64,000 nt of DNA from Squalus acanthias (Eukaryota). The stretch is taken from the NCBI GenBank assembly GCA_030390025.1, contig CM059432.1, forward strand, positions 71,426,001 through 71,490,000, in the 5' to 3' direction. The notes beneath the pieces were generated by a model. It had not been told where the DNA came from. It searched no databases and saw nothing but the letters and a program-made list of their open reading frames with translations. Both the position numbers and the translations under genes were made by a program. Numbering within the stretch: the stretch's first letter is position 1; every line of letters begins with the position of its first letter. This document shows positions 1-64,000 of the stretch, piece after piece.

Positions 1-1103
1 CCAAGAACCAGTCCAGCTCCCTATTGAAGGCATGCAGAGAGACTCACCACTTTCTTGGAAAAGAAGAACAACCTAACATCTAGCCTATTCCTACCGTTGC
101 GTAGTTTTAATGCATAACCCCCTGGTCTAGCCCAATCTGTCAACAGAAACAGTCGATCAATAGGGGTGCAATCCAGCCGTTTCATTATTTTATATACCTC
201 TATCGGGTCATCTCTAAGTCTACACTGCTCTAAAGTAAATAGACCCAGCTCTTTAAACCTATCTGATTAACTTTCTTTAAGCTATGAATCATTATTGTGG
301 CTTTCCTCTGAATCTTTTCTAAGGACACTATATCATTCAACATGCAATAGGACCAAACTTTTTTTAAATTCGCTTTATGAGATGTGGGCGTCGCTGGCAA
401 GGTCAGCATTTATTGCCCATCCCTAATTGCCCTTGAGAAGGTGGTGGTGAGCCGCCTTCTGAACCGCTGCAGTCCGTGTGGTGAAGGTACTCCCACAGTG
501 CTGTTAGGAGGGAGTTCCAGGATTTTGACCCAGCGACGATGAAGGATCGGCGATATACTTCTAAGTCAGGATGGTGTGTGATTTGGAGGGAAACTTGGAG
601 GTGATGGTGTTCCCATGCGCCTGCTGCCCTTGTCCTTCTAGATGGAAGAGGTCGCAGGTTTGGGAGGTGCTGCTGAAGAAGCCTTGGCGAGTTGCTGCAG
701 TGCATCTTGTAGATGGTACACACTGCAGCCACGGTACGCCGGTGGTGGAGGGAGTGAATGTTCATGGTGGTGGATGGGGTGTCAATCAAGCGGGCTGCTT
801 TGTCCTGGATGGTGTTGAGCTTCTTGAGTGTTGTTGGAGCTGCACTCATCCAGGCAAGTGGAGAGTATTCCATCACTCTCCTTACTTGTGCCTTGTAGAT
901 GGTGGAAAGGGTTTGGGATGTCAGGAGGTGAGACACTCACCGCAGAATACCTAGCCTCTGACCTGCTCTTGTTGTCACAGTATTTATGTGGCTGGTCCAG
1001 ATAAGTTTCTGCTCAATGGTGACCCCCAGGATGTTGATGGTGGGGGATTCGGCGATGGTAATGATGTTGAATGTCAAGGGGAGGTGGTTAAACTCTCGCT
1101 TGT

Positions 1104-1281
1104 GTACTGTAAACATTATTGATTATTTGTAAAATTAATCATTGCATTTATATTAACTATAAGGCTGTTTTTAAGGCTTTATTTTTTACTGTGGTGGATG
1201 AATGTAATGGATTTACTATGTAATGGATTTACTATGTAATTGATGAGTTGTACAGGTATTATTGTTTTTGAATAAAAATAT
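1104..1281 (+). mobile_element. 178-bp AT-rich retroposed insert with 16-bp target-site duplication
   Basis: TTAAACTCTCGCTTGT is present at 1088-1103 and 1282-1297. The insert is absent from the homologous site in copy 2 (about 46578-46593) and ends in AATAAAAATAT. Confidence 0.8.
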
Positions 1282-2078
1282 TTAAACTCTCGCTTGTTGG
1301 AGATAGTCATTGCCTGGCACTTCTGTGGCACGAATGTTACCTGCCACATATCAGCCCAAGCCTGAACGTCGTCCAGGACTTGTTGCATGCAGGCATGGAC
1401 TGCTTCATTATCTGAGTAGTTGTGAATGGCGCTGAACACTGTGCAGTCATCAGCGAACTGCCCCATTTCTGACCTTATGTTGGAGGGAAGGTCATTGATG
1501 AAGCAGCTGAAGATGGTTGGGCCTAGGATACTGCCCTGAGGAACTCCTGCAGCGATGTCCTGGGGCTGTGATGATTAACTTTCAACCACCACAACCATCT
1601 TCCTTTGTGCTAGGTATGACTCCAGCCAGTGGAGCGTTTTCCCCCTATTCCCATTGACTTCAGTGTTACTAGGGCTCCTTGATGCCACACTCGGACAAAT
1701 GCTGCCTTGATGTCAAGGGCAGTTACTCTTACCTCACCTTTGGAATTCAGCTCCTTTGTCCATGTTTGGACCAAGGCTGTAATGAGGTCAGGAGCCGAGT
1801 GGTCTTGGCGGAACCCAAACTGGGCATCAGTGAGCAGGTTCTTGGTGAGTTAGTGCCACTTGATAGCACTATCGATGACACCTTCCATCACTTTGCTGAT
1901 GATTGAGAGTAGACTGGTGGGGTGGTAATTGGCCGCGTTGGATTTGTCCTGCTTCTTGTGGACTGGACATACCTGGGCAGTTTTCCACATTGTCGGATAG
2001 ATGCCAGTGTTGTAGCTGTACTGGAACAGCTTGGCTAGAGGCGCGGCTAGTTCTAGAGCACAAGTCTTCAGCATGATA

Positions 2079-3302
2079 AGAACATAAGAACATAAGAAAT
2101 AGGAGCAGGAGTAGGCCAATCGGCCCCTCGAGCCTGCTCCGCCATTCAATAAGATCATGGCTGATCTGATCCTAACCGCCAATCTACTATCTATCACAGA
2201 ACCATCTCCTGCATCTAACAGAATTGCACACACAAAATAGGAGCAGAATCAGGCTACACAGTCCCTGGGCCCGCTCCACTACCCACAGGGCCATGACCGA
2301 TCCGAACCTAGACTCATGTCCAAATTCCTGCCCGCTCCCCGTAACCCTTAATGCCCTTTACTTCTAGGAAACTGTCTATTTCTGTTTTAAATTTAATTAA
2401 TGTTGTAGCTTCTACAGCTTTTTGTGGCAGCATATTCCATGGACCTACCACCCTCTGAGTGAAGTAGTTCCTCCTCATCTCAGTTTTGAAAGAGCAGCCC
2501 CTTATTCTAAGACTATGTCCCCTAGTTCTCGTCTCACCCGTCATCGGGAACATCCTCCCCGCATCCACCCGATCCAACCCCTTCACAATCTTATATGTTT
2601 CAATAAGATCGCCTCTCATTCTTCTGAACTCCAATGAGTAGAGTCCCAATCTACCCAACCTCTCCTCATATGACCACCCCCTCATCCCCGGGATTAACCG
2701 AGTGAACCTTTTTTGCACTGCCTCGAGAGCAAGGATGTCTTTCCTTAAGTAAGGACACCAAAACTGTATGCAGTATTCCAGGTGCGGTCTCACCAATACC
2801 TTGTACAACTGAAGCAATACCTCCCTATTTTTATATTCTATCCCCCTAGCAATGAAAGCCAACATTCCATTTGCCTTCTTAATCACTTGCTGCACCTGCA
2901 TACTAACCTTTTGAGTTTTGTGCACCAGGACCCCCAGATCCCTTTGCACTTCAGTACTCTCCAGTTTCTTGCCATTAAGATAATAAATTGCTCTAGGATT
3001 TTTCCTGCCAAAGTGCATCACCTCACACTTTCCAGTGTTGTATTCCATCTGCCAAATCTCTGCCCACTTACTTAGCCTGTCTATGTCCCCTTGCAGGTTT
3101 TTTATGTCCTCCTCACTCACTACTTTCCCTCCCATCTTAGTATCATCTGCAAATTTTGATATGTTACACTTGGTCCCTTCCTCCAAATCGTTAATATAGA
3201 TTGTAAAGAGTTGGGGACCCAGCACTGACCCCTGTGGAACACCACTAGTTACTGATTGCCAGTCTGAGAATGAACCATTTATCCCAACTCTTTGCTAGCT
3301 CA
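2079..3302 (-). mobile_element. 5'-truncated young CR1 LINE (ORF2 RT C-half, open ORF 2314-3225)
   Basis: ORF contains LGPQLFTIYINDL, KFADDTK, LVRPHLEYCIQFW and RRMRGDLIETYKI. The 3' tail is (TTCTTATG)n. ATGATA is duplicated at 2073-2078 and 3303-3308 in the host LINE. Confidence 0.95.
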
Positions 3303-5328
3303 ATGATAGCTGGGATGTTGTCGGGGCCCATAGACTTTGCTGTATCCAGTGCGCTCTGCCGTTTCTTGATATCACGTGGAGTGAATTGAATTGACTGAAG
3401 ACTGGCTTCTGTGATGGTGGGGACCTCAGGAGTAGGCCGATATGGATCATCCACTTGGCACTTCTGGCTGAAGATGTTTGCAAATGCTTCAGCCTTGTCT
3501 TTTGCACTCACGTGCTGGGCTCCACCATCATTGAGGATGGGGATATTCATGAAGCCTCCTCCTCCCGTTAGTTGTTTAATGGTCCACCACCATTCGCGAC
3601 TGGATGTGACAGGACTGCAGAGCTTTGATCTGATCCGTTGCTTGTGGGATCGCTTAGCCCTGTCTATAGCATGCTGCTTCCGCTTTTTAGCATGCATTTA
3701 GTCCTGTGTTGCAGCTTCCCCAGGTTTGCACCTCATTTTCAGGTATGCCTGGTGCTGCTCCTGGCATGCTCTTCTACACTCGTTATTAAACCAGGGTTGG
3801 TCCCCTGGCTTGATGGTAATGGTAGAGTGAAGGGATATGCTGGGCCATGAGGTTACAGATTGTGGTGGAATACAATTCTGCTGCTGCTGATGGCCAACAG
3901 CACCTCATGGATGCCCAGTTTTGAGCTGCTAGATCTGTTCTGAATCTACCCCATTTAGCACTGTGGTATTGCCACACAATATGATGGAGGGTGTCCTCAG
4001 TGTGAAGACAGGACTTTGTCTCCACAATGACTGTGCGGTGGTCACTGTTACCAATACTGTCATGGACAAATGCATCTGCGACAGGTTGATTGGTAACAGG
4101 TAGGTTTTTCCCACGTGTTGGTTCCCTCACCACTTGTCACAGGCCCAGACTGGCCACTATGTCCTTCACGACTTGGCCAGCTCAGTCAGTAGTGGTGCTA
4201 CTGAGCCACTCTTGGTGATGGACATTGAAGTCCCCCACCCAGAGTAAATTCTGCACCCTTGCTACTCTCAGTGCTTCTTCCAAGTGGTGTTCAACATGGA
4301 GGAGTACTGATTCATCAACTGAGGGAGGGTGGTAATCAGCAGGAGGTTTCCTTGCCCATGCTTGACCTGAAGCCATGAGACTTTATGGGGTCCGGAGTAA
4401 ATGTTGAGGACTCCCAGGGCCACTCCTTCCCGACTGTATACCACTGTGCCACCACCCCTGGTGGGTCTGTCCTGGGATGGTGATGGAGGAGTTTGGGACA
4501 TTGGCTGAAAGGTATGATTCTGTGAGTATGACTATGCCAAACTGTTGCTTGACTAGTCTGTGGGACAGCTCTCCCAATTTTGGCACAAGTCCCCAGATGT
4601 TGCAGGGTCAATTGGACTGGGTGTGCCATTGCCGTGTCCGTAGCCGGTGCCGAGGTCGATGCCAGGTGGTCCATCGGTTTCATTCTTATTATTGTGTTTC
4701 GTAGCGGTTTGTTACAACTGAGTGGCTTGCTAGGCCATTTCAGAGGGCAGTGAAGAGTCAACCACATTGCTGTGGGTCTGGAGTCACATATAGACCAGAC
4801 CAGGTAAGGACGGCAGATTTCCTTCCCTAAAGGACATTAGTGAACCAGATGGGTTTTTATGACAATCCAATAGTTTCATGGTTACCATTACTGATACTAG
4901 CTTTTTATTCCAGATTTATTTAATTAACTGAAATTAAATTTCCCAGCTACATCTCTGGATCGTTAGTTCAGGCCTTTCGATTACCAGCCCGGTGACATTA
5001 CCACTACATTACCATTCCCGTTGGACACAGAACTCTAGATGCTGTCTAACCAAGGACCTGTATAATGAAAGAATGGTGTCTTTGACTTGTATTGAATGGT
5101 TCTATTAATAAAACCCAATAACCTGTTTGCTTTGGCTACAGTTTCTCTGCATTAATCATGAAACTTGTGTGATCTGTGCACAATAACACCTAGATCCTTT
5201 TTCTTTCAATTGCTTTCAGCATAGTTCCCTGCAAATAGTAAATACATTCAGTGTTGGTCCTGCCTACATGCGTCACATTGCATTTGTCTAGGTTCAATGC
5301 CATTTGCCATTATTTGGCACAGTTTAAC

Positions 5329-5680
5329 TTAAGAAAACGTTTCAAAGCACATCACAAGAGACAAAAATGTAAACCGAGCCAAAGGAGATATTAGGACAGT
5401 GTCTAAAAGCTTGGTCAAAGAGGTAGATTTTAAGAATTGTCTTAAAGGAGGACAGAGAGTTGGGGAGGCAGAGAGGAGGTAAGGCTTAGTGAGGGAATTC
5501 CAAAGCTTGGGGGCTAGACGGCTGAAGGCACGGCTGCCAATGATGGGGTAAAGGGAGTGGAGGATGCACAAGAGGCCAGAGTTAGAGGAACGCAGAGTTC
5601 AGAGATAGTGAGAGTCAAGGCCATAGAGGGATTTGAACACAAGGATGAGAATCTTAAAATCGAGGCAATGGTGGACGAGG
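5329..5680 (-). mobile_element. Degraded L2-type LINE 3' fragment
   Basis: Minus-strand GSRAFSRLAPKLWNSL resembles the C-terminal RAFS..AP.LWNSLP motif of L2 ORF2. Confidence 0.65.
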
Positions 5681-5682
5681 AG

Positions 5683-8600
5683 CTTCTAATCACAGCCGAA
5701 CCTGACCTCACTTCTCATCACAATCAAACCTGACCTCACTTCTCATCACAATCAAACCTGACCTCACTTCTCATTACAGTTAAACCTGACCTCACTTCTC
5801 ATCACAGTTAAACTTAACCTCACTTCTCATTACAGTTAAACCTGACCTCACTTCTCATTAAAGTTAAACCTGACCTCACTTCTCATCACAGTTAAACCTG
5901 ACCTCACTTCTCATCACAGTTAAACCTGATCTCACTTCTCATCACAATCAAACCTGACCTCAATTCTCATCACAATTAAACTTAACCTCACTTCTCATTA
6001 CAGTTAAACCTGACCTCACTTCTCATTAAAGTTAAACCTGACCTCACTTCTCATCACAATCAAACCTGATCTCATTTCTCATCACAGTCAAAGCTGATCT
6101 CACTTCTCATCACAATCAAACCTGATCTCACTTCTCATCACAGTCAAACCTGATCTCACTTCTCATCACAGTCAAACCTGACCTCACTTCTCATCACAGT
6201 CAAACCTGACCTCACTTCTCATCGCAATCAAACCTGATCTCACTTCTCATCACAGTCAAACCTGATCTCACTTCTCATCACAGTCAAACCTGACCTCACT
6301 TCTCATCACAGTCAAACCTCACCACACTTCTCATCACAGTTAAACCTGATCTCACTTCTCATCACAATCAAACCTGACCTCACTTCTCATCACAGTTAAA
6401 CCTGACCTCACTTCTCATCACAGTTAAACCTGATCTCACTTCTCATCACAGTTCAACCTGACCTCACTTCTCATCACAGTCAAACCTGACCTCACTTCTC
6501 ATCACAATCAAACCTGACCTCACTTCTCATCACAGTTAAACCTGACCTCACTTCTCATCACAGTTAAACCTGATCTCACTTCTCATCACAATCAAACCTG
6601 ACCTCACTTCTCATCACAGTCAAAACTGACCTCACTTCTCATCACAAACAAACCTGACCTCACTTCTCATCACAATCAAACCTGACCTCACTTCTCATCA
6701 CAGATAAACCTGACCTCACTTCTCATCACAGTTAAACCTGATCTCACTTCTCATCACAGTTAAACCTGACCTCACTTCTCATCACAATCAAACCTGATCT
6801 CATTTCTCATCACAGTCAAACCTGAACTCACTTCTCATCACAGTCAAACCTGACCTCACTTCTCATCACAATCAAACCTGACCTCACTTCTCATCACAGT
6901 TAAACCTGACCTCACTTCTCATCACAATCAAACCTGATCTCATTTCTCATCACAGTCAAACCTCACCACACTTCTCATCACAATCAAACCTGACCACACT
7001 TTTCATCACAGTTAAACTTGACCTCACTTCTCATCACAGTTAAATCTGATCTCACTTCTCATCACAATCAAACCTGACCTCACTTCTCATCACAGTCAAA
7101 CCTGACCTCACTTCTCATCACTGTCAAACCTGACCTCACTTCTCATCACAATCAAACCTGACCTCACTTCTCATCACAGTCAAACCTGACCTCACTTCTC
7201 ATCACAGTCAAACCTGACCTCAATTCTCATCACAATCAAACCTGTCCTCACTTCTCATCACAGTTAAACATGACCACACTTCTCATCACAATCAAACCTG
7301 ACCACAATTCTCATCACAATCAAACCTGACCTCAATTCTCATCACAATCAAACCTGACCTCACTTCTCATCACAGTTAAACCTGACCTCAATTCTCATCA
7401 CAATCAAACCTGACCTCACTTCTCATCACAGTTAAACCTGGCCACACTTCTCATCACAATCAAACCTGATCTCACTTCTCATCACAGTCAAACCTCACCA
7501 CACTTCTCATCACAATCAAACCTGACCACAGTTCTCATCAGTTAAACCTGACCTCAATTCTCATCACAATCAAACCTGACCTCACTTCTCATCACAATCA
7601 AACCTGACCACACTTCTCATCACAATCAAACCTGACCACATTTCTCATCACAGTTAAACCTGACCTCACTTCTCATCACAGTCATACCTGATCTCACTTC
7701 TCATCACAATCAAACCTGACCTCACTTCTCATCACAGTTAAACCTGACCTCACTTCTCATCACAACCAAACCTGATCTCACTTCTCATCACAATCAAACA
7801 TGACCACATTTCTCATCACAACCAAACCTGACCTCACTTCTCATCACAACCAAACCTGATCTCACTTCTCATCACAGTCAAACCTGATGTCACTTCTCAT
7901 CACAATTAAACCTGACCTCACTTCTCATCACAATCAAACCTCACCTCACTTCTCATCACAGTTAAACCTGACCTCACTTCTCATCACAGTTAAACCTGAT
8001 CTCACTTCTCATCACAGTCAAAAATGACCTCACTTCTCATCACACTGAAACCTGACCTCACTTCTCATCACAATCAAACCTGACCTCACTTCTCATCACA
8101 ATCAAACCTGACCTCATTTCTCATCACAATCAAACCTGACCTCACTTCTCATCACAATCAAACCTGACCACACTTCTCATCACAGTTAAACCTGACCTCA
8201 CTTCTCATCACAATCAAACCTGTCCTCACTTCTCATCACAGTTAAACCTGATCTCACTTCTCATCACAATCAAACCTGTCCTCACTTCTCATCACAGTTA
8301 AACCTGACCTCACTTCTCATCACAATCAAACCTGACCTCACTTCTCATCACAATCAAACCTGACCTCACTTCTCATCACAATCAAACCTGACCACACTTC
8401 TCATCACAGTTAAACCTGACCTCACTTCTCATCACAATCAAACCTGTCCTCACTTCTCATCACAGTTAAACCTGATCTCACTTCTCATCACAATCAAACC
8501 TGTCCTCACTTCTCATCACAGTTTAACCTGACCTCACTTCTCATCACAATCAAACCTGACCTCACTTCTCATCACAATCAAACCTGACCACACTTCTCAT

Positions 8601-11600
8601 CTCAGTTAAACCTGACCACACTTCTCATCACAGTAAAACCTGACCTCACTTCTCATCACAGTTAAACCTGTCCTCACTTCTCATCACAGTTAAACCTGAC
8701 CTCACTTCTCATCACAATCAAACCTGACCTCACTTCTCATCACAATCAAACCTGACCTCACTTCTCATCACAGTCAAACCTAACCTCACTTCTCAACGCA
8801 ATCAAACCTGATCTCACTTCTCATCACAATCAAACCTGACCTCACTTCTCATCACAATCAAACCTGATCTCATTTCTCATCACAGTCAAACCTGATCTCA
8901 CTTCTCATCACAATCAAACCTGATCTCACTTCTCATCACAGTCAAACCTGACCTCACTTCTCATCACAGTTAAACCTGACCTCACTTCTCATCACAATCA
9001 AACCTGATCTCATTTCTCATCACAGTCAAAGCTGATCTCACTTCTCATCACAATCAAACCTGATCTCACTTCTCATCACAGTCAAACCTGATCTCACTTC
9101 TCATCACAGTCAAACCTGACCTCACTTCTCATCACAGTCAAACCTGACCTCACTTCTCTTCGCAATCAAACCTGATCTCACTTCTCATCACAGTCAAACC
9201 TGATCTCACTTCTCATCACAGTCAAACCTGACCTCACTTCTCATCACAGTCAAACCTCACCACACTTCTCATCACAGTTAAACCTGATCTCACTTCTCAT
9301 CACAGTCAAACCTGACCTCACTTCTCATCACAGTTAAACCTGACCTCACTTCTCATCACAGTCAAAAATGACCTCACTTCTCATCACACTGAAACCTGAC
9401 CTCACTTCTCATCACAATCAAACCTGACCTCACTTCTCATCACAATCAAACCTGACCTCACTTCTCATCACAATCAAACCTGACCTCACTTCTCATCACA
9501 ATCAAACCTGACCACACTTCTCATCACAGTTAAACCTGACCTCACTTCTCATCACAATCAAACCTGTCCTCACTTCTCATCACAGTTAAACCTGATCTCA
9601 CTTCTCATCACAATCAAACCTGTCCTCACTTCTCATCACAGTTAAACCTGACCTCACTTCTCATCACAATCAAACCTGACCTCACTTCTCATCACAATCA
9701 AACCTGACCACACTTCTCATCTCAGTTAAACCTGACCACACTTCTCATCACAGTTAAACCTGACCTCACTTCTCATCACAGTTAAACCTGTCCTCACTTC
9801 TCATCACAGTTAAACCTGACCTCACTTCTCATCACAATCAAACCTGACCTCACTTCTCATCACAATCAAACCTGACCTCACTTCTCATCACAGTCAAACC
9901 TGACCTCACTTCTCAACGCAATCAAACCTGATCTCACTTCTCATCACAATCAAACCTGACCTCACTTCTCATCACAATCAAACCTGATCTCATTTCTCAT
10001 CACAGTCAAACCTGATCTCACTTCTCATCACAATCAAACCTGATCTCACTTCTCATCACAGTCAAACCTGACCTCACTTCTCATCACAGTTAAACCTGAC
10101 CTCACTTCTCATCACAATCAAACCTGATCTCATTTCTCATCACAGTCAAAGCTGATCTCACTTCTCATCACAATCAAACCTGATCTCACTTCTCATCACA
10201 GTCAAACCTGATCTCACTTCTCATCACAGTCAAACCTGACCTCACTTCTCATCACAGTCAAACCTGACCTCACTTCTCATCGCAATCAAACCTGATCTCA
10301 CTTCTCATCACAGTCAAACCTGATCTCACTTCTCATCACAGTCAAACCTGACCTCACTTCTCATCACAGTCAAACCTCACCACACTTCTCATCACAGTTA
10401 AACCTGATCTCACTTCTCATCACAGTCAAACCTGACCTCACTTCTCATCACAGTTAAACCTGACCTCACTTCTCATCACAGTCAAAAATGACCTCACTTC
10501 TCATCACACTGAAACCTGACCTCACTTCTCATCACAATCAAACCTGACCTCACTTCTCATCACAATCAAACCTGACCTCACTTCTCATCACAATCAAACC
10601 TGACCACACTTCTCATCACAGTTAAACCTGACCTCACTTCTCATCACAATCAAACCTGTCCTCACTTCTCATCACAGTTAAACCTGATCTCACTTCTCAT
10701 CACAATCAAACCTGTCCTCACTTCTCATCACAGTTAAACCTGACCTCACTTCTCATCACAATCAAACCTGACCTCACTTCTCATCACAATCAAACCTGAC
10801 CACACTTCTCATCTCAGTTAAACCTGACCACACTTCTCATCACAGTTAAACCTGACCTCACTTCTCATCACAGTTAAACCTGTCCTCACTTCTCATCACA
10901 GTTAAACCTGACCTCACTTCTCATCACAATCAAACCTGACCTCACTTCTCATCACAATCAAACCTGACCTCACTTCTCATCACAGTCAAACCTGACCTCA
11001 CTTCTCAACGCAATCAAACCTGATCTCACTTCTCATCACAATCAAACCTGACCTCACTTCTCATCACAATCAAACCTGATCTCATTTCTCATCACAGTCA
11101 AACCTGATCTCACTTCTCATCACAATCAAACCTGATCTCACTTCTCATCACAGTCAAACCTGACCTCACTTCTCATCACAGTTAAACCTGACCTCACTTC
11201 TCATCACAATCAAACCTGATCTCATTTCTCATCACAGTCAAAGCTGATCTCACTTCTCATCACAATCAAACCTGATCTCACTTCTCATCACAGTCAAACC
11301 TGATCTCACTTCTCATCACAGTCAAACCTGACCTCACTTCTCATCACAGTCAAACCTGACCTCACTTCTCATCGCAATCAAACCTGATCTCACTTCTCAT
11401 CACAGTCAAACCTGATCTCACTTCTCATCACAGTCAAACCTGATCTCACTTCTCATCACAATCAAACCTGACCTCACTTCTCATCACAATCAAACCTGAT
11501 CTCATTTCTCATCACAGTCAAACCTGATCTCACTTCTCATCACAATCAAACCTGATCTCACTTCTCATCACAGTCAAACCTGACCTCACTTCTCATCACA

Positions 11601-14600
11601 GTTAAACCTGACCTCACTTCTCATCACAATCAAACCTGATCTCATTTCTCATCACAGTCAAAGCTGATCTCACTTCTCATCACAATCAAACCTGATCTCA
11701 CTTCTCATCACAGTCAAACCTGATCTCACTTCTCATCACAGTCAAACCTGACCTCACTTCTCATCACAGTCAAACCTGACCTCACTTCTCATCGCAATCA
11801 AACCTGATCTCACTTCTCATCACAGTCAAACCTGATCTCACTTCTCATCACAGTCAAACCTGACCTCACTTCTCATCACAGTCAAACCTCACCACACGTC
11901 TCATCACAGTTAAACCTGATCTCACTTCTCATCACAGTCAAACCTGACCTCACTTCTCATCACAGTTAAACCTGACCTCACTTCTCATCACAGTCAAAAA
12001 TGACCTCACTTCTCATCACACTGAAACCTGACCTCACTTCTCATCACAATCAAACCTGACCTCACTTCTCATCACAATCAAACCTGACCTCACTTCTCAT
12101 CACAATCAAACCTGACCTCACTTCTCATCACAATCAAACCTGACCACACTTCTCATCACAGTTAAACCTGACCTCACTTCTCATCACAATCAAACCTGTC
12201 CTCACTTCTCATCACAGTTAAACCTGATCTCACTTCTCATCACAATCAAACCTGTCCTCACTTCTCATCACAGTTAAACCTGACCTCACTTCTCATCACA
12301 ATCAAACCTGACCTCACTTCTCATCACAATCAAACCTGACCACACTTCTCATCTCAGTTAAACCTGACCACACTTCTCATCACAGTTAAACCTGACCTCA
12401 CTTCTCATCACAGTTAAACCTGTCCTCACTTCTCATCACAGTTAAACCTGACCTCACTTCTCATCACAATCAAACCTGACCTCACTTCTCATCACAATCA
12501 AACCTGACCTCACTTCTCATCACAGTCAAACCTGACCTCACTTCTCAACGCAATCAAACCTGATCTCACTTCTCATCACAATCAAACCTGACCTCACTTC
12601 TCATCACAATCAAACCTGATCTCATTTCTCATCACAGTCAAACCTGATCTCACTTCTCATCACAATCAAACCTGATCTCACTTCTCATCACAGTCAAACC
12701 TGACCTCACTTCTCATCACAGTTAAACCTGACCTCACTTCTCATCACAATCAAACCTGATCTCATTTCTCATCACAGTCAAAGCTGATCTCACTTCTCAT
12801 CACAATCAAACCTGATCTCACTTCTCATCACAGTCAAACCTGATCTCACTTCTCATCACAGTCAAACCTGACCTCACTTCTCATCACAGTCAAACCTGAC
12901 CTCACTTCTCATCGCAATCAAACCTGACCTCACTTCTCATCACAATCAAACCTGACCACACTTCTCATCTCAGTTAAACCTGACCACACTTCTCATCACA
13001 GTTAAACCTGACCTCACTTCTCATCACAGTTAAACCTGTCCTCACTTCTCATCACAGTTAAACCTGACCTCACTTCTCATCACAATCAAACCTGACCTCA
13101 CTTCTCATCACAATCAAACCTGACCTCACTTCTCATCACAGTCAAACCTGACCTCACTTCTCAACGCAATCAAACCTGATCTCACTTCTCATCACAATCA
13201 AACCTGACCTCACTTCTCATCACAATCAAACCTGATCTCATTTCTCATCACAGTCAAACCTGATCTCACTTCTCATCACAATCAAACCTGATCTCACTTC
13301 TCATCACAGTCAAACCTGACCTCACTTCTCATCACAGTTAAACCTGACCTCACTTCTCATCACAATCAAACCTGATCTCATTTCTCATCACAGTCAAAGC
13401 TGATCTCACTTCTCATCACAATCAAACCTGATCTCACTTCTCATCACAGTCAAACCTGATCTCACTTCTCATCACAGTCAAACCTGACCTCACTTCTCAT
13501 CACAGTCAAACCTGACCTCACTTCTCATCGCAATCAAACCTGATCTCACTTCTCATCACAGTCAAACCTGATCTCACTTCTCATCACAGTCAAACCTGAT
13601 CTCACTTCTCATCACAATCAAACCTGACCTCACTTCTCATCACAATCAAACCTGATCTCATTTCTCATCACAGTCAAACCTGATCTCACTTCTCATCACA
13701 ATCAAACCTGATCTCACTTCTCATCACAGTCAAACCTGACCTCACTTCTCATCACAGTTAAACCTGACCTCACTTCTCATCACAATCAAACCTGATCTCA
13801 TTTCTCATCACAGTCAAAGCTGATCTCACTTCTCATCACAATCAAACCTGATCTCACTTCTCATCACAGTCAAACCTGATCTCACTTCTCATCACAGTCA
13901 AACCTGACCTCACTTCTCATCACAGTCAAACCTGACCTCACTTCTCATCGCAATCAAACCTGATCTCACTTCTCATCACAGTCAAACCTGATCTCACTTC
14001 TCATCACAGTCACACCTGACCTCACTTCTCATCACAGTCAAACCTCACCACACTTCTCATCACAGTTAAACCTGATCTCACTTCTCATCACAGTCAAACC
14101 TGACCTCACTTCTCATCACAGTTAAACCTGACCTCACTTCTCATCACAGTCAAAAATGACCTCACTTCTCATCACACTGAAACCTGACCTCACTTCTCAT
14201 CACAATCAAACCTGACCTCACTTCTCATCACAATCAAACCTGACCTCACTTCTCATCACAATCAAACCTGACCTCACTTCTCATCACAATCAAACCTGAC
14301 CACACTTCTCATCACAGTTAAACCTGACCTCACTTCTCATCACAATCAAACCTGTCCTCACTTCTCATCAGAGTTAAACCTGATCTCACTTCTCATCACA
14401 ATCAAACCTGTCCTCACTTCTCATCACAGTTAAACCTGACCTCACTTCTCATCACAATCAAACCTGACCTCACTTCTCATCACAATCAAACCTGACCACA
14501 CTTCTCATCTCAGTTAAACCTGACCACACTTCTCATCACAGTTAAACCTGACCTCACTTCTCATCACAGTTAAACCTGTCCTCACTTCTCATCACAGTTA

Positions 14601-17600
14601 AACCTGACCTCACTTCTCATCACAATCAAACCTGAGCTCACTTCTCATCACAATCAAACCTGACCTCACTTCTCATCACAGTCAAACCTGACCTCACTTC
14701 TCAACGCAATCAAACCTAATCTCACTTCTCATCACAATCAAACCTGACCTCACTTCTCATCACAATCAAACCTGATCTCATTTCTCATCACAGTCAAACC
14801 TGATCTCACTTCTCATCACAATCAAACCTGATCTCACTTCTCATCACAGTCAAACCTGACCTCACTTCTCATCACAGTTAAACCTGACCTCACTTCTCAT
14901 CACAATCAAACCTGATCTCATTTCTCATCACAGTCAAAGCTGATCTCACTTCTCATCACAATCAAACCTGATCTCACTTCTCAGCACAGTCAAACCTGAC
15001 CTCACTTCTCATCACAGTCAAACCTGACCTCACTTCTCATCGCAATCAAACCTGATCTCACTTCTCATCACAGTCAAACCTGATCTCACTTCTCATCACA
15101 GTCAAACCTGACCTCACTTCTCATCACAGTCAAACCTCACCACACTTCTCATCACAATCAAACCTGACCTCACTTCTCATCACAGTTAAACCTGACCTCA
15201 CTTCTCATCACAACCAAACCTGATCTCACTTCTCATCACAATCAAACATGACCACACTTCTCATCACAATCAAACCTGTCCTCACTTCTCATCACAGTTA
15301 AACCTGACCTCACTTCTCATCACAATCAAACCTGTCCTCACTTCTCATCACAGTTAAACCTGACCTCACTTCTCCTCACAGTTAAACCTGACCTCACTTC
15401 TCATCACAATCAAACCTGACCTCACTTCTCATCACAATCAAACCTGTCCTCACTTCTCATCACAGTTAAACCTGACCTCACTTCTCATCGCAATCAAACC
15501 TGTCCTCACTTCTCATCACAGTTAAACCTCACCACACTTCTCATCACAGTTAAACCTGATCTCACTTCTCATCACAGTCAAACCTGACCTCACTTCTCAT
15601 CACAGTTAAACCTGACCTCACTTCTCATCACAGTCAAAAATGACCTCACTTCTCATCACACTGAAACCTGACCTCACTTCTCATCACAATCAAACCTGAC
15701 CTCACTTCTCATCACAATCAAACCTGACCTCACTTCTCATCACAATCAAACCTGACCTCACTTCTCATCACAATCAAACCTGACCACACTTCTCATCACA
15801 GTTAAACCTGACCTCACTTCTCATCACAATCAAACCTGTCCTCACTTCTCATCACAGTTAAACCTGATCTCACTTCTCATCACAATCAAACCTGTCCTCA
15901 CTTCTCATCACAGTTAAACCTGACCTCACTTCTCATCACAATCAAACCTGACCTCACTTCTCATCACAATCAAACCTGACCACACTTCTCATCTCAGTTA
16001 AACCTGACCTCACTTCTCATCACAGTTAAACCTGACCTCACTTCTCATCACAGTTAAACCTGTCCTCACTTCTCATCACAGTTAAACCTGACCTCACTTC
16101 TCATCACAATCAAACCTGACCTCACTTCTCATCACAATCAAACCTGACCTCACTTCTCATCACAGTCAAACCTGTCCTCACTTCTCATCACAGTTAAACC
16201 TGACCTCACTTCTCCTCACAGTTAAACCTGACCTCACTTCTCATCACAATCAAACCTGACCTCACTTCTCATCACAATCAAACCTGTCCTCACTTCTCAT
16301 CACAGTTAAACCTGACCTCACTTCTCATCGCAATCAAACCTGTCCTCACTTCTCATCACAGTTAAACCTCACCACACTTCTCATCACAGTTAAACCTGAT
16401 CTCACTTCTCATCACAGTCAAACCTGACCTCACTTCTCATCACAGTTAAACCTGACCTCACTTCTCATCACAGTCAAAAATGACCTCACTTCTCATCACA
16501 CTGAAACCTGACCTCACTTCTCATCACAATCAAACCTGACCTCACTTCTCATCACAATCAAACCTGACCTCACTTCTCATCACAATCAAACCTGACCTCA
16601 CTTCTCATCACAATCAAACCTGACCACACTTCTCATCACAGTTAAACCTGACCTCACTTCTCATCACAATCAAACCTGTCCTCACTTCTCATCACAGTTA
16701 AACCTGATCTCACTTCTCATCACAATCAAACCTGTCCTCACTTCTCATCACAGTTAAACCTGACCTCACTTCTCATCACAATCAAACCTGACCTCACTTC
16801 TCATCACAATCAAACCTGACCACACTTCTCATCTCAGTTAAACCTGACCTCACTTCTCATCACAGTTAAACCTGACCTCACTTCTCATCACAGTTAAACC
16901 TGTCCTCACTTCTCATCACAGTTAAACCTGACCTCACTTCTCATCACAATCAAACCTGACCTCACTTCTCATCACAATCAAACCTGACCTCACTTCTCAT
17001 CACAGTCAAACCTGACCTCACTTCTCAATGCAATCAAACCTGATCTCACTTCTCATCACAATCAAACCTGACCTCACTTCTCATCACAATCAAACCTGAT
17101 CTCATTTCTCATCACAGTCAAACCTGATCTCACTTCTCATCACAATCAAACCTGATCTCACTTCTCATCACAGTCAAACCTGACCTCACTTCTCATCACA
17201 GTTAAACCTGACCTCACTTCTCATCACAATCAAACCTGATCTCATTTCTCATCACAGTCAAAGCTGATCTCACTTCTCAACACAATCAAACCTGATCTCA
17301 CTTCTCATCACAGTCAAACCTGATCTCACTTCTCATCACAGTCAAACCTGACCTCACTTCTCATCACAGTCAAACCTGACCTCACTTCTCATCGCAATCA
17401 AACCTGATTTCACTTCTCATCACAGTCAAACCTGATCTCACTTCTCATCACAGTCAAACCTGACCTCACTTCTCATCACAGTCAAACCTCACCTCACTTC
17501 TCATCACAATCAAACCTGACCTCACTTCTCATCACAGTTAAACCTGACCTCACTTCTCATCACAACCAAACCTGATCTCACTTCTCATCACAATCAAACA

Positions 17601-20600
17601 TGACCACACTTCTCATCACAATCAAACCTGTCCTCACTTCTCATCACAGTTAAACCTGACCTCACTTCTCATCACAATCAAACCTGTCCTCACTTCTCAT
17701 CACAGTTAAACCTGACCTCACTTCTCATCACAGTTAAACCTGACCTCAATTCTCATCACAATCAAACCTGACCTCACTTCTCATCACAGTTAAACCTGGC
17801 CACACTTCTCATCACAATCAAACCTGATCTCACTTCTCATCACAGTCAAACCTCACCACACTTCTCATCACAATCAAACCTGACCACAGTTCTCATCAGT
17901 TAAACCTGACCTCACTTCTCATCACAATCAAACCTGTCCTCACTTCTCATCACAGTTAAACCTGATCTCACTTCTCATCACAACCAAACCTGATCTCACT
18001 TCTCATCACAATCAAACATGACCACACTTCTCATCACAATCAAACCTGTCCTCACTTCTCATCACAGTTAAACCTGACCTCACTTCTCATCACAATCAAA
18101 CCTGTCCTCACTTCTCATCACAGTTAAACCTGACCTCACTTCTCATCACAGTTAAACCTGACCTCACTTCTCATCACAATCAAACCTGACCTCACTTCTC
18201 ATCACAATCAAACCTGACCTCACTTCTCATCACAGTTAAACCTGACCTCAATTCTCATCACAATCAAACCTGACCTCACTTCTCATCACAGTTAAACCTG
18301 GCCACACTTCTCATCACAATCAAACCTGATCTCACTTCTCATCACAGTCAAACCTCACCACACTTCTCATCACAATCAAACCTGACCACAGTTCTCATCA
18401 GTTAAACCTGACCTCACTTCTCATCACAATCAAACCTGTCCTCACTTCTCATCACAGTTAAACCTGATCTCACTTCTCATCACAATCAAACCTGTCCTCA
18501 CATCTCATCACAGTTAAACCTGACCTCACTTCTCATCACAATCAAACCTGACCTCACTTCTCATCACAATCAAACCTGACCACACTTCTCATCTCAGTTA
18601 AACCTGACCACACTTCTCATCACAGTTAAACCTGACCTCACTTCTCATCACAGTTAAACCTGTCCTCACTTCTCATCACAGTTAAACCTGACCTCACTTC
18701 TCATCACAATCAAACCTGACCTCACTTCTCATCACAATCAAACCTGACCTCACTTCTCATCACAGTCAAACCTGACCTCACTTCTCAACGCAATCAAACC
18801 TGATCTCACTTCTCATCACAATCAAACCTGACCTCACTTCTCATCACAATCAAACCTGATCTCATTTCTCATCACAGTCAAACCTGATCTCACTTCTCAT
18901 CACAATCAAACCTGATCTCACTTCTCATCACAGTCAAACCTGACCTCACTTCTCATCACAGTTAAACCTGACCTCACTTCTCATCACAATCAAACCTGAT
19001 CTCATTTCTCATCACAGTCAAAGCTGATCTCACTTCTCATCACAATCAAACCTGATCTCACTTCTCATCACAGTCAAACCTGATCTCACTTCTCATCACA
19101 GTCAAACCTGACCTCACTTCTCATCACAGTCAAACCTGACCTCACTTCTCATCGCAATCAAACCTGATCTCACTTCTCATCACAGTCAAACCTGATCTCA
19201 CTTCTCATCACAGTCAAACCTGACCTCACTTCTCATCACAGTCAAACCTCACCACACTTCTCATCACAGTTAAACCTGATCTCACTTCTCATCACAGTCA
19301 AACCTGACCTCACTTCTCATCACAGTCAAAAATGACCTCACTTCTCATCACACTGAAACCTGACCTCACTTCTCATCACAATCAAACCTGACCTCACTTC
19401 TCATCACAATCAAACCTGACCTCACTTCTCATCACAATCAAACCTGACCTCACTTCTCATCACAATCAAACCTGACCACACTTCTCATCACAGTTAAACC
19501 TGACCTCACTTCTCATCACAATCAAACCTGTCCTCACTTCTCATCACAGTTAAACCTGATCTCACTTCTCATCACAATCAAACCTGTCCTCACTTCTCAT
19601 CACAGTTAAACCTGACCTCACTTCTCATCACAATCAAACCTGACCTCACTTCTCATCACAATCAAACCTGACCACACTTCTCATCTCAGTTAAACCTGAC
19701 CACACTTCTCATCACAGTTAAACCTGACCTCACTTCTCATCACAGTAAAACCTGTCCTCACTTCTCATCACAGTTAAACCTGACCTCACTTCTCATCACA
19801 ATCAAACCTGACCTCACTTCTCATCACAATCAAACCTGACCTCACTTCTCATCACAGTCAAACCTGACCTCACTTCTCAACGCAATCAAACCTGATCTCA
19901 CTTCTCATCACAATCAAACCTGACCTCACTTCTCATCACAATCAAACCTGATCTCATTTCTCATCACAGTCAAACCTGATCTCACTTCTCATCACAATCA
20001 AACCTGATCTCACTTCTCATCACAGTCAAACCTGACCTCACTTCTCATCACAGTTAAACCTGACCTCACTTCTCATCACAATCAAACCTGATCTCATTTC
20101 TCATCACAGTCAAAGCTGATCTCATTTCTCATCACAATCAAACCTGATCTCACTTCTCATCACAGTCAAACCTGATCTCACTTCTCATCACAGTCAAACC
20201 TGACCTCACTTCTCATCACAGTCAAACCTGACCTCACTTCTCATCGCAATCAAACCTGATCTCACTTCTCATCACAGTCAAACCTGATCTCACTTCTCAT
20301 CACAGTCAAACCTGACCTCACTTCTCATCACAGTCAAACCTCACCACACTTCTCATCACAATCAAACCTGACCTCACTTCTCATCACAGTTAAACCTGAC
20401 CTCACTTCTCATCACAACCAAACCTGATCTCACTTCTCATCACAATCAAACATGACCACACTTCTCATCACAATCAAACCTGTCCTCACTTCTCATCACA
20501 GTTAAACCTGACCTCACTTCTCATCACAATCAAACCTGTCCTCACTTCTCATCACAGTTAAACCTGACCTCACTTCTCATCACAGTTAAACCTGACCTCA

Positions 20601-23600
20601 CTTCTCATCACAATCAAACCTGACCTCACTTCTCATCACAATCAAACCTGACCTCACTTCTCATCACAGTTAAACCTGACCTCAATTCTCATCACAATCA
20701 AACCTGACCTCACTTCTCATCACAGTTAAACCTGGCCACACTTCTCATCACAATCAAACCTGATCTCACTTCTCATCACAGTCAAACCTCACCACACTTC
20801 TCATCACAATCAAAGCTGACCACAGTTCTCATCAGTTAAACCTGACCTCAATTCTCATCACAATCAAACCTGACCTCACTTCTCATCACAATCAAACCTG
20901 ATCTCACTTCTCATCACAATCAAACCTGACCACACTTCTCATCACAGTTAAACCTGACCTCACTTCTCATCACAGTCATACCTGATCTCACTTCTCATCA
21001 CAATCAAACCTGACCTCACTTCTCATCACAGTTAAACCTGACCACACTTCTCATCACAATCAAACCTGACCACACTTCTCATCACAGTTAAACCTGACCT
21101 CACTTCTCATCACAGTCATACCTGATCTCACTTCTCATCACAATCAAACCTGACCTCACTTCTCATCACAGTTAAACCTGACCTCACTTCTCATCACAAC
21201 CAAACCTGATCTCACTTCTCATCACAATCAAACATGACCACACTTCTCATCACAACCAAACCTGACCTCACTTCTCATCACAACCAAACCTGATCTCACT
21301 TCTCATCACAGTCAAACCTGATGTCACTTCTCATCACAATCAAACCTCACCTCACTTCTCATCACAGTTAAACCTGATCTCACTTCTCATCACAGTTAAA
21401 CCTGATCTCACTTCTCATCACAGTCAAACCTGACCTCACTTCTCATCACAGTTAAACCTGACCTCACTTCTCATCACAGTCAAAAATGACCTCACTTCTC
21501 ATCACACTGAAACCTAACCTCACTTCTCATCACAATCAAACCTGACCTCACTTCTCATCACAATCAAACCTGACATCGCTTCTCCTCACAATCAAACCTG
21601 ACCTCACTTCTCATCACAATCAAACCTGACCACACTTCTCATCACAGTTAAACCTGACCTCACTTCTCATCACAATCAAACCTGTCCTCACTTCTCATCA
21701 CAGTTAAACCTGATCTCACTTCTCATCACAATCAAACCTCTCCTCACTTCTCATTACAGTTAAACCTGACCTCACTTCTCATCACAATCAAACCTGACCT
21801 CACTTCTCATCACAATCAAACCTGACCACACTTCTCATCTCAGTTAAACCTGACCACACTTCTCATCACAGTTAAACCTGACCTCACTTCTCATCACAGT
21901 TAAACCTGTCCTCACTTCTCATCACAGTTAAACCTGACCTCACTTCTCATCACAATCAAACCTGACCTCACTTCTCATCACAATCAAACCTGACCTCACT
22001 TCTCATCACAGTCAAACCTGACCTCACTTCTCAACGCAATCAAACCTGATCTCACTTCTCATCACAATCAAACCTGACCTCACTTCTCATCACAATCAAA
22101 CCTGATCTCATTTCTCATCACAGTCAAACCTGATCTCACTTCTCATCACAATCAAACCTGATCTCACTTCTCATCACAGTCAAACCTGACCTCACTTCTC
22201 ATCACAGTTAAACCTGACCTCACTTCTCATCACAATCAAACCTGATCTCATTTCTCATCACAGTCAAAGCTGATCTCACTTCTCATCACAATCAAACCTG
22301 ATCTCACTTCTCATCACAGTCAAACCTGATCTCACTTCTCATCACAGTCAAACCTGACCTCACTTCTCATCACAGTCAAACCTGACCTCACTTCTCATCG
22401 CAATCAAACCTGATCTCACTTCTCATCACAGTCAAACCTGATCTCACTTCTCATCACAGTCAAACCTGACCTCACTTCTCATCACAGTCAAACCTGACCT
22501 CACTTCTCATCGCAATCAAACCTGATCTCACTTCTCATCACAATCAAACCTGACCTCACTTCTCATCACAATCAAACCTGACCTCACTTTTCATCACAGT
22601 CAAACCTGACCTCACTTCTCATCACAGTCAAACCTGACCTCAATTCTCATCACAATCAAACCTGACCTCACTTCTCATCACAGTTAAACCTGACCACACG
22701 TCTCATCACAATCAAACCTGACCACAATTCTCATCACAATCAAACCTGACCTCACTTCTCATCACAGTTAAACCTGACCTCACTTCTCATCACAATCAAA
22801 CCTGACCTCACTTCTCATCACAATCAAACCTGACCACACTTCTCATCTCAGTTAAACCTGACCTCACTTCTCATCACAGTTAAACCTGACCTCACTTCTC
22901 ATCACAGTTAAACCTGTCCTCACTTCTCATCACAGTTAAACCTGACCTCACTTCTCATCACAATCAAACCTGACCTCACTTCTCATCACAATCAAACCTG
23001 ACCTCACTTCTCATCACAGTCAAACCTGTCCTCACTTCTCATCACAGTTAAACCTGACCTCACTTCTCCTCACAGTTAAACCTGACCTCACTTCTCATCA
23101 CAATCAAACCTGACCTCACTTCTCATCACAATCGAACCTGTCCTCACTTCTCATCACAGTTAAACCTGACCTCACTTCTCATCGCAATCAAACCTGTCCT
23201 CACTTCTCATCACAGTTAAACCTCACCACACTTCTCATCACAGTTAAACCTGATCTCACTTCTCATCACAGTCAAACCTGACCTCACTTCTCATCACAGT
23301 TAAACCTGACCTCACTTCTCATCACAGTCAAAAATGACCTCACTTCTCATCACACTGAAACCTGACCTCACTTCTCATCACAATCAAACCTGACCTCACT
23401 TCTCATCACAATCAAACCTGACCTCACTTCTCATCACAATCAAACCTGACCTCACTTCTCATCACAATCAAACCTGACCACACTTCTCATCACAGTTAAA
23501 CCTGACCTCACTTCTCATCACAATCAAACCTGTCCTCACTTCTCATCACAGTTAAACCTGATCTCACTTCTCATCACAATCAAACCTGTCCTCACTTCTC

Positions 23601-26600
23601 ATCACAGTTAAACCTGACCTCACTTCTCATCACAATCAAACCTGACCTCACTTCTCATCACAATCAAACCTGACCACACTTCTCATCTCAGTTAAACCTG
23701 ACCTCACTTCTCATCACAGTTAAACCTGACCTCACTTCTCATCACAGTTAAACCTGTCCTCACTTCTCATCACAGTTAAACCTGACCTCACTTCTCATCA
23801 CAATCAAACCTGACCTCACTTCTCATCACAATCAAACCTGACCTCACTTCTCATCACAGTCAAACCTGACCTCACTTCTCAATGCAATCAAACCTGATCT
23901 CACTTCTCATCACAATCAAACCTGACCTCACTTCTCATCACAATCAAACCTGATCTCATTTCTCATCACAGTCAAACCTGATCTCACTTCTCATCACAAT
24001 CAAACCTGATCTCACTTCTCATCACAGTCAAACCTGACCTCACTTCTCATCACAGTTAAACCTGACCTCACTTCTCATCACAATCAAACCTGATCTCATT
24101 TCTCATCACAGTCAAAGCTGATCTCACTTCTCAACACAATCAAACCTGATCTCACTTCTCATCACAGTCAAACCTGATCTCACTTCTCATCACAGTCAAA
24201 CCTGACCTCACTTCTCATCACAGTCAAACCTGACCTCACTTCTCATCGCAATCAAACCTGATTTCACTTCTCATCACAGTCAAACCTGATCTCACTTCTC
24301 ATCACAGTCAAACCTGACCTCACTTCTCATCACAGTCAAACCTCACCTCACTTCTCATCACAATCAAACCTGACCTCACTTCTCATCACAGTTAAACCTG
24401 ACCTCACTTCTCATCACAACCAAACCTGATCTCACTTCTCATCACAATCAAACATGACCACACTTCTCATCACAATCAAACCTGTCCTCACTTCTCATCA
24501 CAGTTAAACCTGACCTCACTTCTCATCACAATCAAACCTGTCCTCACTTCTCATCACAGTTAAACCTGACCTCACTTCTCATCACAGTTAAACCTGACCT
24601 CACTTCTCATCACAATCAAACCTGACCTCACTTCTCATCACAATCAAACCTGACCTCACTTCTCATCACAGTTAAACCTGACCTCAATTCTCATCACAAT
24701 CAAACCTGACCTCACTTCTCATCACAGTTAAACCTGGCCACACTTCTCATCACAATCAAACCTGATCTCACTTCTCATCACAGTCAAACCTCACCACACT
24801 TCTCATCACAATCAAACCTGACCACAGTTCTCATCAGTTAAACCTGACCTCACTTCTCATCACAATCAAACCTGTCCTCACTTCTCATCACAGTTAAACC
24901 TGATCTCACTTCTCATCACAATCAAACCTGTCCTCACATCTCATCACAGTTAAACCTGACCTCACTTCTCATCACAATCAAACCTGACCTCACTTCTCAT
25001 CACAATCAAACCTGACCACACTTCTCATCTCAGTTAAACCTGACCACACTTCTCATCACAGTTAAACCTGACCTCACTTCTCATCACAGTTAAACCTGTC
25101 CTCACTTCTCATCACAGTTAAACCTGACCTCACTTCTCATCACAATCAAACCTGACCTCACTTCTCATCACAATCAAACCTGACCTCACTTCTCATCACA
25201 GTCAAACCTGACCTCACTTCTCAACGCAATCAAACCTGATCTCACTTCTCATCACAATCAAACCTGACCTCACTTCTCATCACAATCAAACCTGATCTCA
25301 TTTCTCATCACAGTCAAACCTGATCTCACTTCTCATCACAATCAAACCTGATCTCACTTCTCATCACAGTCAAACCTGACCTCACTTCTCATCACAGTTA
25401 AACCTGACCTCACTTCTCATCACAATCAAACCTGATCTCATTTCTCATCACAGTCAAAGCTGATCTCACTTCTCATCACAATCAAACCTGATCTCACTTC
25501 TCATCACAGTCAAACCTGATCTCACTTCTCATCACAGTCAAACCTGACCTCACTTCTCATCACAGTCAAACCTGACCTCACTTCTCATCGCAATCAAACC
25601 TGATCTCACTTCTCATCACAGTCAAACCTGATCTCACTTCTCATCACAGTCAAACCTGACCTCACTTCTCATCACAGTCAAACCTCACCACACTTCTCAT
25701 CACAGTTAAACCTGATCTCACTTCTCATCACAGTCAAACCTGACCTCACTTCTCATCACAGTCAAAAATGACCTCACTTCTCATCACACTGAAACCTGAC
25801 CTCACTTCTCATCACAATCAAACCTGACCTCACTTCTCATCACAATCAAACCTGACCTCACTTCTCATCACAATCAAACCTGACCTCACTTCTCATCACA
25901 ATCAAACCTGACCACACTTCTCATCACAGTTAAACCTGACCTCACTTCTCATCACAATCAAACCTGTCCTCACTTCTCATCACAGTTAAACCTGATCTCA
26001 CTTCTCATCACAATCAAACCTGTCCTCACTTCTCATCACAGTTAAACCTGACCTCACTTCTCATCACAATCAAACCTGACCTCACTTCTCATCACAATCA
26101 AACCTGACCACACTTCTCATCTCAGTTAAACCTGACCACACTTCTCATCACAGTTAAACCTGACCTCACTTCTCATCACAGTTAAACCTCTCCTCACTTC
26201 TCATCACAGTTAAACCTGACCTCACTTCTCATCACAATCAAACCTGACCTCACTTCTCATCACAATCAAACCTGACCTCACTTCTCATCACAGTCAAACC
26301 TGACCTCACTTCTCAACGCAATCAAACCTGATCTCACTTCTCATCACAATCAAACCTGACCTCACTTCTCATCACAATCAAACCTGATCTCATTTCTCAT
26401 CACAGTCAAACCTGATCTCACTTCTCATCACAATCAAACCTGATCTCACTTCTCATCACAGTCAAACCTGACCTCACTTCTCATCACAGTTAAACCTGAC
26501 CTCACTTCTCATCACAATCAAACCTGATCTCATTTCTCATCACAGTCAAAGCTGATCTCATTTCTCATCACAATCAAACCTGATCTCACTTCTCATCACA

Positions 26601-29600
26601 GTCAAACCTGATCTCACTTCTCATCACAGTCAAACCTGATCTCACTTCTCATCACAGTCAAACCTGACCTCACTTCTCATCGCAATCAAACCTGATCTCA
26701 CTTCTCATCACAGTCAAACCTGATCTCACTTCTCATCACAGTCAAACCTGACCTCACTTCTCATCACAGTCAAACCTCACCACACTTCTCATCACAATCA
26801 AACCTGACCTCACTTCTCATCACAGTTAAACCTGACCTCACTTCTCATCACAACCAAACCTGATCTCACTTCTCATCACAATCAAACATGACCACACTTC
26901 TCATCACAATCAAACCTGTCCTCACTTCTCATCACAGTTAAACCTGACCTCACTTCTCATCACAATCAAACCTGTCCTCACTTCTCATCACAGTTAAACC
27001 TGACCTCACTTCTCATCACAGTTAAACCTGACCTCACTTCTCATCACAATCAAACCTGACCTCACTTCTCATCACAATCAAACCTGACCTCACTTCTCAT
27101 CACAGTTAAACCTGACCTCAATTCTCATCACAATCAAACCTGACCTCACTTCTCATCACAGTTAAACCTGGCCACACTTCTCATCACAATCAAACCTGAT
27201 CTCACTTCTCATCACAGTCAAACCTCACCACACTTCTCATCACAATCAAAGCTGACCACAGTTCTCATCAGTTAAACCTGACCTCAATTCTCATCACAAT
27301 CAAACCTGACCTCACTTCTCATCACAATCAAACCTGATCTCACTTCTCATCACAATCAAACCTGACCACACTTCTCATCACAGTTAAACCTGACCTCACT
27401 TCTCATCACAGTCATACCTGATCTCACTTCTCATCACAATCAAACCTGACCTCACTTCTCATCACAGTTAAACCTGACCACACTTCTCATCACAATCAAA
27501 CCTGACCACACTTCTCATCACAGTTAAACCTGACCTCACTTCTCATCACAGTCATACCTGATCTCACTTCTCATCACAATCAAACCTGACCTCACTTCTC
27601 ATCACAGTTAAACCTGACCTCACTTCTCATCACAACCAAACCTGATCTCACTTCTCATCACAATCAAACATGACCACACTTCTCATCACAACCAAACCTG
27701 ACCTCACTTCTCATCACAACCAAACCTGATCTCACTTCTCATCACAGTCAAACCTGATGTCACTTCTCATCACAATCAAACCTCACCTCACTTCTCATCA
27801 CAGTTAAACCTGATCTCACTTCTCATCACAGTTAAACCTGATCTCACTTCTCATCACAGTCAAACCTGACCTCACTTCTCATCACAGTTAAACCTGACCT
27901 CACTTCTCATCACAGTCAAAAATGACCTCACTTCTCATCACACTGAAACCTAACCTCACTTCTCATCACAATCAAACCTGACCTCACTTCTCATCACAAT
28001 CAAACCTGACATCGCTTCTCCTCACAATCAAACCTGACCTCACTTCTCATCACAATCAAACCTGACCACACTTCTCATCACAGTTAAACCTGACCTCACT
28101 TCTCATCACAATCAAACCTGTCCTCACTTCTCATCACAGTTAAACCTGATCTCACTTCTCATCACAATCAAACCTCTCCTCACTTCTCATTACAGTTAAA
28201 CCTGACCTCACTTCTCATCACAATCAAACCTGACCTCACTTCTCATCACAATCAAACCTGACCACACTTCTCATCTCAGTTAAACCTGACCACACTTCTC
28301 ATCACAGTTAAACCTGACCTCACTTCTCATCACAGTTAAACCTGTCCTCACTTCTCATCACAGTTAAACCTGACCTCACTTCTCATCACAATCAAACCTG
28401 ACCTCACTTCTCATCACAATCAAACCTGACCTCACTTCTCATCACAGTCAAACCTGACCTCACTTCTCAACGCAATCAAACCTGATCTCACTTCTCATCA
28501 CAATCAAACCTGACCTCACTTCTCATCACAATCAAACCTGATCTCATTTCTCATCACAGTCAAACCTGATCTCACTTCTCATCACAATCAAACCTGATCT
28601 CACTTCTCATCACAGTCAAACCTGACCTCACTTCTCATCACAGTTAAACCTGACCTCACTTCTCATCACAATCAAACCTGATCTCATTTCTCATCACAGT
28701 CAAAGCTGATCTCACTTCTCATCACAATCAAACCTGATCTCACTTCTCATCACAGTCAAACCTGATCTCACTTCTCATCACAGTCAAACCTGACCTCACT
28801 TCTCATCACAGTCAAACCTGACCTCACTTCTCATCGCAATCAAACCTGATCTCACTTCTCATCACAGTCAAACCTGATCTCACTTCTCATCACAGTCAAA
28901 CCTGACCTCACTTCTCATCACAGTCAAACCTGACCTCACTTCTCATCGCAATCAAACCTGATCTCACTTCTCATCACAATCAAACCTGACCTCACTTCTC
29001 ATCACAATCAAACCTGACCTCACTTTTCATCACAGTCAAACCTGACCTCACTTCTCATCACAGTCAAACCTGACCTCAATTCTCATCACAATCAAACCTG
29101 ACCTCACTTCTCATCACAGTTAAACCTGACCACACGTCTCATCACAATCAAACCTGACCACAATTCTCATCACAATCAAACCTGACCTCAATTCTCATCA
29201 CAATCAAACCTGACCTCACTTCTCATCACAGTTAAACCTGACCTCAATTCTCATCACAATCAAACCTGACCTCACTTCTCATCACAGTTAAACCTGACCA
29301 CACTTCTCATCACAATCAAACCTGATCTCACTTCTCATCACAGTCAAACCTCACCACACTTCTCATCACAATCAAACCTGACCACAGTTCTCATCAGTTA
29401 AACCTGACCTCAATTCTCATCACAATCAAACCTGACCTCACTTCTCATCACAATCAAACCTGACCACACTTCTCATCACAATCAAACCTGACCACACTTC
29501 TCATCACAGTTAAACCTGACCTCACTTCTCATCACAATCATACCTGATCTCACTTCTCATCACAATCAAACCTGACCTCACTTCTCATCACAGTTAAACC

Positions 29601-32600
29601 TGATCTCACTTCTCATCACAATCAAACCTGACCTCACTTCTCATCACAATCAAACCTGACCTCACTTTTCATCACAATCAAACCTGACCTCACTTCTCAT
29701 CACAGTTAAACCTGACCTCAATTCTCATCACAATCAAACCTGACCACACTTCTCATCACAGTTAAACCTGACCACACTTCTCATCACGATCAAACCTGAT
29801 CTCACTTCTCATCACAGTCAAACCTCACCACACTTCTCATCACAATCAAACCTGACCACAGTTCTCATCAGTTAAACCTGACCTCAATTCTCATCACAAT
29901 CAAACCTGACCTCACTTCTCATCACAATCAAACCTGACCACACTTCTCATCACAATCAAACCTGACCACACTTCTCATCACAGTTAAACCTGACCTCACT
30001 TCTCAGCACAGTCATACCTGATCTCACTTCTCATCACAATCAAACCTGACCTCACTTCTCATCACAGTTAAACCTGACCTCACTTCTCATCACAACCAAA
30101 CCTGATCTCACTTCTCATCACAATCAAACATGACCACACTTCTCATCACAACCAAACCTGACCTCACTTCTCATCACAACCAAACCTGATCTCACTTCTC
30201 ATCGCAGTCAAACCTGATGTCACTTCTCATCACAATCAAACCTCACCTCACTTCTCATCACAGTTAAACCTGATCTCACTTCTCATCACAGTTAAACCTG
30301 ATCTCACTTCTCATCACAGTCAAACCTGACCTCACTTCTCATCACAGTTAAACCTGACCTCACTTCTCATCACAGTCAAAAATGACCTCACTTCTCATCA
30401 CAGTTAAACCTGACCTCACTTCTCATCACAATCAAACCTGATCTCACTTCTCATCACAGTCAAACCTGATCTCACTTCTCATTACAATCAAACCCGACCT
30501 CACTTCTCATCACAGTCAAACCTGACCTCACTTCTCATCACAGTCAAACCTGACCTCACTTCTCATCACAGTCAAACCTGACCTCACTTCTCATCACAGT
30601 TAAACCTGACCTCACTTCTCATCACAATCAAACCTGATCTCATTTCTCATCACAGTCAAAGCTGATCTCACTTCTCATCACAATCAAACCTGATCTCACT
30701 TCTCATCACAGTCAAACCTGATCTCACTTCTCATCACAGTCAAACCTGACCTCACTTCTCATCACAGTCAAACCTGACCTCACTTCTCATCGCAATCAAA
30801 CCTGATCTCACTTCTCATCACAGTCAAACCTGATCTCACTTCTCATCACAGTCAAACCTGACCTCACTTCTCATCACAGTCAAACCTGACCTCACTTCTC
30901 ATCGCAATCAAACCTGATCTCACTTCTCATCACAATCAAACCTGACCTCACTTCTCATCACAATCAAACCTGACCTCACTTTTCATGACAGTCAAACCTG
31001 ACCTCACTTCTCATCACAGTCAAACCTGACCTCAATTCTCATCACAATCAAACCTGACCTCACTTCTCATCACAGTTAAACCTGACCACACGTCTCATCA
31101 CAATCAAACCTGACCACAATTCTCATCACAATCAAACCTGACCTCAATTCTCATCACAATCAAACCTGACCTCACTTCTCATCACAGTTAAACCTGACCT
31201 CAATTCTCATCACAATCAAACCTGACCTCACTTCTCATCACAGTTAAACCTGACCACACTTCTCATCACAATCAAACCTGATCTCACTTCTCATCACAGA
31301 TAAACCTCACCACACTTCTCATCACAATCAAACCTGACCACAGTTCTCATCAGTTAAACCTGACCTCAATTCTCATCACAATCAAACCTGACCTCACTTC
31401 TCATCACAATCAAACCTGACCACACTTCTCATCACAATCAAACCTGACCACACTTCTCATCACAGTTAAACCTGACCTCACTTCTCATCACAATCATACC
31501 TGATCTCACTTCTCATCACAATCAAACCTGACCTCACTTCTCATCACAGTTAAACCTGATCTCACTTCTCATCACAATCAAACCTGACCTCACTTCTCAT
31601 CACAATCAAACCTGACCTCACTTTTCATCACATTCAAACCTGACCTCACTTCTCATCACAGTTAAACCTGACCTCAATTCTCATCACAATGAAACCTGAC
31701 CACACTTCTCATCACAGTTAAACCTGACCACACTTCTCATCACGATCAAACCTGATCTCACTTCTCATCACAGTCAAACCTCACCACACTTCTCATCACA
31801 ATCAAACCTGACCACAGTTCTCATCAGTTAAACCTGACCTCAATTCTCATCACAATCAAACCTGACCTCACTTCTCATCACAATCAAACCTGACCACACT
31901 TCTCATCACAATCAAACCTGACCACACTTCTCATCACAGTTAAACCTGACCTCACTTCTCAGCACAGTCATACCTGATCTCACTTCTCATCACAATCAAA
32001 CCTGACCTCACTTCTCATCACAGTTAAACCTGACCTCACTTCTCATCACAACCAAACCTGATCTCACTTCTCATCACAATCAAACATGACCACACTTCTC
32101 ATCACAACCAAACCTGACCTCACTTCTCATCACAACCAAACCTGATCTCACTTCTCATCGCAGTCAAACCTGATGTCACTTCTCATCACAATCAAACCTC
32201 ACCTCACTTCTCATCACAGTTAAACCTGATCTCACTTCTCATCACAGTTAAACCTGATCTCACTTCTCATCACAGTCAAACCTGACCTCACTTCTCATCA
32301 CAGTTAAACCTGAACTCACTTCTCATCACAGTCAAAAATGACCTCACTTCTCATCACAGTTAAACCTGACCTCACTTCTCATCACAATCAAACCTGATCT
32401 CACTTCTCATCACAGTCAAACCTGATCTCACTTCTCATTACAATCAAACCCGACCTCACTTCTCATCACAGTCAAACCTGACCTCACTTCTCATCACAGT
32501 CAAACCTGACCTCACTTCTCATCACAGTCAAACCTAACCTCACTTCTCATCACAATCAAACCTCATCTCACTTCTCATCACAATCAAACCTGACCTCACT

Positions 32601-34582
32601 TCTCATCACAATCAAACCTGACCTCACTTCTCATCACAGTCAAACCTGACCTCACTTCTCATCAAGTCAAACCTGATCTCACTTCTCATCACAGTTAAAC
32701 CTGACCTCACTTCTCATCACAATCAAACCTGACCTCACTTCTCATCACAGTTAAACCTCACGTCACTTCTCATCACTATCAAACCTGATCTCATTTCTCA
32801 TCACAGTCAAACCTGATCTCACTTCCCATCACAATCAAATCTGATCTCACTTCTCATCACAGTCAAACCTAACCTCACTTCTCATCACAATCAAACCTCA
32901 TCTCACTTCTCATCACAATCAAACCTGACCTCACTTCTCATCACAATCAAACCTGACCTCACTTCTCATCACAGTTAAACCTGATCTCACTTCTCATCAC
33001 AGTTAAACCTGATCTCACTTCTCATCACAGTCAAACGTGACCTCACTTCTCATCACAGTTAAACCTGACTTCACTTCTCATCACAGTCAAACATGACCTC
33101 ACTTCTCATCACAGTTAAACCTGACCTCGCTTCTCATCACAATCAAACCTGACCTCACTTCTCATCACAGTCAAACCTGATCTCACTTCTCATCACAGTC
33201 AAACCTGACCACACTTCTCATCACAATCAAACCTGATCTCACTTCTCATCACAATCAAACCTGACCTCACTTCTCATCACAATCAAACCTGACCTCACTT
33301 CTCATCACAATCAAACCTGATCTCACTTCTCATCACAATCAAACCTGATCTCACTTCTCATCACAATCAAACCTGACCTCACTTCTCATCACAATCAAAC
33401 CTGACCTCACTTCTCATCACAATCAAACCTGATCTCACTTCTCATCACAATCAAACCTGATCTCACTTCTCATCACAATCAAACCTGATCTCACTTCTCA
33501 TCACAGTCAAACCTGACCTCACTTCTCATCACAATCAAACCTGATCTCACTTCTCATCACAATCAAACCTGATCTCACTTCTCATCACAATCAAACCTGA
33601 TCTCACTTCTCATCACAGTCAAACCTGACCTCACTTCTCATCACAATCAAACCTGACCTCACTTCTCATCACAGTTAAACCTGACCTCACTTCTCATCTC
33701 AATCAAACCTGATCTCACTTCTCATCACAATCAAACCTGACCTCACTTCTCATCACAGTTAAACCTGACCTCACTTCTCATCACAGTTAAACCTGACCTC
33801 ACTTCTCATCACAATTAAACCTGACCTCACTTCTCATCACAGTTAAACCTGACCTCACTTCTCATCACAATCAAACCTGACCTCACTTCTCATCTCAATC
33901 AAACCTGATCTCACTTCTCATCACAATCAAACCTGACCTCACTTCTCATCACAGTTAAACCTGACCTCACTTCTCATCACAATCAAACCTGACCTCACTT
34001 CTCATCTCAATCAAACCTGATCTCACTTCTCATCACAATCAAACCTGACCTCACTTCTCATCACAGTCAAACCTAATCTCACTTCTCATCACAGTCAAAC
34101 CTGCCCACACTTCTCATCACAATCAAACCTGATCTCACTTCTCATCACAATCAAACCTGACCTCACTTCTCATCACAATCAATCCTGACTTCACTTCTCA
34201 TCACAATCAAACCTGATCTGACTTCTCATCACAATCAAACCTGATCTCACTTCTCATCACAATCAAACCTGATCTCAATTCTCATCACAATCAAACCTGA
34301 CCTCACTTCTCATCACAATCAAACCTGATCTCACTTTTCATCACAGTCAAACCTGACCTCACTTCTCATCACAATCACACCTGATCTCACTTCTCATCAC
34401 AATCAAACCTGATCTCACTTCTCATCACAGTCAAACCTGATCTCACTTCTCATCACAATCAAACCTGACCTCACTTCTCATCAAGTCAAACCTGATCTCA
34501 CTTCTCATCAAGTCAAACCTGATCTCACTTCTCATCAAGTCAAACCTGATCTCACTTCTCATCACAGTCAAACCTGATCTCA
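5683..34582. repeat. 28-bp tandem satellite/minisatellite, about 28.9 kb, about 1,030 monomers; consensus AAACCTGAYCTCACTTCTCATCACARTY
   Basis: The period of 28 is read directly (CCTGACCTCA at 5701, 5729, 5757...). Rare 26- and 27-bp variants occur. The ORF track has no ORFs here, I saw no interspersed insertions, and higher-order repeats are present. Confidence 0.98.
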
Positions 34583-35150
34583 GTTATCATTTGATGTGCA
34601 CACATGCAAACTTTCTAGCAGGGTTACTGAAAAGCTAATCAGGAACAAGAACTCTGGATGATTCATCTCCTTCCTAGCATTTAAAATTTTTAAGTAATTT
34701 TTATTTGATAACATTTGGCATGGCATTAATGGTATTGATAAGCTGTAGTACTTTACAGAAGCCCATGGCCAATTGCTTCAAAATAGAAATATCCAAAGCT
34801 CCCCGGTGCAGCTGGAAATTAAGCAGTGTAAAAAACAAAAATCTCTTTGGGGAAATTTAGAAACAAATGTCAACGTTTCACATTAATTGAATAGGGATTT
34901 CACATATGTTTTACTTTCTTATTTTCCCTATCCATGACGATGCAACATCTTTGGTGTCATGGAAATTATAGGCAACATTTTACAAAAACAATATCAATTA
35001 TGTCTTATGCAGTTGCCTTATGAAACTATAGTGCCATATTTATAATAGTAATCTGAGATTGGCATTGACCTGATCTCAGCTAAACATGACCTATGGTTGT
35101 CAGCTTGACATTCCCAAATGCTGCATTTCAATTGGTTATGGCATATGTCA

Positions 35151-35594
35151 GTGTCAGCCGTAGCTCTGTTGGTATCATTTTTGCCGCTGACTCAGAAGGC
35201 TGTGGGTTCAAGTCCTACTCTAGAGACTTGAGCACAAAGTCTAGGCTGACACTCCAGTGCAGTGCTGATGAAGTACTACGCTGCTGGAGGTGCCGTCTTT
35301 CAAATGAGATGTTAAACCGTCTCAGGTGGACGTAAAAGATCCCATGGCACTGTTTAGAAGAAGAGCAGGGGAGTTCTCCCCATGTCCTGGCCCTCAACCA
35401 ACAACACAAATAAAACAGATTATCTGGTCATTATGACATTGCTGTTTGTGGGACCTTGCTGTGTGAAAATTGGCTGCCGTGTTTCCTACATTACAACAGT
35501 CACTATAATTCAAAAGTACTTTATTGGCTGTAAAATGCATTGGATCATCATGAAGTCATGAAAGGTGCTATATAAATGCAAGTCTTTCTTTCTT
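35151..35594 (+). mobile_element. tRNA-headed DeuSINE (SacSINE1/AmnSINE-like)
   Basis: A-box-like TAGCTCTGTTGG at 35161 and B box GGTTCAAGTCC at 35205-35215. A Deu-like core follows (GGAGGTGCCGTCTTTC..AAAGATCCCATGGCAC..GTCCTGGCC), then a 3' tail ..GCTATATAAATGCAAGTCTTTCTTTC. Family name is from recalled consensus. Confidence 0.8.
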
Positions 35595-35937
35595 AAAGTA
35601 AACTTAACTCTGGGTAAGGATCATGACCAGTTTGATCTTGACAGAATGGAAAGCTTTCACAGGTAGTGCAGGCTGGGATTTTGGGTGTGCTGCTGAGTTA
35701 CTAAGCACTGTAATCTGTGGGAAGTAAAACAATGGGTGAAAGGAAGGCTTCATGTGAAGGATGCGTGATGATAATGAAATCCTATGTTTTTTCGGCGCGC
35801 TCCACCCCTTGTACCTCACCCATACAAAATGGGAGCATAATTAATCCAGTGGACTGGCTTGCTGAAGTTAGATTCTTAAAGCTAGTTTACCCTTCCTGAA
35901 GTTAAATCAAAATTTGTATGATTTGGAAGAATATAAT

Positions 35938-36600
35938 GGCCCAGAATTTGCGGTCAGCAGCGAAGCGATATCTGTGGTGAGAAGTTTGCTTTTTTCGACA
36001 TTTAAGTGATTTCAGCACTCTATAGTGGGGATTCCCTAGTGCGATCTGCTGTGACATCAACAAGCTGTCTAAGCAGCCAATCGCATTGCAGAATTCTCAC
36101 ATACAGGGAACCAGGAAATTAAGAAGCTGCTTTTATTCGGACTTTTTAAAATTGTTACAGAGAACAAAACAAAGACTGGGGCTCTCACATGGGAATAAGG
36201 TAGAACCTGAACTATCATGAACAAACGTTTACATTTTTTTTAAAGTTTCTTAAAAATTGTAATTTTTCTCATAATGGAGAAGTTTGACACTCCACAAAAT
36301 TAAATTAGCTTTTCCGGGCCATAACCTTTGTTTAGCAGTCAATATGTTGTTAAAAGCCCAGTTACACCTAATCCAACAAGCCCGAATATTTAATTGGGTA
36401 TTTAACAGCGATATTACTGTGGAAAAGCATAAGATTTTGTCAGTTCCACTGATTTCACTGATTACATTGATTGCCAGCTATGGTGGAGTTTGGGGGGTGG
36501 TGGTGGTGGTGGTGGGGTAGCACAGTGCTGTCAGTGTCGGAGCAGTGAATGACTGACCACAACTTCAGGATTTCTGCATTTAGATTTGCATGCACTAGAT
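35938..36600. mobile_element. Degraded non-autonomous DNA transposon (Harbinger-type MITE)
   Basis: Begins GGCCCAGAATT, like the termini of the MITEs at 53918 and 58551, and has GC-rich ends with an AT-rich core. The right TIR was not identified. Confidence 0.45.
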
Positions 36601-37126
36601 ATTTAGTTGCATTTAGTTCTCTGAATTAGTTTCTTTTGCTGTGGAAGTAGCAGTTTTGCATATTATTCACAACATTTACATACCGTATTGGCAATTGCTG
36701 TTGCAAATAACTTTGAAAGTTACTATTGCGCTTGATGATGTAGATGAGGGAGATAAGTTCATTAGGAAATAGCAAATGCAGCGGCAGTGATACCTGTCAT
36801 CATCCAAGGACCCACATTCAGAGACCCCAACCGCTGTGCCTGGGTATATCAGAATTGACCTACCTCTGCCTCCTCTGCTTCACACCATCTATTCAGTCAT
36901 GTTAACAGCCTAATTTCCAGAACCCATTGTCTAGGCAATGGCATTCCATTACCAATAAATAGGATGGATTAGCTTTTCAATTTTCAATGAGCATGGCTCT
37001 TATTGCACCATAGGCAGACACGGCCTTGAAACTGCCAACATCCAAATTGCTCCTGAAATGTCAATGTACTGGGAAAGATTACTGAAGACAATAAGCAAGT
37101 GTTGAAGGTGAAAAAATATCACCACC

Positions 37127-38626
37127 CTATTTAAGATTCTGCAACACTGCTGTCCCTGTCAACACCACCTGCTCTTGCTCACTTGTGAATTGTGAGACAC
37201 CAGGTGACAACTCTACTCTATCTTGCACACGACCCACCGAGGTGTACGTATCTGCACTGGTGCTGGCTGTGCATGGGTCTGCTGATGCTGCACCCTCAGA
37301 GGCTGAAGGTTCCTCTGAGGAGTCATCTTCCTCGTCCTGCTGGACAGTTGATGGACATGTGGGAGAGTAAAGAGATGAATTAGAAGTGTTATAATAAGAA
37401 TGGGTAACATTACCATTATGCACATGATGACATTTCACTGGCTGCTGAAATCAGTCACCATATGAGTGACTGTTGTATGCCATGTGGCTTTATGAGATGT
37501 GATTCTGTCACCAAGTTGCTGGGATGTCCCCCTCTCTCTGTCTCCATCTTCAACCTCAACTCCACTTTCCGGCCCTATCCGCATATCCCTTGAATCCTCT
37601 GTAGTCCAAAAATCTATCTATCTCAGCCTTCAATATACTCAATGACTGAGCATCCATAGCAATTTGAGGCAGAGGATTCCAAAGATTCACAACCCTCTGC
37701 TGCTGTTAGGTGTGCGAAGACTGGAGGGCCACCTCCCGTTCTTTCCCTCTCTCTGTTCTGGGCTCTTTTCTCCTGCAAGGAGGGAAAGAAGAGAAGTTTG
37801 AGTGAGAGTAATGGAATGAGTGTAAGGAATGTGTGGGTTACATCTGTAGAGGGTGACTATGAGGGAGTGGGGGGCCAATGCCAAATGGCCTCCTTCTGTG
37901 GTGTTACTTGCTATGATTGCATTAGGATGAGGGTGAGTGTGAGGGGTGGTTAGTCAGATGGGGATGTGAGTATGTACATAGTGAGAGAGGGATGGGTGTG
38001 AGTAATGATATGCAGGAGTAGGGTTGGGAAGGCAGAGTGATGGGGATGTGTTGTCAGGCACATCAGGATGAAGGTGAGTGTGGCATTGCACTCACCTTTC
38101 TTGAACTCATGAGATCACTGAAGCATTTCCTGCACTGGATCCAGGCCCTCCTGACCACATCCCTGCTGCTGACCACCTCAGTTATATCCAGCCAGCCTCT
38201 TTTTGTTCCTTGTGGAGGTCTCCTTTGCCTATCAGCAGGGAAGAGGACCTCCCTGCCTGCTCTGACTGCCTCCACCAGAGTATGCAGGAATGAGTCTGAA
38301 AAGCATGGTGCAGCCCTCTGCTTTTGGCTATCCATCCTTGCAAATTTATAAGAATACTGTGGCCTTTGTTTGTCAGGTTCCACCCTCCTCTAGCAAACTT
38401 CAAATGAGTTGAGTGCAAGGCTGCTTTAAATATTGGCGCTGGAAATGAGTCATCGATGACGTCATCACACCCGCACTATTTAATAGGGGCGGGAAATGCG
38501 CATGAGTCTTTCAATTGGGGCCATTACATTAAAGATGCTCTGAGCCACGCACTGCTCAGAACATCGCGTTCTGACCCGCTACGCAGCTCGCATGCATGCA
38601 CCCCGCTGTCCAAAATGATTTCCCCC
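37127..38626 (-). pseudogene. PIF/Harbinger-derived Myb/SANT-like DNA-binding gene remnant with spliceosomal intron
   Basis: Exon RAAPCFSDSFLHTLVEAV...W..I.EVVSS...R.W.QCRK.F.DL ends AAG|GTGAG at 38096. The next exon starts TTGCAG|GAG at 37772 and reads EKRAQNRERERTGGGPP..LT. An acidic Ser/Thr-rich segment lies at 37127-37370, with a TIR-like ATTTCCCCC near 38618-38626. Confidence 0.8.
37545..37698 (-). mobile_element. Short CR1 3' fragment
   Basis: Similar to CR1 sequence at 56120-56272 (CTCAACTCCACTTTCC...CCAAAGATTCACAACC). Confidence 0.75.
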
Positions 38627-40291
38627 TGATTGGGCTTGTTAAGCCCGCCCAGCGCGTTTGCTGGCCAATTGAAGGAAGCGGGTCTGATGATGTCATTTGA
38701 TGACGTGTCATCAGCCAGTTTCCTTAAAGGGACCATGCACAAATTGATTTTGACATTTGTGCTGTCAGGGTTCTACAGCATTGAGGTGCTGCAAACACTG
38801 ACAAGCACTGCAGAGAGGTACATGGCTGCACCTAGGCTCTCCCATGACTCCCTCCATATGCTTATGGAGGAAGTCACAGCATGCAGGGAGGTTGTCTTCC
38901 CTTCCAATGAGCGGAAGAACCTCCCCAGGAGACCAACGCAACCTGGTTACACATTGTACAGGAGGACACAAGCAGGGATGTTGTCAGGAGGACCAGGCTG
39001 CAGTGGCGCAAACGTTTCAATGATCTCACTAGATCACGAAAAGTTACTGCCAAGCTACACTCAGCCTCATCCTGCTGTGCCACTCATCACATCCCCACCA
39101 CTCTGCCTACCCTACCCTACTCCTGCACATCCTTACTCACACCAACTTACCTTGCACCTCCACCCATCCCTCTGTATTTACATTATCACTTCCCCATCTC
39201 ACTAGCCAACCCTCACACTCACCCTGATCCTAGTCCAATCATACCAACTAACAACACACTAGGCTAGGCACTTGGGTGTTTTATACAATCTTCACATAAA
39301 TTTTCTGTTAATGTGGTGTCAAACATTGAAACCTTTATTTTGAACACTTTGCGTTCTTGGACAGATTTGTGTGCACCTTTGGAAGTGGCTTAGTGAGTTG
39401 CAATGAAAGGTGAGACATAACGGTACCTCCAGCAATGGTAATAAGTGTGAAAGGAATGGCTTGGTCATTGTAGGGATACTTTATGGTGCTGGTGTGGGGT
39501 GGTGCCAACCTGGTGCATCATGTGGCAACCAAGGTGTACAGCATCAAGTGAAGTAAATCTGACCATGGTGAGGCTATCCCTGGTCTTCTGGGCAGCAATA
39601 TGGTCGGGTGCTGATGCCCTTTATCCTGTGCAGCATCAGTTGATTGCGGAGAAGGGTGGCATTGCTGTTGGTGCTGCTGGTGTTGGGGCTGATTGTGGTG
39701 GGATTCTGAGGACCAAGGTGAGATAGTTTCAAGGGCACCCATGCTGATGGAATAGATGGCAGGCGAATTTGAGATGACAGAAGTAATCTATCAATGGTGA
39801 GAGAGGTTGTTCCAATGAGGTGACACTGGATAGAGAGTTTGCTCCAAACACTTGCAACCTGCATATAGCTCAATCTGTCTTCCAAATGCAGTGAGTAACA
39901 GCTTCTGAGCTTGGAAAGTGAACAGCTGTGAGATGGGAGCTTTAAGAGCACATTTCAAGCTGTCAAGTAATGAGATGATTCCATGGCCATTCAACTCCTG
40001 CTCTGCTTACCTGACATGATCCCCGAGCAGCGTGGACCCCATGGGCGACCTGGTAAGCTCTGAAGGTGAGCTGAAAATACTTCTTAATGCTCTGTTAACA
40101 AGGTCATAATGACCTTAATTGCCTGCCCTGCCGCTGCATGTCGGGTCTGCTCAGCGCTGACAGACCCGACATTTGGGAAGGAACGTGTTGGCGGGTTGAC
40201 AGCGGGGTCCCGACCTACTGTCCAAAAAAAACATTTTCCCACCCGACCCACCACCGATCCCACCCGCTGACCCCCATGGAAAATTCCCCCC
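38627..40291. mobile_element. Internally deleted Harbinger element: Myb/SANT remnant (+, about 38820-39045) and fused transposase N/C termini (-, about 39545-39742)
   Basis: The plus strand gives MAAPRLSHDSLHMLMEEV..., followed after a frameshift by W..RKRFNDLTRS. The minus strand gives MGALET..QPQHQQ then HIAAQKTRDSLTMVRF. The terminus is GAAAATTCCCCCC followed by TAA at 40292. Confidence 0.7.
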
Positions 40292-41857
40292 TAAAACTGA
40301 GATTTGAGAACAGTTTACATACATCAGGACATTAGTAAGAATTTTCTTATATCAGACTTACACTTATATGAATTTGAGGACACATGCAGAGGGAGCACTC
40401 CACTGCAACTTTGGCACAGTACTTTACTGGATGATCTTTCTAAAAATGATGCCTAGTTGAAAAAATACTCTTTAAGTGTAATTTTTGTAGCTGATTTTCT
40501 AATAGGCCTTCAGATGAATAAGAAGCCGTAACGCGTGTGGGCTCATCTTTATTTTTAATCCACTTGAAGGTTACTGCTTTTCAAAGTTACGCACTGGAGG
40601 CGCAGAAATAAATGAGTATTATAGTAGAGCCTCTGTAAAGCACCCACTGCAGTAGGTTATCACACTTATCGCCAATTTCATTTGTAACTGAAATGTTACA
40701 GCTCCCACGTGAAGTTATCATGAATGACTCACCAAACCTAATGTTAATATTCTTACTGCAAAAATGTATCAGTCTCTCCATTACATTAAATGACAAATGC
40801 AGTTTAAGCAATTACAATCATGATTTAAAATAAGAGAATCCATCATTGTTTAATGGAAGAAAGGAGAAATATAAGACCAATCATTTTAATATATTCTTTG
40901 CTCTTGGAAATATTACAATATATATACCAAAAGGAACAAGTACATTTATATAAATAGGTTAGAGTTAACAGCTCATCTGTTTTATTTTGCAAATGATATG
41001 CATCCAAAATACTGAGGAAGGTGATGGAGGAGATAATGGAGGCACTAGCCATAAGAAGAATAGTGCCAAAGGATTGGAGGATGGAAAATGTTACACCGCG
41101 CTAAAGAAAGGAGAAATGAATATTCCAGGAAGTTATAGGCCAGTTATTCAACTGTGAGTAAACTGTGTGGTCAGGATCCCCAGCTACAACTTTAGCAGGC
41201 ATAACTTCAGGTTGTAAAACAGGTTTCCGTGTCGCTATCGTCCATTTTGCATAACCGCCAAAGTTGAATTTCACCCCAGGGTATTTAACTGAGAAAGTAA
41301 TGACATGGTGATATCATGGGGTTGTGAATTCTCCTCTTTGCAGCAGAGATCCGATGGGCTGGGACTTTCACCTGGCCCTCCATATCTACCCCAAACCTTT
41401 CTTGGGTCGAGGCTCATCGAATATACGCAGAGTGTTCCCAGTGGGATTCCCACCATAAAGAGGAAGCTTGCCAATGTGAGAGTGGAGAATCCCGGCAATG
41501 CTGTAGCAGGGATGCAGATGGTGAATCAGGAATTGGCGGTAACCATGGCGTACAGGAGGGAAACCTTCCAGGGACCCTGCCCCCACGCCATTGCTGCCAT
41601 TTGCATGCAAAGGGTGGGCAAGAAATGGTAACAGCAGTCCTGGTGGGGGTTTGAAGATGGATATCTCAGTGGGTGTGATGAGTCTTTGGTCGGCCTCACC
41701 ACCCAAATTTTCAGTCATTCTACGGTTTTATCGGGAGACAAAATATCCCTCCCCACCGCCTGCATAGGTCCCATTTTCTGTCATTTATGCTGGATATTAG
41801 GCAAAATGGAACCTGGGAAATAATTTAAATAACCAAAAAAAAATAACTGAGTAAAAC

Positions 41858-41907
41858 GGGGGTGAAATTAGTAACTATCGTTATCGCCCAAGAACAATTT
41901 CACCTCC
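41858..41907. mobile_element. 50-bp Harbinger-type micro-MITE
   Basis: TIRs GGGGGTGAAATT / AATTTCACCTCC (1 mismatch), with 3-bp TSD AAC at 41855-41857 and 41908-41910. Confidence 0.75.
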
Positions 41908-42149
41908 AACATCTTTTCAGAAGCTGGAATCATAAATGTGTTCTAGGAGGCTGCAGCAACCATTTCCCGCCAACCTCCCAGCCCTCGCTGATCTCCTAAC
42001 AGCAGGTGGCAATACCACTGGGAACCTGCTGAAATGATGGCAAATGGATTTTACCCAGGAAAATTTTCCACAGTTAGTGCTGACTACCTTAGGCAGACAG
42101 AAAGTCCATCCCATCATCCTTCTGACAGCAATCAAAACATTTACCATAT

Positions 42150-42330
42150 CCCACAAGTGGCTATTGAGGCAGAGACTCTAATGTCATTTAAAATGCAACT
42201 TGATAGATATTTAAAGAAGAACAATATAAGGGAGGTGAAAAGGATTATATAGCTTTGTTTGCTAACACCAGCACAGGCACAAATTTTTAAATGGCCTCTT
42301 TCTGTGGTGCACTGTCTATGATTCTATGAA
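42150..42330 (+). mobile_element. CR1 3' end fragment
   Basis: Encodes VAIEAETLMSFKMQLDRYL, followed by a CTATGATTCTATGA tail. Confidence 0.7.
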
Positions 42331-42755
42331 TTCAATGCATTTAATATTTTCTATTTACTCCAGTTGTGTAGAATGATTCTGTATCACAGCTTAGTGATTG
42401 AAAATGAACCGCTGAGACTGTTCTGCCAGTTTAAAGAAGCAAAATAATATGAAGCAACCCAGTGGTACACAAGGATAGTTTGCCATTAAGATGCAAGTTT
42501 GTTAACCTATCTCTTGCGTGTTGAGTTCTCAAACTGTGTCAGACAATTGGACAGAGATATAGGCTGGATGTCCGAAGCTTTCATCAAACAAGGAAACAGT
42601 TGAGCTGGTTTTCCTGTTCTCCTTCACCTGGGTGCCAGGCAAACATAGTGCACCCTGACAGGGCCTCATGTCTATAAATGGGGACAGAAATACAACCGCT
42701 GTTGCAGGCTTGAGAGGTCTGCGGCAATGGGCAAGGACACCATCTTCAAGGCTTT

Positions 42756-43670
42756 AAGAACACAAGAACATAAGAATTAGAAGCGGGAGTAGGCCATACG
42801 GCGCTTCGAGTCTGCTCCGCCATTCAATAAGATCATGGCTGATCTTCGACCTCAACTCCACTTGCCCACCAACATTTAATAGTTTCTCATCATTTAAAAA
42901 ATACTATGCTTTTCTATTCTTCCTACCAAAGTGAATAACCTCACATTTCCCCACATTATACTCCATCTGCCACCTTATTGCCCATTCACTTAACCTGTCT
43001 ATATCCCTTTGCAGGCTCTTTGTGTCCTCCTCATAGCTTACTTTCCCACCTAGCTTTGTATCGTCCTCAAACGTGGATACATTGCACTGGGTCACTTCAT
43101 CTAAGTCATTTATATAGATTGTAAATAGCTGAGGCCCCAACACTGATCCTTGCGGCACCCCACTAGTTGCAGCCTGCCAACCTGAAAATGACCCGTTTAT
43201 CCTTACTCTCTGTTTTCTGTCCGTTAACCAATCCTCTATCCATGCTAAAATATTACCCCAACCCCATGAGCCTTTATCTTGCGTAACAACCTTTTATGTA
43301 GCACTTTATCAAATGCCTTTTGGAAATCCAAATAAACTACATCCTCTGGTTCCCCTTTATCTCCCCTGCTAGTTATATCCTCAAAAATCTCTGATAAATT
43401 TGTCAAACTTGATTTCCCTTTCATAAAACCATGTTGACTCTGCCTAATCATATTAAGATTTTCTAAGTGCCCTGTTACTACTTCCTTAATAATAGATCCA
43501 GCATTTTCCCAACAACTGATGTCAGGTTAACTGGCCTGTAGTTCCCTGTTTTCTCTTGCCCTCCTTTCTTAACATTTGCTACTTTCCAATTCACTGGGAC
43601 CTTTCTCGAATCTAGGGAATTTTGGAAGACCACAACCAATGCATCCACTATCTCTGCAGCCACCTCTTTC
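42756..43670 (-). mobile_element. Truncated, internally deleted CR1 LINE
   Basis: Fragments PQGSVLGPQLFTIYINDL, YLDFQKAFDKV and GNYRPVNLTSVVGK. The (TTCTTATG)-type tail is at 42756. Confidence 0.9.
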
Positions 43671-46600
43671 TGCCATACAAAAGTAACAGCTTGAATGCTT
43701 CCAGGCCTGAAGGTCTCTGGGGAGGCTGAAAAAAAAGGTTACACATACCTTTATAGATCTTCCTTGCAGGATCCTCCAATCTAAGAAGGGGCCTGGTGCT
43801 AGGCCTACTGCCAATTTCTGCTAACGCCTTGTCTTTGGGTACCCTTCCAGTGAATGTGGAGGAGAATGAGGAGAGAGGACTGGAGTTTTTCCTGCACAAT
43901 CTTTTTACCATGGTTGCCTGTAGTGGTTGTAAGTGCAGGTACTATGCACCTCCTCAGATAAAGCTTGGAAAATGTAGCATCACAGGTCTTCACCCTTTAT
44001 CCCCTTCATTGTGCCTGGAAACGGAGCAGTGCCAAGGCCCACTTGCCAGTAAAGTCAACCTCAGTGAGTCCTGCTGTCTCTACTTGTGCATTGTGCGTCT
44101 TCAGCTATAGCTATCTAATCTTACGGTCCAATAGCCACACTTTTCGAAGTGTTATAGACACAGATGTGAGAGAGAGGTGCCTGTCTGTCTTCTCAACTAG
44201 AGACCAGTGAGCGGTGCTAGGCAAAGCCCTTAAAAACAAAATGACTCAAAATAATATTTTATTTTTCATTTTTTAAAATCAAGAATATAGATTTTAAAAG
44301 AAAAGGGAAAACCAAAATCCCAATAACAAATTGTTCTCCACTCTTAAACTATTCCATTTACTGAGCTCTATTGCAAATTGACAGATTCAGATCATTATCC
44401 CAGATTGGATTCCTGCCTTCAATTTGCAGCTAAATACACACCAGCTCACCATTTGTCTTTTTAAAACTTGTTTACCATTGCAGCAGTCCATTTCTTCAAG
44501 ATGGAGACATTCTTTCAATGTCTTAATGCAGTGCTGCATAACAGAAGGCAGCGGATATTACTATTTAAAAAATATAACGCATGATTGTATGCCGGATCAT
44601 GTGACAGGAACTGCAGTGTTCCCAGGATTTTTTTATTATTCACTCTCCAGTATACTTATTTACAAAAAAAAGGGAGGGATTACAAGAAAATGTTCCCCAT
44701 TGAGAGGTTTAGATGAAATCATAATCCACAAGTATAACAATAAGATTATTAGAATCGCTTAATGCACGTGCTTTTATTTTTAATATGTACGTGTTTTGTT
44801 TTGACCATATAGATTAACATTCTTCTTGCTTTATCAAGATCCATTTTGATGTCTAGGACTTTCTTTTTGATACATGATGATACCTTAACTGAAAGATTAA
44901 TTGTGCAATAATCATCAGAAAATTGCCAGTAATAATCTGCAGTAGACTGTCTGGAAAGAACACTGCTCTGTATATTATCATTACTTAATTACTTGCTCCT
45001 GACAAAACTCATCCGTCTTTTAAGTCATAACTTAAAAGTTCTGTGTTTTACTTTAATTCTTTGATAACTTGTCCTATTTATATATTATATTACGCTGTGC
45101 AGAATATTCTCAGCAAAGCAGAATAAATAAAACGTTCACATCAATAATCATTCTCTAGGGAGCAAACTCAAACCCAAATAGTTAGTCCAGATATTTGTAT
45201 TCATTATTATTTGAAATAAAGATGAAAGCTAATTAGTCTCTACAAATATTTTGCAAGTTCAAGCACATGAAACATGAAGTAGATCTTGACCAGGAAACTG
45301 ATTATTTGCAAAATCAATTCCTGAATCTGAATTTGTAGAAAATTATTGCACAACATGTCTCCTTGAGACACTGCAGGAAAGTTTGTTTTGTTAGTGCCTA
45401 AAGTTCCCTTTATTGGCAGCAGAGGGTTGCCACCAGGAGATCTTCGAGGTGATGTATTTGGAGGAAAGGGTATCCAGTGGAAGGATGCCAGGCAGGTCAG
45501 GCATCCAAGAGGTGCTCTGGGTCCTGCTCCCTGCACCAGCACCCCAACATCCCCAGAGTTAGAAAACCTCATTTTGGCAGGAGTTGTTGATGGAGGCTTC
45601 TCTTCCTAATGACAGCTGTGCCAGCAGACCTGCTGGTGGCATCACAATGAGAAGTGAATGCCAGTCTAACCATTAAGCTAGACGTTTCTTTAGATACCTC
45701 CCAATCACAGCAGGAACGAAGGCATGCCAGGGTAAGCAGGAGTCAGCATTGTCTTTTTGGCCTCACTGATCAAGATGCCGCTAACCATTTCAATAGGCAC
45801 TAGCAAACCCTCCTGGTAACAAATATGGTAACCTGCCTTCCCAGAGTCTTTTTTTTTTCGTTCCTGGGATGTGGGCATCGCTGGCAAGGCCAGAATTTAT
45901 TGCCAATCGCTAATTGCCCTTGAGAAGGTGGTGATGAGCCGCCTTCTTGAACCGCTGCAGTCCGTGTGGTGAAGGTACTCCCACAATGCTGTTAGGGAGG
46001 GAGTTCCAGGATTTTGACCCAACAACAATGAAGGAACGGCGATATACTTCCAGGTCAGGATGGTGTGTAATTTAGAGGGGAACTTGGAGGTGGTGGTGTT
46101 CCCATGCGCCTGCTGCCATTGTCCTTCTAGGTGGAAGAGATCGCGGGTTTGGGAGGTGATGTCGAAGATGCTTTGGTGACTTGCTGAGGTGCATCTTGCA
46201 GATGGTACACACTGCAGCCACGGTGCACTGGTGGTGGAGGGAGTGAATGTTTAAGGTGGTGGATGGGGTGCCAATTAAGTGGGCTGCTTTGTCCTGGATG
46301 GTGTCGAGCTTCTTGAGTGTTGTTGGAGCTACACTCGTCCAGGCAAGAGGAGAGTATTCCATCACACTCTTTACTTGTGCCTTGTAGATGGTGGAAAGGC
46401 TTTGGGGAGTCAGGAGGTGAGACACTCGCCGCAGAATACCTAGCCTCTGACCTGCTCTTGTGGTCACATTATTTATGTGGCTGGTCCAGTTAAGTTTCTG
46501 GTCAATGGTAACCTCCAGGATGTTGATGGTGGGGGATTCGGCGATGGTAATGTTGTTGAATGTCAAGGGACGGTGGTTAGGCTCTCGCTTGTTGGAGATA

Positions 46601-47564
46601 TTTATTGCCTGGCACTTGTGTGGTGCAAATGTTACTTGCCACTTATCAGCCCAAGCCTGAATGTTGTCCAGGTCGTGCTGCATGCGGGCATGGACTGCTT
46701 CATTATCTGAGGAGTTGCAAATGGAACTGAACACTGTGCAATCAGCAGTGAACATTCCCACTTCTGACCCGATGATGGAGGGAAGGTCATTGATGAAGCA
46801 GCTGAAGATGGTTGTACCTTGGACACTGCCCTGAGGAACTCCTGCAACAATGTCCTGGGGCTGAGATAACTGACCTGCAACAACCATAACCATCTTCCTT
46901 TGTGCTAAGTATGACTCCAGCCAGTGGAGAGTTTTCCCCCTGAATCACATTGACTTCAATTTTACTATGGCTCCTTGATGCCACACTCGGTCAAATGCTG
47001 CCTTGATATCAAGTGCAGTCACTCTCACCTCACCTCTGGAATTCAGCTCTTTTGTCCATGTTTGGACCAAGGCTGTAATGAGGTCTAGAGACAAGTGGTC
47101 CTGCCGGAACCCAAACTGAGCATCAGTGAGCAGTTTATTGGTGAGAAAATGTCACTTGATAGCACTGTCGATGACACCTTCCATCACTTTGCTGATGATT
47201 GAGACTGATGGGGCGGTAATTGGCCGGATTGGATTTGTCCTGCTTTTTGTGGACTGGACATACCAGGGCAGTTTTCCACATTGTCTGATAGATGCCAGTG
47301 TTGTAGCTGTACTGGAACAGCTTGGCTCGAGGCGCGGCTAGTTCGAGAGCACAAGTCTTCAGCATGACAGCTGGGATGTCGTTGGGGCCCATAGCCTTTG
47401 CTGTATCCAATGCACTCAGCCGCTTCTTGATATCATGTGGAGTGAATCAAATTAGCTGAAGACTGGCTTCTGTGATGGTGGGGACCTCAGGAGGAGGCCG
47501 ATATGTATCATCCACGCGGCACTTCTGGCTGAAGATGGTTGCAAATGCTTCAGCCTTGTCTTTT

Positions 47565-49003
47565 ACCCCACTATTCAAAAAGGGTGGTAGAGAGAAAGCG
47601 GGGAATTACAGACCGGTAAGCCTGACATCGGTAGTGGGGAAAATGCTAGAGTCCATTATAAAGGATGTAATAGCTGAGCATTTGAAAAACAGTGACAGGA
47701 TCGGACAAAGTCAACATGGATTTACAAAAGGTAAATCGTGCTTGACTAATCTACTGGAATTTTTTGAGGATGTAACTGGGAAAATAGATAAGGGAGAACC
47801 AGTAGATGTGGTGTATTTGGACTTTCAAAAGGCTTTCGATAAGGTCCCGCATAAGAGATTAGCGGGTAAAGTTAAGGCACATGGGATTGGGGGCAAGGTA
47901 TTGACTTGGATAGAGAACTGGTTGGCGGACAGAAAGCAGAGAGTAGGAATTAATGGGTCTTTTTCTGAGTGGCAAGCAGTGACTAATGGGGTACCGCAGG
48001 GATCGGTCCTTGGACCCCAGCTATTCACAATATACATTAATGATCTAGATAAGGGAATTAAATGTAATATCTCCAAGTTTGCAGATGACACAAAGCTGGG
48101 TGGGAGTGTGTGCAGCGAGGAGGATAGCGAGAAACTCCAGGATGATCTGGACAGGTTGGGTGAGTGGGCAGAAGCATGGCAGATGCAATATAACGTGGAT
48201 AAGTGCGAGGTTATCCACTTTGGTGTCAAAAACAGAAAGGCAGACTATTATCTGAATGGCAATAGATTGGGAGAAGGGGAAGTGCAACGAGACCTGGGTG
48301 TCCTTGTGCACCAGTCGCTGAAAGTAAGCATGCAGGTGCAACAGGCGGTGAAGAAGGCAAATGGTATGTTGGCCTTCATAGCGAAAGGGTTTGAGTATAG
48401 GAACAGGGATGTCCTGCTGCAGTTGTACAGGGCCTTGGTGAGACCACACCTTGAGTACTGTGTGCAGTTTTGGTCGCCTTATCTGAGGAAGGATGTTCTT
48501 GCCATGGAAGGAGTTCAGCGAAGATTCACAAGGCTGATACCTGGGATGGCAGGAATGACATATGAGGAGAGATTGGGTCGATTGGGCTTATACTCACTGG
48601 AGTATAGAAGAATGAGAGGGGATCTCATCGAAACATATAAAATTCTGACAGGTCTGGACAAACTAGATGCAGGAAGAATGTTCCCGATGGTCGGAGAGTC
48701 CAGAACCAGGGGTCATAATCTATGGATAACGGGTAAACCATTTAGGACAGAAATGAGGAAGAATTTCTTCACCCAGAGGGTGGTGAACCTGTGGAATTCT
48801 CTACCACAGAAGGTAGTTGAGGCGAAGTCATTAAATATATTCAAGGATGAGTTAGATATATTTCTTAAAGCTAAAGGTATCAAGGGATATGGGGAGAAGG
48901 CAGGTACAGGGTACTGAGTTTAGATGATCAGCCATGATCTCATCGAATGGCGGAGCAGGCTCGAGGGGCTGAATGGCCTACTCCTGCTCCTATCTTCTAT
49001 GTT
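47565..49003 (+). mobile_element. Young 5'-truncated CR1 LINE with uninterrupted RT ORF (to 48917), inserted in LINE copy 2
   Basis: TPLFKKG..NYRPVSLTS..YLDFQKAFDKV..PQGSVLGP..FADDTK..LVRPHLEYCVQFW. The host sequence resumes at ACGTGCTGGG; about 6 host bases (GCACTC in copy 1) are missing and there is no TSD. Confidence 0.95.
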
Positions 49004-49811
49004 ACGTGCTGGGCTCCGCCATCATTGAGGATGGGGATATTCATGAAGCCTCCTCCTCCATTAGTTGTTTAATTAACCACCACCATTCACGACTGGATGT
49101 GGCAGGACTGCAGAGCTTTTATCTGATCCGTTGATTGTGGGATCGCTTAGCCCTGTCTATAGCATGCTGCTTCCGCTGTTTAGCATGCATGTAGTCCTGT
49201 GTTGCAGCTTCCCCAGGTTGGGAGCTCATTTTTAGGTACGCCTGGTGCTGCTCCTGGCTTGCTCTTCTGCACCCCTCTTTGAACCAGGGTTAATCCCCTG
49301 GCTTGATGATAATGATAGAGTGGGGGATATGCTGGCCATGAGGTTGCAGATTGAGGTGGAATACAATTCTGCTGCTGCTGATGGCCCACAGTGCCTCATG
49401 GATGCCCAGTTTTGAGCTGTTAGATCTGTTCTCAATCTATCCCATTTAGCACGGTGGTAGTGTTACACAACTCGATGGAGGGTGACCTCAGTGTGAAGAC
49501 ACGACTTCGTCTCCACAAGGACTCTGTGGTGCTCATTGATACCAATGCTGTCATGGACAGATGCATCTGCAACAGGTAGATTGGTGAGAATTACATCAAG
49601 TAGGTTTTTCCCTCATGTTGGTTCTCTCACCACCTACCGCAGACCCAGTCTGGCAGCTATGACCTTCAGGACTCAGTCAGCTCGGTCACTAGTGGTGCTA
49701 CCGAGCCACTCTTGGTGATGGACATTGAAGTCTCCTACCCAGAGTATATTCTGTGCCCTTGCTACCCTCAGTGCTTCTTCCAAGTGGTGTTCAACATGGA
49801 GGAGTACTGAT

Positions 49812-51147
49812 GACCAGTTAGCCTAACATCTGTCATTGGGAAAATGCTGGAGTCCCATCATTAAGGAAGTGGTAGCAGGACATTTAGAAAGTCATAATAT
49901 AGTCAAGCAGAGTCAGCATGGTTTTATGAAAGGGAAATTATGTTTGATAAATTTGTTGGAGTTCTTTGAGGATGTAATGAGTAGGGTGGATAAAGGGGAA
50001 CCAGTAGATGGCGTGTATTTGGATTTCCAGAAGGCATTCGATAAGGTGCCACATAAAAGGTTACTGCACAAGATAAGAGCTCACGGGGTTGGGGGTAATA
50101 TATTAGCATGGATAGAGGATTGGCTAACTAACAGAAAACAGAGAGTCGGCATAAATGGGTCATTTTCAGGTTGGCAAACTAACTAGTGGGGTGCCGCAGG
50201 GATCAGTACTGGGGCCTCAACTATTTACAATCTATATTAATGACTTGGATGAAGGGACCGAGTGTAATGTAGCCAAATTTGCTGATGATACAAAGATAGG
50301 TGGGAAAGCAAATTGTGTGGAGGATGCAAAGAATCTCGAAAGGCTAAGTGAGTGGGCAAAAATCTGGCAGATGGAGTATAATGTGGGAAAATGCGAGGTT
50401 ATCCACTTTGGTAGGAAAAATAAAAAAGCAAATTATTATTTAAATGGGGAGAGATTACAAAATGCTGAGGTACAGAGATATCTGGGGATCCTTGTACATG
50501 AATCACAAAAGGTTAGCATGCAGGTACAGCAAGTAATTAAGAAGGCAAATGGAATGTTGGCCTTTATTGCAAAGGGAATGGAGTATAAAAGTAGGGAAGT
50601 CCTGTTACAACTGTATAGTGCATTGGTGAGACCACACCTGGAGTACTGCGTACAGTTTTGGTCTCCTTATTTGGAGGCAGTTCAGAGAAGGTTCACGAGG
50701 TTGATTCCAGAGATGAAGGGGTTGTCTTATAAAGAAAGGTTGAGCAGTTTGGGCCTATACTCATTGGAGTTTAGAAGACTGAGAGGGGATCTTATTGAAA
50801 CATATAAGATTCTGAAGGGGCTTGACAGGGTATATGCAGAGAGGATGTTTCCCCTCATGGAGGAATCTAGAACTAGGGGGCATAATTTCAGAATAAGGGG
50901 TCGCCCATTTAAAACGGAAATGAGGAGGAATCCTTCTCTCAGAGGGTCGTGAATCTTTGGAATTCTCTTCCCCAGAGAGCTGTGTCATTGAATATATTTA
51001 AGGTGGAGATAGATAGATTTTTGAATGGTAAGGGAGTCAAGGGTTTTGGGGAGCGGGCAGGGAAGTGGAGTTGAGGCCATGATCTTATTGAATGGCGGAG
51101 CAGGCTCGAGGGGCCAAATGACCTACTCCTGCTCCTAGATCTTATGT
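49812..51147 (+). mobile_element. 5'-truncated CR1 LINE (frameshifted) inserted in LINE copy 2
   Basis: ORFs 49836-50186 and 50155-50952 carry CR1 RT motifs. Host GGAGTACTGAT|TCATCAGCTGAGG is split around it. Confidence 0.93.
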
Positions 51148-51789
51148 TCATCAGCTGAGGGAGGGCGGTAGGTGGTAATCAGCTGGAGGTTTCCTTGCCC
51201 GTGCTTGACCTGAAGCCGTGAGACTTCATGAGGTCCAGAGAATCAGTGTTGATGACTCCCAGGGCCACTCCCTCCCGACTGTATACCACTGTGCTGCCAC
51301 CTCTGATGGGTCTGTCCTGCCGATGGGACAGGACACACCCACGGATGGTGATGGAGGAGACTGGGCTGAAAGGTATGATTCTGTGAGTATGACTATGTCA
51401 GGCTGTTGCTTGACTAGTCTGTGGGACAGCTCTCTCAATTTTGGCACAAGTCCCCAGATGTTAGTGAGGAGGACTTTGCGGGGTTGACTGGGCTGGATGT
51501 GCCATTGTCATGTCCAAAGCCAGTGCCGAGTGGTCTGTCCGGTTTTATTCTTATTATTGCTTTTCGTAGCAGTTTGTTACAACTGAGTGGCTTGTTAGGC
51601 CATTTCAGAGGGCAGTTAAGAGTCAACCACAAGGAGTCACATATAGGCCAGACCAGGTAAGGACAGAAGATTTCCTTCCCTAAAGACATTAGTGAACGAG
51701 ATGGGTTTTTATGACAATCCAATAGTTCCATGATCACCATTACTAGCTTTTTATTTCAGATTTATTTAAGTGAATTTAAATTCCCAGCT

Positions 51790-51885
51790 TCCGTGGTGGG
51801 ATTTGAACTCACGTCTACTGGATCATTAGCGCAGAGCTTCTGGATTACTAGTCCAGTAACATAACCACTAAGCTACCATTCCCGT
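51790..51885 (-). promoter_or_regulatory. tRNA(Thr-AGT)-like head with Pol III internal promoter (A box and B box)
   Basis: Minus strand: A box TAGCTTAGTGG (51865-51875), anticodon arm CTGGA-CTAGTAA-TCCAG (51840-51856), T arm/B box GTGAG-TTCAAAT-CCCAC (about 51796-51812). Confidence 0.8.
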
Positions 51886-53572
51886 AGTCTGTGTGTTAGA
51901 TATCATCTACAAGGACATCAGTGGCTATCATGCAGCACAGAGCTTGCATATGTGCAGGGACAATAACAGTCAGCTGTGATTTGAAACTTAGCTGTAGAGC
52001 TGACCTATGGGTTGGTGCTGTAGAGTGACACAAAGGAAAACCTTCCTCACAAGCATCTGATGCAGCACCACCTTCACTTCAGCAGCCATCAAAGAGGAGG
52101 CCAAGTGCTGGCCATTAAAGTTACTTGTCTGCTGACTCATGCTTGCATCTACAGGTCCTTTCCCCTGCATTTTGATCTACCACTCCTTAATTCCATGTCT
52201 TTTCAGCAAAGGTTGGGTTGAGATGCCTTTTAATGCTCTCCAGAAGCCTTCTAAAGTTTTGTCCTCCTAATTGTGACACTACCCTTGAATTGTCCCCATC
52301 CCTTTAAATTTTACTTACAGACAATTTTCATCTCCTGTCAGTGTAGAACCAATGGAATTTTACATAGAATTACTTAGAATATACAGCACAGAAACAGACC
52401 ATTCGGCCTAACCAGTCCATGCCGTGGTTTATGCTCCACTTGAGCGTCCTCCCATCCTTCCTCATCTAACTCTATTAACATAACCCTCTATTCCCTTCTC
52501 CCTCATATGCTTATCTAGTCTCCCCTTAAATGCATCTCTACTATTTGCCTCAGCCACTCCCTGTGGTAGTGAGCTCTTCATTCTCACCACTCTCTGGGTA
52601 AAGAAGTTTCTTCTGAAATCCTTATTTGATTTCTTGGTGGCTATCTTATATTGATTGCCTTTAGTTTTGCTCTTCCCCACAAGTGGAAACACTATCTACT
52701 CTATCTATCATAACCTTTCATCATTTTAAAGACCTCTATTAGGTCATCCCCCAGGCTTCTCCCCCAGAAAAGAGGCCCAGCCTTTTCATCCTTTCCTGAT
52801 AGGTATAACCTAACATTTTTGGTATCATCCTTGTCAATCTTTTTCGAACCCCCTCCAGTTGTGAAGGAATAAGCCAGATAACCTAGTCAGAAAAATACAC
52901 TATCTTATGAAGGGGTTCTGGCCTTATTAAAACATGACAAACTGGGTTTGGAAATTTAGAAACCTAACTATGAAATAGCTATGAAAGCATTCTGGCTATT
53001 GAGATAAGACAGTTGTTGACCCTGAATAAATAACCTTATTGAAACAGAAGGTGAATGGCTCCGATAAGCTGACCTTTTGGGAACAAAACAATGGTTCACC
53101 CTGGATAAGGTGTTCTAATTTAAACTTTGTAAAGATGGCACATAAGATAAGGAACATCTGCCCTCGTAAAGATGACATAAAATAAGGAACACCTGCCATT
53201 CACACCATTTTTATATGGTGACCCTAGAACACCTGGAGATGAGACAAGATTCTGGCTGATGTGGCAGTAAGAATTGCAGAGGTCGGCAGAAAAATGAATA
53301 GAGATAATTAACTTGCATCAGCAGTAAACTTTAAAGGAAATACCACTGGAAAAGGGTATAAATATTGAACTCTCAAATGTAATATCAGACTCGCTTTAAT
53401 TGGGCAAAGAGATTCTCGGCTACAGAGGCAGCTCTGTAGTCTTCAACTCTTTGTACCTCGGGGATCAAAGGTATTTGATATTGATGGATATCCTGTATAA
53501 GAAACCTTTAAGAACTGTAATACTGTAGCAAAGTTAAGATTTAAAAGTAAGATTCTCTGTTAAAAAGATAGT

Positions 53573-55055
53573 GGCCTGTATTTTCCGATCGCAGGCCTCC
53601 CGCGGGCGGCGGCCTGCAATCTAGAAAAATCTGTGCCCTTACCTGAGGGCTCCCAGGATGCACACACTTCCGCTCCTGGGCCTCACCAAACTCCAGGTGC
53701 GCAGGGCCCACGTATCCCAGGGGCGCATGTAGTTCGCAGCATCCCTGGGATCACGTGGGCCATGGGGAGCCAATCACAGAAGGGAATCTCCCTTCATACA
53801 TTTGACATGAAGACCTGTCAAATATATGAATGGAGATCAATGAAAAAACATAGTAAAATTTTAAATAAATAAAAAAAAAAATCACATTTTTAAAATGACT
53901 TGAAATTACAATATATTGGCCCAGATATTCCGATCACAGGCCTCCCGCGGATGGAGGGCTGCAATCTGGAAAAATCTGCGTCAAGATCTGAGGGCTCCTG
54001 GGAGGCGCAGAGTTCCGATGCTGGGCCTCTCCAAACTGCCGGTGTGCAGGGCCCACGTATCCCAGGGGCGCATGTAGTTTGCAGCGTCCCTGGGATCACG
54101 TGGGCCATGGGGAGCCAATCACAGAAGGGAATCTCCCTTCATACATTTGACAGGAAGACCTGTCAAATATATGAATAGAGATCACCCCCAAAACATAGTA
54201 AAACTTTAAATACATTTTTTTTTTAAATCACATTTTTAAAATGACTTGAAATTACATAAATTAACTATTTTAAACAAAAATTTAAATTTTTGAAAAAAAT
54301 AATTAAAGTTTTTAACGGGGCTAAAAATAAACTTACCCTTCTTTAAAGTATTTTTAAATGATAAATCAGTGGAATTTTGTTTTTTTACTTTTTTCAACTC
54401 TTATCCTGGTAAAAGCAGGCCTTACACCTGCTTTTACCAGGCGCAAGAATTATAAATGTTTTCTGTGGGCGGAGGGTCTCCAAAAAGCGGAACTATCCGC
54501 CCGCAGAGGCCCTTCTCCCGGGTAGGCAGAGAATCTGTCAAGAGCTTGCGCAGTGCATGCCTGAAACTAGCATTTCCAATGTCCCTACGGGTGGGTACGT
54601 GCTGTGTACCCACCCACAGGGATCGGAATATCCGGCCCATTAAGTATTTTAAACAAAAATTTAATTTTTGAAAAAAATAATTAAAGTATTTTACGGGGCT
54701 AAAAATAAACTTACCTTTTTTTAAAGTATTTTTAAATGATAAATCAGTGAAAAAAAAAAATTTCTTTTACTTTTTTCAACTCTTATCCTGGTAAAAACAG
54801 GCCTTACGCCTGCTTTTACCAGGCGTAAGAATTGTAAGGGTTTTCTGCGGGCAGAGGGTCTCCAAAAAGCGGAACTATCCGCCCGCAGAGGCCCTTCTCC
54901 AGGGCAGCCGGAGGATCTGTCAAGACCATTCTTGACAGATCGGAAATGCCGGTTTTCAGCACATGCGCTGTGCATGCCTGAAACCGGCATTTCTGATGTC
55001 CCTGCGGGTGGGTACACAGCACATACCCACCCGTAGGGATCGGAATATCCAGGCC
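53573..55055. mobile_element. Harbinger-type MITE A (contains a nested sibling)
   Basis: TIRs GGCCTGTATTTTCCGATC / GATCGGAATATCCAGGCC, with TSD AGT (53570-53572 and 55056-55058). Confidence 0.88.
53918..54638. mobile_element. Harbinger-type MITE B, same family as A, nested in A
   Basis: TIRs GGCCCAGATATTCCGATC / GATCGGAATATCCGGCCC, with TSD ATT (53915-53917 and 54639-54641). Both arms are homologous to those of A. Confidence 0.88.
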
Positions 55056-56764
55056 AGTATGTTTTCACTTTTTAGAATTGTTAACGTTGCAATTGACTGA
55101 TTCACCAACTGTAAATGCATGTCGGTTCTTTTAATAAATCTCTATATATTTTTAGAATTGTCTCTCATAAGTCTTCTGTATCAAAAACTCGCGAACTCAA
55201 TTTCTGTACACTCTTTGGTATAGAGTTACAGAATTCTGGGGGAGTTTTCCGGACCCTCATAATATCCGGGATGTTACAGTCTAGCTAAACTTATTAAAAG
55301 CGCTATCTGGAGGACGGTAGCATTCTCGGGTTGTTCCTTTCCTTTAGGGAGAGATAGTCCGGACCTTTAGACCCAATTAAGCGTCTTTAGGATTCGGCTA
55401 CCTCAAACTTTAGTTGAAAGTGAACATCTGAGAAATATGCCTGATCCGGGGTAGCCCTAAAGGGGCTAGGACTAGTAAAAACCCATTCACAGTGCCGCTA
55501 TGTCCTATTTATTATAATATGGTGACCAGAACTGTACACAGTACTCTAAGTGTGGTCTAACCAAGATTCGATATAAGTTTAGCATAATTTCTCTATTTTT
55601 CAATTCTATCCCTCTAGAAATAAACCCTAGTGCTTGGTTTGCTTTTTTCATGGCCTTATTAAGCTACTTTTAGTGATTTGTGTATTTGTAGTCCCTTTGC
55701 TCCTCTACCCAATTTAGATTCTTATTTTCCAAGTAATATGTGACCTCCTTATTTTTCTTACCAAAATGTAATACCTCACATTTATCTGTGTTGAAATTAA
55801 TTTGCCAATTATATGCCCATTCCGCAAGTTTATTAATGTCCTCTTGTAATTTGTTGCAGTCCTCTTCCGTATTGACTATCCCCACCCAATTTGGTGTCAT
55901 CCGCAAAATCAGAAATTGTGTTTTTGTTCTAAACTCTAAATCGTTAATATAAATTGTGTACAACAGTGGTCCCGACACTGATCCTTGTGAAACCCAACTT
56001 TCCACCTTCTGCCACGCTGATTAGCTACCCTTTAAGAACATAAGAACATAAGAATTAAGAGCAGGAGTAGGCCATACGACCCTTCGAGCCTGCTCTGCCA
56101 TTCAATAAGATCATGGCTGATCTTCGACCTCAACTCCACTTTCCCGCCCAATCCCCATATCCCTTGATTCCCCTAGAGTCCAACAATCTATCTATCTCAG
56201 CCTTGAATAAACTCAACGACTGAGCATCCAATGCCCTTTGGGGTAGAGAATTCCAAAGATTCACAACCGTCTGAGTGAAGAAATTCCTCCTTATCTCAGT
56301 CTTAAATGGCCAACCTCTTATCCTGCGACTATGCCCCCTAGTTCTAGACTCTCCAGCCAGGGGAAACAACCTCTCAGCATCTACTCTGTCAATCCCCCTC
56401 AGAATCTTATATGTTTCAATGAGATCACCTCTCATTCTTCTAAACCCCAGAGAGTATAGGCCCATTCTATTCAATCTCTCCTCAGAGGACAACTCTCTCA
56501 TCAATCTAGTGAACCTTTGTTGCACCGCCTCTAAGGCAAGTATGTACTTCCTCAGATAAGGAGACCAAAACTATGCACAGTACTTCAGGTGTAGTCTAAC
56601 CAAAGCCCTGTACAATTGTAGTAAGACATCCTTACGCTTGTTCAACAGCCCCCTTGCAATAAAGGCCAACATGCCATTTGCCTTCCTTATTGCTTGCTGT
56701 AGCTGCATGCTAACTTTCTGTGTTTCCTGTACGAGGACACCTAAATCTCTCTGAACACCAACAA

Positions 56765-57657
56765 GGGGGAAAAATTCAGTTGGTTGCGCCTCCCGTTAGC
56801 GTTTTAAGAGGGCGCTAATGGGGCGCAAAACATCGAGCGCCCGGGCGCGGCAATGTTTGCGGCGCTCGCGAAATTAACTAGACATTTTGCGACGGCGCTA
56901 AACACTACCACCACGATCTCCTGCGCCGGCAGATCGTGACGTCAGTCGAGTGCGCAACGCCCTGGTATCGCCCCGGAGCGGATATTGAGTGGCGCCCCCT
57001 GCCTTACCGCCTGCCGCTAGCAACGACAGGTTGAGGGGAGCGTTTTGCAGTCAGGGAGGGACTGGGGGAGCGCTATTTAAAGGTGACCGCTTCCTGCCTT
57101 TTATTGTTGGTGACATTTTTGAACCATGTATTCTGAGAGAGAGAGAGAGAGATTTCTGGAGAGGTTCAACGCTGTGTGAAGGAGTTTTGGGTACTGAGCA
57201 GCACTTTGCAGGTTCATTTTGATTTGCCCTTCCTTGTATCGATTTAGAAGAGATTGTGGGGGCTGCACTCTGAGCTCTTTCCTTGGTACTCTCCATTGTT
57301 CTTTCCAGCAGATTTGATGTACAGGTCTCTCCAGGCCGAGATTCAAGGCTGCAATGAGCAGGATGTGGATTGAAAGCAAGATCAACCCTCCCCTTTAAGA
57401 ACTGGCCCGTGCCATTGTGTGTGTGTTCCATTGCTGACTGACATCACATGAGCTTCGCCAGCGCTCTGAGGTAGCGCCTCGCTCCTCGGCCTTTGCACCT
57501 TAAGACAGGTGTGAAGCGCCTGATTTAGCGCTCCAATCACCTCCAGGGGTGATAAAAGTCAAGTTTGCAGTCGGTGGTGATAATTAGCACCAGGCGCTAA
57601 TCTTTGTGCCCGGCCGATAATTGTGCCCCAAATGGGGCGATACTGAATTTCTCCCCC
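56765..57657. mobile_element. About 0.9-kb non-autonomous Harbinger derivative, copy 1
   Basis: TIRs GGGGGAAAAATTCAGT / ACTGAATTTCTCCCCC, flanked by CAA. It interrupts CR1 ...GAACACCAAC|ATTTAATAG and is homologous to 62894-63786. Confidence 0.88.
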
Positions 57658-58550
57658 CAACATTTAATAGTTTCTCACAATTTAAAAAATATACTGTTTT
57701 TCTATTCTTCCTACCAAAGTGAATAACCTTACATTTCCCCACATTATACTCCATCTGCCAACTTATTGCCCACTCACTTAACCTGTCTATATTCCTTTGC
57801 AGGCTCTTTGTGTCCTCCTCACAGCTTACTTTCCCACCTAGCTTTGTATCGTCAGCAAACTTGGATACATTACACTCGATCCCTTCATCTAAGTCATTAA
57901 TATAGATTGTAAATAGTTGAGGCCCAAGCACTGATCCTTGTGGCACCCCACTAGTTACAGCCTGCCAAACGGAAAATGACCCGTTTTTCCCTAATCTCTA
58001 TTTTCTGTCCGTTAACCAATCGTCTATCCATGCTAATATATTACCCCTAAACCCATGAACCCTTAACTTGCGTTGCAATCTTTTATGTGGCATCTTATCG
58101 AATACCTTTTGGAAATCCAAATATACTATATCGACTGGTTCCCCTTTATTTACCCTGCTAGTTACATCCTCAAAAACACTAATTAATTTGTTAAACATGA
58201 TTTCCCTTTCATAAAACGATGTTGACTCTGCCTATGACATTCTAAGTGCGCTGTTACCACTTTCTTAATAATGAATTCCAGCATTTTCCTGATGACTGAT
58301 GTCAGGCTAACTAACCTGTAGTTCCCTGTTTTCTCTCTCCCTCCTTTCTTGAATAGCAGGGTTACATTTGTTACCTTCCAATCCATTGGGACCATTCTAG
58401 AATCTAGGGAATTTTGAAAGATCACAACCAATGTATCCACTATCTCTGCAGCCACCTCTTTTAGAACCCTGGGATGTAGGCCATCAGGTCCATGGGATTT
58501 GTTGGCTTTTAGCCCATTAGTTTCGCAAGTACTTTTTCTCTAATGATATT

Positions 58551-59293
58551 GGCCCAGAAATTGATCTCGCTCTGTTCCCGCGGGGGTAAGGCTTCCCCGC
58601 GATCTCTCACTCCGCGTGTGCTTTTTCAGATCCAGCTCGCACGAACTTGATGTTCCAGACATCAGCTGGGCAGTGCTTGCGTATCCCACCGGCGTAGTGA
58701 ATTTGTGCGAGCTGTGTGATCACGTGACTCAGTTAGAGCCAATGGCAGCACACCATCTTCCATTCATAAGTTTCACATACGTGCTGTGAAATCTATGAAT
58801 CTTACACCCCCCCAAAATAACAGCTAAACCTCAATTAAATTTAAAAAAAAACCATCACATTAATAAAATAAGTATAGTTAAATAAATTAACCATTTTAAA
58901 TAAAAAATTAAATTTTTGAAAAAATTTAAAATCTTTTAAAAAGTTATAAAAATAAACTTACCTGTCTTTAAAGTCTCTAAAAAAGATATACCTGTTAAAA
59001 AAAATTCAAAAAAATACTTAATTCACTACTTACCTTGTTAAAAGTGGGTCTTACTCCTCCTTTTTCCATTTCTAAAATCTTCTGTCCTTACCTGCGCGTC
59101 CAAAGCACGAAGTGCACAGCATGCGTGCAGCCTGTAGCGCGCACGCGATGCACCAAGGAACCGCCCCCTTTTCAAAAGACCAAGTGCCGGTTTTCAGCGC
59201 ATGCGCAGGGCATGCAGAAAACCGGCAATTGGAGAGAGAATACGCGAGAGTACACAGTGCGTACTCTCGCGCAGCGGGATGAATTTTTGGCCC
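58551..59293. mobile_element. Harbinger-type MITE related to A and B
   Basis: TIRs GGCCCAGAAATT / AATTTTTGGCCC. The AT-rich core shares AAAAATAAACTTACC with A and B. It interrupts CR1 at GATATT/ATTAATTAC. Confidence 0.8.
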
Positions 59294-59601
59294 AATATTA
59301 ATTACTTTAAGTTCCTCACTTTATTACCTCTTGATTCCCCACTATTTTTGGTATACTTTTGCTGTCTTCTACTGTGAAGGCAGATACAAAATATTTGTTT
59401 AAAGTCTCTGCCATTTCCTTGTTCCCAATTATAATTTCTTCTGTCTCAGCCTCTAAGGGACCAATGCTTACTTTTGCTACTCTCTTCCTTTTTACATACT
59501 ATTAGAAGCTCTTACAATCTGTTTTTATATTTCTTGCTAGTTTACTCTCATATTCTATTTTCTCCCTTTTTATCAATTTTTTGGTCATCCTTTGCTGGTT
59601 T

Positions 59602-60165
59602 AGAATCATAGAATCATAGAACGATAGAAATTTATAGCACAGAAGGAGGCCATTTGGCCCATCTTGTCTGTGCCAGCCGAAAAAGAGCTCTTGGTCCATA
59701 GCCTTGTAGGGGTTACAGCACTTCAAGTGCATATCCAAGTACTTTTTAAATGTGATGAGGGTTTCAGCCTCGACCACCCTTTCAGGCAGTGAGTTCCAGA
59801 CCCCCACCACCCTCTGGGTGAAAAATGTTCTTCTCAACTCCCCTCTAATCCTTCTACTAATTACTGTAAATCTATGCCCCCTGGTTATTGACCTCTCTGC
59901 TAAGGGAAATAGATCCTTCCTATCCACTCTATCTAGGCCCCTCATAATTTTATACACTTCAATTAAATCTCCCCTCAGTCTCCTCTGTTCCAAAGAAAGC
60001 AAATGTGATGAGGGTATATGCCTCTACCACCCTTCCAGACCCCCATCATCAATTACTTTAAATCTATGCCCCCTGGTTATTGATTTCTCCGCTAAGGGAA
60101 ATAGGTTCTTCCTATCCACTCTATCTAGGCCCCCCCATTATTTTATAAACCTCAATTTAGTCTCC
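59602..60165 (-). mobile_element. CR1 3' fragment with internal partial duplication
   Basis: (TCTATGAT)n tail; SLEQRRLRGDLIEVYKI..FFTQRVVGVWNSLP. 60002-60160 repeats parts of 59749-59970. Confidence 0.88.
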
Positions 60166-61290
60166 CCACAATCTGGCATAACCGCGAGATAGCAGCATGA
60201 TAGAGCCATAGGAGGTGATTTTTCTCACCTGAAAAACAGACGTCCGGTAGTTGAATATTGTGACTTAGAAGCACCTCGACCACACCATTGACGCCCAAGG
60301 ATGCCTGGGGCAATTTCCAGCTGGGGCTGTAAATGAGCGAGCAGCACACCTGCCTGTTTCTGGCGGGAGGCTGCTTAGATATGCAAATCAGGGTCCTACA
60401 TCAGTTGTAGAACCCCGTTTGAATTTCTTAGGATGGCAGCTTATGGCAGACATCCAGCCAATTTCCTCAGAGCACCATGCAATTGGCACATAGGAGGCAT
60501 AAATTTATTAATAGAGTTTGGAATACTTTGTGGTCGCTTTCATTTCACCTTTGCGCCCAGGAGGACGCTGTGATATGGCATGAGACAGGGATGGTATGTA
60601 GGGATGTGGTGAGCAACGGGGATCTGGAGTTTCATTCATTCAAATCGGAGTCTGATGAACCGGTCATGGACCGCCCATCTGGAAGTCCGATTGTCCCGCT
60701 ATCTCCTTTCTCCTTGTCTTCTTCCTCCTTGTCTTCTTCCTCCTCTCATCGTAGATCCTGGAGGGCAAGGTGGATTGTCAGTACAGTCCCCATGACTTTT
60801 AGCAAGTGTTGTAGGTTGAATCTTTCAAGAATAAATTTTGCACTTTTCTACTTGCCACAAAACTCCTGATACCAATGAACCTTCAAATCACTAAATAAAA
60901 TTTGCAGTATCAGGAACTCACACACAGGCACTGAAACTTCACTAACCTGTCAGGTGCGAGTGATTGGGGCTGATCCCTTTAAATAACATCCCTGGAGCTG
61001 GCTTCCTGGTGCTGTACGCCAGCTCTCCCTGTTGTTGTTAACTCCAGGTGGTGTGGTAAGTGGCGAGAAACAATTTGGCAGATCAGGCATTCAGTGAGCG
61101 TTGCACACTCACTGACGTCATGATCTCCCTGGCATTGAAGTCCCCAGCGATCGCTGTTACCGGTAGCACTACGGGGGGTCTCAATTTGACGTGTGGTGCT
61201 GGATTCAACAGGAGCTGTCGTTACAGCTCTCAACGCCACATTAGCACCATCTACTGGTGCTAATGGGCGGTGCTAAGAGGACAAATTTTT
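60166..61290 (-). mobile_element. Degraded Harbinger derivative with fused transposase termini (about 60638-60793)
   Basis: Minus strand gives MGTVLTI.., an acidic EEEEDKEEE stretch and AVHDRFIRLRFE*. A TATTTAAAGGG motif lies upstream at about 60975-60985. Boundaries are approximate. Confidence 0.5.
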
Positions 61291-61479
61291 CTATCTATTG
61301 CATCCTGTACTTTAGGAAACCCAGCAACTTGATATAACTATATATGGTCAATTTTAGACTGCTGTCCAACCGGAAAGCAGTAGCAGATGAGTAGCAGTGC
61401 TATACGCTGCCACGTTGTCAAGGATGTGTGAGGAAGAGGGTTCAGTATCAAGAGAAAAGGAGAGGAAGATGGCTAAACA

Positions 61480-62443
61480 TCATGTGGATGTTTCCTACAG
61501 CCTCACCATCTGCCATACTCCATGCCCTCCCTCTGCCAATGATATCAATGGCAGCCTCCTCCATTGACGTGAGGACTTGCATTGCTGTTGGCCCTCCTCC
61601 AGTTCTGATTATTTCCCTCTTTTGTGCGCCAGTTTGTCCAGCAAGAAGAGTGTGAGCATATTAGTGTGTGGTCTGTTGGAAGGATGTGAAGATGTCTATG
61701 GCAGCTTGGCAAAGTTTGCAGGGTGAGAAAAAGAGGTACTAGGTGCGGGGAAGAGGGCGCAGTAATTGTGAAGGGGGGAGAAGGTGCAGAGTCTGCAAGT
61801 GGATGCAGAGGGAAATACATTGAAGTGCGTTTCTGTGACTGGAAGAGAGAGATGGGAATTAGGAAGGCTTATTAATGCCAGGGCTACAATAGAGTGGTGC
61901 AGGGCTATATGGAGAATAAGAAAGCTGTGAATGGGAGTTTTACTACAGCAGCTCTGGTCCGGTCATTAAATTTCTTCTAGCATTGCTGCCAGGTCCTAGG
62001 TATGATGCTTCTGGCATTCACGAGCTCAGAAACATCTACCCACTGCTGCCATACTATTTGGCGGGACACTTTGCATCTAATTTTGTGGAAGAGGACCTCC
62101 TTCCTCCTGGTGACCTCCTCCACCAAGACCTTCATGGTGCCATAAGAGAAACGGGCTGCTCTGGCAGCAGTTATTTCTGAAAAATCCACTGTTACAGAAG
62201 GTGGCATTAACCAAAGTCACCTCTTGTTTAATGAGTGCAGGCTGCCTTTAAAATGTGGGATCCCTGCTAGATTTCATGCCTCCCCCAATGGGTAAGCTGC
62301 CAATTACGAGTACAAGTAGCACTGACAGCTCATCCTTCCTATGGTAATGAAGCATGGCCCTCAAAGATGTCCATGCCTCAGGCAAGTCCAGCGGACATTC
62401 TGCCTGCTTCACATCCATTCTAGGCGGAGGTTTAAAATTCCCC
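61480..62443 (-). pseudogene. Harbinger-derived Myb/SANT-like gene remnant, two exons
   Basis: RAARFSYGTMKVLVEEV...W..VSELVNARS..PRTWQQC*KKFND (about 61950-62170). The second exon reads DKLAH..RTGGGP..LTSMEE (about 61490-61640). TIR-like AAATTCCCCC ends at 62443. Confidence 0.78.
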
Positions 62444-62880
62444 CATATTTCTTCAATCTCCAAAAGCGGACCAAGCTAACACGAGATGAGGTGAGGCTTT
62501 GTTTGAATTGTTAAGATGCTTTATTCCTACCAGCGAGGTGAACACATCGAGCAATAGTTTAATAAGAGTCATTGCACTAGAAATTTTGTGATGAAAATGG
62601 CATCCGCGAGGCACGCGCACACTTCTGATGCAGGCCGCGCCAGATGCTGTCTAGGTGAGGACGGTGTGGCGGGCGTTAGGAGCATGCACCAAAAGTATGT
62701 AGAGTAGGCAGATCATGGCGTCAATAAGCGGAAAACACTGATTTTACGCCAGCACTGCCATTTTCATCCTTAACGCTGGAGCTACCGCCTTGTCTTAACC
62801 TCGCACAGCTGAACATGCGTTCAGCAGCAGCAAGGACCCCCCACCAGAGATAATTAAAGGGATCAACAACCACTCTCAGG

Positions 62881-64000
62881 TCATAGAGTCATAGGGGTAA
62901 AAATTCAGTTGGTTGCGCCTCCCGTTAGCGCCTTAAGAGGGCGCTAATGGGGCGCAAAGCCGCTAACGCCCAGGCGCAGTGATGTTTGCGCCGCTCGGGA
63001 ACTTAACTAGAGATTGTGTGGCGGCGCTAAACTTTACCGCTGCGACCACCTGCGCGTGCAGATTGTGACGTCATTCCATGGTGCAACGCCCTTGTGGCGC
63101 CCCGGAGCGGAAATTGAGTGACGCCCCCTGCCTTACCGCCTGGCGCATCCAACGACCAGAAGACTGGAACGCTATCAATCGCTGTGGGGCTGGGGGGGGC
63201 GCTATTTAAAGGGGGCCTCTTCCTGTCTTTTATTGTTGGTGGCATTTTTGAACTACGCATTCTGAGAGAGAGAGGGAGAGACTTCTGGAGAGATTCAACG
63301 TTGTGTGAAGGAGTTTTGGGTACTGAGCAGCACTTTGCAGGTTCATTTTGATTTGCCATTCCTTGTATCGATTTAGCAGAGACTGTGGGAGCTGCACTCT
63401 GAGCTCTTTGCCTGGTACTCTCCATTGTTCTTTCCAGCACATTTGATGTGCAGGTCTTTCCAGGCCGAGATTCAAGGCTGCAATGAACAGGATGTGGATG
63501 GAAAGCAAGATCAACCATCCCCTTTAAGAACTGGCCCGTGCCATTGTGTGTGTGTTCCATTGCTGACTGACATTACATGAGCTTCGCCAGCGCTCTGAGT
63601 TAGCGCCTCACTCCTTGGCCTTTGCGCCTTAAGACAGGTGTGCAGCGCCTGATTTAGCGCTCCACTCACCTCCCGGGGCGGTAAAAGTGAAGTTTCCAGT
63701 CAGTGCCGATAATTAGCGCCAGGCGCTAATATTTGCGTCCAGACGATATTTGCGCCCCAAATGGGGCGCGACCTAATTTTTCCCCCATAGAGTTATACAG
63801 CACAGAAAGAGGCCCTTCGGCCCATCGTGTCCGCGCCGGCCATCAAGCCCTATCTATTCTAATCCCATTTTCCAGCACTTGGTCCGTAGCCTTGTATGCT
63901 ATGGCGTTTCAAGTGCTCATCTAACTGCTTCTTGAATGTTGTGAGGTTTCCTGCCTCTACCACCCTTTCAGGCAGTGAGTTCCAGATTCCAACCACCCTC
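62881..64000 (-). mobile_element. CR1 3' end (tail split by the MITE), running off the window
   Basis: TCATAGAGTCATA|GAGTTATACAGCACAGAAAGAGGCC..., similar to the CR1 end at 59602-59815. Confidence 0.8.
62894..63786. mobile_element. About 0.9-kb non-autonomous Harbinger derivative, copy 2
   Basis: TIRs GGGGTAAAAATT / AATTTTTCCCCC, with TSD ATA (62891-62893 and 63787-63789). Inserted in the tail of a CR1. Confidence 0.9.

Follow-up and report, generated by a model that had tools for sequence, protein, structure and literature searches.

The 64,000-nucleotide window of the Squalus acanthias genome analysed here contains two copies of a 3.3-kb LINE that begins with a tRNA-derived head, lacks ORF1 and belongs to a dispersed family in which the T clusters that can terminate RNA polymerase III (Pol III) are clearly depleted beyond chance. 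From the sequence of the family, we consider it rather probable that Pol III makes the full-length retrotransposition RNA of this LINE, which carries a captured SINE 5' end; Pol III, usually credited with non-coding RNA only, may here transcribe a protein-coding element.

Structure of the element

Copy 1 (about positions 359-5021, minus strand) is a decayed element in three pieces (359-1103, 1287-2076 and 3303-5021; 3,254 nt in total) separated by two later inserts: a CR1 element (2077-3302, minus strand), which also served as a control with two sense T4 runs, and an AT-rich stretch of 183 nt (1104-1286, given without a strand) with a direct repeat of about 15 nt on both sides. Copy 2 (45848-51883, minus strand) consists of the pieces 45848-47564, 49004-49811 and 51171-51860, with CR1 inserts at 47565-49003 and 49812-51170. 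Compared piece by piece, the two copies are 82-91% identical, and the scored piece of copy 1 is 95.6% identical to the majority consensus, which was built from 87 of 90 loci after removal of three duplicates. The head of copy 1 (4950-5019, minus strand) shows a 5' GGG, an A box at about 5011-5001 and an anticodon-like arm with its duplicate. An intact head is present in copy 2 (B box at 51810-51799) and not in copy 1, where the B box is gone (deletion of about 24 nt near 4950). On the same strand follow the leader body (4703-4949), which leader-to-tail elements and contig joints show to be common with short SINE-form elements, a candidate near-cognate ACG start in frame with the APE domain (4700-4702; 51567-51565 in copy 2), proposed from triplet counts, and the single APE and RT reading frame (423-4702), defined from the consensus frame and Pfam on two natural copies, which in copy 1 has acquired stops and frameshifts besides the two inserts. 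The element closes with AATAAA (409-414), which precedes the 3' T run by about 40 nt, and in copy 1 with T3 followed by A7 (359-368).

Across the family, the tRNA-related head with its A and B boxes stands at the 5' end, the B box is intact in most headed copies, and many copies carry head and ORF as a single unit. The elements start at a fixed point, 8 nt ahead of the A box, and these first 8 nt were matched with at most two mismatches at 48 of 75 head-bearing places (75 of the 76 head rows entered the count), with no common flank upstream. The Rfam tRNA model matched a single-arm copy over model positions 7-64 with 23.3 bits (E 0.0038; gathering score 29) and a duplicated-arm copy with 16.2 bits, both under that gathering score; the head was visible in short scans only, and ARAGORN and Rfam over the whole window gave no match. 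Scanning eight host tRNA loci returned Lys and Cys genes. By eye only, the head loop resembles an AGT (Thr) anticodon. Release of the head by RNase P was considered and is not favoured, the acceptor stem being unmatched (Rfam positions 7-64 only). No ribozyme was matched by Rfam in the window at E<=1 or in scans of the head, a search that diverged ribozymes can escape. Likewise, no ORF1 was found in the leader of about 340 nt and no IRES-like structure was indicated, since the folding of the leader body (z -0.36) and of the head (z -0.71 and -0.38) was not unusual against shuffles. Among the loci examined, eight elements join the leader directly to the LINE tail, and such joints also occur in contigs of all four runs guessed to be RNA, in which the family itself is present, although these contigs show neither strand, start nor level. 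Only these leader-to-tail derivatives are short and non-coding, whereas the LINE itself is 3.3 kb long with a frame of 969 codons.

That single APE and RT frame is measured stop to stop in the consensus, and Pfam on two natural copies reported RVT_1 (E 2.9e-37) and Exo_endo_phos_2 and no other family. The lack of an in-frame AUG just before APE, which had been noticed with the caveat that the copies are decayed, is real and not a product of decay: the consensus frame contains no ATG before codon 283 of 969. Translation probably begins at the ACG near the leader/ORF junction, where relatives have AUG; this codon lies about 35 codons upstream of the first APE strand, relatives have Met at a similar distance from APE, and the triplet is ACG in 87 copies, ACA in 18 and ATG in 8 (among the eight commonest triplets). 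The single APE-RT ORF of the relatives has a short basic N-terminal extension, as here. Nine to ten upstream AUGs precede the candidate start, of which the one at consensus position 359 is ATG in 88 copies and ATA in 31, while the one at 414 is mostly ACG. Given this variation, a start at an upstream AUG followed by a frameshift is not favoured, and no canonical slippery heptamer was seen. In the whale shark, gene model P0190 connects an upstream-AUG frame with APE, for which decay is the probable reason. In 93 of 112 copies, indels that follow the ACG preserve the frame, but they lie inside a trinucleotide repeat and were not counted as evidence.

The 3' end runs in the order of AATAAA, about 40 nt, a variable T run (T0-T10) and an A tail, and the only recurrent T run of the element lies at this very 3' end. 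Among the 84 of 91 tails that could be parsed (seven could not), the run was T0 in 10, T1 in 38, T2 in 13, T3 in 8, T4 in 7, T5 in 4, T6 in 2, and T9 and T10 in one each, so that at least two T precede the tail in 36 of 84 ends; the commonest form, T1 (38/84), amounts to AATAAA with an A tail, an arrangement compatible with Pol II as well. Selection against Pol III terminators draws further support from the way the two ends are laid out.

The element is a non-LTR retrotransposon, a LINE of the APE-RT type. A first look returned 7,723-24,487 candidates, and 20 of 30 ORF-selected copies are 5' truncated, ending short of nt 40; a crude search of 30 copies gave no consistent target-site duplication, the matches being short or in simple repeats. 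A quick RT tree of 67 rows placed the family and the whale shark rows inside an amphioxus/invertebrate clade. Membership in CR1 in the strict, HER1-type sense was not supported in this tree, in which the same-genome CR1 falls outside the family's clade on a long branch, and neither an ORF1 nor a microsatellite tail was found, the family tail being A. By eye, no likeness was seen to two bivalve MetaSINE alignments. A separate SINE in the flank, which we take to be of Deu type, was not masked by the family. Additionally, a search for a younger divergent subfamily, seeded with an old copy, recovered main-family copies only, and no relatives were found in viral contigs.

Depletion of Pol III terminators

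Counting bore out what had been seen by eye: the sense strand of copy 1 has no run of four or more T in 3,254 nt, with 16 T3 runs present, plus-strand TTTT is common (12 sense runs of at least four A), and the plus-strand AAAA runs within 359-5021 (1131, 1274, 2234 and 2760) each lie inside one of the two inserts. The one sense T4 of copy 2 (47146-47149) is indeed private, since the family majority has no T4 there, and copy 2 also has a private TCTTT near 51686. The neighbouring CR1 does carry a T6 (47760-47765), and the three CR1 inserts hold 2, 3 and 5 sense runs of T4 or longer, while the family consensus from 87 loci has no T4 and seven T3.

The absence of TTTT alone is nevertheless weak, borderline evidence, because P is about 0.1 under codon- and dinucleotide-preserving shuffles. 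For copy 1, zero compares with 4.6 expected under base shuffles (P=0.008), 2.25 under dinucleotide shuffles (P=0.09) and 1.9 under trinucleotide shuffles (P=0.085), and codon-preserving shuffles gave 0 vs 1.9, which is not significant (P 0.09-0.12). A weak-terminator panel comprising T4, T3VT, TVT3 and T2VT2 has been tested (PMC3141230), and this panel, which defines our windows of four T in five nt, revealed the stronger effect. The whole consensus has one panel window vs 20.8 expected (0 of 1000 base shuffles as low), and its ORF one vs 9.5 (codon-preserving shuffle, P=0.003); the window left is T2CT2, which terminates at 15% (PMC3141230). TTTT and TVTTT, the shortest terminators in PMC8466645, number 0 vs 7.6 (P=0.001), and 0 vs 4.0 under codon shuffles (P=0.011). 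The equivalent motif in A, C or G, or on the antisense strand, showed no depletion; the terminator depletion is T-only and sense-only. Several depletion statistics were tried, and they are mutually correlated.

The avoidance of TT exceeds what termination needs and may have another cause. Across codon boundaries, TT occurs 8 times vs 24 expected (O/E 0.33), as rare as CpG, and T makes up 19% of the family sequence and Phe 1.9% of its residues. Five old pieces (69-73% identical) still have only 4 terminators in 2,443 nt. None of 115 shared variants makes a terminator, a test that says little because only about one was expected.

None of the 124 related LINE ORFs is as strongly depleted, nor are the same-genome CR1s. 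The family lies below all 124 ORFs (of 152, those without a stop-free frame of 450 codons having been dropped) on all seven T measures; their TT O/E has a median of 0.93 and a minimum of 0.53, and their median T content is 30% vs 19% in the family, which makes them imperfect controls because most are AT-rich. The three nearest relatives with DNA have 2, 4 and 4 T4 runs and a TT O/E of 0.93-1.02; the one of these with upstream DNA has no tRNA gene there and, by eye, an in-frame AUG, and no tRNA gene was seen upstream in the 10 loci of invertebrate relatives scanned. The same-genome LINE controls comprised CR1 pieces and one short L2 piece, and 29 distinct CR1 pieces gave a TT O/E of 0.89 and 6.0 terminators per kb, although one CR1 fell slightly below its codon shuffles (13 vs 18.7, P=0.044). 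Relative L201, from the same clade, is partly T-poor. Two same-genome SINE consensuses, intended as positive control, were not depleted (6 vs 3.8 and 2 vs 3.4). Of the three sequence outcomes that would have counted against the selection suggested in the preliminary description, two did not occur, as the consensus is free of T4 and neither headless relatives nor CR1s match the depletion; the third, a depletion matched by shuffles, is countered by the wider panel but not by TTTT alone.

Proposed mechanism and alternative explanations

Long ago, the ORF1-less APE-RT LINE would have acquired its present 5' end from a tRNA-headed SINE, by capturing the 5' part (about 340 nt) of that SINE. TFIIIC would bind the A and B boxes, and Pol III would initiate at +1, read 3.3 kb and stop variably in the terminal T run, with an A tail then added as in T+ SINEs. 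A master gaining an internal terminator would yield RNA without the 3' recognition tail and die out, and for that reason selection would remove T clusters. The RT would copy the Pol III RNA without needing ORF1; according to an excerpt of PMC2666806, Alu made by Pol III needs ORF2 only, and Pol II-made Alu needs ORF1 as well.

The least certain step is whether this Pol III RNA is itself translated. We hold only tentatively that a single uncapped Pol III transcript might be both mRNA and template, started by the tRNA promoter, running 3.3 kb to the T run, polyadenylated, translated from the ACG and free of ORF1. The uncapped, non-AUG translation of R2 is a precedent for an uncapped RT-coding RNA.

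A variant within the Pol III reading divides the labour, with Pol III making the template RNA, while some copies would give rise to a capped Pol II RNA whose protein acts in trans on any tail-bearing RNA, as for SINEs. In favour of this, RNAs made by Pol III do not as a rule encode protein, SINE forms that share the tail are mobilised in trans and the leader has no unusual structure (z -0.36). We regard this arrangement as doubtful: RNA used only in trans would be under no selection to keep an ORF, yet the majority frame is open over 969 codons, which fits use in cis, though not only by Pol III RNA, and scanning is a poor fit for an ACG start that many AUGs precede.

It is also unlikely that the element is a Pol II product with a relic head, in which the captured SINE module acts as an ordinary 5' UTR, contains an internal Pol II promoter or is transcribed by host read-through, and the T-poor, C/A-rich strand stems, for instance, from avoidance of U-rich decay, splicing or immune-sensing signals, or from RT error bias. 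Such an origin would suit the TT depletion extending past terminator motifs, the low T (19%) and Phe (1.9%) contents, the partly T-poor sequence of L201, the undepleted same-genome SINE controls, the many copies ending in AATAAA plus A tail and the general view of LINEs as Pol II products (excerpt of PMC5786205). However, it leaves unexplained the 5' end fixed at tRNA position 1, the A and B boxes that most headed copies retain and the T>=2 before the tail in 36/84 ends, and a capped, scanned mRNA must pass 9-10 upstream AUGs. Moreover, private substitutions show almost no strand bias (T>C in runs 6.5 vs A>G 5.7 per 1000); T runs are therefore not worn away by host mutation, although this tests RT bias only weakly. 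A chance effect of low T content, or one created by taking a majority consensus, is very improbable and already largely refuted: 2-4 T4 runs expected give P of about 0.1 under the strictest nulls, but the wider panel gives P<=0.003 under equal nulls and the real copies agree, with 55 T4 runs in 397,597 nt (231 pieces), or 0.14 per kb, vs 5.9 per kb in the flanks.

Significance

Textbooks present LINEs as coding elements transcribed by Pol II and SINEs as non-coding elements transcribed by Pol III. If the Pol III reading is right, a high-copy family whose ORF is free of terminators and lies between a Pol III promoter and an end like that of T+ SINEs would break that split. If the Pol III RNA also serves as the mRNA, the family would represent a natural long Pol III mRNA and an autonomous vertebrate "coding SINE" whose old SINE body possibly recruits ribosomes, which offers a testable role for this long-conserved sequence. 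It would also allow a direct test of whether the polymerase decides the need for ORF1 (excerpt of PMC2666806), and provides a natural model for expressing long, terminator-free sequences with Pol III. It has been argued that SINEs cannot encode protein and that the signals for Pol II may be at odds with those for Pol III (excerpt of PMC5786205). In the literature outside Repbase, Dfam and subscription journals we found no description of a tRNA-headed coding LINE, and the family may already be catalogued.

Comparison with known systems

The closest parallels, drawn from excerpts of the papers cited, are tRNA-derived SINEs (SINE2), above all T+ families such as rodent B2, which like the family have a 5' tRNA head with A and B boxes and pass from AATAAA through a variable T run to an A tail without an internal terminator (PMC8466645, PMC12358842). 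The T-run variation of the family resembles truncated and re-elongated B2 terminators (PMC8466645); however, B2-type SINEs are short and non-coding, whereas the family is 3.3 kb long, encodes APE-RT and, unlike them, has about 40 nt between AATAAA and the T run. In coding capacity, the nearest elements are the ORF1-less APE-RT LINEs of amphioxus and marine invertebrates (P0001-P0120), with a single APE-RT ORF up to 42% identical over 802 aa; the relatives seen have an AUG start and T4+ runs, in contrast to the candidate ACG and T4-free consensus of the family, and homologue fragments in the whale shark are 59-71% identical to it.

Other LINEs share single traits. [quoted passage not shown] In cartilaginous fishes, the pairs HE1/HER1 and SacSINE1/L2 are tRNA-headed SINEs with LINE tails, whose body, tail and partner LINE differ from the family as far as could be judged, and a headed LINE is not among the elements described for them in the excerpts of PMC3747384 and PMC5499810. 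Finally, Bov-tA, CoeSINE4 and SINE2-1_ACar combine a tRNA head with 5' and 3' parts of RTE or Vingi LINEs, so that the SINE shares both LINE ends; in the excerpt describing them (PMC5786205), only the non-autonomous partner bears the head and Pol II is assumed to transcribe the LINE, whereas in Squalus acanthias the coding LINE itself is headed.

Results

The minus-strand copy 1 (359-1103, 1287-2076 and 3303-5021) is one decayed copy of a 3.3-kb element, broken by a CR1 insert (2077-3302) and by an AT-rich 183-nt insert (1104-1286) that has an internal 16-bp tandem repeat and lies between direct repeats about 15 nt long, and copy 2 (45848-51883) belongs to the same family. The family is large: depending on the query, first-look candidates in the 3.7-Gb host genome number from 7,723 to 24,487. 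The majority consensus, built from 87 distinct loci mostly 95-97% identical to it, comprises a leader of about 340 nt, a single 969-codon frame with APE and RT domains (Pfam) and a short tail; ORF1 is absent from this consensus. By its domains and copy pattern the element is a LINE and falls outside the SINEs. Its closest named homologues are whale shark gene models (59-71% identical), which in a quick RT tree group with the family, nested within a clade formed by elements of amphioxus and further invertebrates, the host CR1 being placed apart. Together with the repeats of the host genome, these homologues suggest a cartilaginous fish. HER1-type, Deu-type, V-type, Crack and Zenon serve as presumptive labels, not derived from an alignment. 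Five copies (L005, L028, L077, L083 and L273) are inverted or rearranged internally, as expected for twin priming.

The window also contains a 29-kb array of a 28-bp satellite (5683-34590; 1,033 copies, 91% matches), two copies, 87% identical, of a repeat of about 890 bp (56764-57657 and 62893-63786) with 12 similar flank pieces, and a very young CR1 subfamily (47565-49003) with 39 other matches at 99% identity, several having 950-codon open frames.

The preliminary description attributed a lack of sense TTTT runs to selection for Pol III read-through, and its counts were reproduced: copy 1 has none in 3,254 nt, the single run of copy 2 is private, and the CR1 inserts carry several. The consensus has none and only seven TTT. 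Across 231 real family pieces the density was 0.14 per kb, against 5.9 in the flanks. However, few runs are expected because the sense strand is just 19.6% T: base shuffles gave 0 observed against 3.9 expected (P=0.02), and codon-preserving shuffles 0 against 1.9 (P=0.11), so that a case resting on TTTT alone would be weak.

The depletion was strong for a wider panel taken from published experiments. Interrupted T runs (T3VT, TVT3 and T2VT2 types) cause partial termination by human Pol III (PMC3141230), and TTTT and TVTTT are named as the shortest terminators (PMC8466645). Using 4-T-in-5-nt windows as the counterpart of the former panel, one window was found in the whole element against 20.8 expected, and one against 9.5 in the ORF with protein and codon usage both preserved (P=0.003), the sole survivor being a weak T2CT2; the several statistics tried on T depletion are mutually correlated. 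TTTT or TVTTT occurred 0 times against 7.6 and against 4.0 expected, while the A, C and G versions of this motif and the antisense strand were at expectation. Across codon boundaries, which the protein constrains little, TT occurred 8 times against 24 expected. This avoidance exceeds what termination needs, and therefore another U-avoiding pressure may contribute.

Headless relatives did not match the depletion, none of 124 related ORFs (from 152 loci) being as low on any of seven measures. Same-genome CR1 (29 distinct pieces) had 6.0 terminators per kb and a boundary TT O/E of 0.89, and among invertebrate relatives with DNA the nearest three each carried 2-4 TTTT runs. L201, a member of the clade whose 5' end is missing, is partly T-poor, and one young CR1 was mildly low in terminators under codon shuffles (P=0.044). 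Private substitutions in family copies were almost symmetric between strands, so host mutation does not cause the depletion. Two flank SINE consensuses (71 and 65 mixed matches) showed no terminator depletion, and short Pol III elements thus tolerate weak terminators; as a matter of argument, a 3.3-kb RNA would bear a larger cumulative cost. Separately, eukaryotic LINE contigs (L201-L272) were found in many bacterial MAGs of marine symbionts, probably as host contamination.

The head aligns to Rfam tRNA positions 7-64, scoring below the gathering score; the anticodon arm is duplicated between the boxes in most copies, and copy 1 lacks the B box. The first 8 nt matched within two mismatches at 48 of 75 head-bearing places, many of which came from head queries, and upstream flanks were unrelated, which places the 5' end 8 nt before the A box. 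Among 30 protein-selected copies, 10 extend to nt 40 or beyond, 11 more stop inside the leader and nine end at nt 347-449, no other common 5' end being seen by inspection. Head followed by ORF is also seen in an old copy (about 71% identical), which dates this architecture to before the main burst. Separately, tRNA genes (L363-L391; G000 C29, C1484, C1516, C2208 and C3407) lie in tandem units of about 1.8 kb, Lys(TTT) in those scanned, whose spacer contains an old RT-like (CR1) fragment.

As noted in the preliminary description, no in-frame AUG directly precedes APE: the first in-frame ATG of the consensus is codon 283, beyond that domain, and there are 9-10 other AUGs upstream. An ACG 10 nt past the last in-frame stop is a likely candidate start codon. 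At this position 87 copies read ACG, 18 ACA and 8 ATG, as in the decay of a CpG. The extension from it would be basic and about 35 residues long; in relatives, basic extensions of about 25-35 residues begin with Met. The leader folded no better than shuffles. Five of 30 ORF-selected copies (L279, L290, L296, L299 and L301) have 5' ends inside 10 nt (consensus nt 347-356), right after this ACG in an A-rich stretch, which may reflect truncation driven by microhomology or else a second 5' end that lacks the head.

At the 3' end, about 40 nt downstream of AATAAA, the A tail is preceded by a T run whose length varies (at least two T in 36 of 84 parsed ends, at least four in 15). Short elements joining leader to tail numbered eight among the loci examined, and such joints also occurred in contigs of 4/4 sequencing runs from four organisms. 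In some of these elements identity to the leader is 74-87%, and an old SINE therefore has this module in common with the LINE. A minisatellite in L086:282-740 arose by expansion of a piece of about 30 nt from the shared SINE body.

Discussion

Judged from sequence, both element ends fit Pol III, which probably makes the full-length RNA; that this RNA would also double as the mRNA is a tentative proposal. Somewhat less likely, Pol III would make the full-length RNA and a capped RNA would supply the protein in trans. Slightly more doubtful still is an element made by Pol II whose head is a relic. In favour of that reading, the commonest 3' end is compatible with Pol II too, and TT is avoided beyond what termination needs. 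Chance is a very improbable explanation.

The SINE bodies end at about nt 340, almost at the ORF start, an arrangement that favours acquisition by the LINE of the 5' part of a SINE, presumably through template switching, a mechanism discussed in PMC4824008. The element is not described in the portions covered of the SINE/LINE and Pol III literature (PMC4824008, PMC3747384, PMC2666806, PMC5499810, PMC8466645, PMC12358842, PMC5786205, PMC3141230 and PMC5381603).

The closest likeness is to T+ SINEs. In B2-type SINEs the same 3' pattern arises from Pol III stopping at varying terminator points, the RNA then being polyadenylated (PMC8466645), and the LINE family appears to work similarly at both ends.

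Follow-up and report, generated by a model that had tools for sequence, protein, structure and literature searches.

A tRNA-derived 5' end on an elasmobranch Zenon LINE and its possible role as a Pol III promoter

Introduction

Can a protein-coding LINE carry, as its own 5' end, the kind of promoter that is expected of a SINE? By the usual division, LINEs are transcribed by Pol II and encode proteins, and SINEs are transcribed by Pol III and are non-coding. The question is raised by a stretch of 64,000 nt from Squalus acanthias (GCA_030390025.1, CM059432.1, positions 71,426,001-71,490,000 of the forward strand), which was analyzed as a whole and is called the window here. A first-pass annotation of its letters had flagged positions 45850..51885 as a protein-coding LINE headed by a tRNA-derived Pol III promoter, and had pointed to a second full-length copy. 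Below, the two copies, their head, their coding capacity and their short derivatives are described, followed by the ways in which such an element might be transcribed.

Two independent copies of one LINE

Two decayed copies of the same LINE lie on the minus strand, copy 1 at 358-5021 and copy 2 at 45848-51885 (Table 1). The element measures about 3.3 kb and has a single ORF that combines endonuclease and reverse transcriptase. The flagged element is real, but 2.8 kb of its span consists of nested CR1 sequence. Once the nested inserts, which differ between the copies, are excised, 3255 nt and 3264 nt remain, and these match at 89.7% of 3181 aligned columns. Agreement is lowest in the tRNA part (75%, 77 columns); the body reaches 92.6% and the ORF 91%.

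The 5' starts of both copies fall on the same base, and the same 11-mer closes them on the plus strand (5011-5021 and 51875-51885), as had been annotated. The flanks are unrelated: their local alignment scores 20 on the 5' side and 20 on the 3' side. Because of the shared start and the unaligned flanks, the two copies are independent insertions, as the first-pass annotation had proposed. Copy 2 is bordered at both ends by a 5-nt target-site duplication, AGACT; no convincing duplication was found around copy 1 (best exact match 4 nt). Both copies end in a short poly-A tail (A7 and A10) and not in a microsatellite, and poly-T loose ends occur at plus-strand position 381 in three contig runs.

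Table 1. Parts of the two Zenon copies and of their nested inserts, in window positions
Position	Strand	Feature	Basis or remark
358..1103	-	Copy 1, ORF end (stop 423-425), 3' UTR and A tail	
1104..1286	.	AT-rich insert inside copy 1	Ends carry a 16-nt duplication
1287..2076	-	Copy 1, ORF piece 2: reverse transcriptase	
2077..3303	-	Nested CR1 inside copy 1	Same strand; contigs of other family members skip over it
3304..4601	-	Copy 1, ORF piece 1: APE and linker	
4602..4715	-	Copy 1, leader	ATG (4683) out of frame with the endonuclease
4716..5021	-	Copy 1, head and body; B box gone through a 22-nt deletion	Alignment of the copies
45848..45909	-	Copy 2, short 3' UTR and A tail	
45910..47564	-	Copy 2, ORF piece 3: reverse transcriptase and C-terminus	Ends LLKGN-stop
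47565..49003	+	Second nested CR1 inside copy 2, 485-aa open RT frame	Opposite strand; PF00078
49004..49811	-	Copy 2, ORF piece 2: remaining APE domain and linker	
49812..51146	+	Nested canonical CR1 inside copy 2, 5'-truncated, foreign to the element	Opposite strand
51147..51462	-	Copy 2, ORF piece 1: start of APE endonuclease	NIWGL motif
51463..51580	-	Copy 2, leader: A-rich tract, then GC-rich stretch	In-frame ATG absent before the endonuclease
51581..51794	-	Copy 2, conserved non-coding body, common to the short SINE-like forms	92.6%, copy 1 vs copy 2
51795..51885	-	Copy 2, tRNA-derived head	cmscan and motif positions
51799-51810	-	Copy 2, B box	Motif position
51818-51834	-	Copy 2, duplicated anticodon arm	Repeat comparison
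51840-51856	-	Copy 2, anticodon-type arm	Motif position
51865-51875	-	Copy 2, A box	Motif position

A known family with an unremarked 5' end

Zenon LINEs without ORF1 and with a poly-A tail have been described from elasmobranchs, coelacanth and hagfish, and make up 0.7-6.8% of five shark and ray genomes (PMC13343379, 2026). The elasmobranch members are about 3.3 kb long, with a single APE-RT ORF, no ORF1 and an A tail, just as the window copies are, and no structural difference between the two was seen. Ten Zenon consensuses are contained in the supplement of that paper, and the first 400 nt of each were compared by eye. Over this length the seven shark and ray consensuses, from five species (SquAca_Zenon-1/2/3, CarCar, RhiTyp, ScyCan and HypSab_Zenon-1), all open with the same head, body and head-to-leader junction. 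A-box and B-box-like motifs are kept in all seven, with a degenerate B box in the stingray, and the spacer between the boxes varies in sequence and length. SquAca_Zenon-1 is closest to the window copies. On the basis of this by-eye match of the 5' 400 nt, the element is assigned to elasmobranch Zenon, in the CR1 group. In the three hagfish and coelacanth consensuses no such head is visible at the 5' ends, which may be poorly resolved; several TTTT runs occur in two of these three.

The family is therefore already catalogued, an eventuality for which the first-pass annotation had allowed, and the head sits inside the deposited consensuses. Its tRNA-type 5' architecture is unusual and passes unremarked in the main text of the paper, where the words tRNA, promoter and polymerase do not occur; tRNA is likewise absent from the supplement. 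Neither the head nor the short forms nor the scarcity of TTTT described below were found in the parts of PMC13343379 covered here. A tRNA head on shark Zenon or an autonomous LINE made by Pol III was not encountered in the covered parts of the wider literature (PMC5499810, PMC6685494, PMC4824008, PMC11481361, bioRxiv 10.1101/443036, PMC4758252, PMC3747384 and PMC10468316 among them), a search that had Repbase, Dfam and subscription journals outside its range.

A search with the reverse transcriptase end gave 1773 candidates, 390 of them longer proteins; the best of the 120 listed were 35-39% identical and nearly all unnamed. A tree of 49 rows was built from the best 45 of the 118 listed proteins whose alignment spanned 250 residues or more, two host rows and two CR1 rows, a set with no named Zenon, L2 or RTE protein. 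In this tree, a check that the first-pass annotation had suggested, the element separates from the nested CR1 inserts (support 100/100; 28% identity) and stands beside unnamed proteins, mostly 935-983 aa where full length. A protein-based scan of viral sequences gave no confirmed relative.

The tRNA-derived head

The A box, the anticodon-type arm and the B box of copy 2 were found where they had been placed earlier (Table 1), with 54 nt between the two boxes. When the 441-nt head region was searched with cmscan, the tRNA model RF00005 matched at 51795-51876 with 24.4 bits (E 0.0078), spanning only model positions 7-64 of 71; the covariance check proposed earlier recovered a tRNA match, under the gathering score of 29. 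Together with the absence of any match in a cmscan of the whole window and of any tRNA called there by ARAGORN, the low score points to a derived head and not to a tRNA gene. An acceptor-stem cloverleaf scoring above the cut-off, as expected of a functional tRNA gene, was not found in the head, which folds no better than its shuffles (fold z -0.29). With relaxed settings, ARAGORN called nothing on copy 1, and the Gln fold that it proposed for copy 2 is implausible.

Two details of the earlier description had to be revised. The "enlarged variable region" of 27 nt holds a tandem second anticodon arm (13/17 matches in each copy, shuffle P ~0.0003). A Thr origin had also been read from the anticodon; among natural tRNAs that share the D-loop and anticodon-stem pattern of the head there were 41 Gln, 25 Ser, 24 Tyr and 0 Thr (n=115), and no parent isotype stood out in this set, which consists of ARAGORN-called tRNAs from 120 viral loci and is a poor reference, being drawn from viral contigs. 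Scanning viral contigs for the head motif returned no match. The one match in metagenome contigs lay inside unrelated DNA and was set aside as chance.

Copy 2 has the tRNA-derived head with A and B boxes that characterizes SINE2 elements; in copy 1 the B box is deleted. The central claim of the first-pass annotation, that this head is the element's own 5' end, is borne out by the two independent copies and by the seven of seven published elasmobranch consensuses.

Coding capacity and translation start

The Asn codon of the endonuclease motif lies 423 nt from the 5' end in copy 2 and 420 nt in copy 1, close to the 400 nt estimated earlier, which leaves no space for a normal ORF1; ORF1 is absent, and only short frames precede the motif in either copy. 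Both ORFs are disrupted by stops and frameshifts, and no intact protein is encoded now. Full-length homologs nevertheless cover APE through the C-terminus over both broken copies in tblastn, and the reverse transcriptase matches PF00078. The earlier interpretation, an autonomous SINE-LINE hybrid, is supported in part.

No in-frame ATG precedes the endonuclease in copy 1 or copy 2. A Met stands 9-31 residues before the motif in all seven full-length tree neighbours in which the motif was read. Copy 1 (4683) and six of the seven published elasmobranch consensuses have an ATG after the A-rich tract. That of the stingray consensus lies in a frame that requires a -1 shift to reach the endonuclease, and the ATG of copy 1 likewise needs a -1 shift if an extra base at 4674, seen in many contigs, is allowed for. 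We hypothesize from these sequences that a frameshift or re-initiation step may take place between the ATG and the endonuclease. By eye, the ATG of the short SquAca_Zenon-2 consensus seems to be in frame with the endonuclease, which counts against an obligatory shift. A search for intact endonuclease N-termini gave five short gene models, apparently decayed, whose starts differ.

Scarcity of terminators on the sense strand

Vertebrate Pol III terminates at runs of at least four T. An argument from the T-run termination of Pol III has been made likewise in PMC4494074. On the sense strand of the excised copies, TTTT occurs 0 times in 3255 nt (copy 1) and once in 3264 nt (copy 2); six stretches of CR1 from the window contain 19 in 5737 nt. 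For the two copies, which share ancestry and are not independent, the deficit has P values of 0.007 and 0.024 under base shuffling, 0.06 and 0.13 under dinucleotide shuffling, and 0.03-0.08 under synonymous-codon nulls (2.0-2.4 kb of in-frame sequence). Among the 256 four-mers, TTTT ranks 8th and 20th in depletion, in an element that is T-poor and has C-ending codons. As a signature of Pol III the deficit is modest and suggestive only.

Short SINE-like forms

The 5' half of the element was present, whole or in part, in 20 of the 24 listed sequencing runs. Alignment of four runs to copy 1 revealed a very abundant family, in which depth drops from 3' to 5' and then climbs again to a second peak at the head body. 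In the two genomic-type runs, contig depth summed over the body reaches 2-2.5 times the endonuclease value. Of 15 joints listed (5971 further ones exist), five skip the nested CR1, and in six the 3' tail follows directly on the head or leader, with breakpoints at 4716, 4713 (twice), 4741, 4699 and 4636. In four of the six the break falls past 4716, within leader sequence of the LINE, as would fit a deletion in a LINE whose head was already in place. The resulting forms are roughly 380-540 nt long, and their tail is the last 77-150 nt of the copy 1 element. At the 4713 joint, four extra letters complete a five-base stretch that is found by eye both in the leader of the catshark consensus and in the tail, as a microhomology deletion would leave. 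These head-to-tail forms with their several junctions, seen in sequencing contigs, are SINE-like derivatives. Only they, as seen through the joints, are short and non-coding in the manner of SINE2; the 3.3-kb element is not. No head-only or head-plus-tail copy was found in the 64-kb window.

One of the runs is guessed to come from RNA. Depth at the head was there about 21 times that at the endonuclease, against 2-2.5 times in two other runs, a value without evidential weight, contig depth being a poor measure of expression. In the raw-read run X23 only 268 reads aligned, 97% of them running into unlike sequence.

How the element might be transcribed

The reading that we judge most likely, at about even odds, takes the head as the internal promoter from which Pol III transcribes the entire element; the element would transpose by target-primed reverse transcription and shed SINE-like passengers by deletion. 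Pol III transcription is what we infer from the features above. The fuller claim is held tentatively, at a little under an even chance: an autonomous protein-coding retrotransposon made by Pol III, with a 3.3-kb uncapped and terminator-purged RNA, a non-canonical start or -1 shift, a share of several percent of shark genomes, and SINEs produced by internal deletion.

Under such a scheme, an ancestral Zenon would have acquired its head, from a tRNA or a SINE, by a template switch that predates the divergence of sharks and rays. Transcription by Pol III would begin some 10 nt upstream of the A box, cross the terminator-poor body and end at T runs in the flank. The RNA, which would lack a cap, would be translated in a non-canonical way, possibly from the ATG after the A-rich tract, with a -1 shift or re-initiation then reaching the endonuclease. 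The encoded protein would attach to the 3' tail, and the RNA would be inserted by target-primed reverse transcription; with insertion of the whole RNA, each full-length copy would carry its own promoter. Internal deletions would yield SINE-like passengers directly, a new head being unneeded.

Several results speak for the Pol III reading: the same-base starts, the seven of seven headed consensuses, the scarcity of TTTT, the head-to-tail short forms, the separation in the RT tree, the headless Zenon 5' ends of hagfish and coelacanth, and Persaeus, which lacks a Pol III promoter. It is weakened by the modest size of the TTTT deficit, by the tRNA part being the least conserved (75%) and by the lost B box of copy 1. 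An uncapped RNA must, moreover, still be translated.

A Pol II origin of the full-length RNA is a serious possibility, though one we hold to be clearly below even. The head would then be the inherited 5' end, the conserved body or promoters in the flank would drive the RNA, and the boxes would be kept for TFIIIC binding or insulation, for RNA structure, or for the short forms only. The body is better conserved than the tRNA part and could act as a Pol II promoter, and strict nulls leave only a weak deficit of TTTT. LINEs and the bipartite elements derived from them are generally regarded as products of Pol II (PMC5786205), and the U1 and U2 heads of crocodilian Tx1, which lack an internal promoter (PMC4494074), indicate that small-RNA heads can ride on LINEs without serving as promoters. 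Against Pol II stand the persistence of A and B boxes in five species while the spacer changes, and the position of the 5' end at the expected start of a tRNA-type promoter; a Pol II element would also have no reason to avoid TTTT, which neighbouring CR1 copies do not avoid.

The remaining explanations concern how head and LINE came together. If the head were a separate SINE, added repeatedly to LINE cDNAs by template switching (cf. U6-L1 chimeras) and no part of the replicating unit, the abundance of head-plus-tail short forms, with the 2-2.5-fold depth of the body in the two genomic-type runs, would agree with it; independent switches predict scattered junctions on 5'-truncated LINEs, however, whereas both copies and all seven consensuses share one head-to-leader junction and a full-length ORF, so that this account is largely refuted and very improbable. 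Origin of both copies from one segmental duplication, which the first-pass annotation had named as fatal to its claim, or from a LINE inserted into a resident SINE, is refuted and scarcely credible. The lack of a clear target-site duplication around copy 1 would agree with it, but the flanks are unrelated on either side, a search beyond the A tail of each copy revealed no SINE remainder, the nested inserts differ by copy, and the same head opens the consensuses of other species.

With a conserved tRNA-type head and almost no Pol III terminators in a large, long-lived vertebrate LINE family, the Pol II/Pol III division becomes directly testable. Such a family also provides a path by which a LINE could become a SINE in a single step, and a natural setting in which to study how uncapped RNA is translated. 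Should Pol II prove to make the RNA, there is left a feature of a published family that its annotation passes over, and that can cause SINEs to be mis-called in shark genomes.

Comparison with known systems

One parallel is Persaeus, a SIDE of lepidopteran Zenon (PMC6740152), where a Zenon LINE likewise repeatedly yields internally deleted short elements made of its 5' and 3' parts. The Zenon 5' end carried by Persaeus has neither tRNA homology nor a Pol III promoter, whereas the 5' end of the shark LINE is itself tRNA-derived, and its deletion products therefore resemble SINEs. The crocodilian Tx1-Mar LINEs are autonomous too, and their U1/U2 snRNA heads are common to SINEs (PMC4494074); these heads lack an internal promoter, and the LINEs belong to another clade. 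RTE-1_DAn, of yet another clade and known here from one sentence in PMC5786205 that names neither the place nor the role of the sequence, is an autonomous LINE with tRNA-like sequence.

Tail partners set the short forms apart from the tRNA-headed shark retroposons SacSINE1 (a Deu-SINE) and HE1 (a V-SINE), by description and not by alignment: SacSINE1 is reported to pair with L2-2_CM or a CR1-4_DR-like element and HE1 with HER1, whereas the short forms carry the Zenon tail. Identification of the head as SacSINE1/Deu was dropped for the same reason, its reported tail partner being different in the descriptions compared. In layout, with a tRNA head followed by the 5' part and the 3' tail of a LINE, the shark short forms equal Bov-tA, SINE2-1_ACar and other SINEs composed of a tRNA and a bipartite LINE (PMC5786205). 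In the bipartite model given there the parent LINE is headless and the head is added after the deletion, whereas in shark Zenon the parent is already headed.

Inserts in the Zenon copies and CR1 tails across the window

The nested CR1 copy with an RT frame is, judging from its sequence, far younger than the surrounding Zenon host, because this frame of 485 aa is still unbroken. A common CR1 3' tail of ~80-90 nt, which ends in a short tandem repeat, was found five times within the window, and the CR1 insert of Zenon copy 1 seems to carry an additional tail module beyond its own 3' end. An AT-rich insert, which has a 16-nt duplication on both sides and is covered by contigs in sequencing runs aligned to copy 1, looks like a short retro-insertion from a different family.

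Coordinates of these features (window positions)
Feature	Position	Strand	Remark
Common CR1 3' tail, 1	2077-2167		
Common CR1 3' tail, 2	42755-42866		
Common CR1 3' tail, 3	48926-49003		
Common CR1 3' tail, 4	51076-51149		
Common CR1 3' tail, 5	56033-56123		
AT-rich insert	1104-1286		~180 nt, within Zenon copy 1
RT frame of nested CR1 copy	47460-48917	+	uninterrupted

Zenon relatives and viral-contig tRNAs

In published consensuses of four shark species, compared by eye, the duplicated arm of the Zenon head (51818-51834 in the window) pairs into a 5-bp stem that encloses 7-8 nt of loop, and the stem sequences differ between the species with apparent compensatory change. By eye, the arm is deleted in the stingray Zenon consensus.

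The first ~105 residues of the horn shark NCBI gene model "FERM domain-containing protein 7-like" correspond to Zenon RT (71% identity), probably an annotation artefact or an exonized repeat.

Two viral-contig tRNAs, L104 with an Asn call (87 nt) and L007 with a Gly call (92 nt), have variable regions unusually long for their isotypes.
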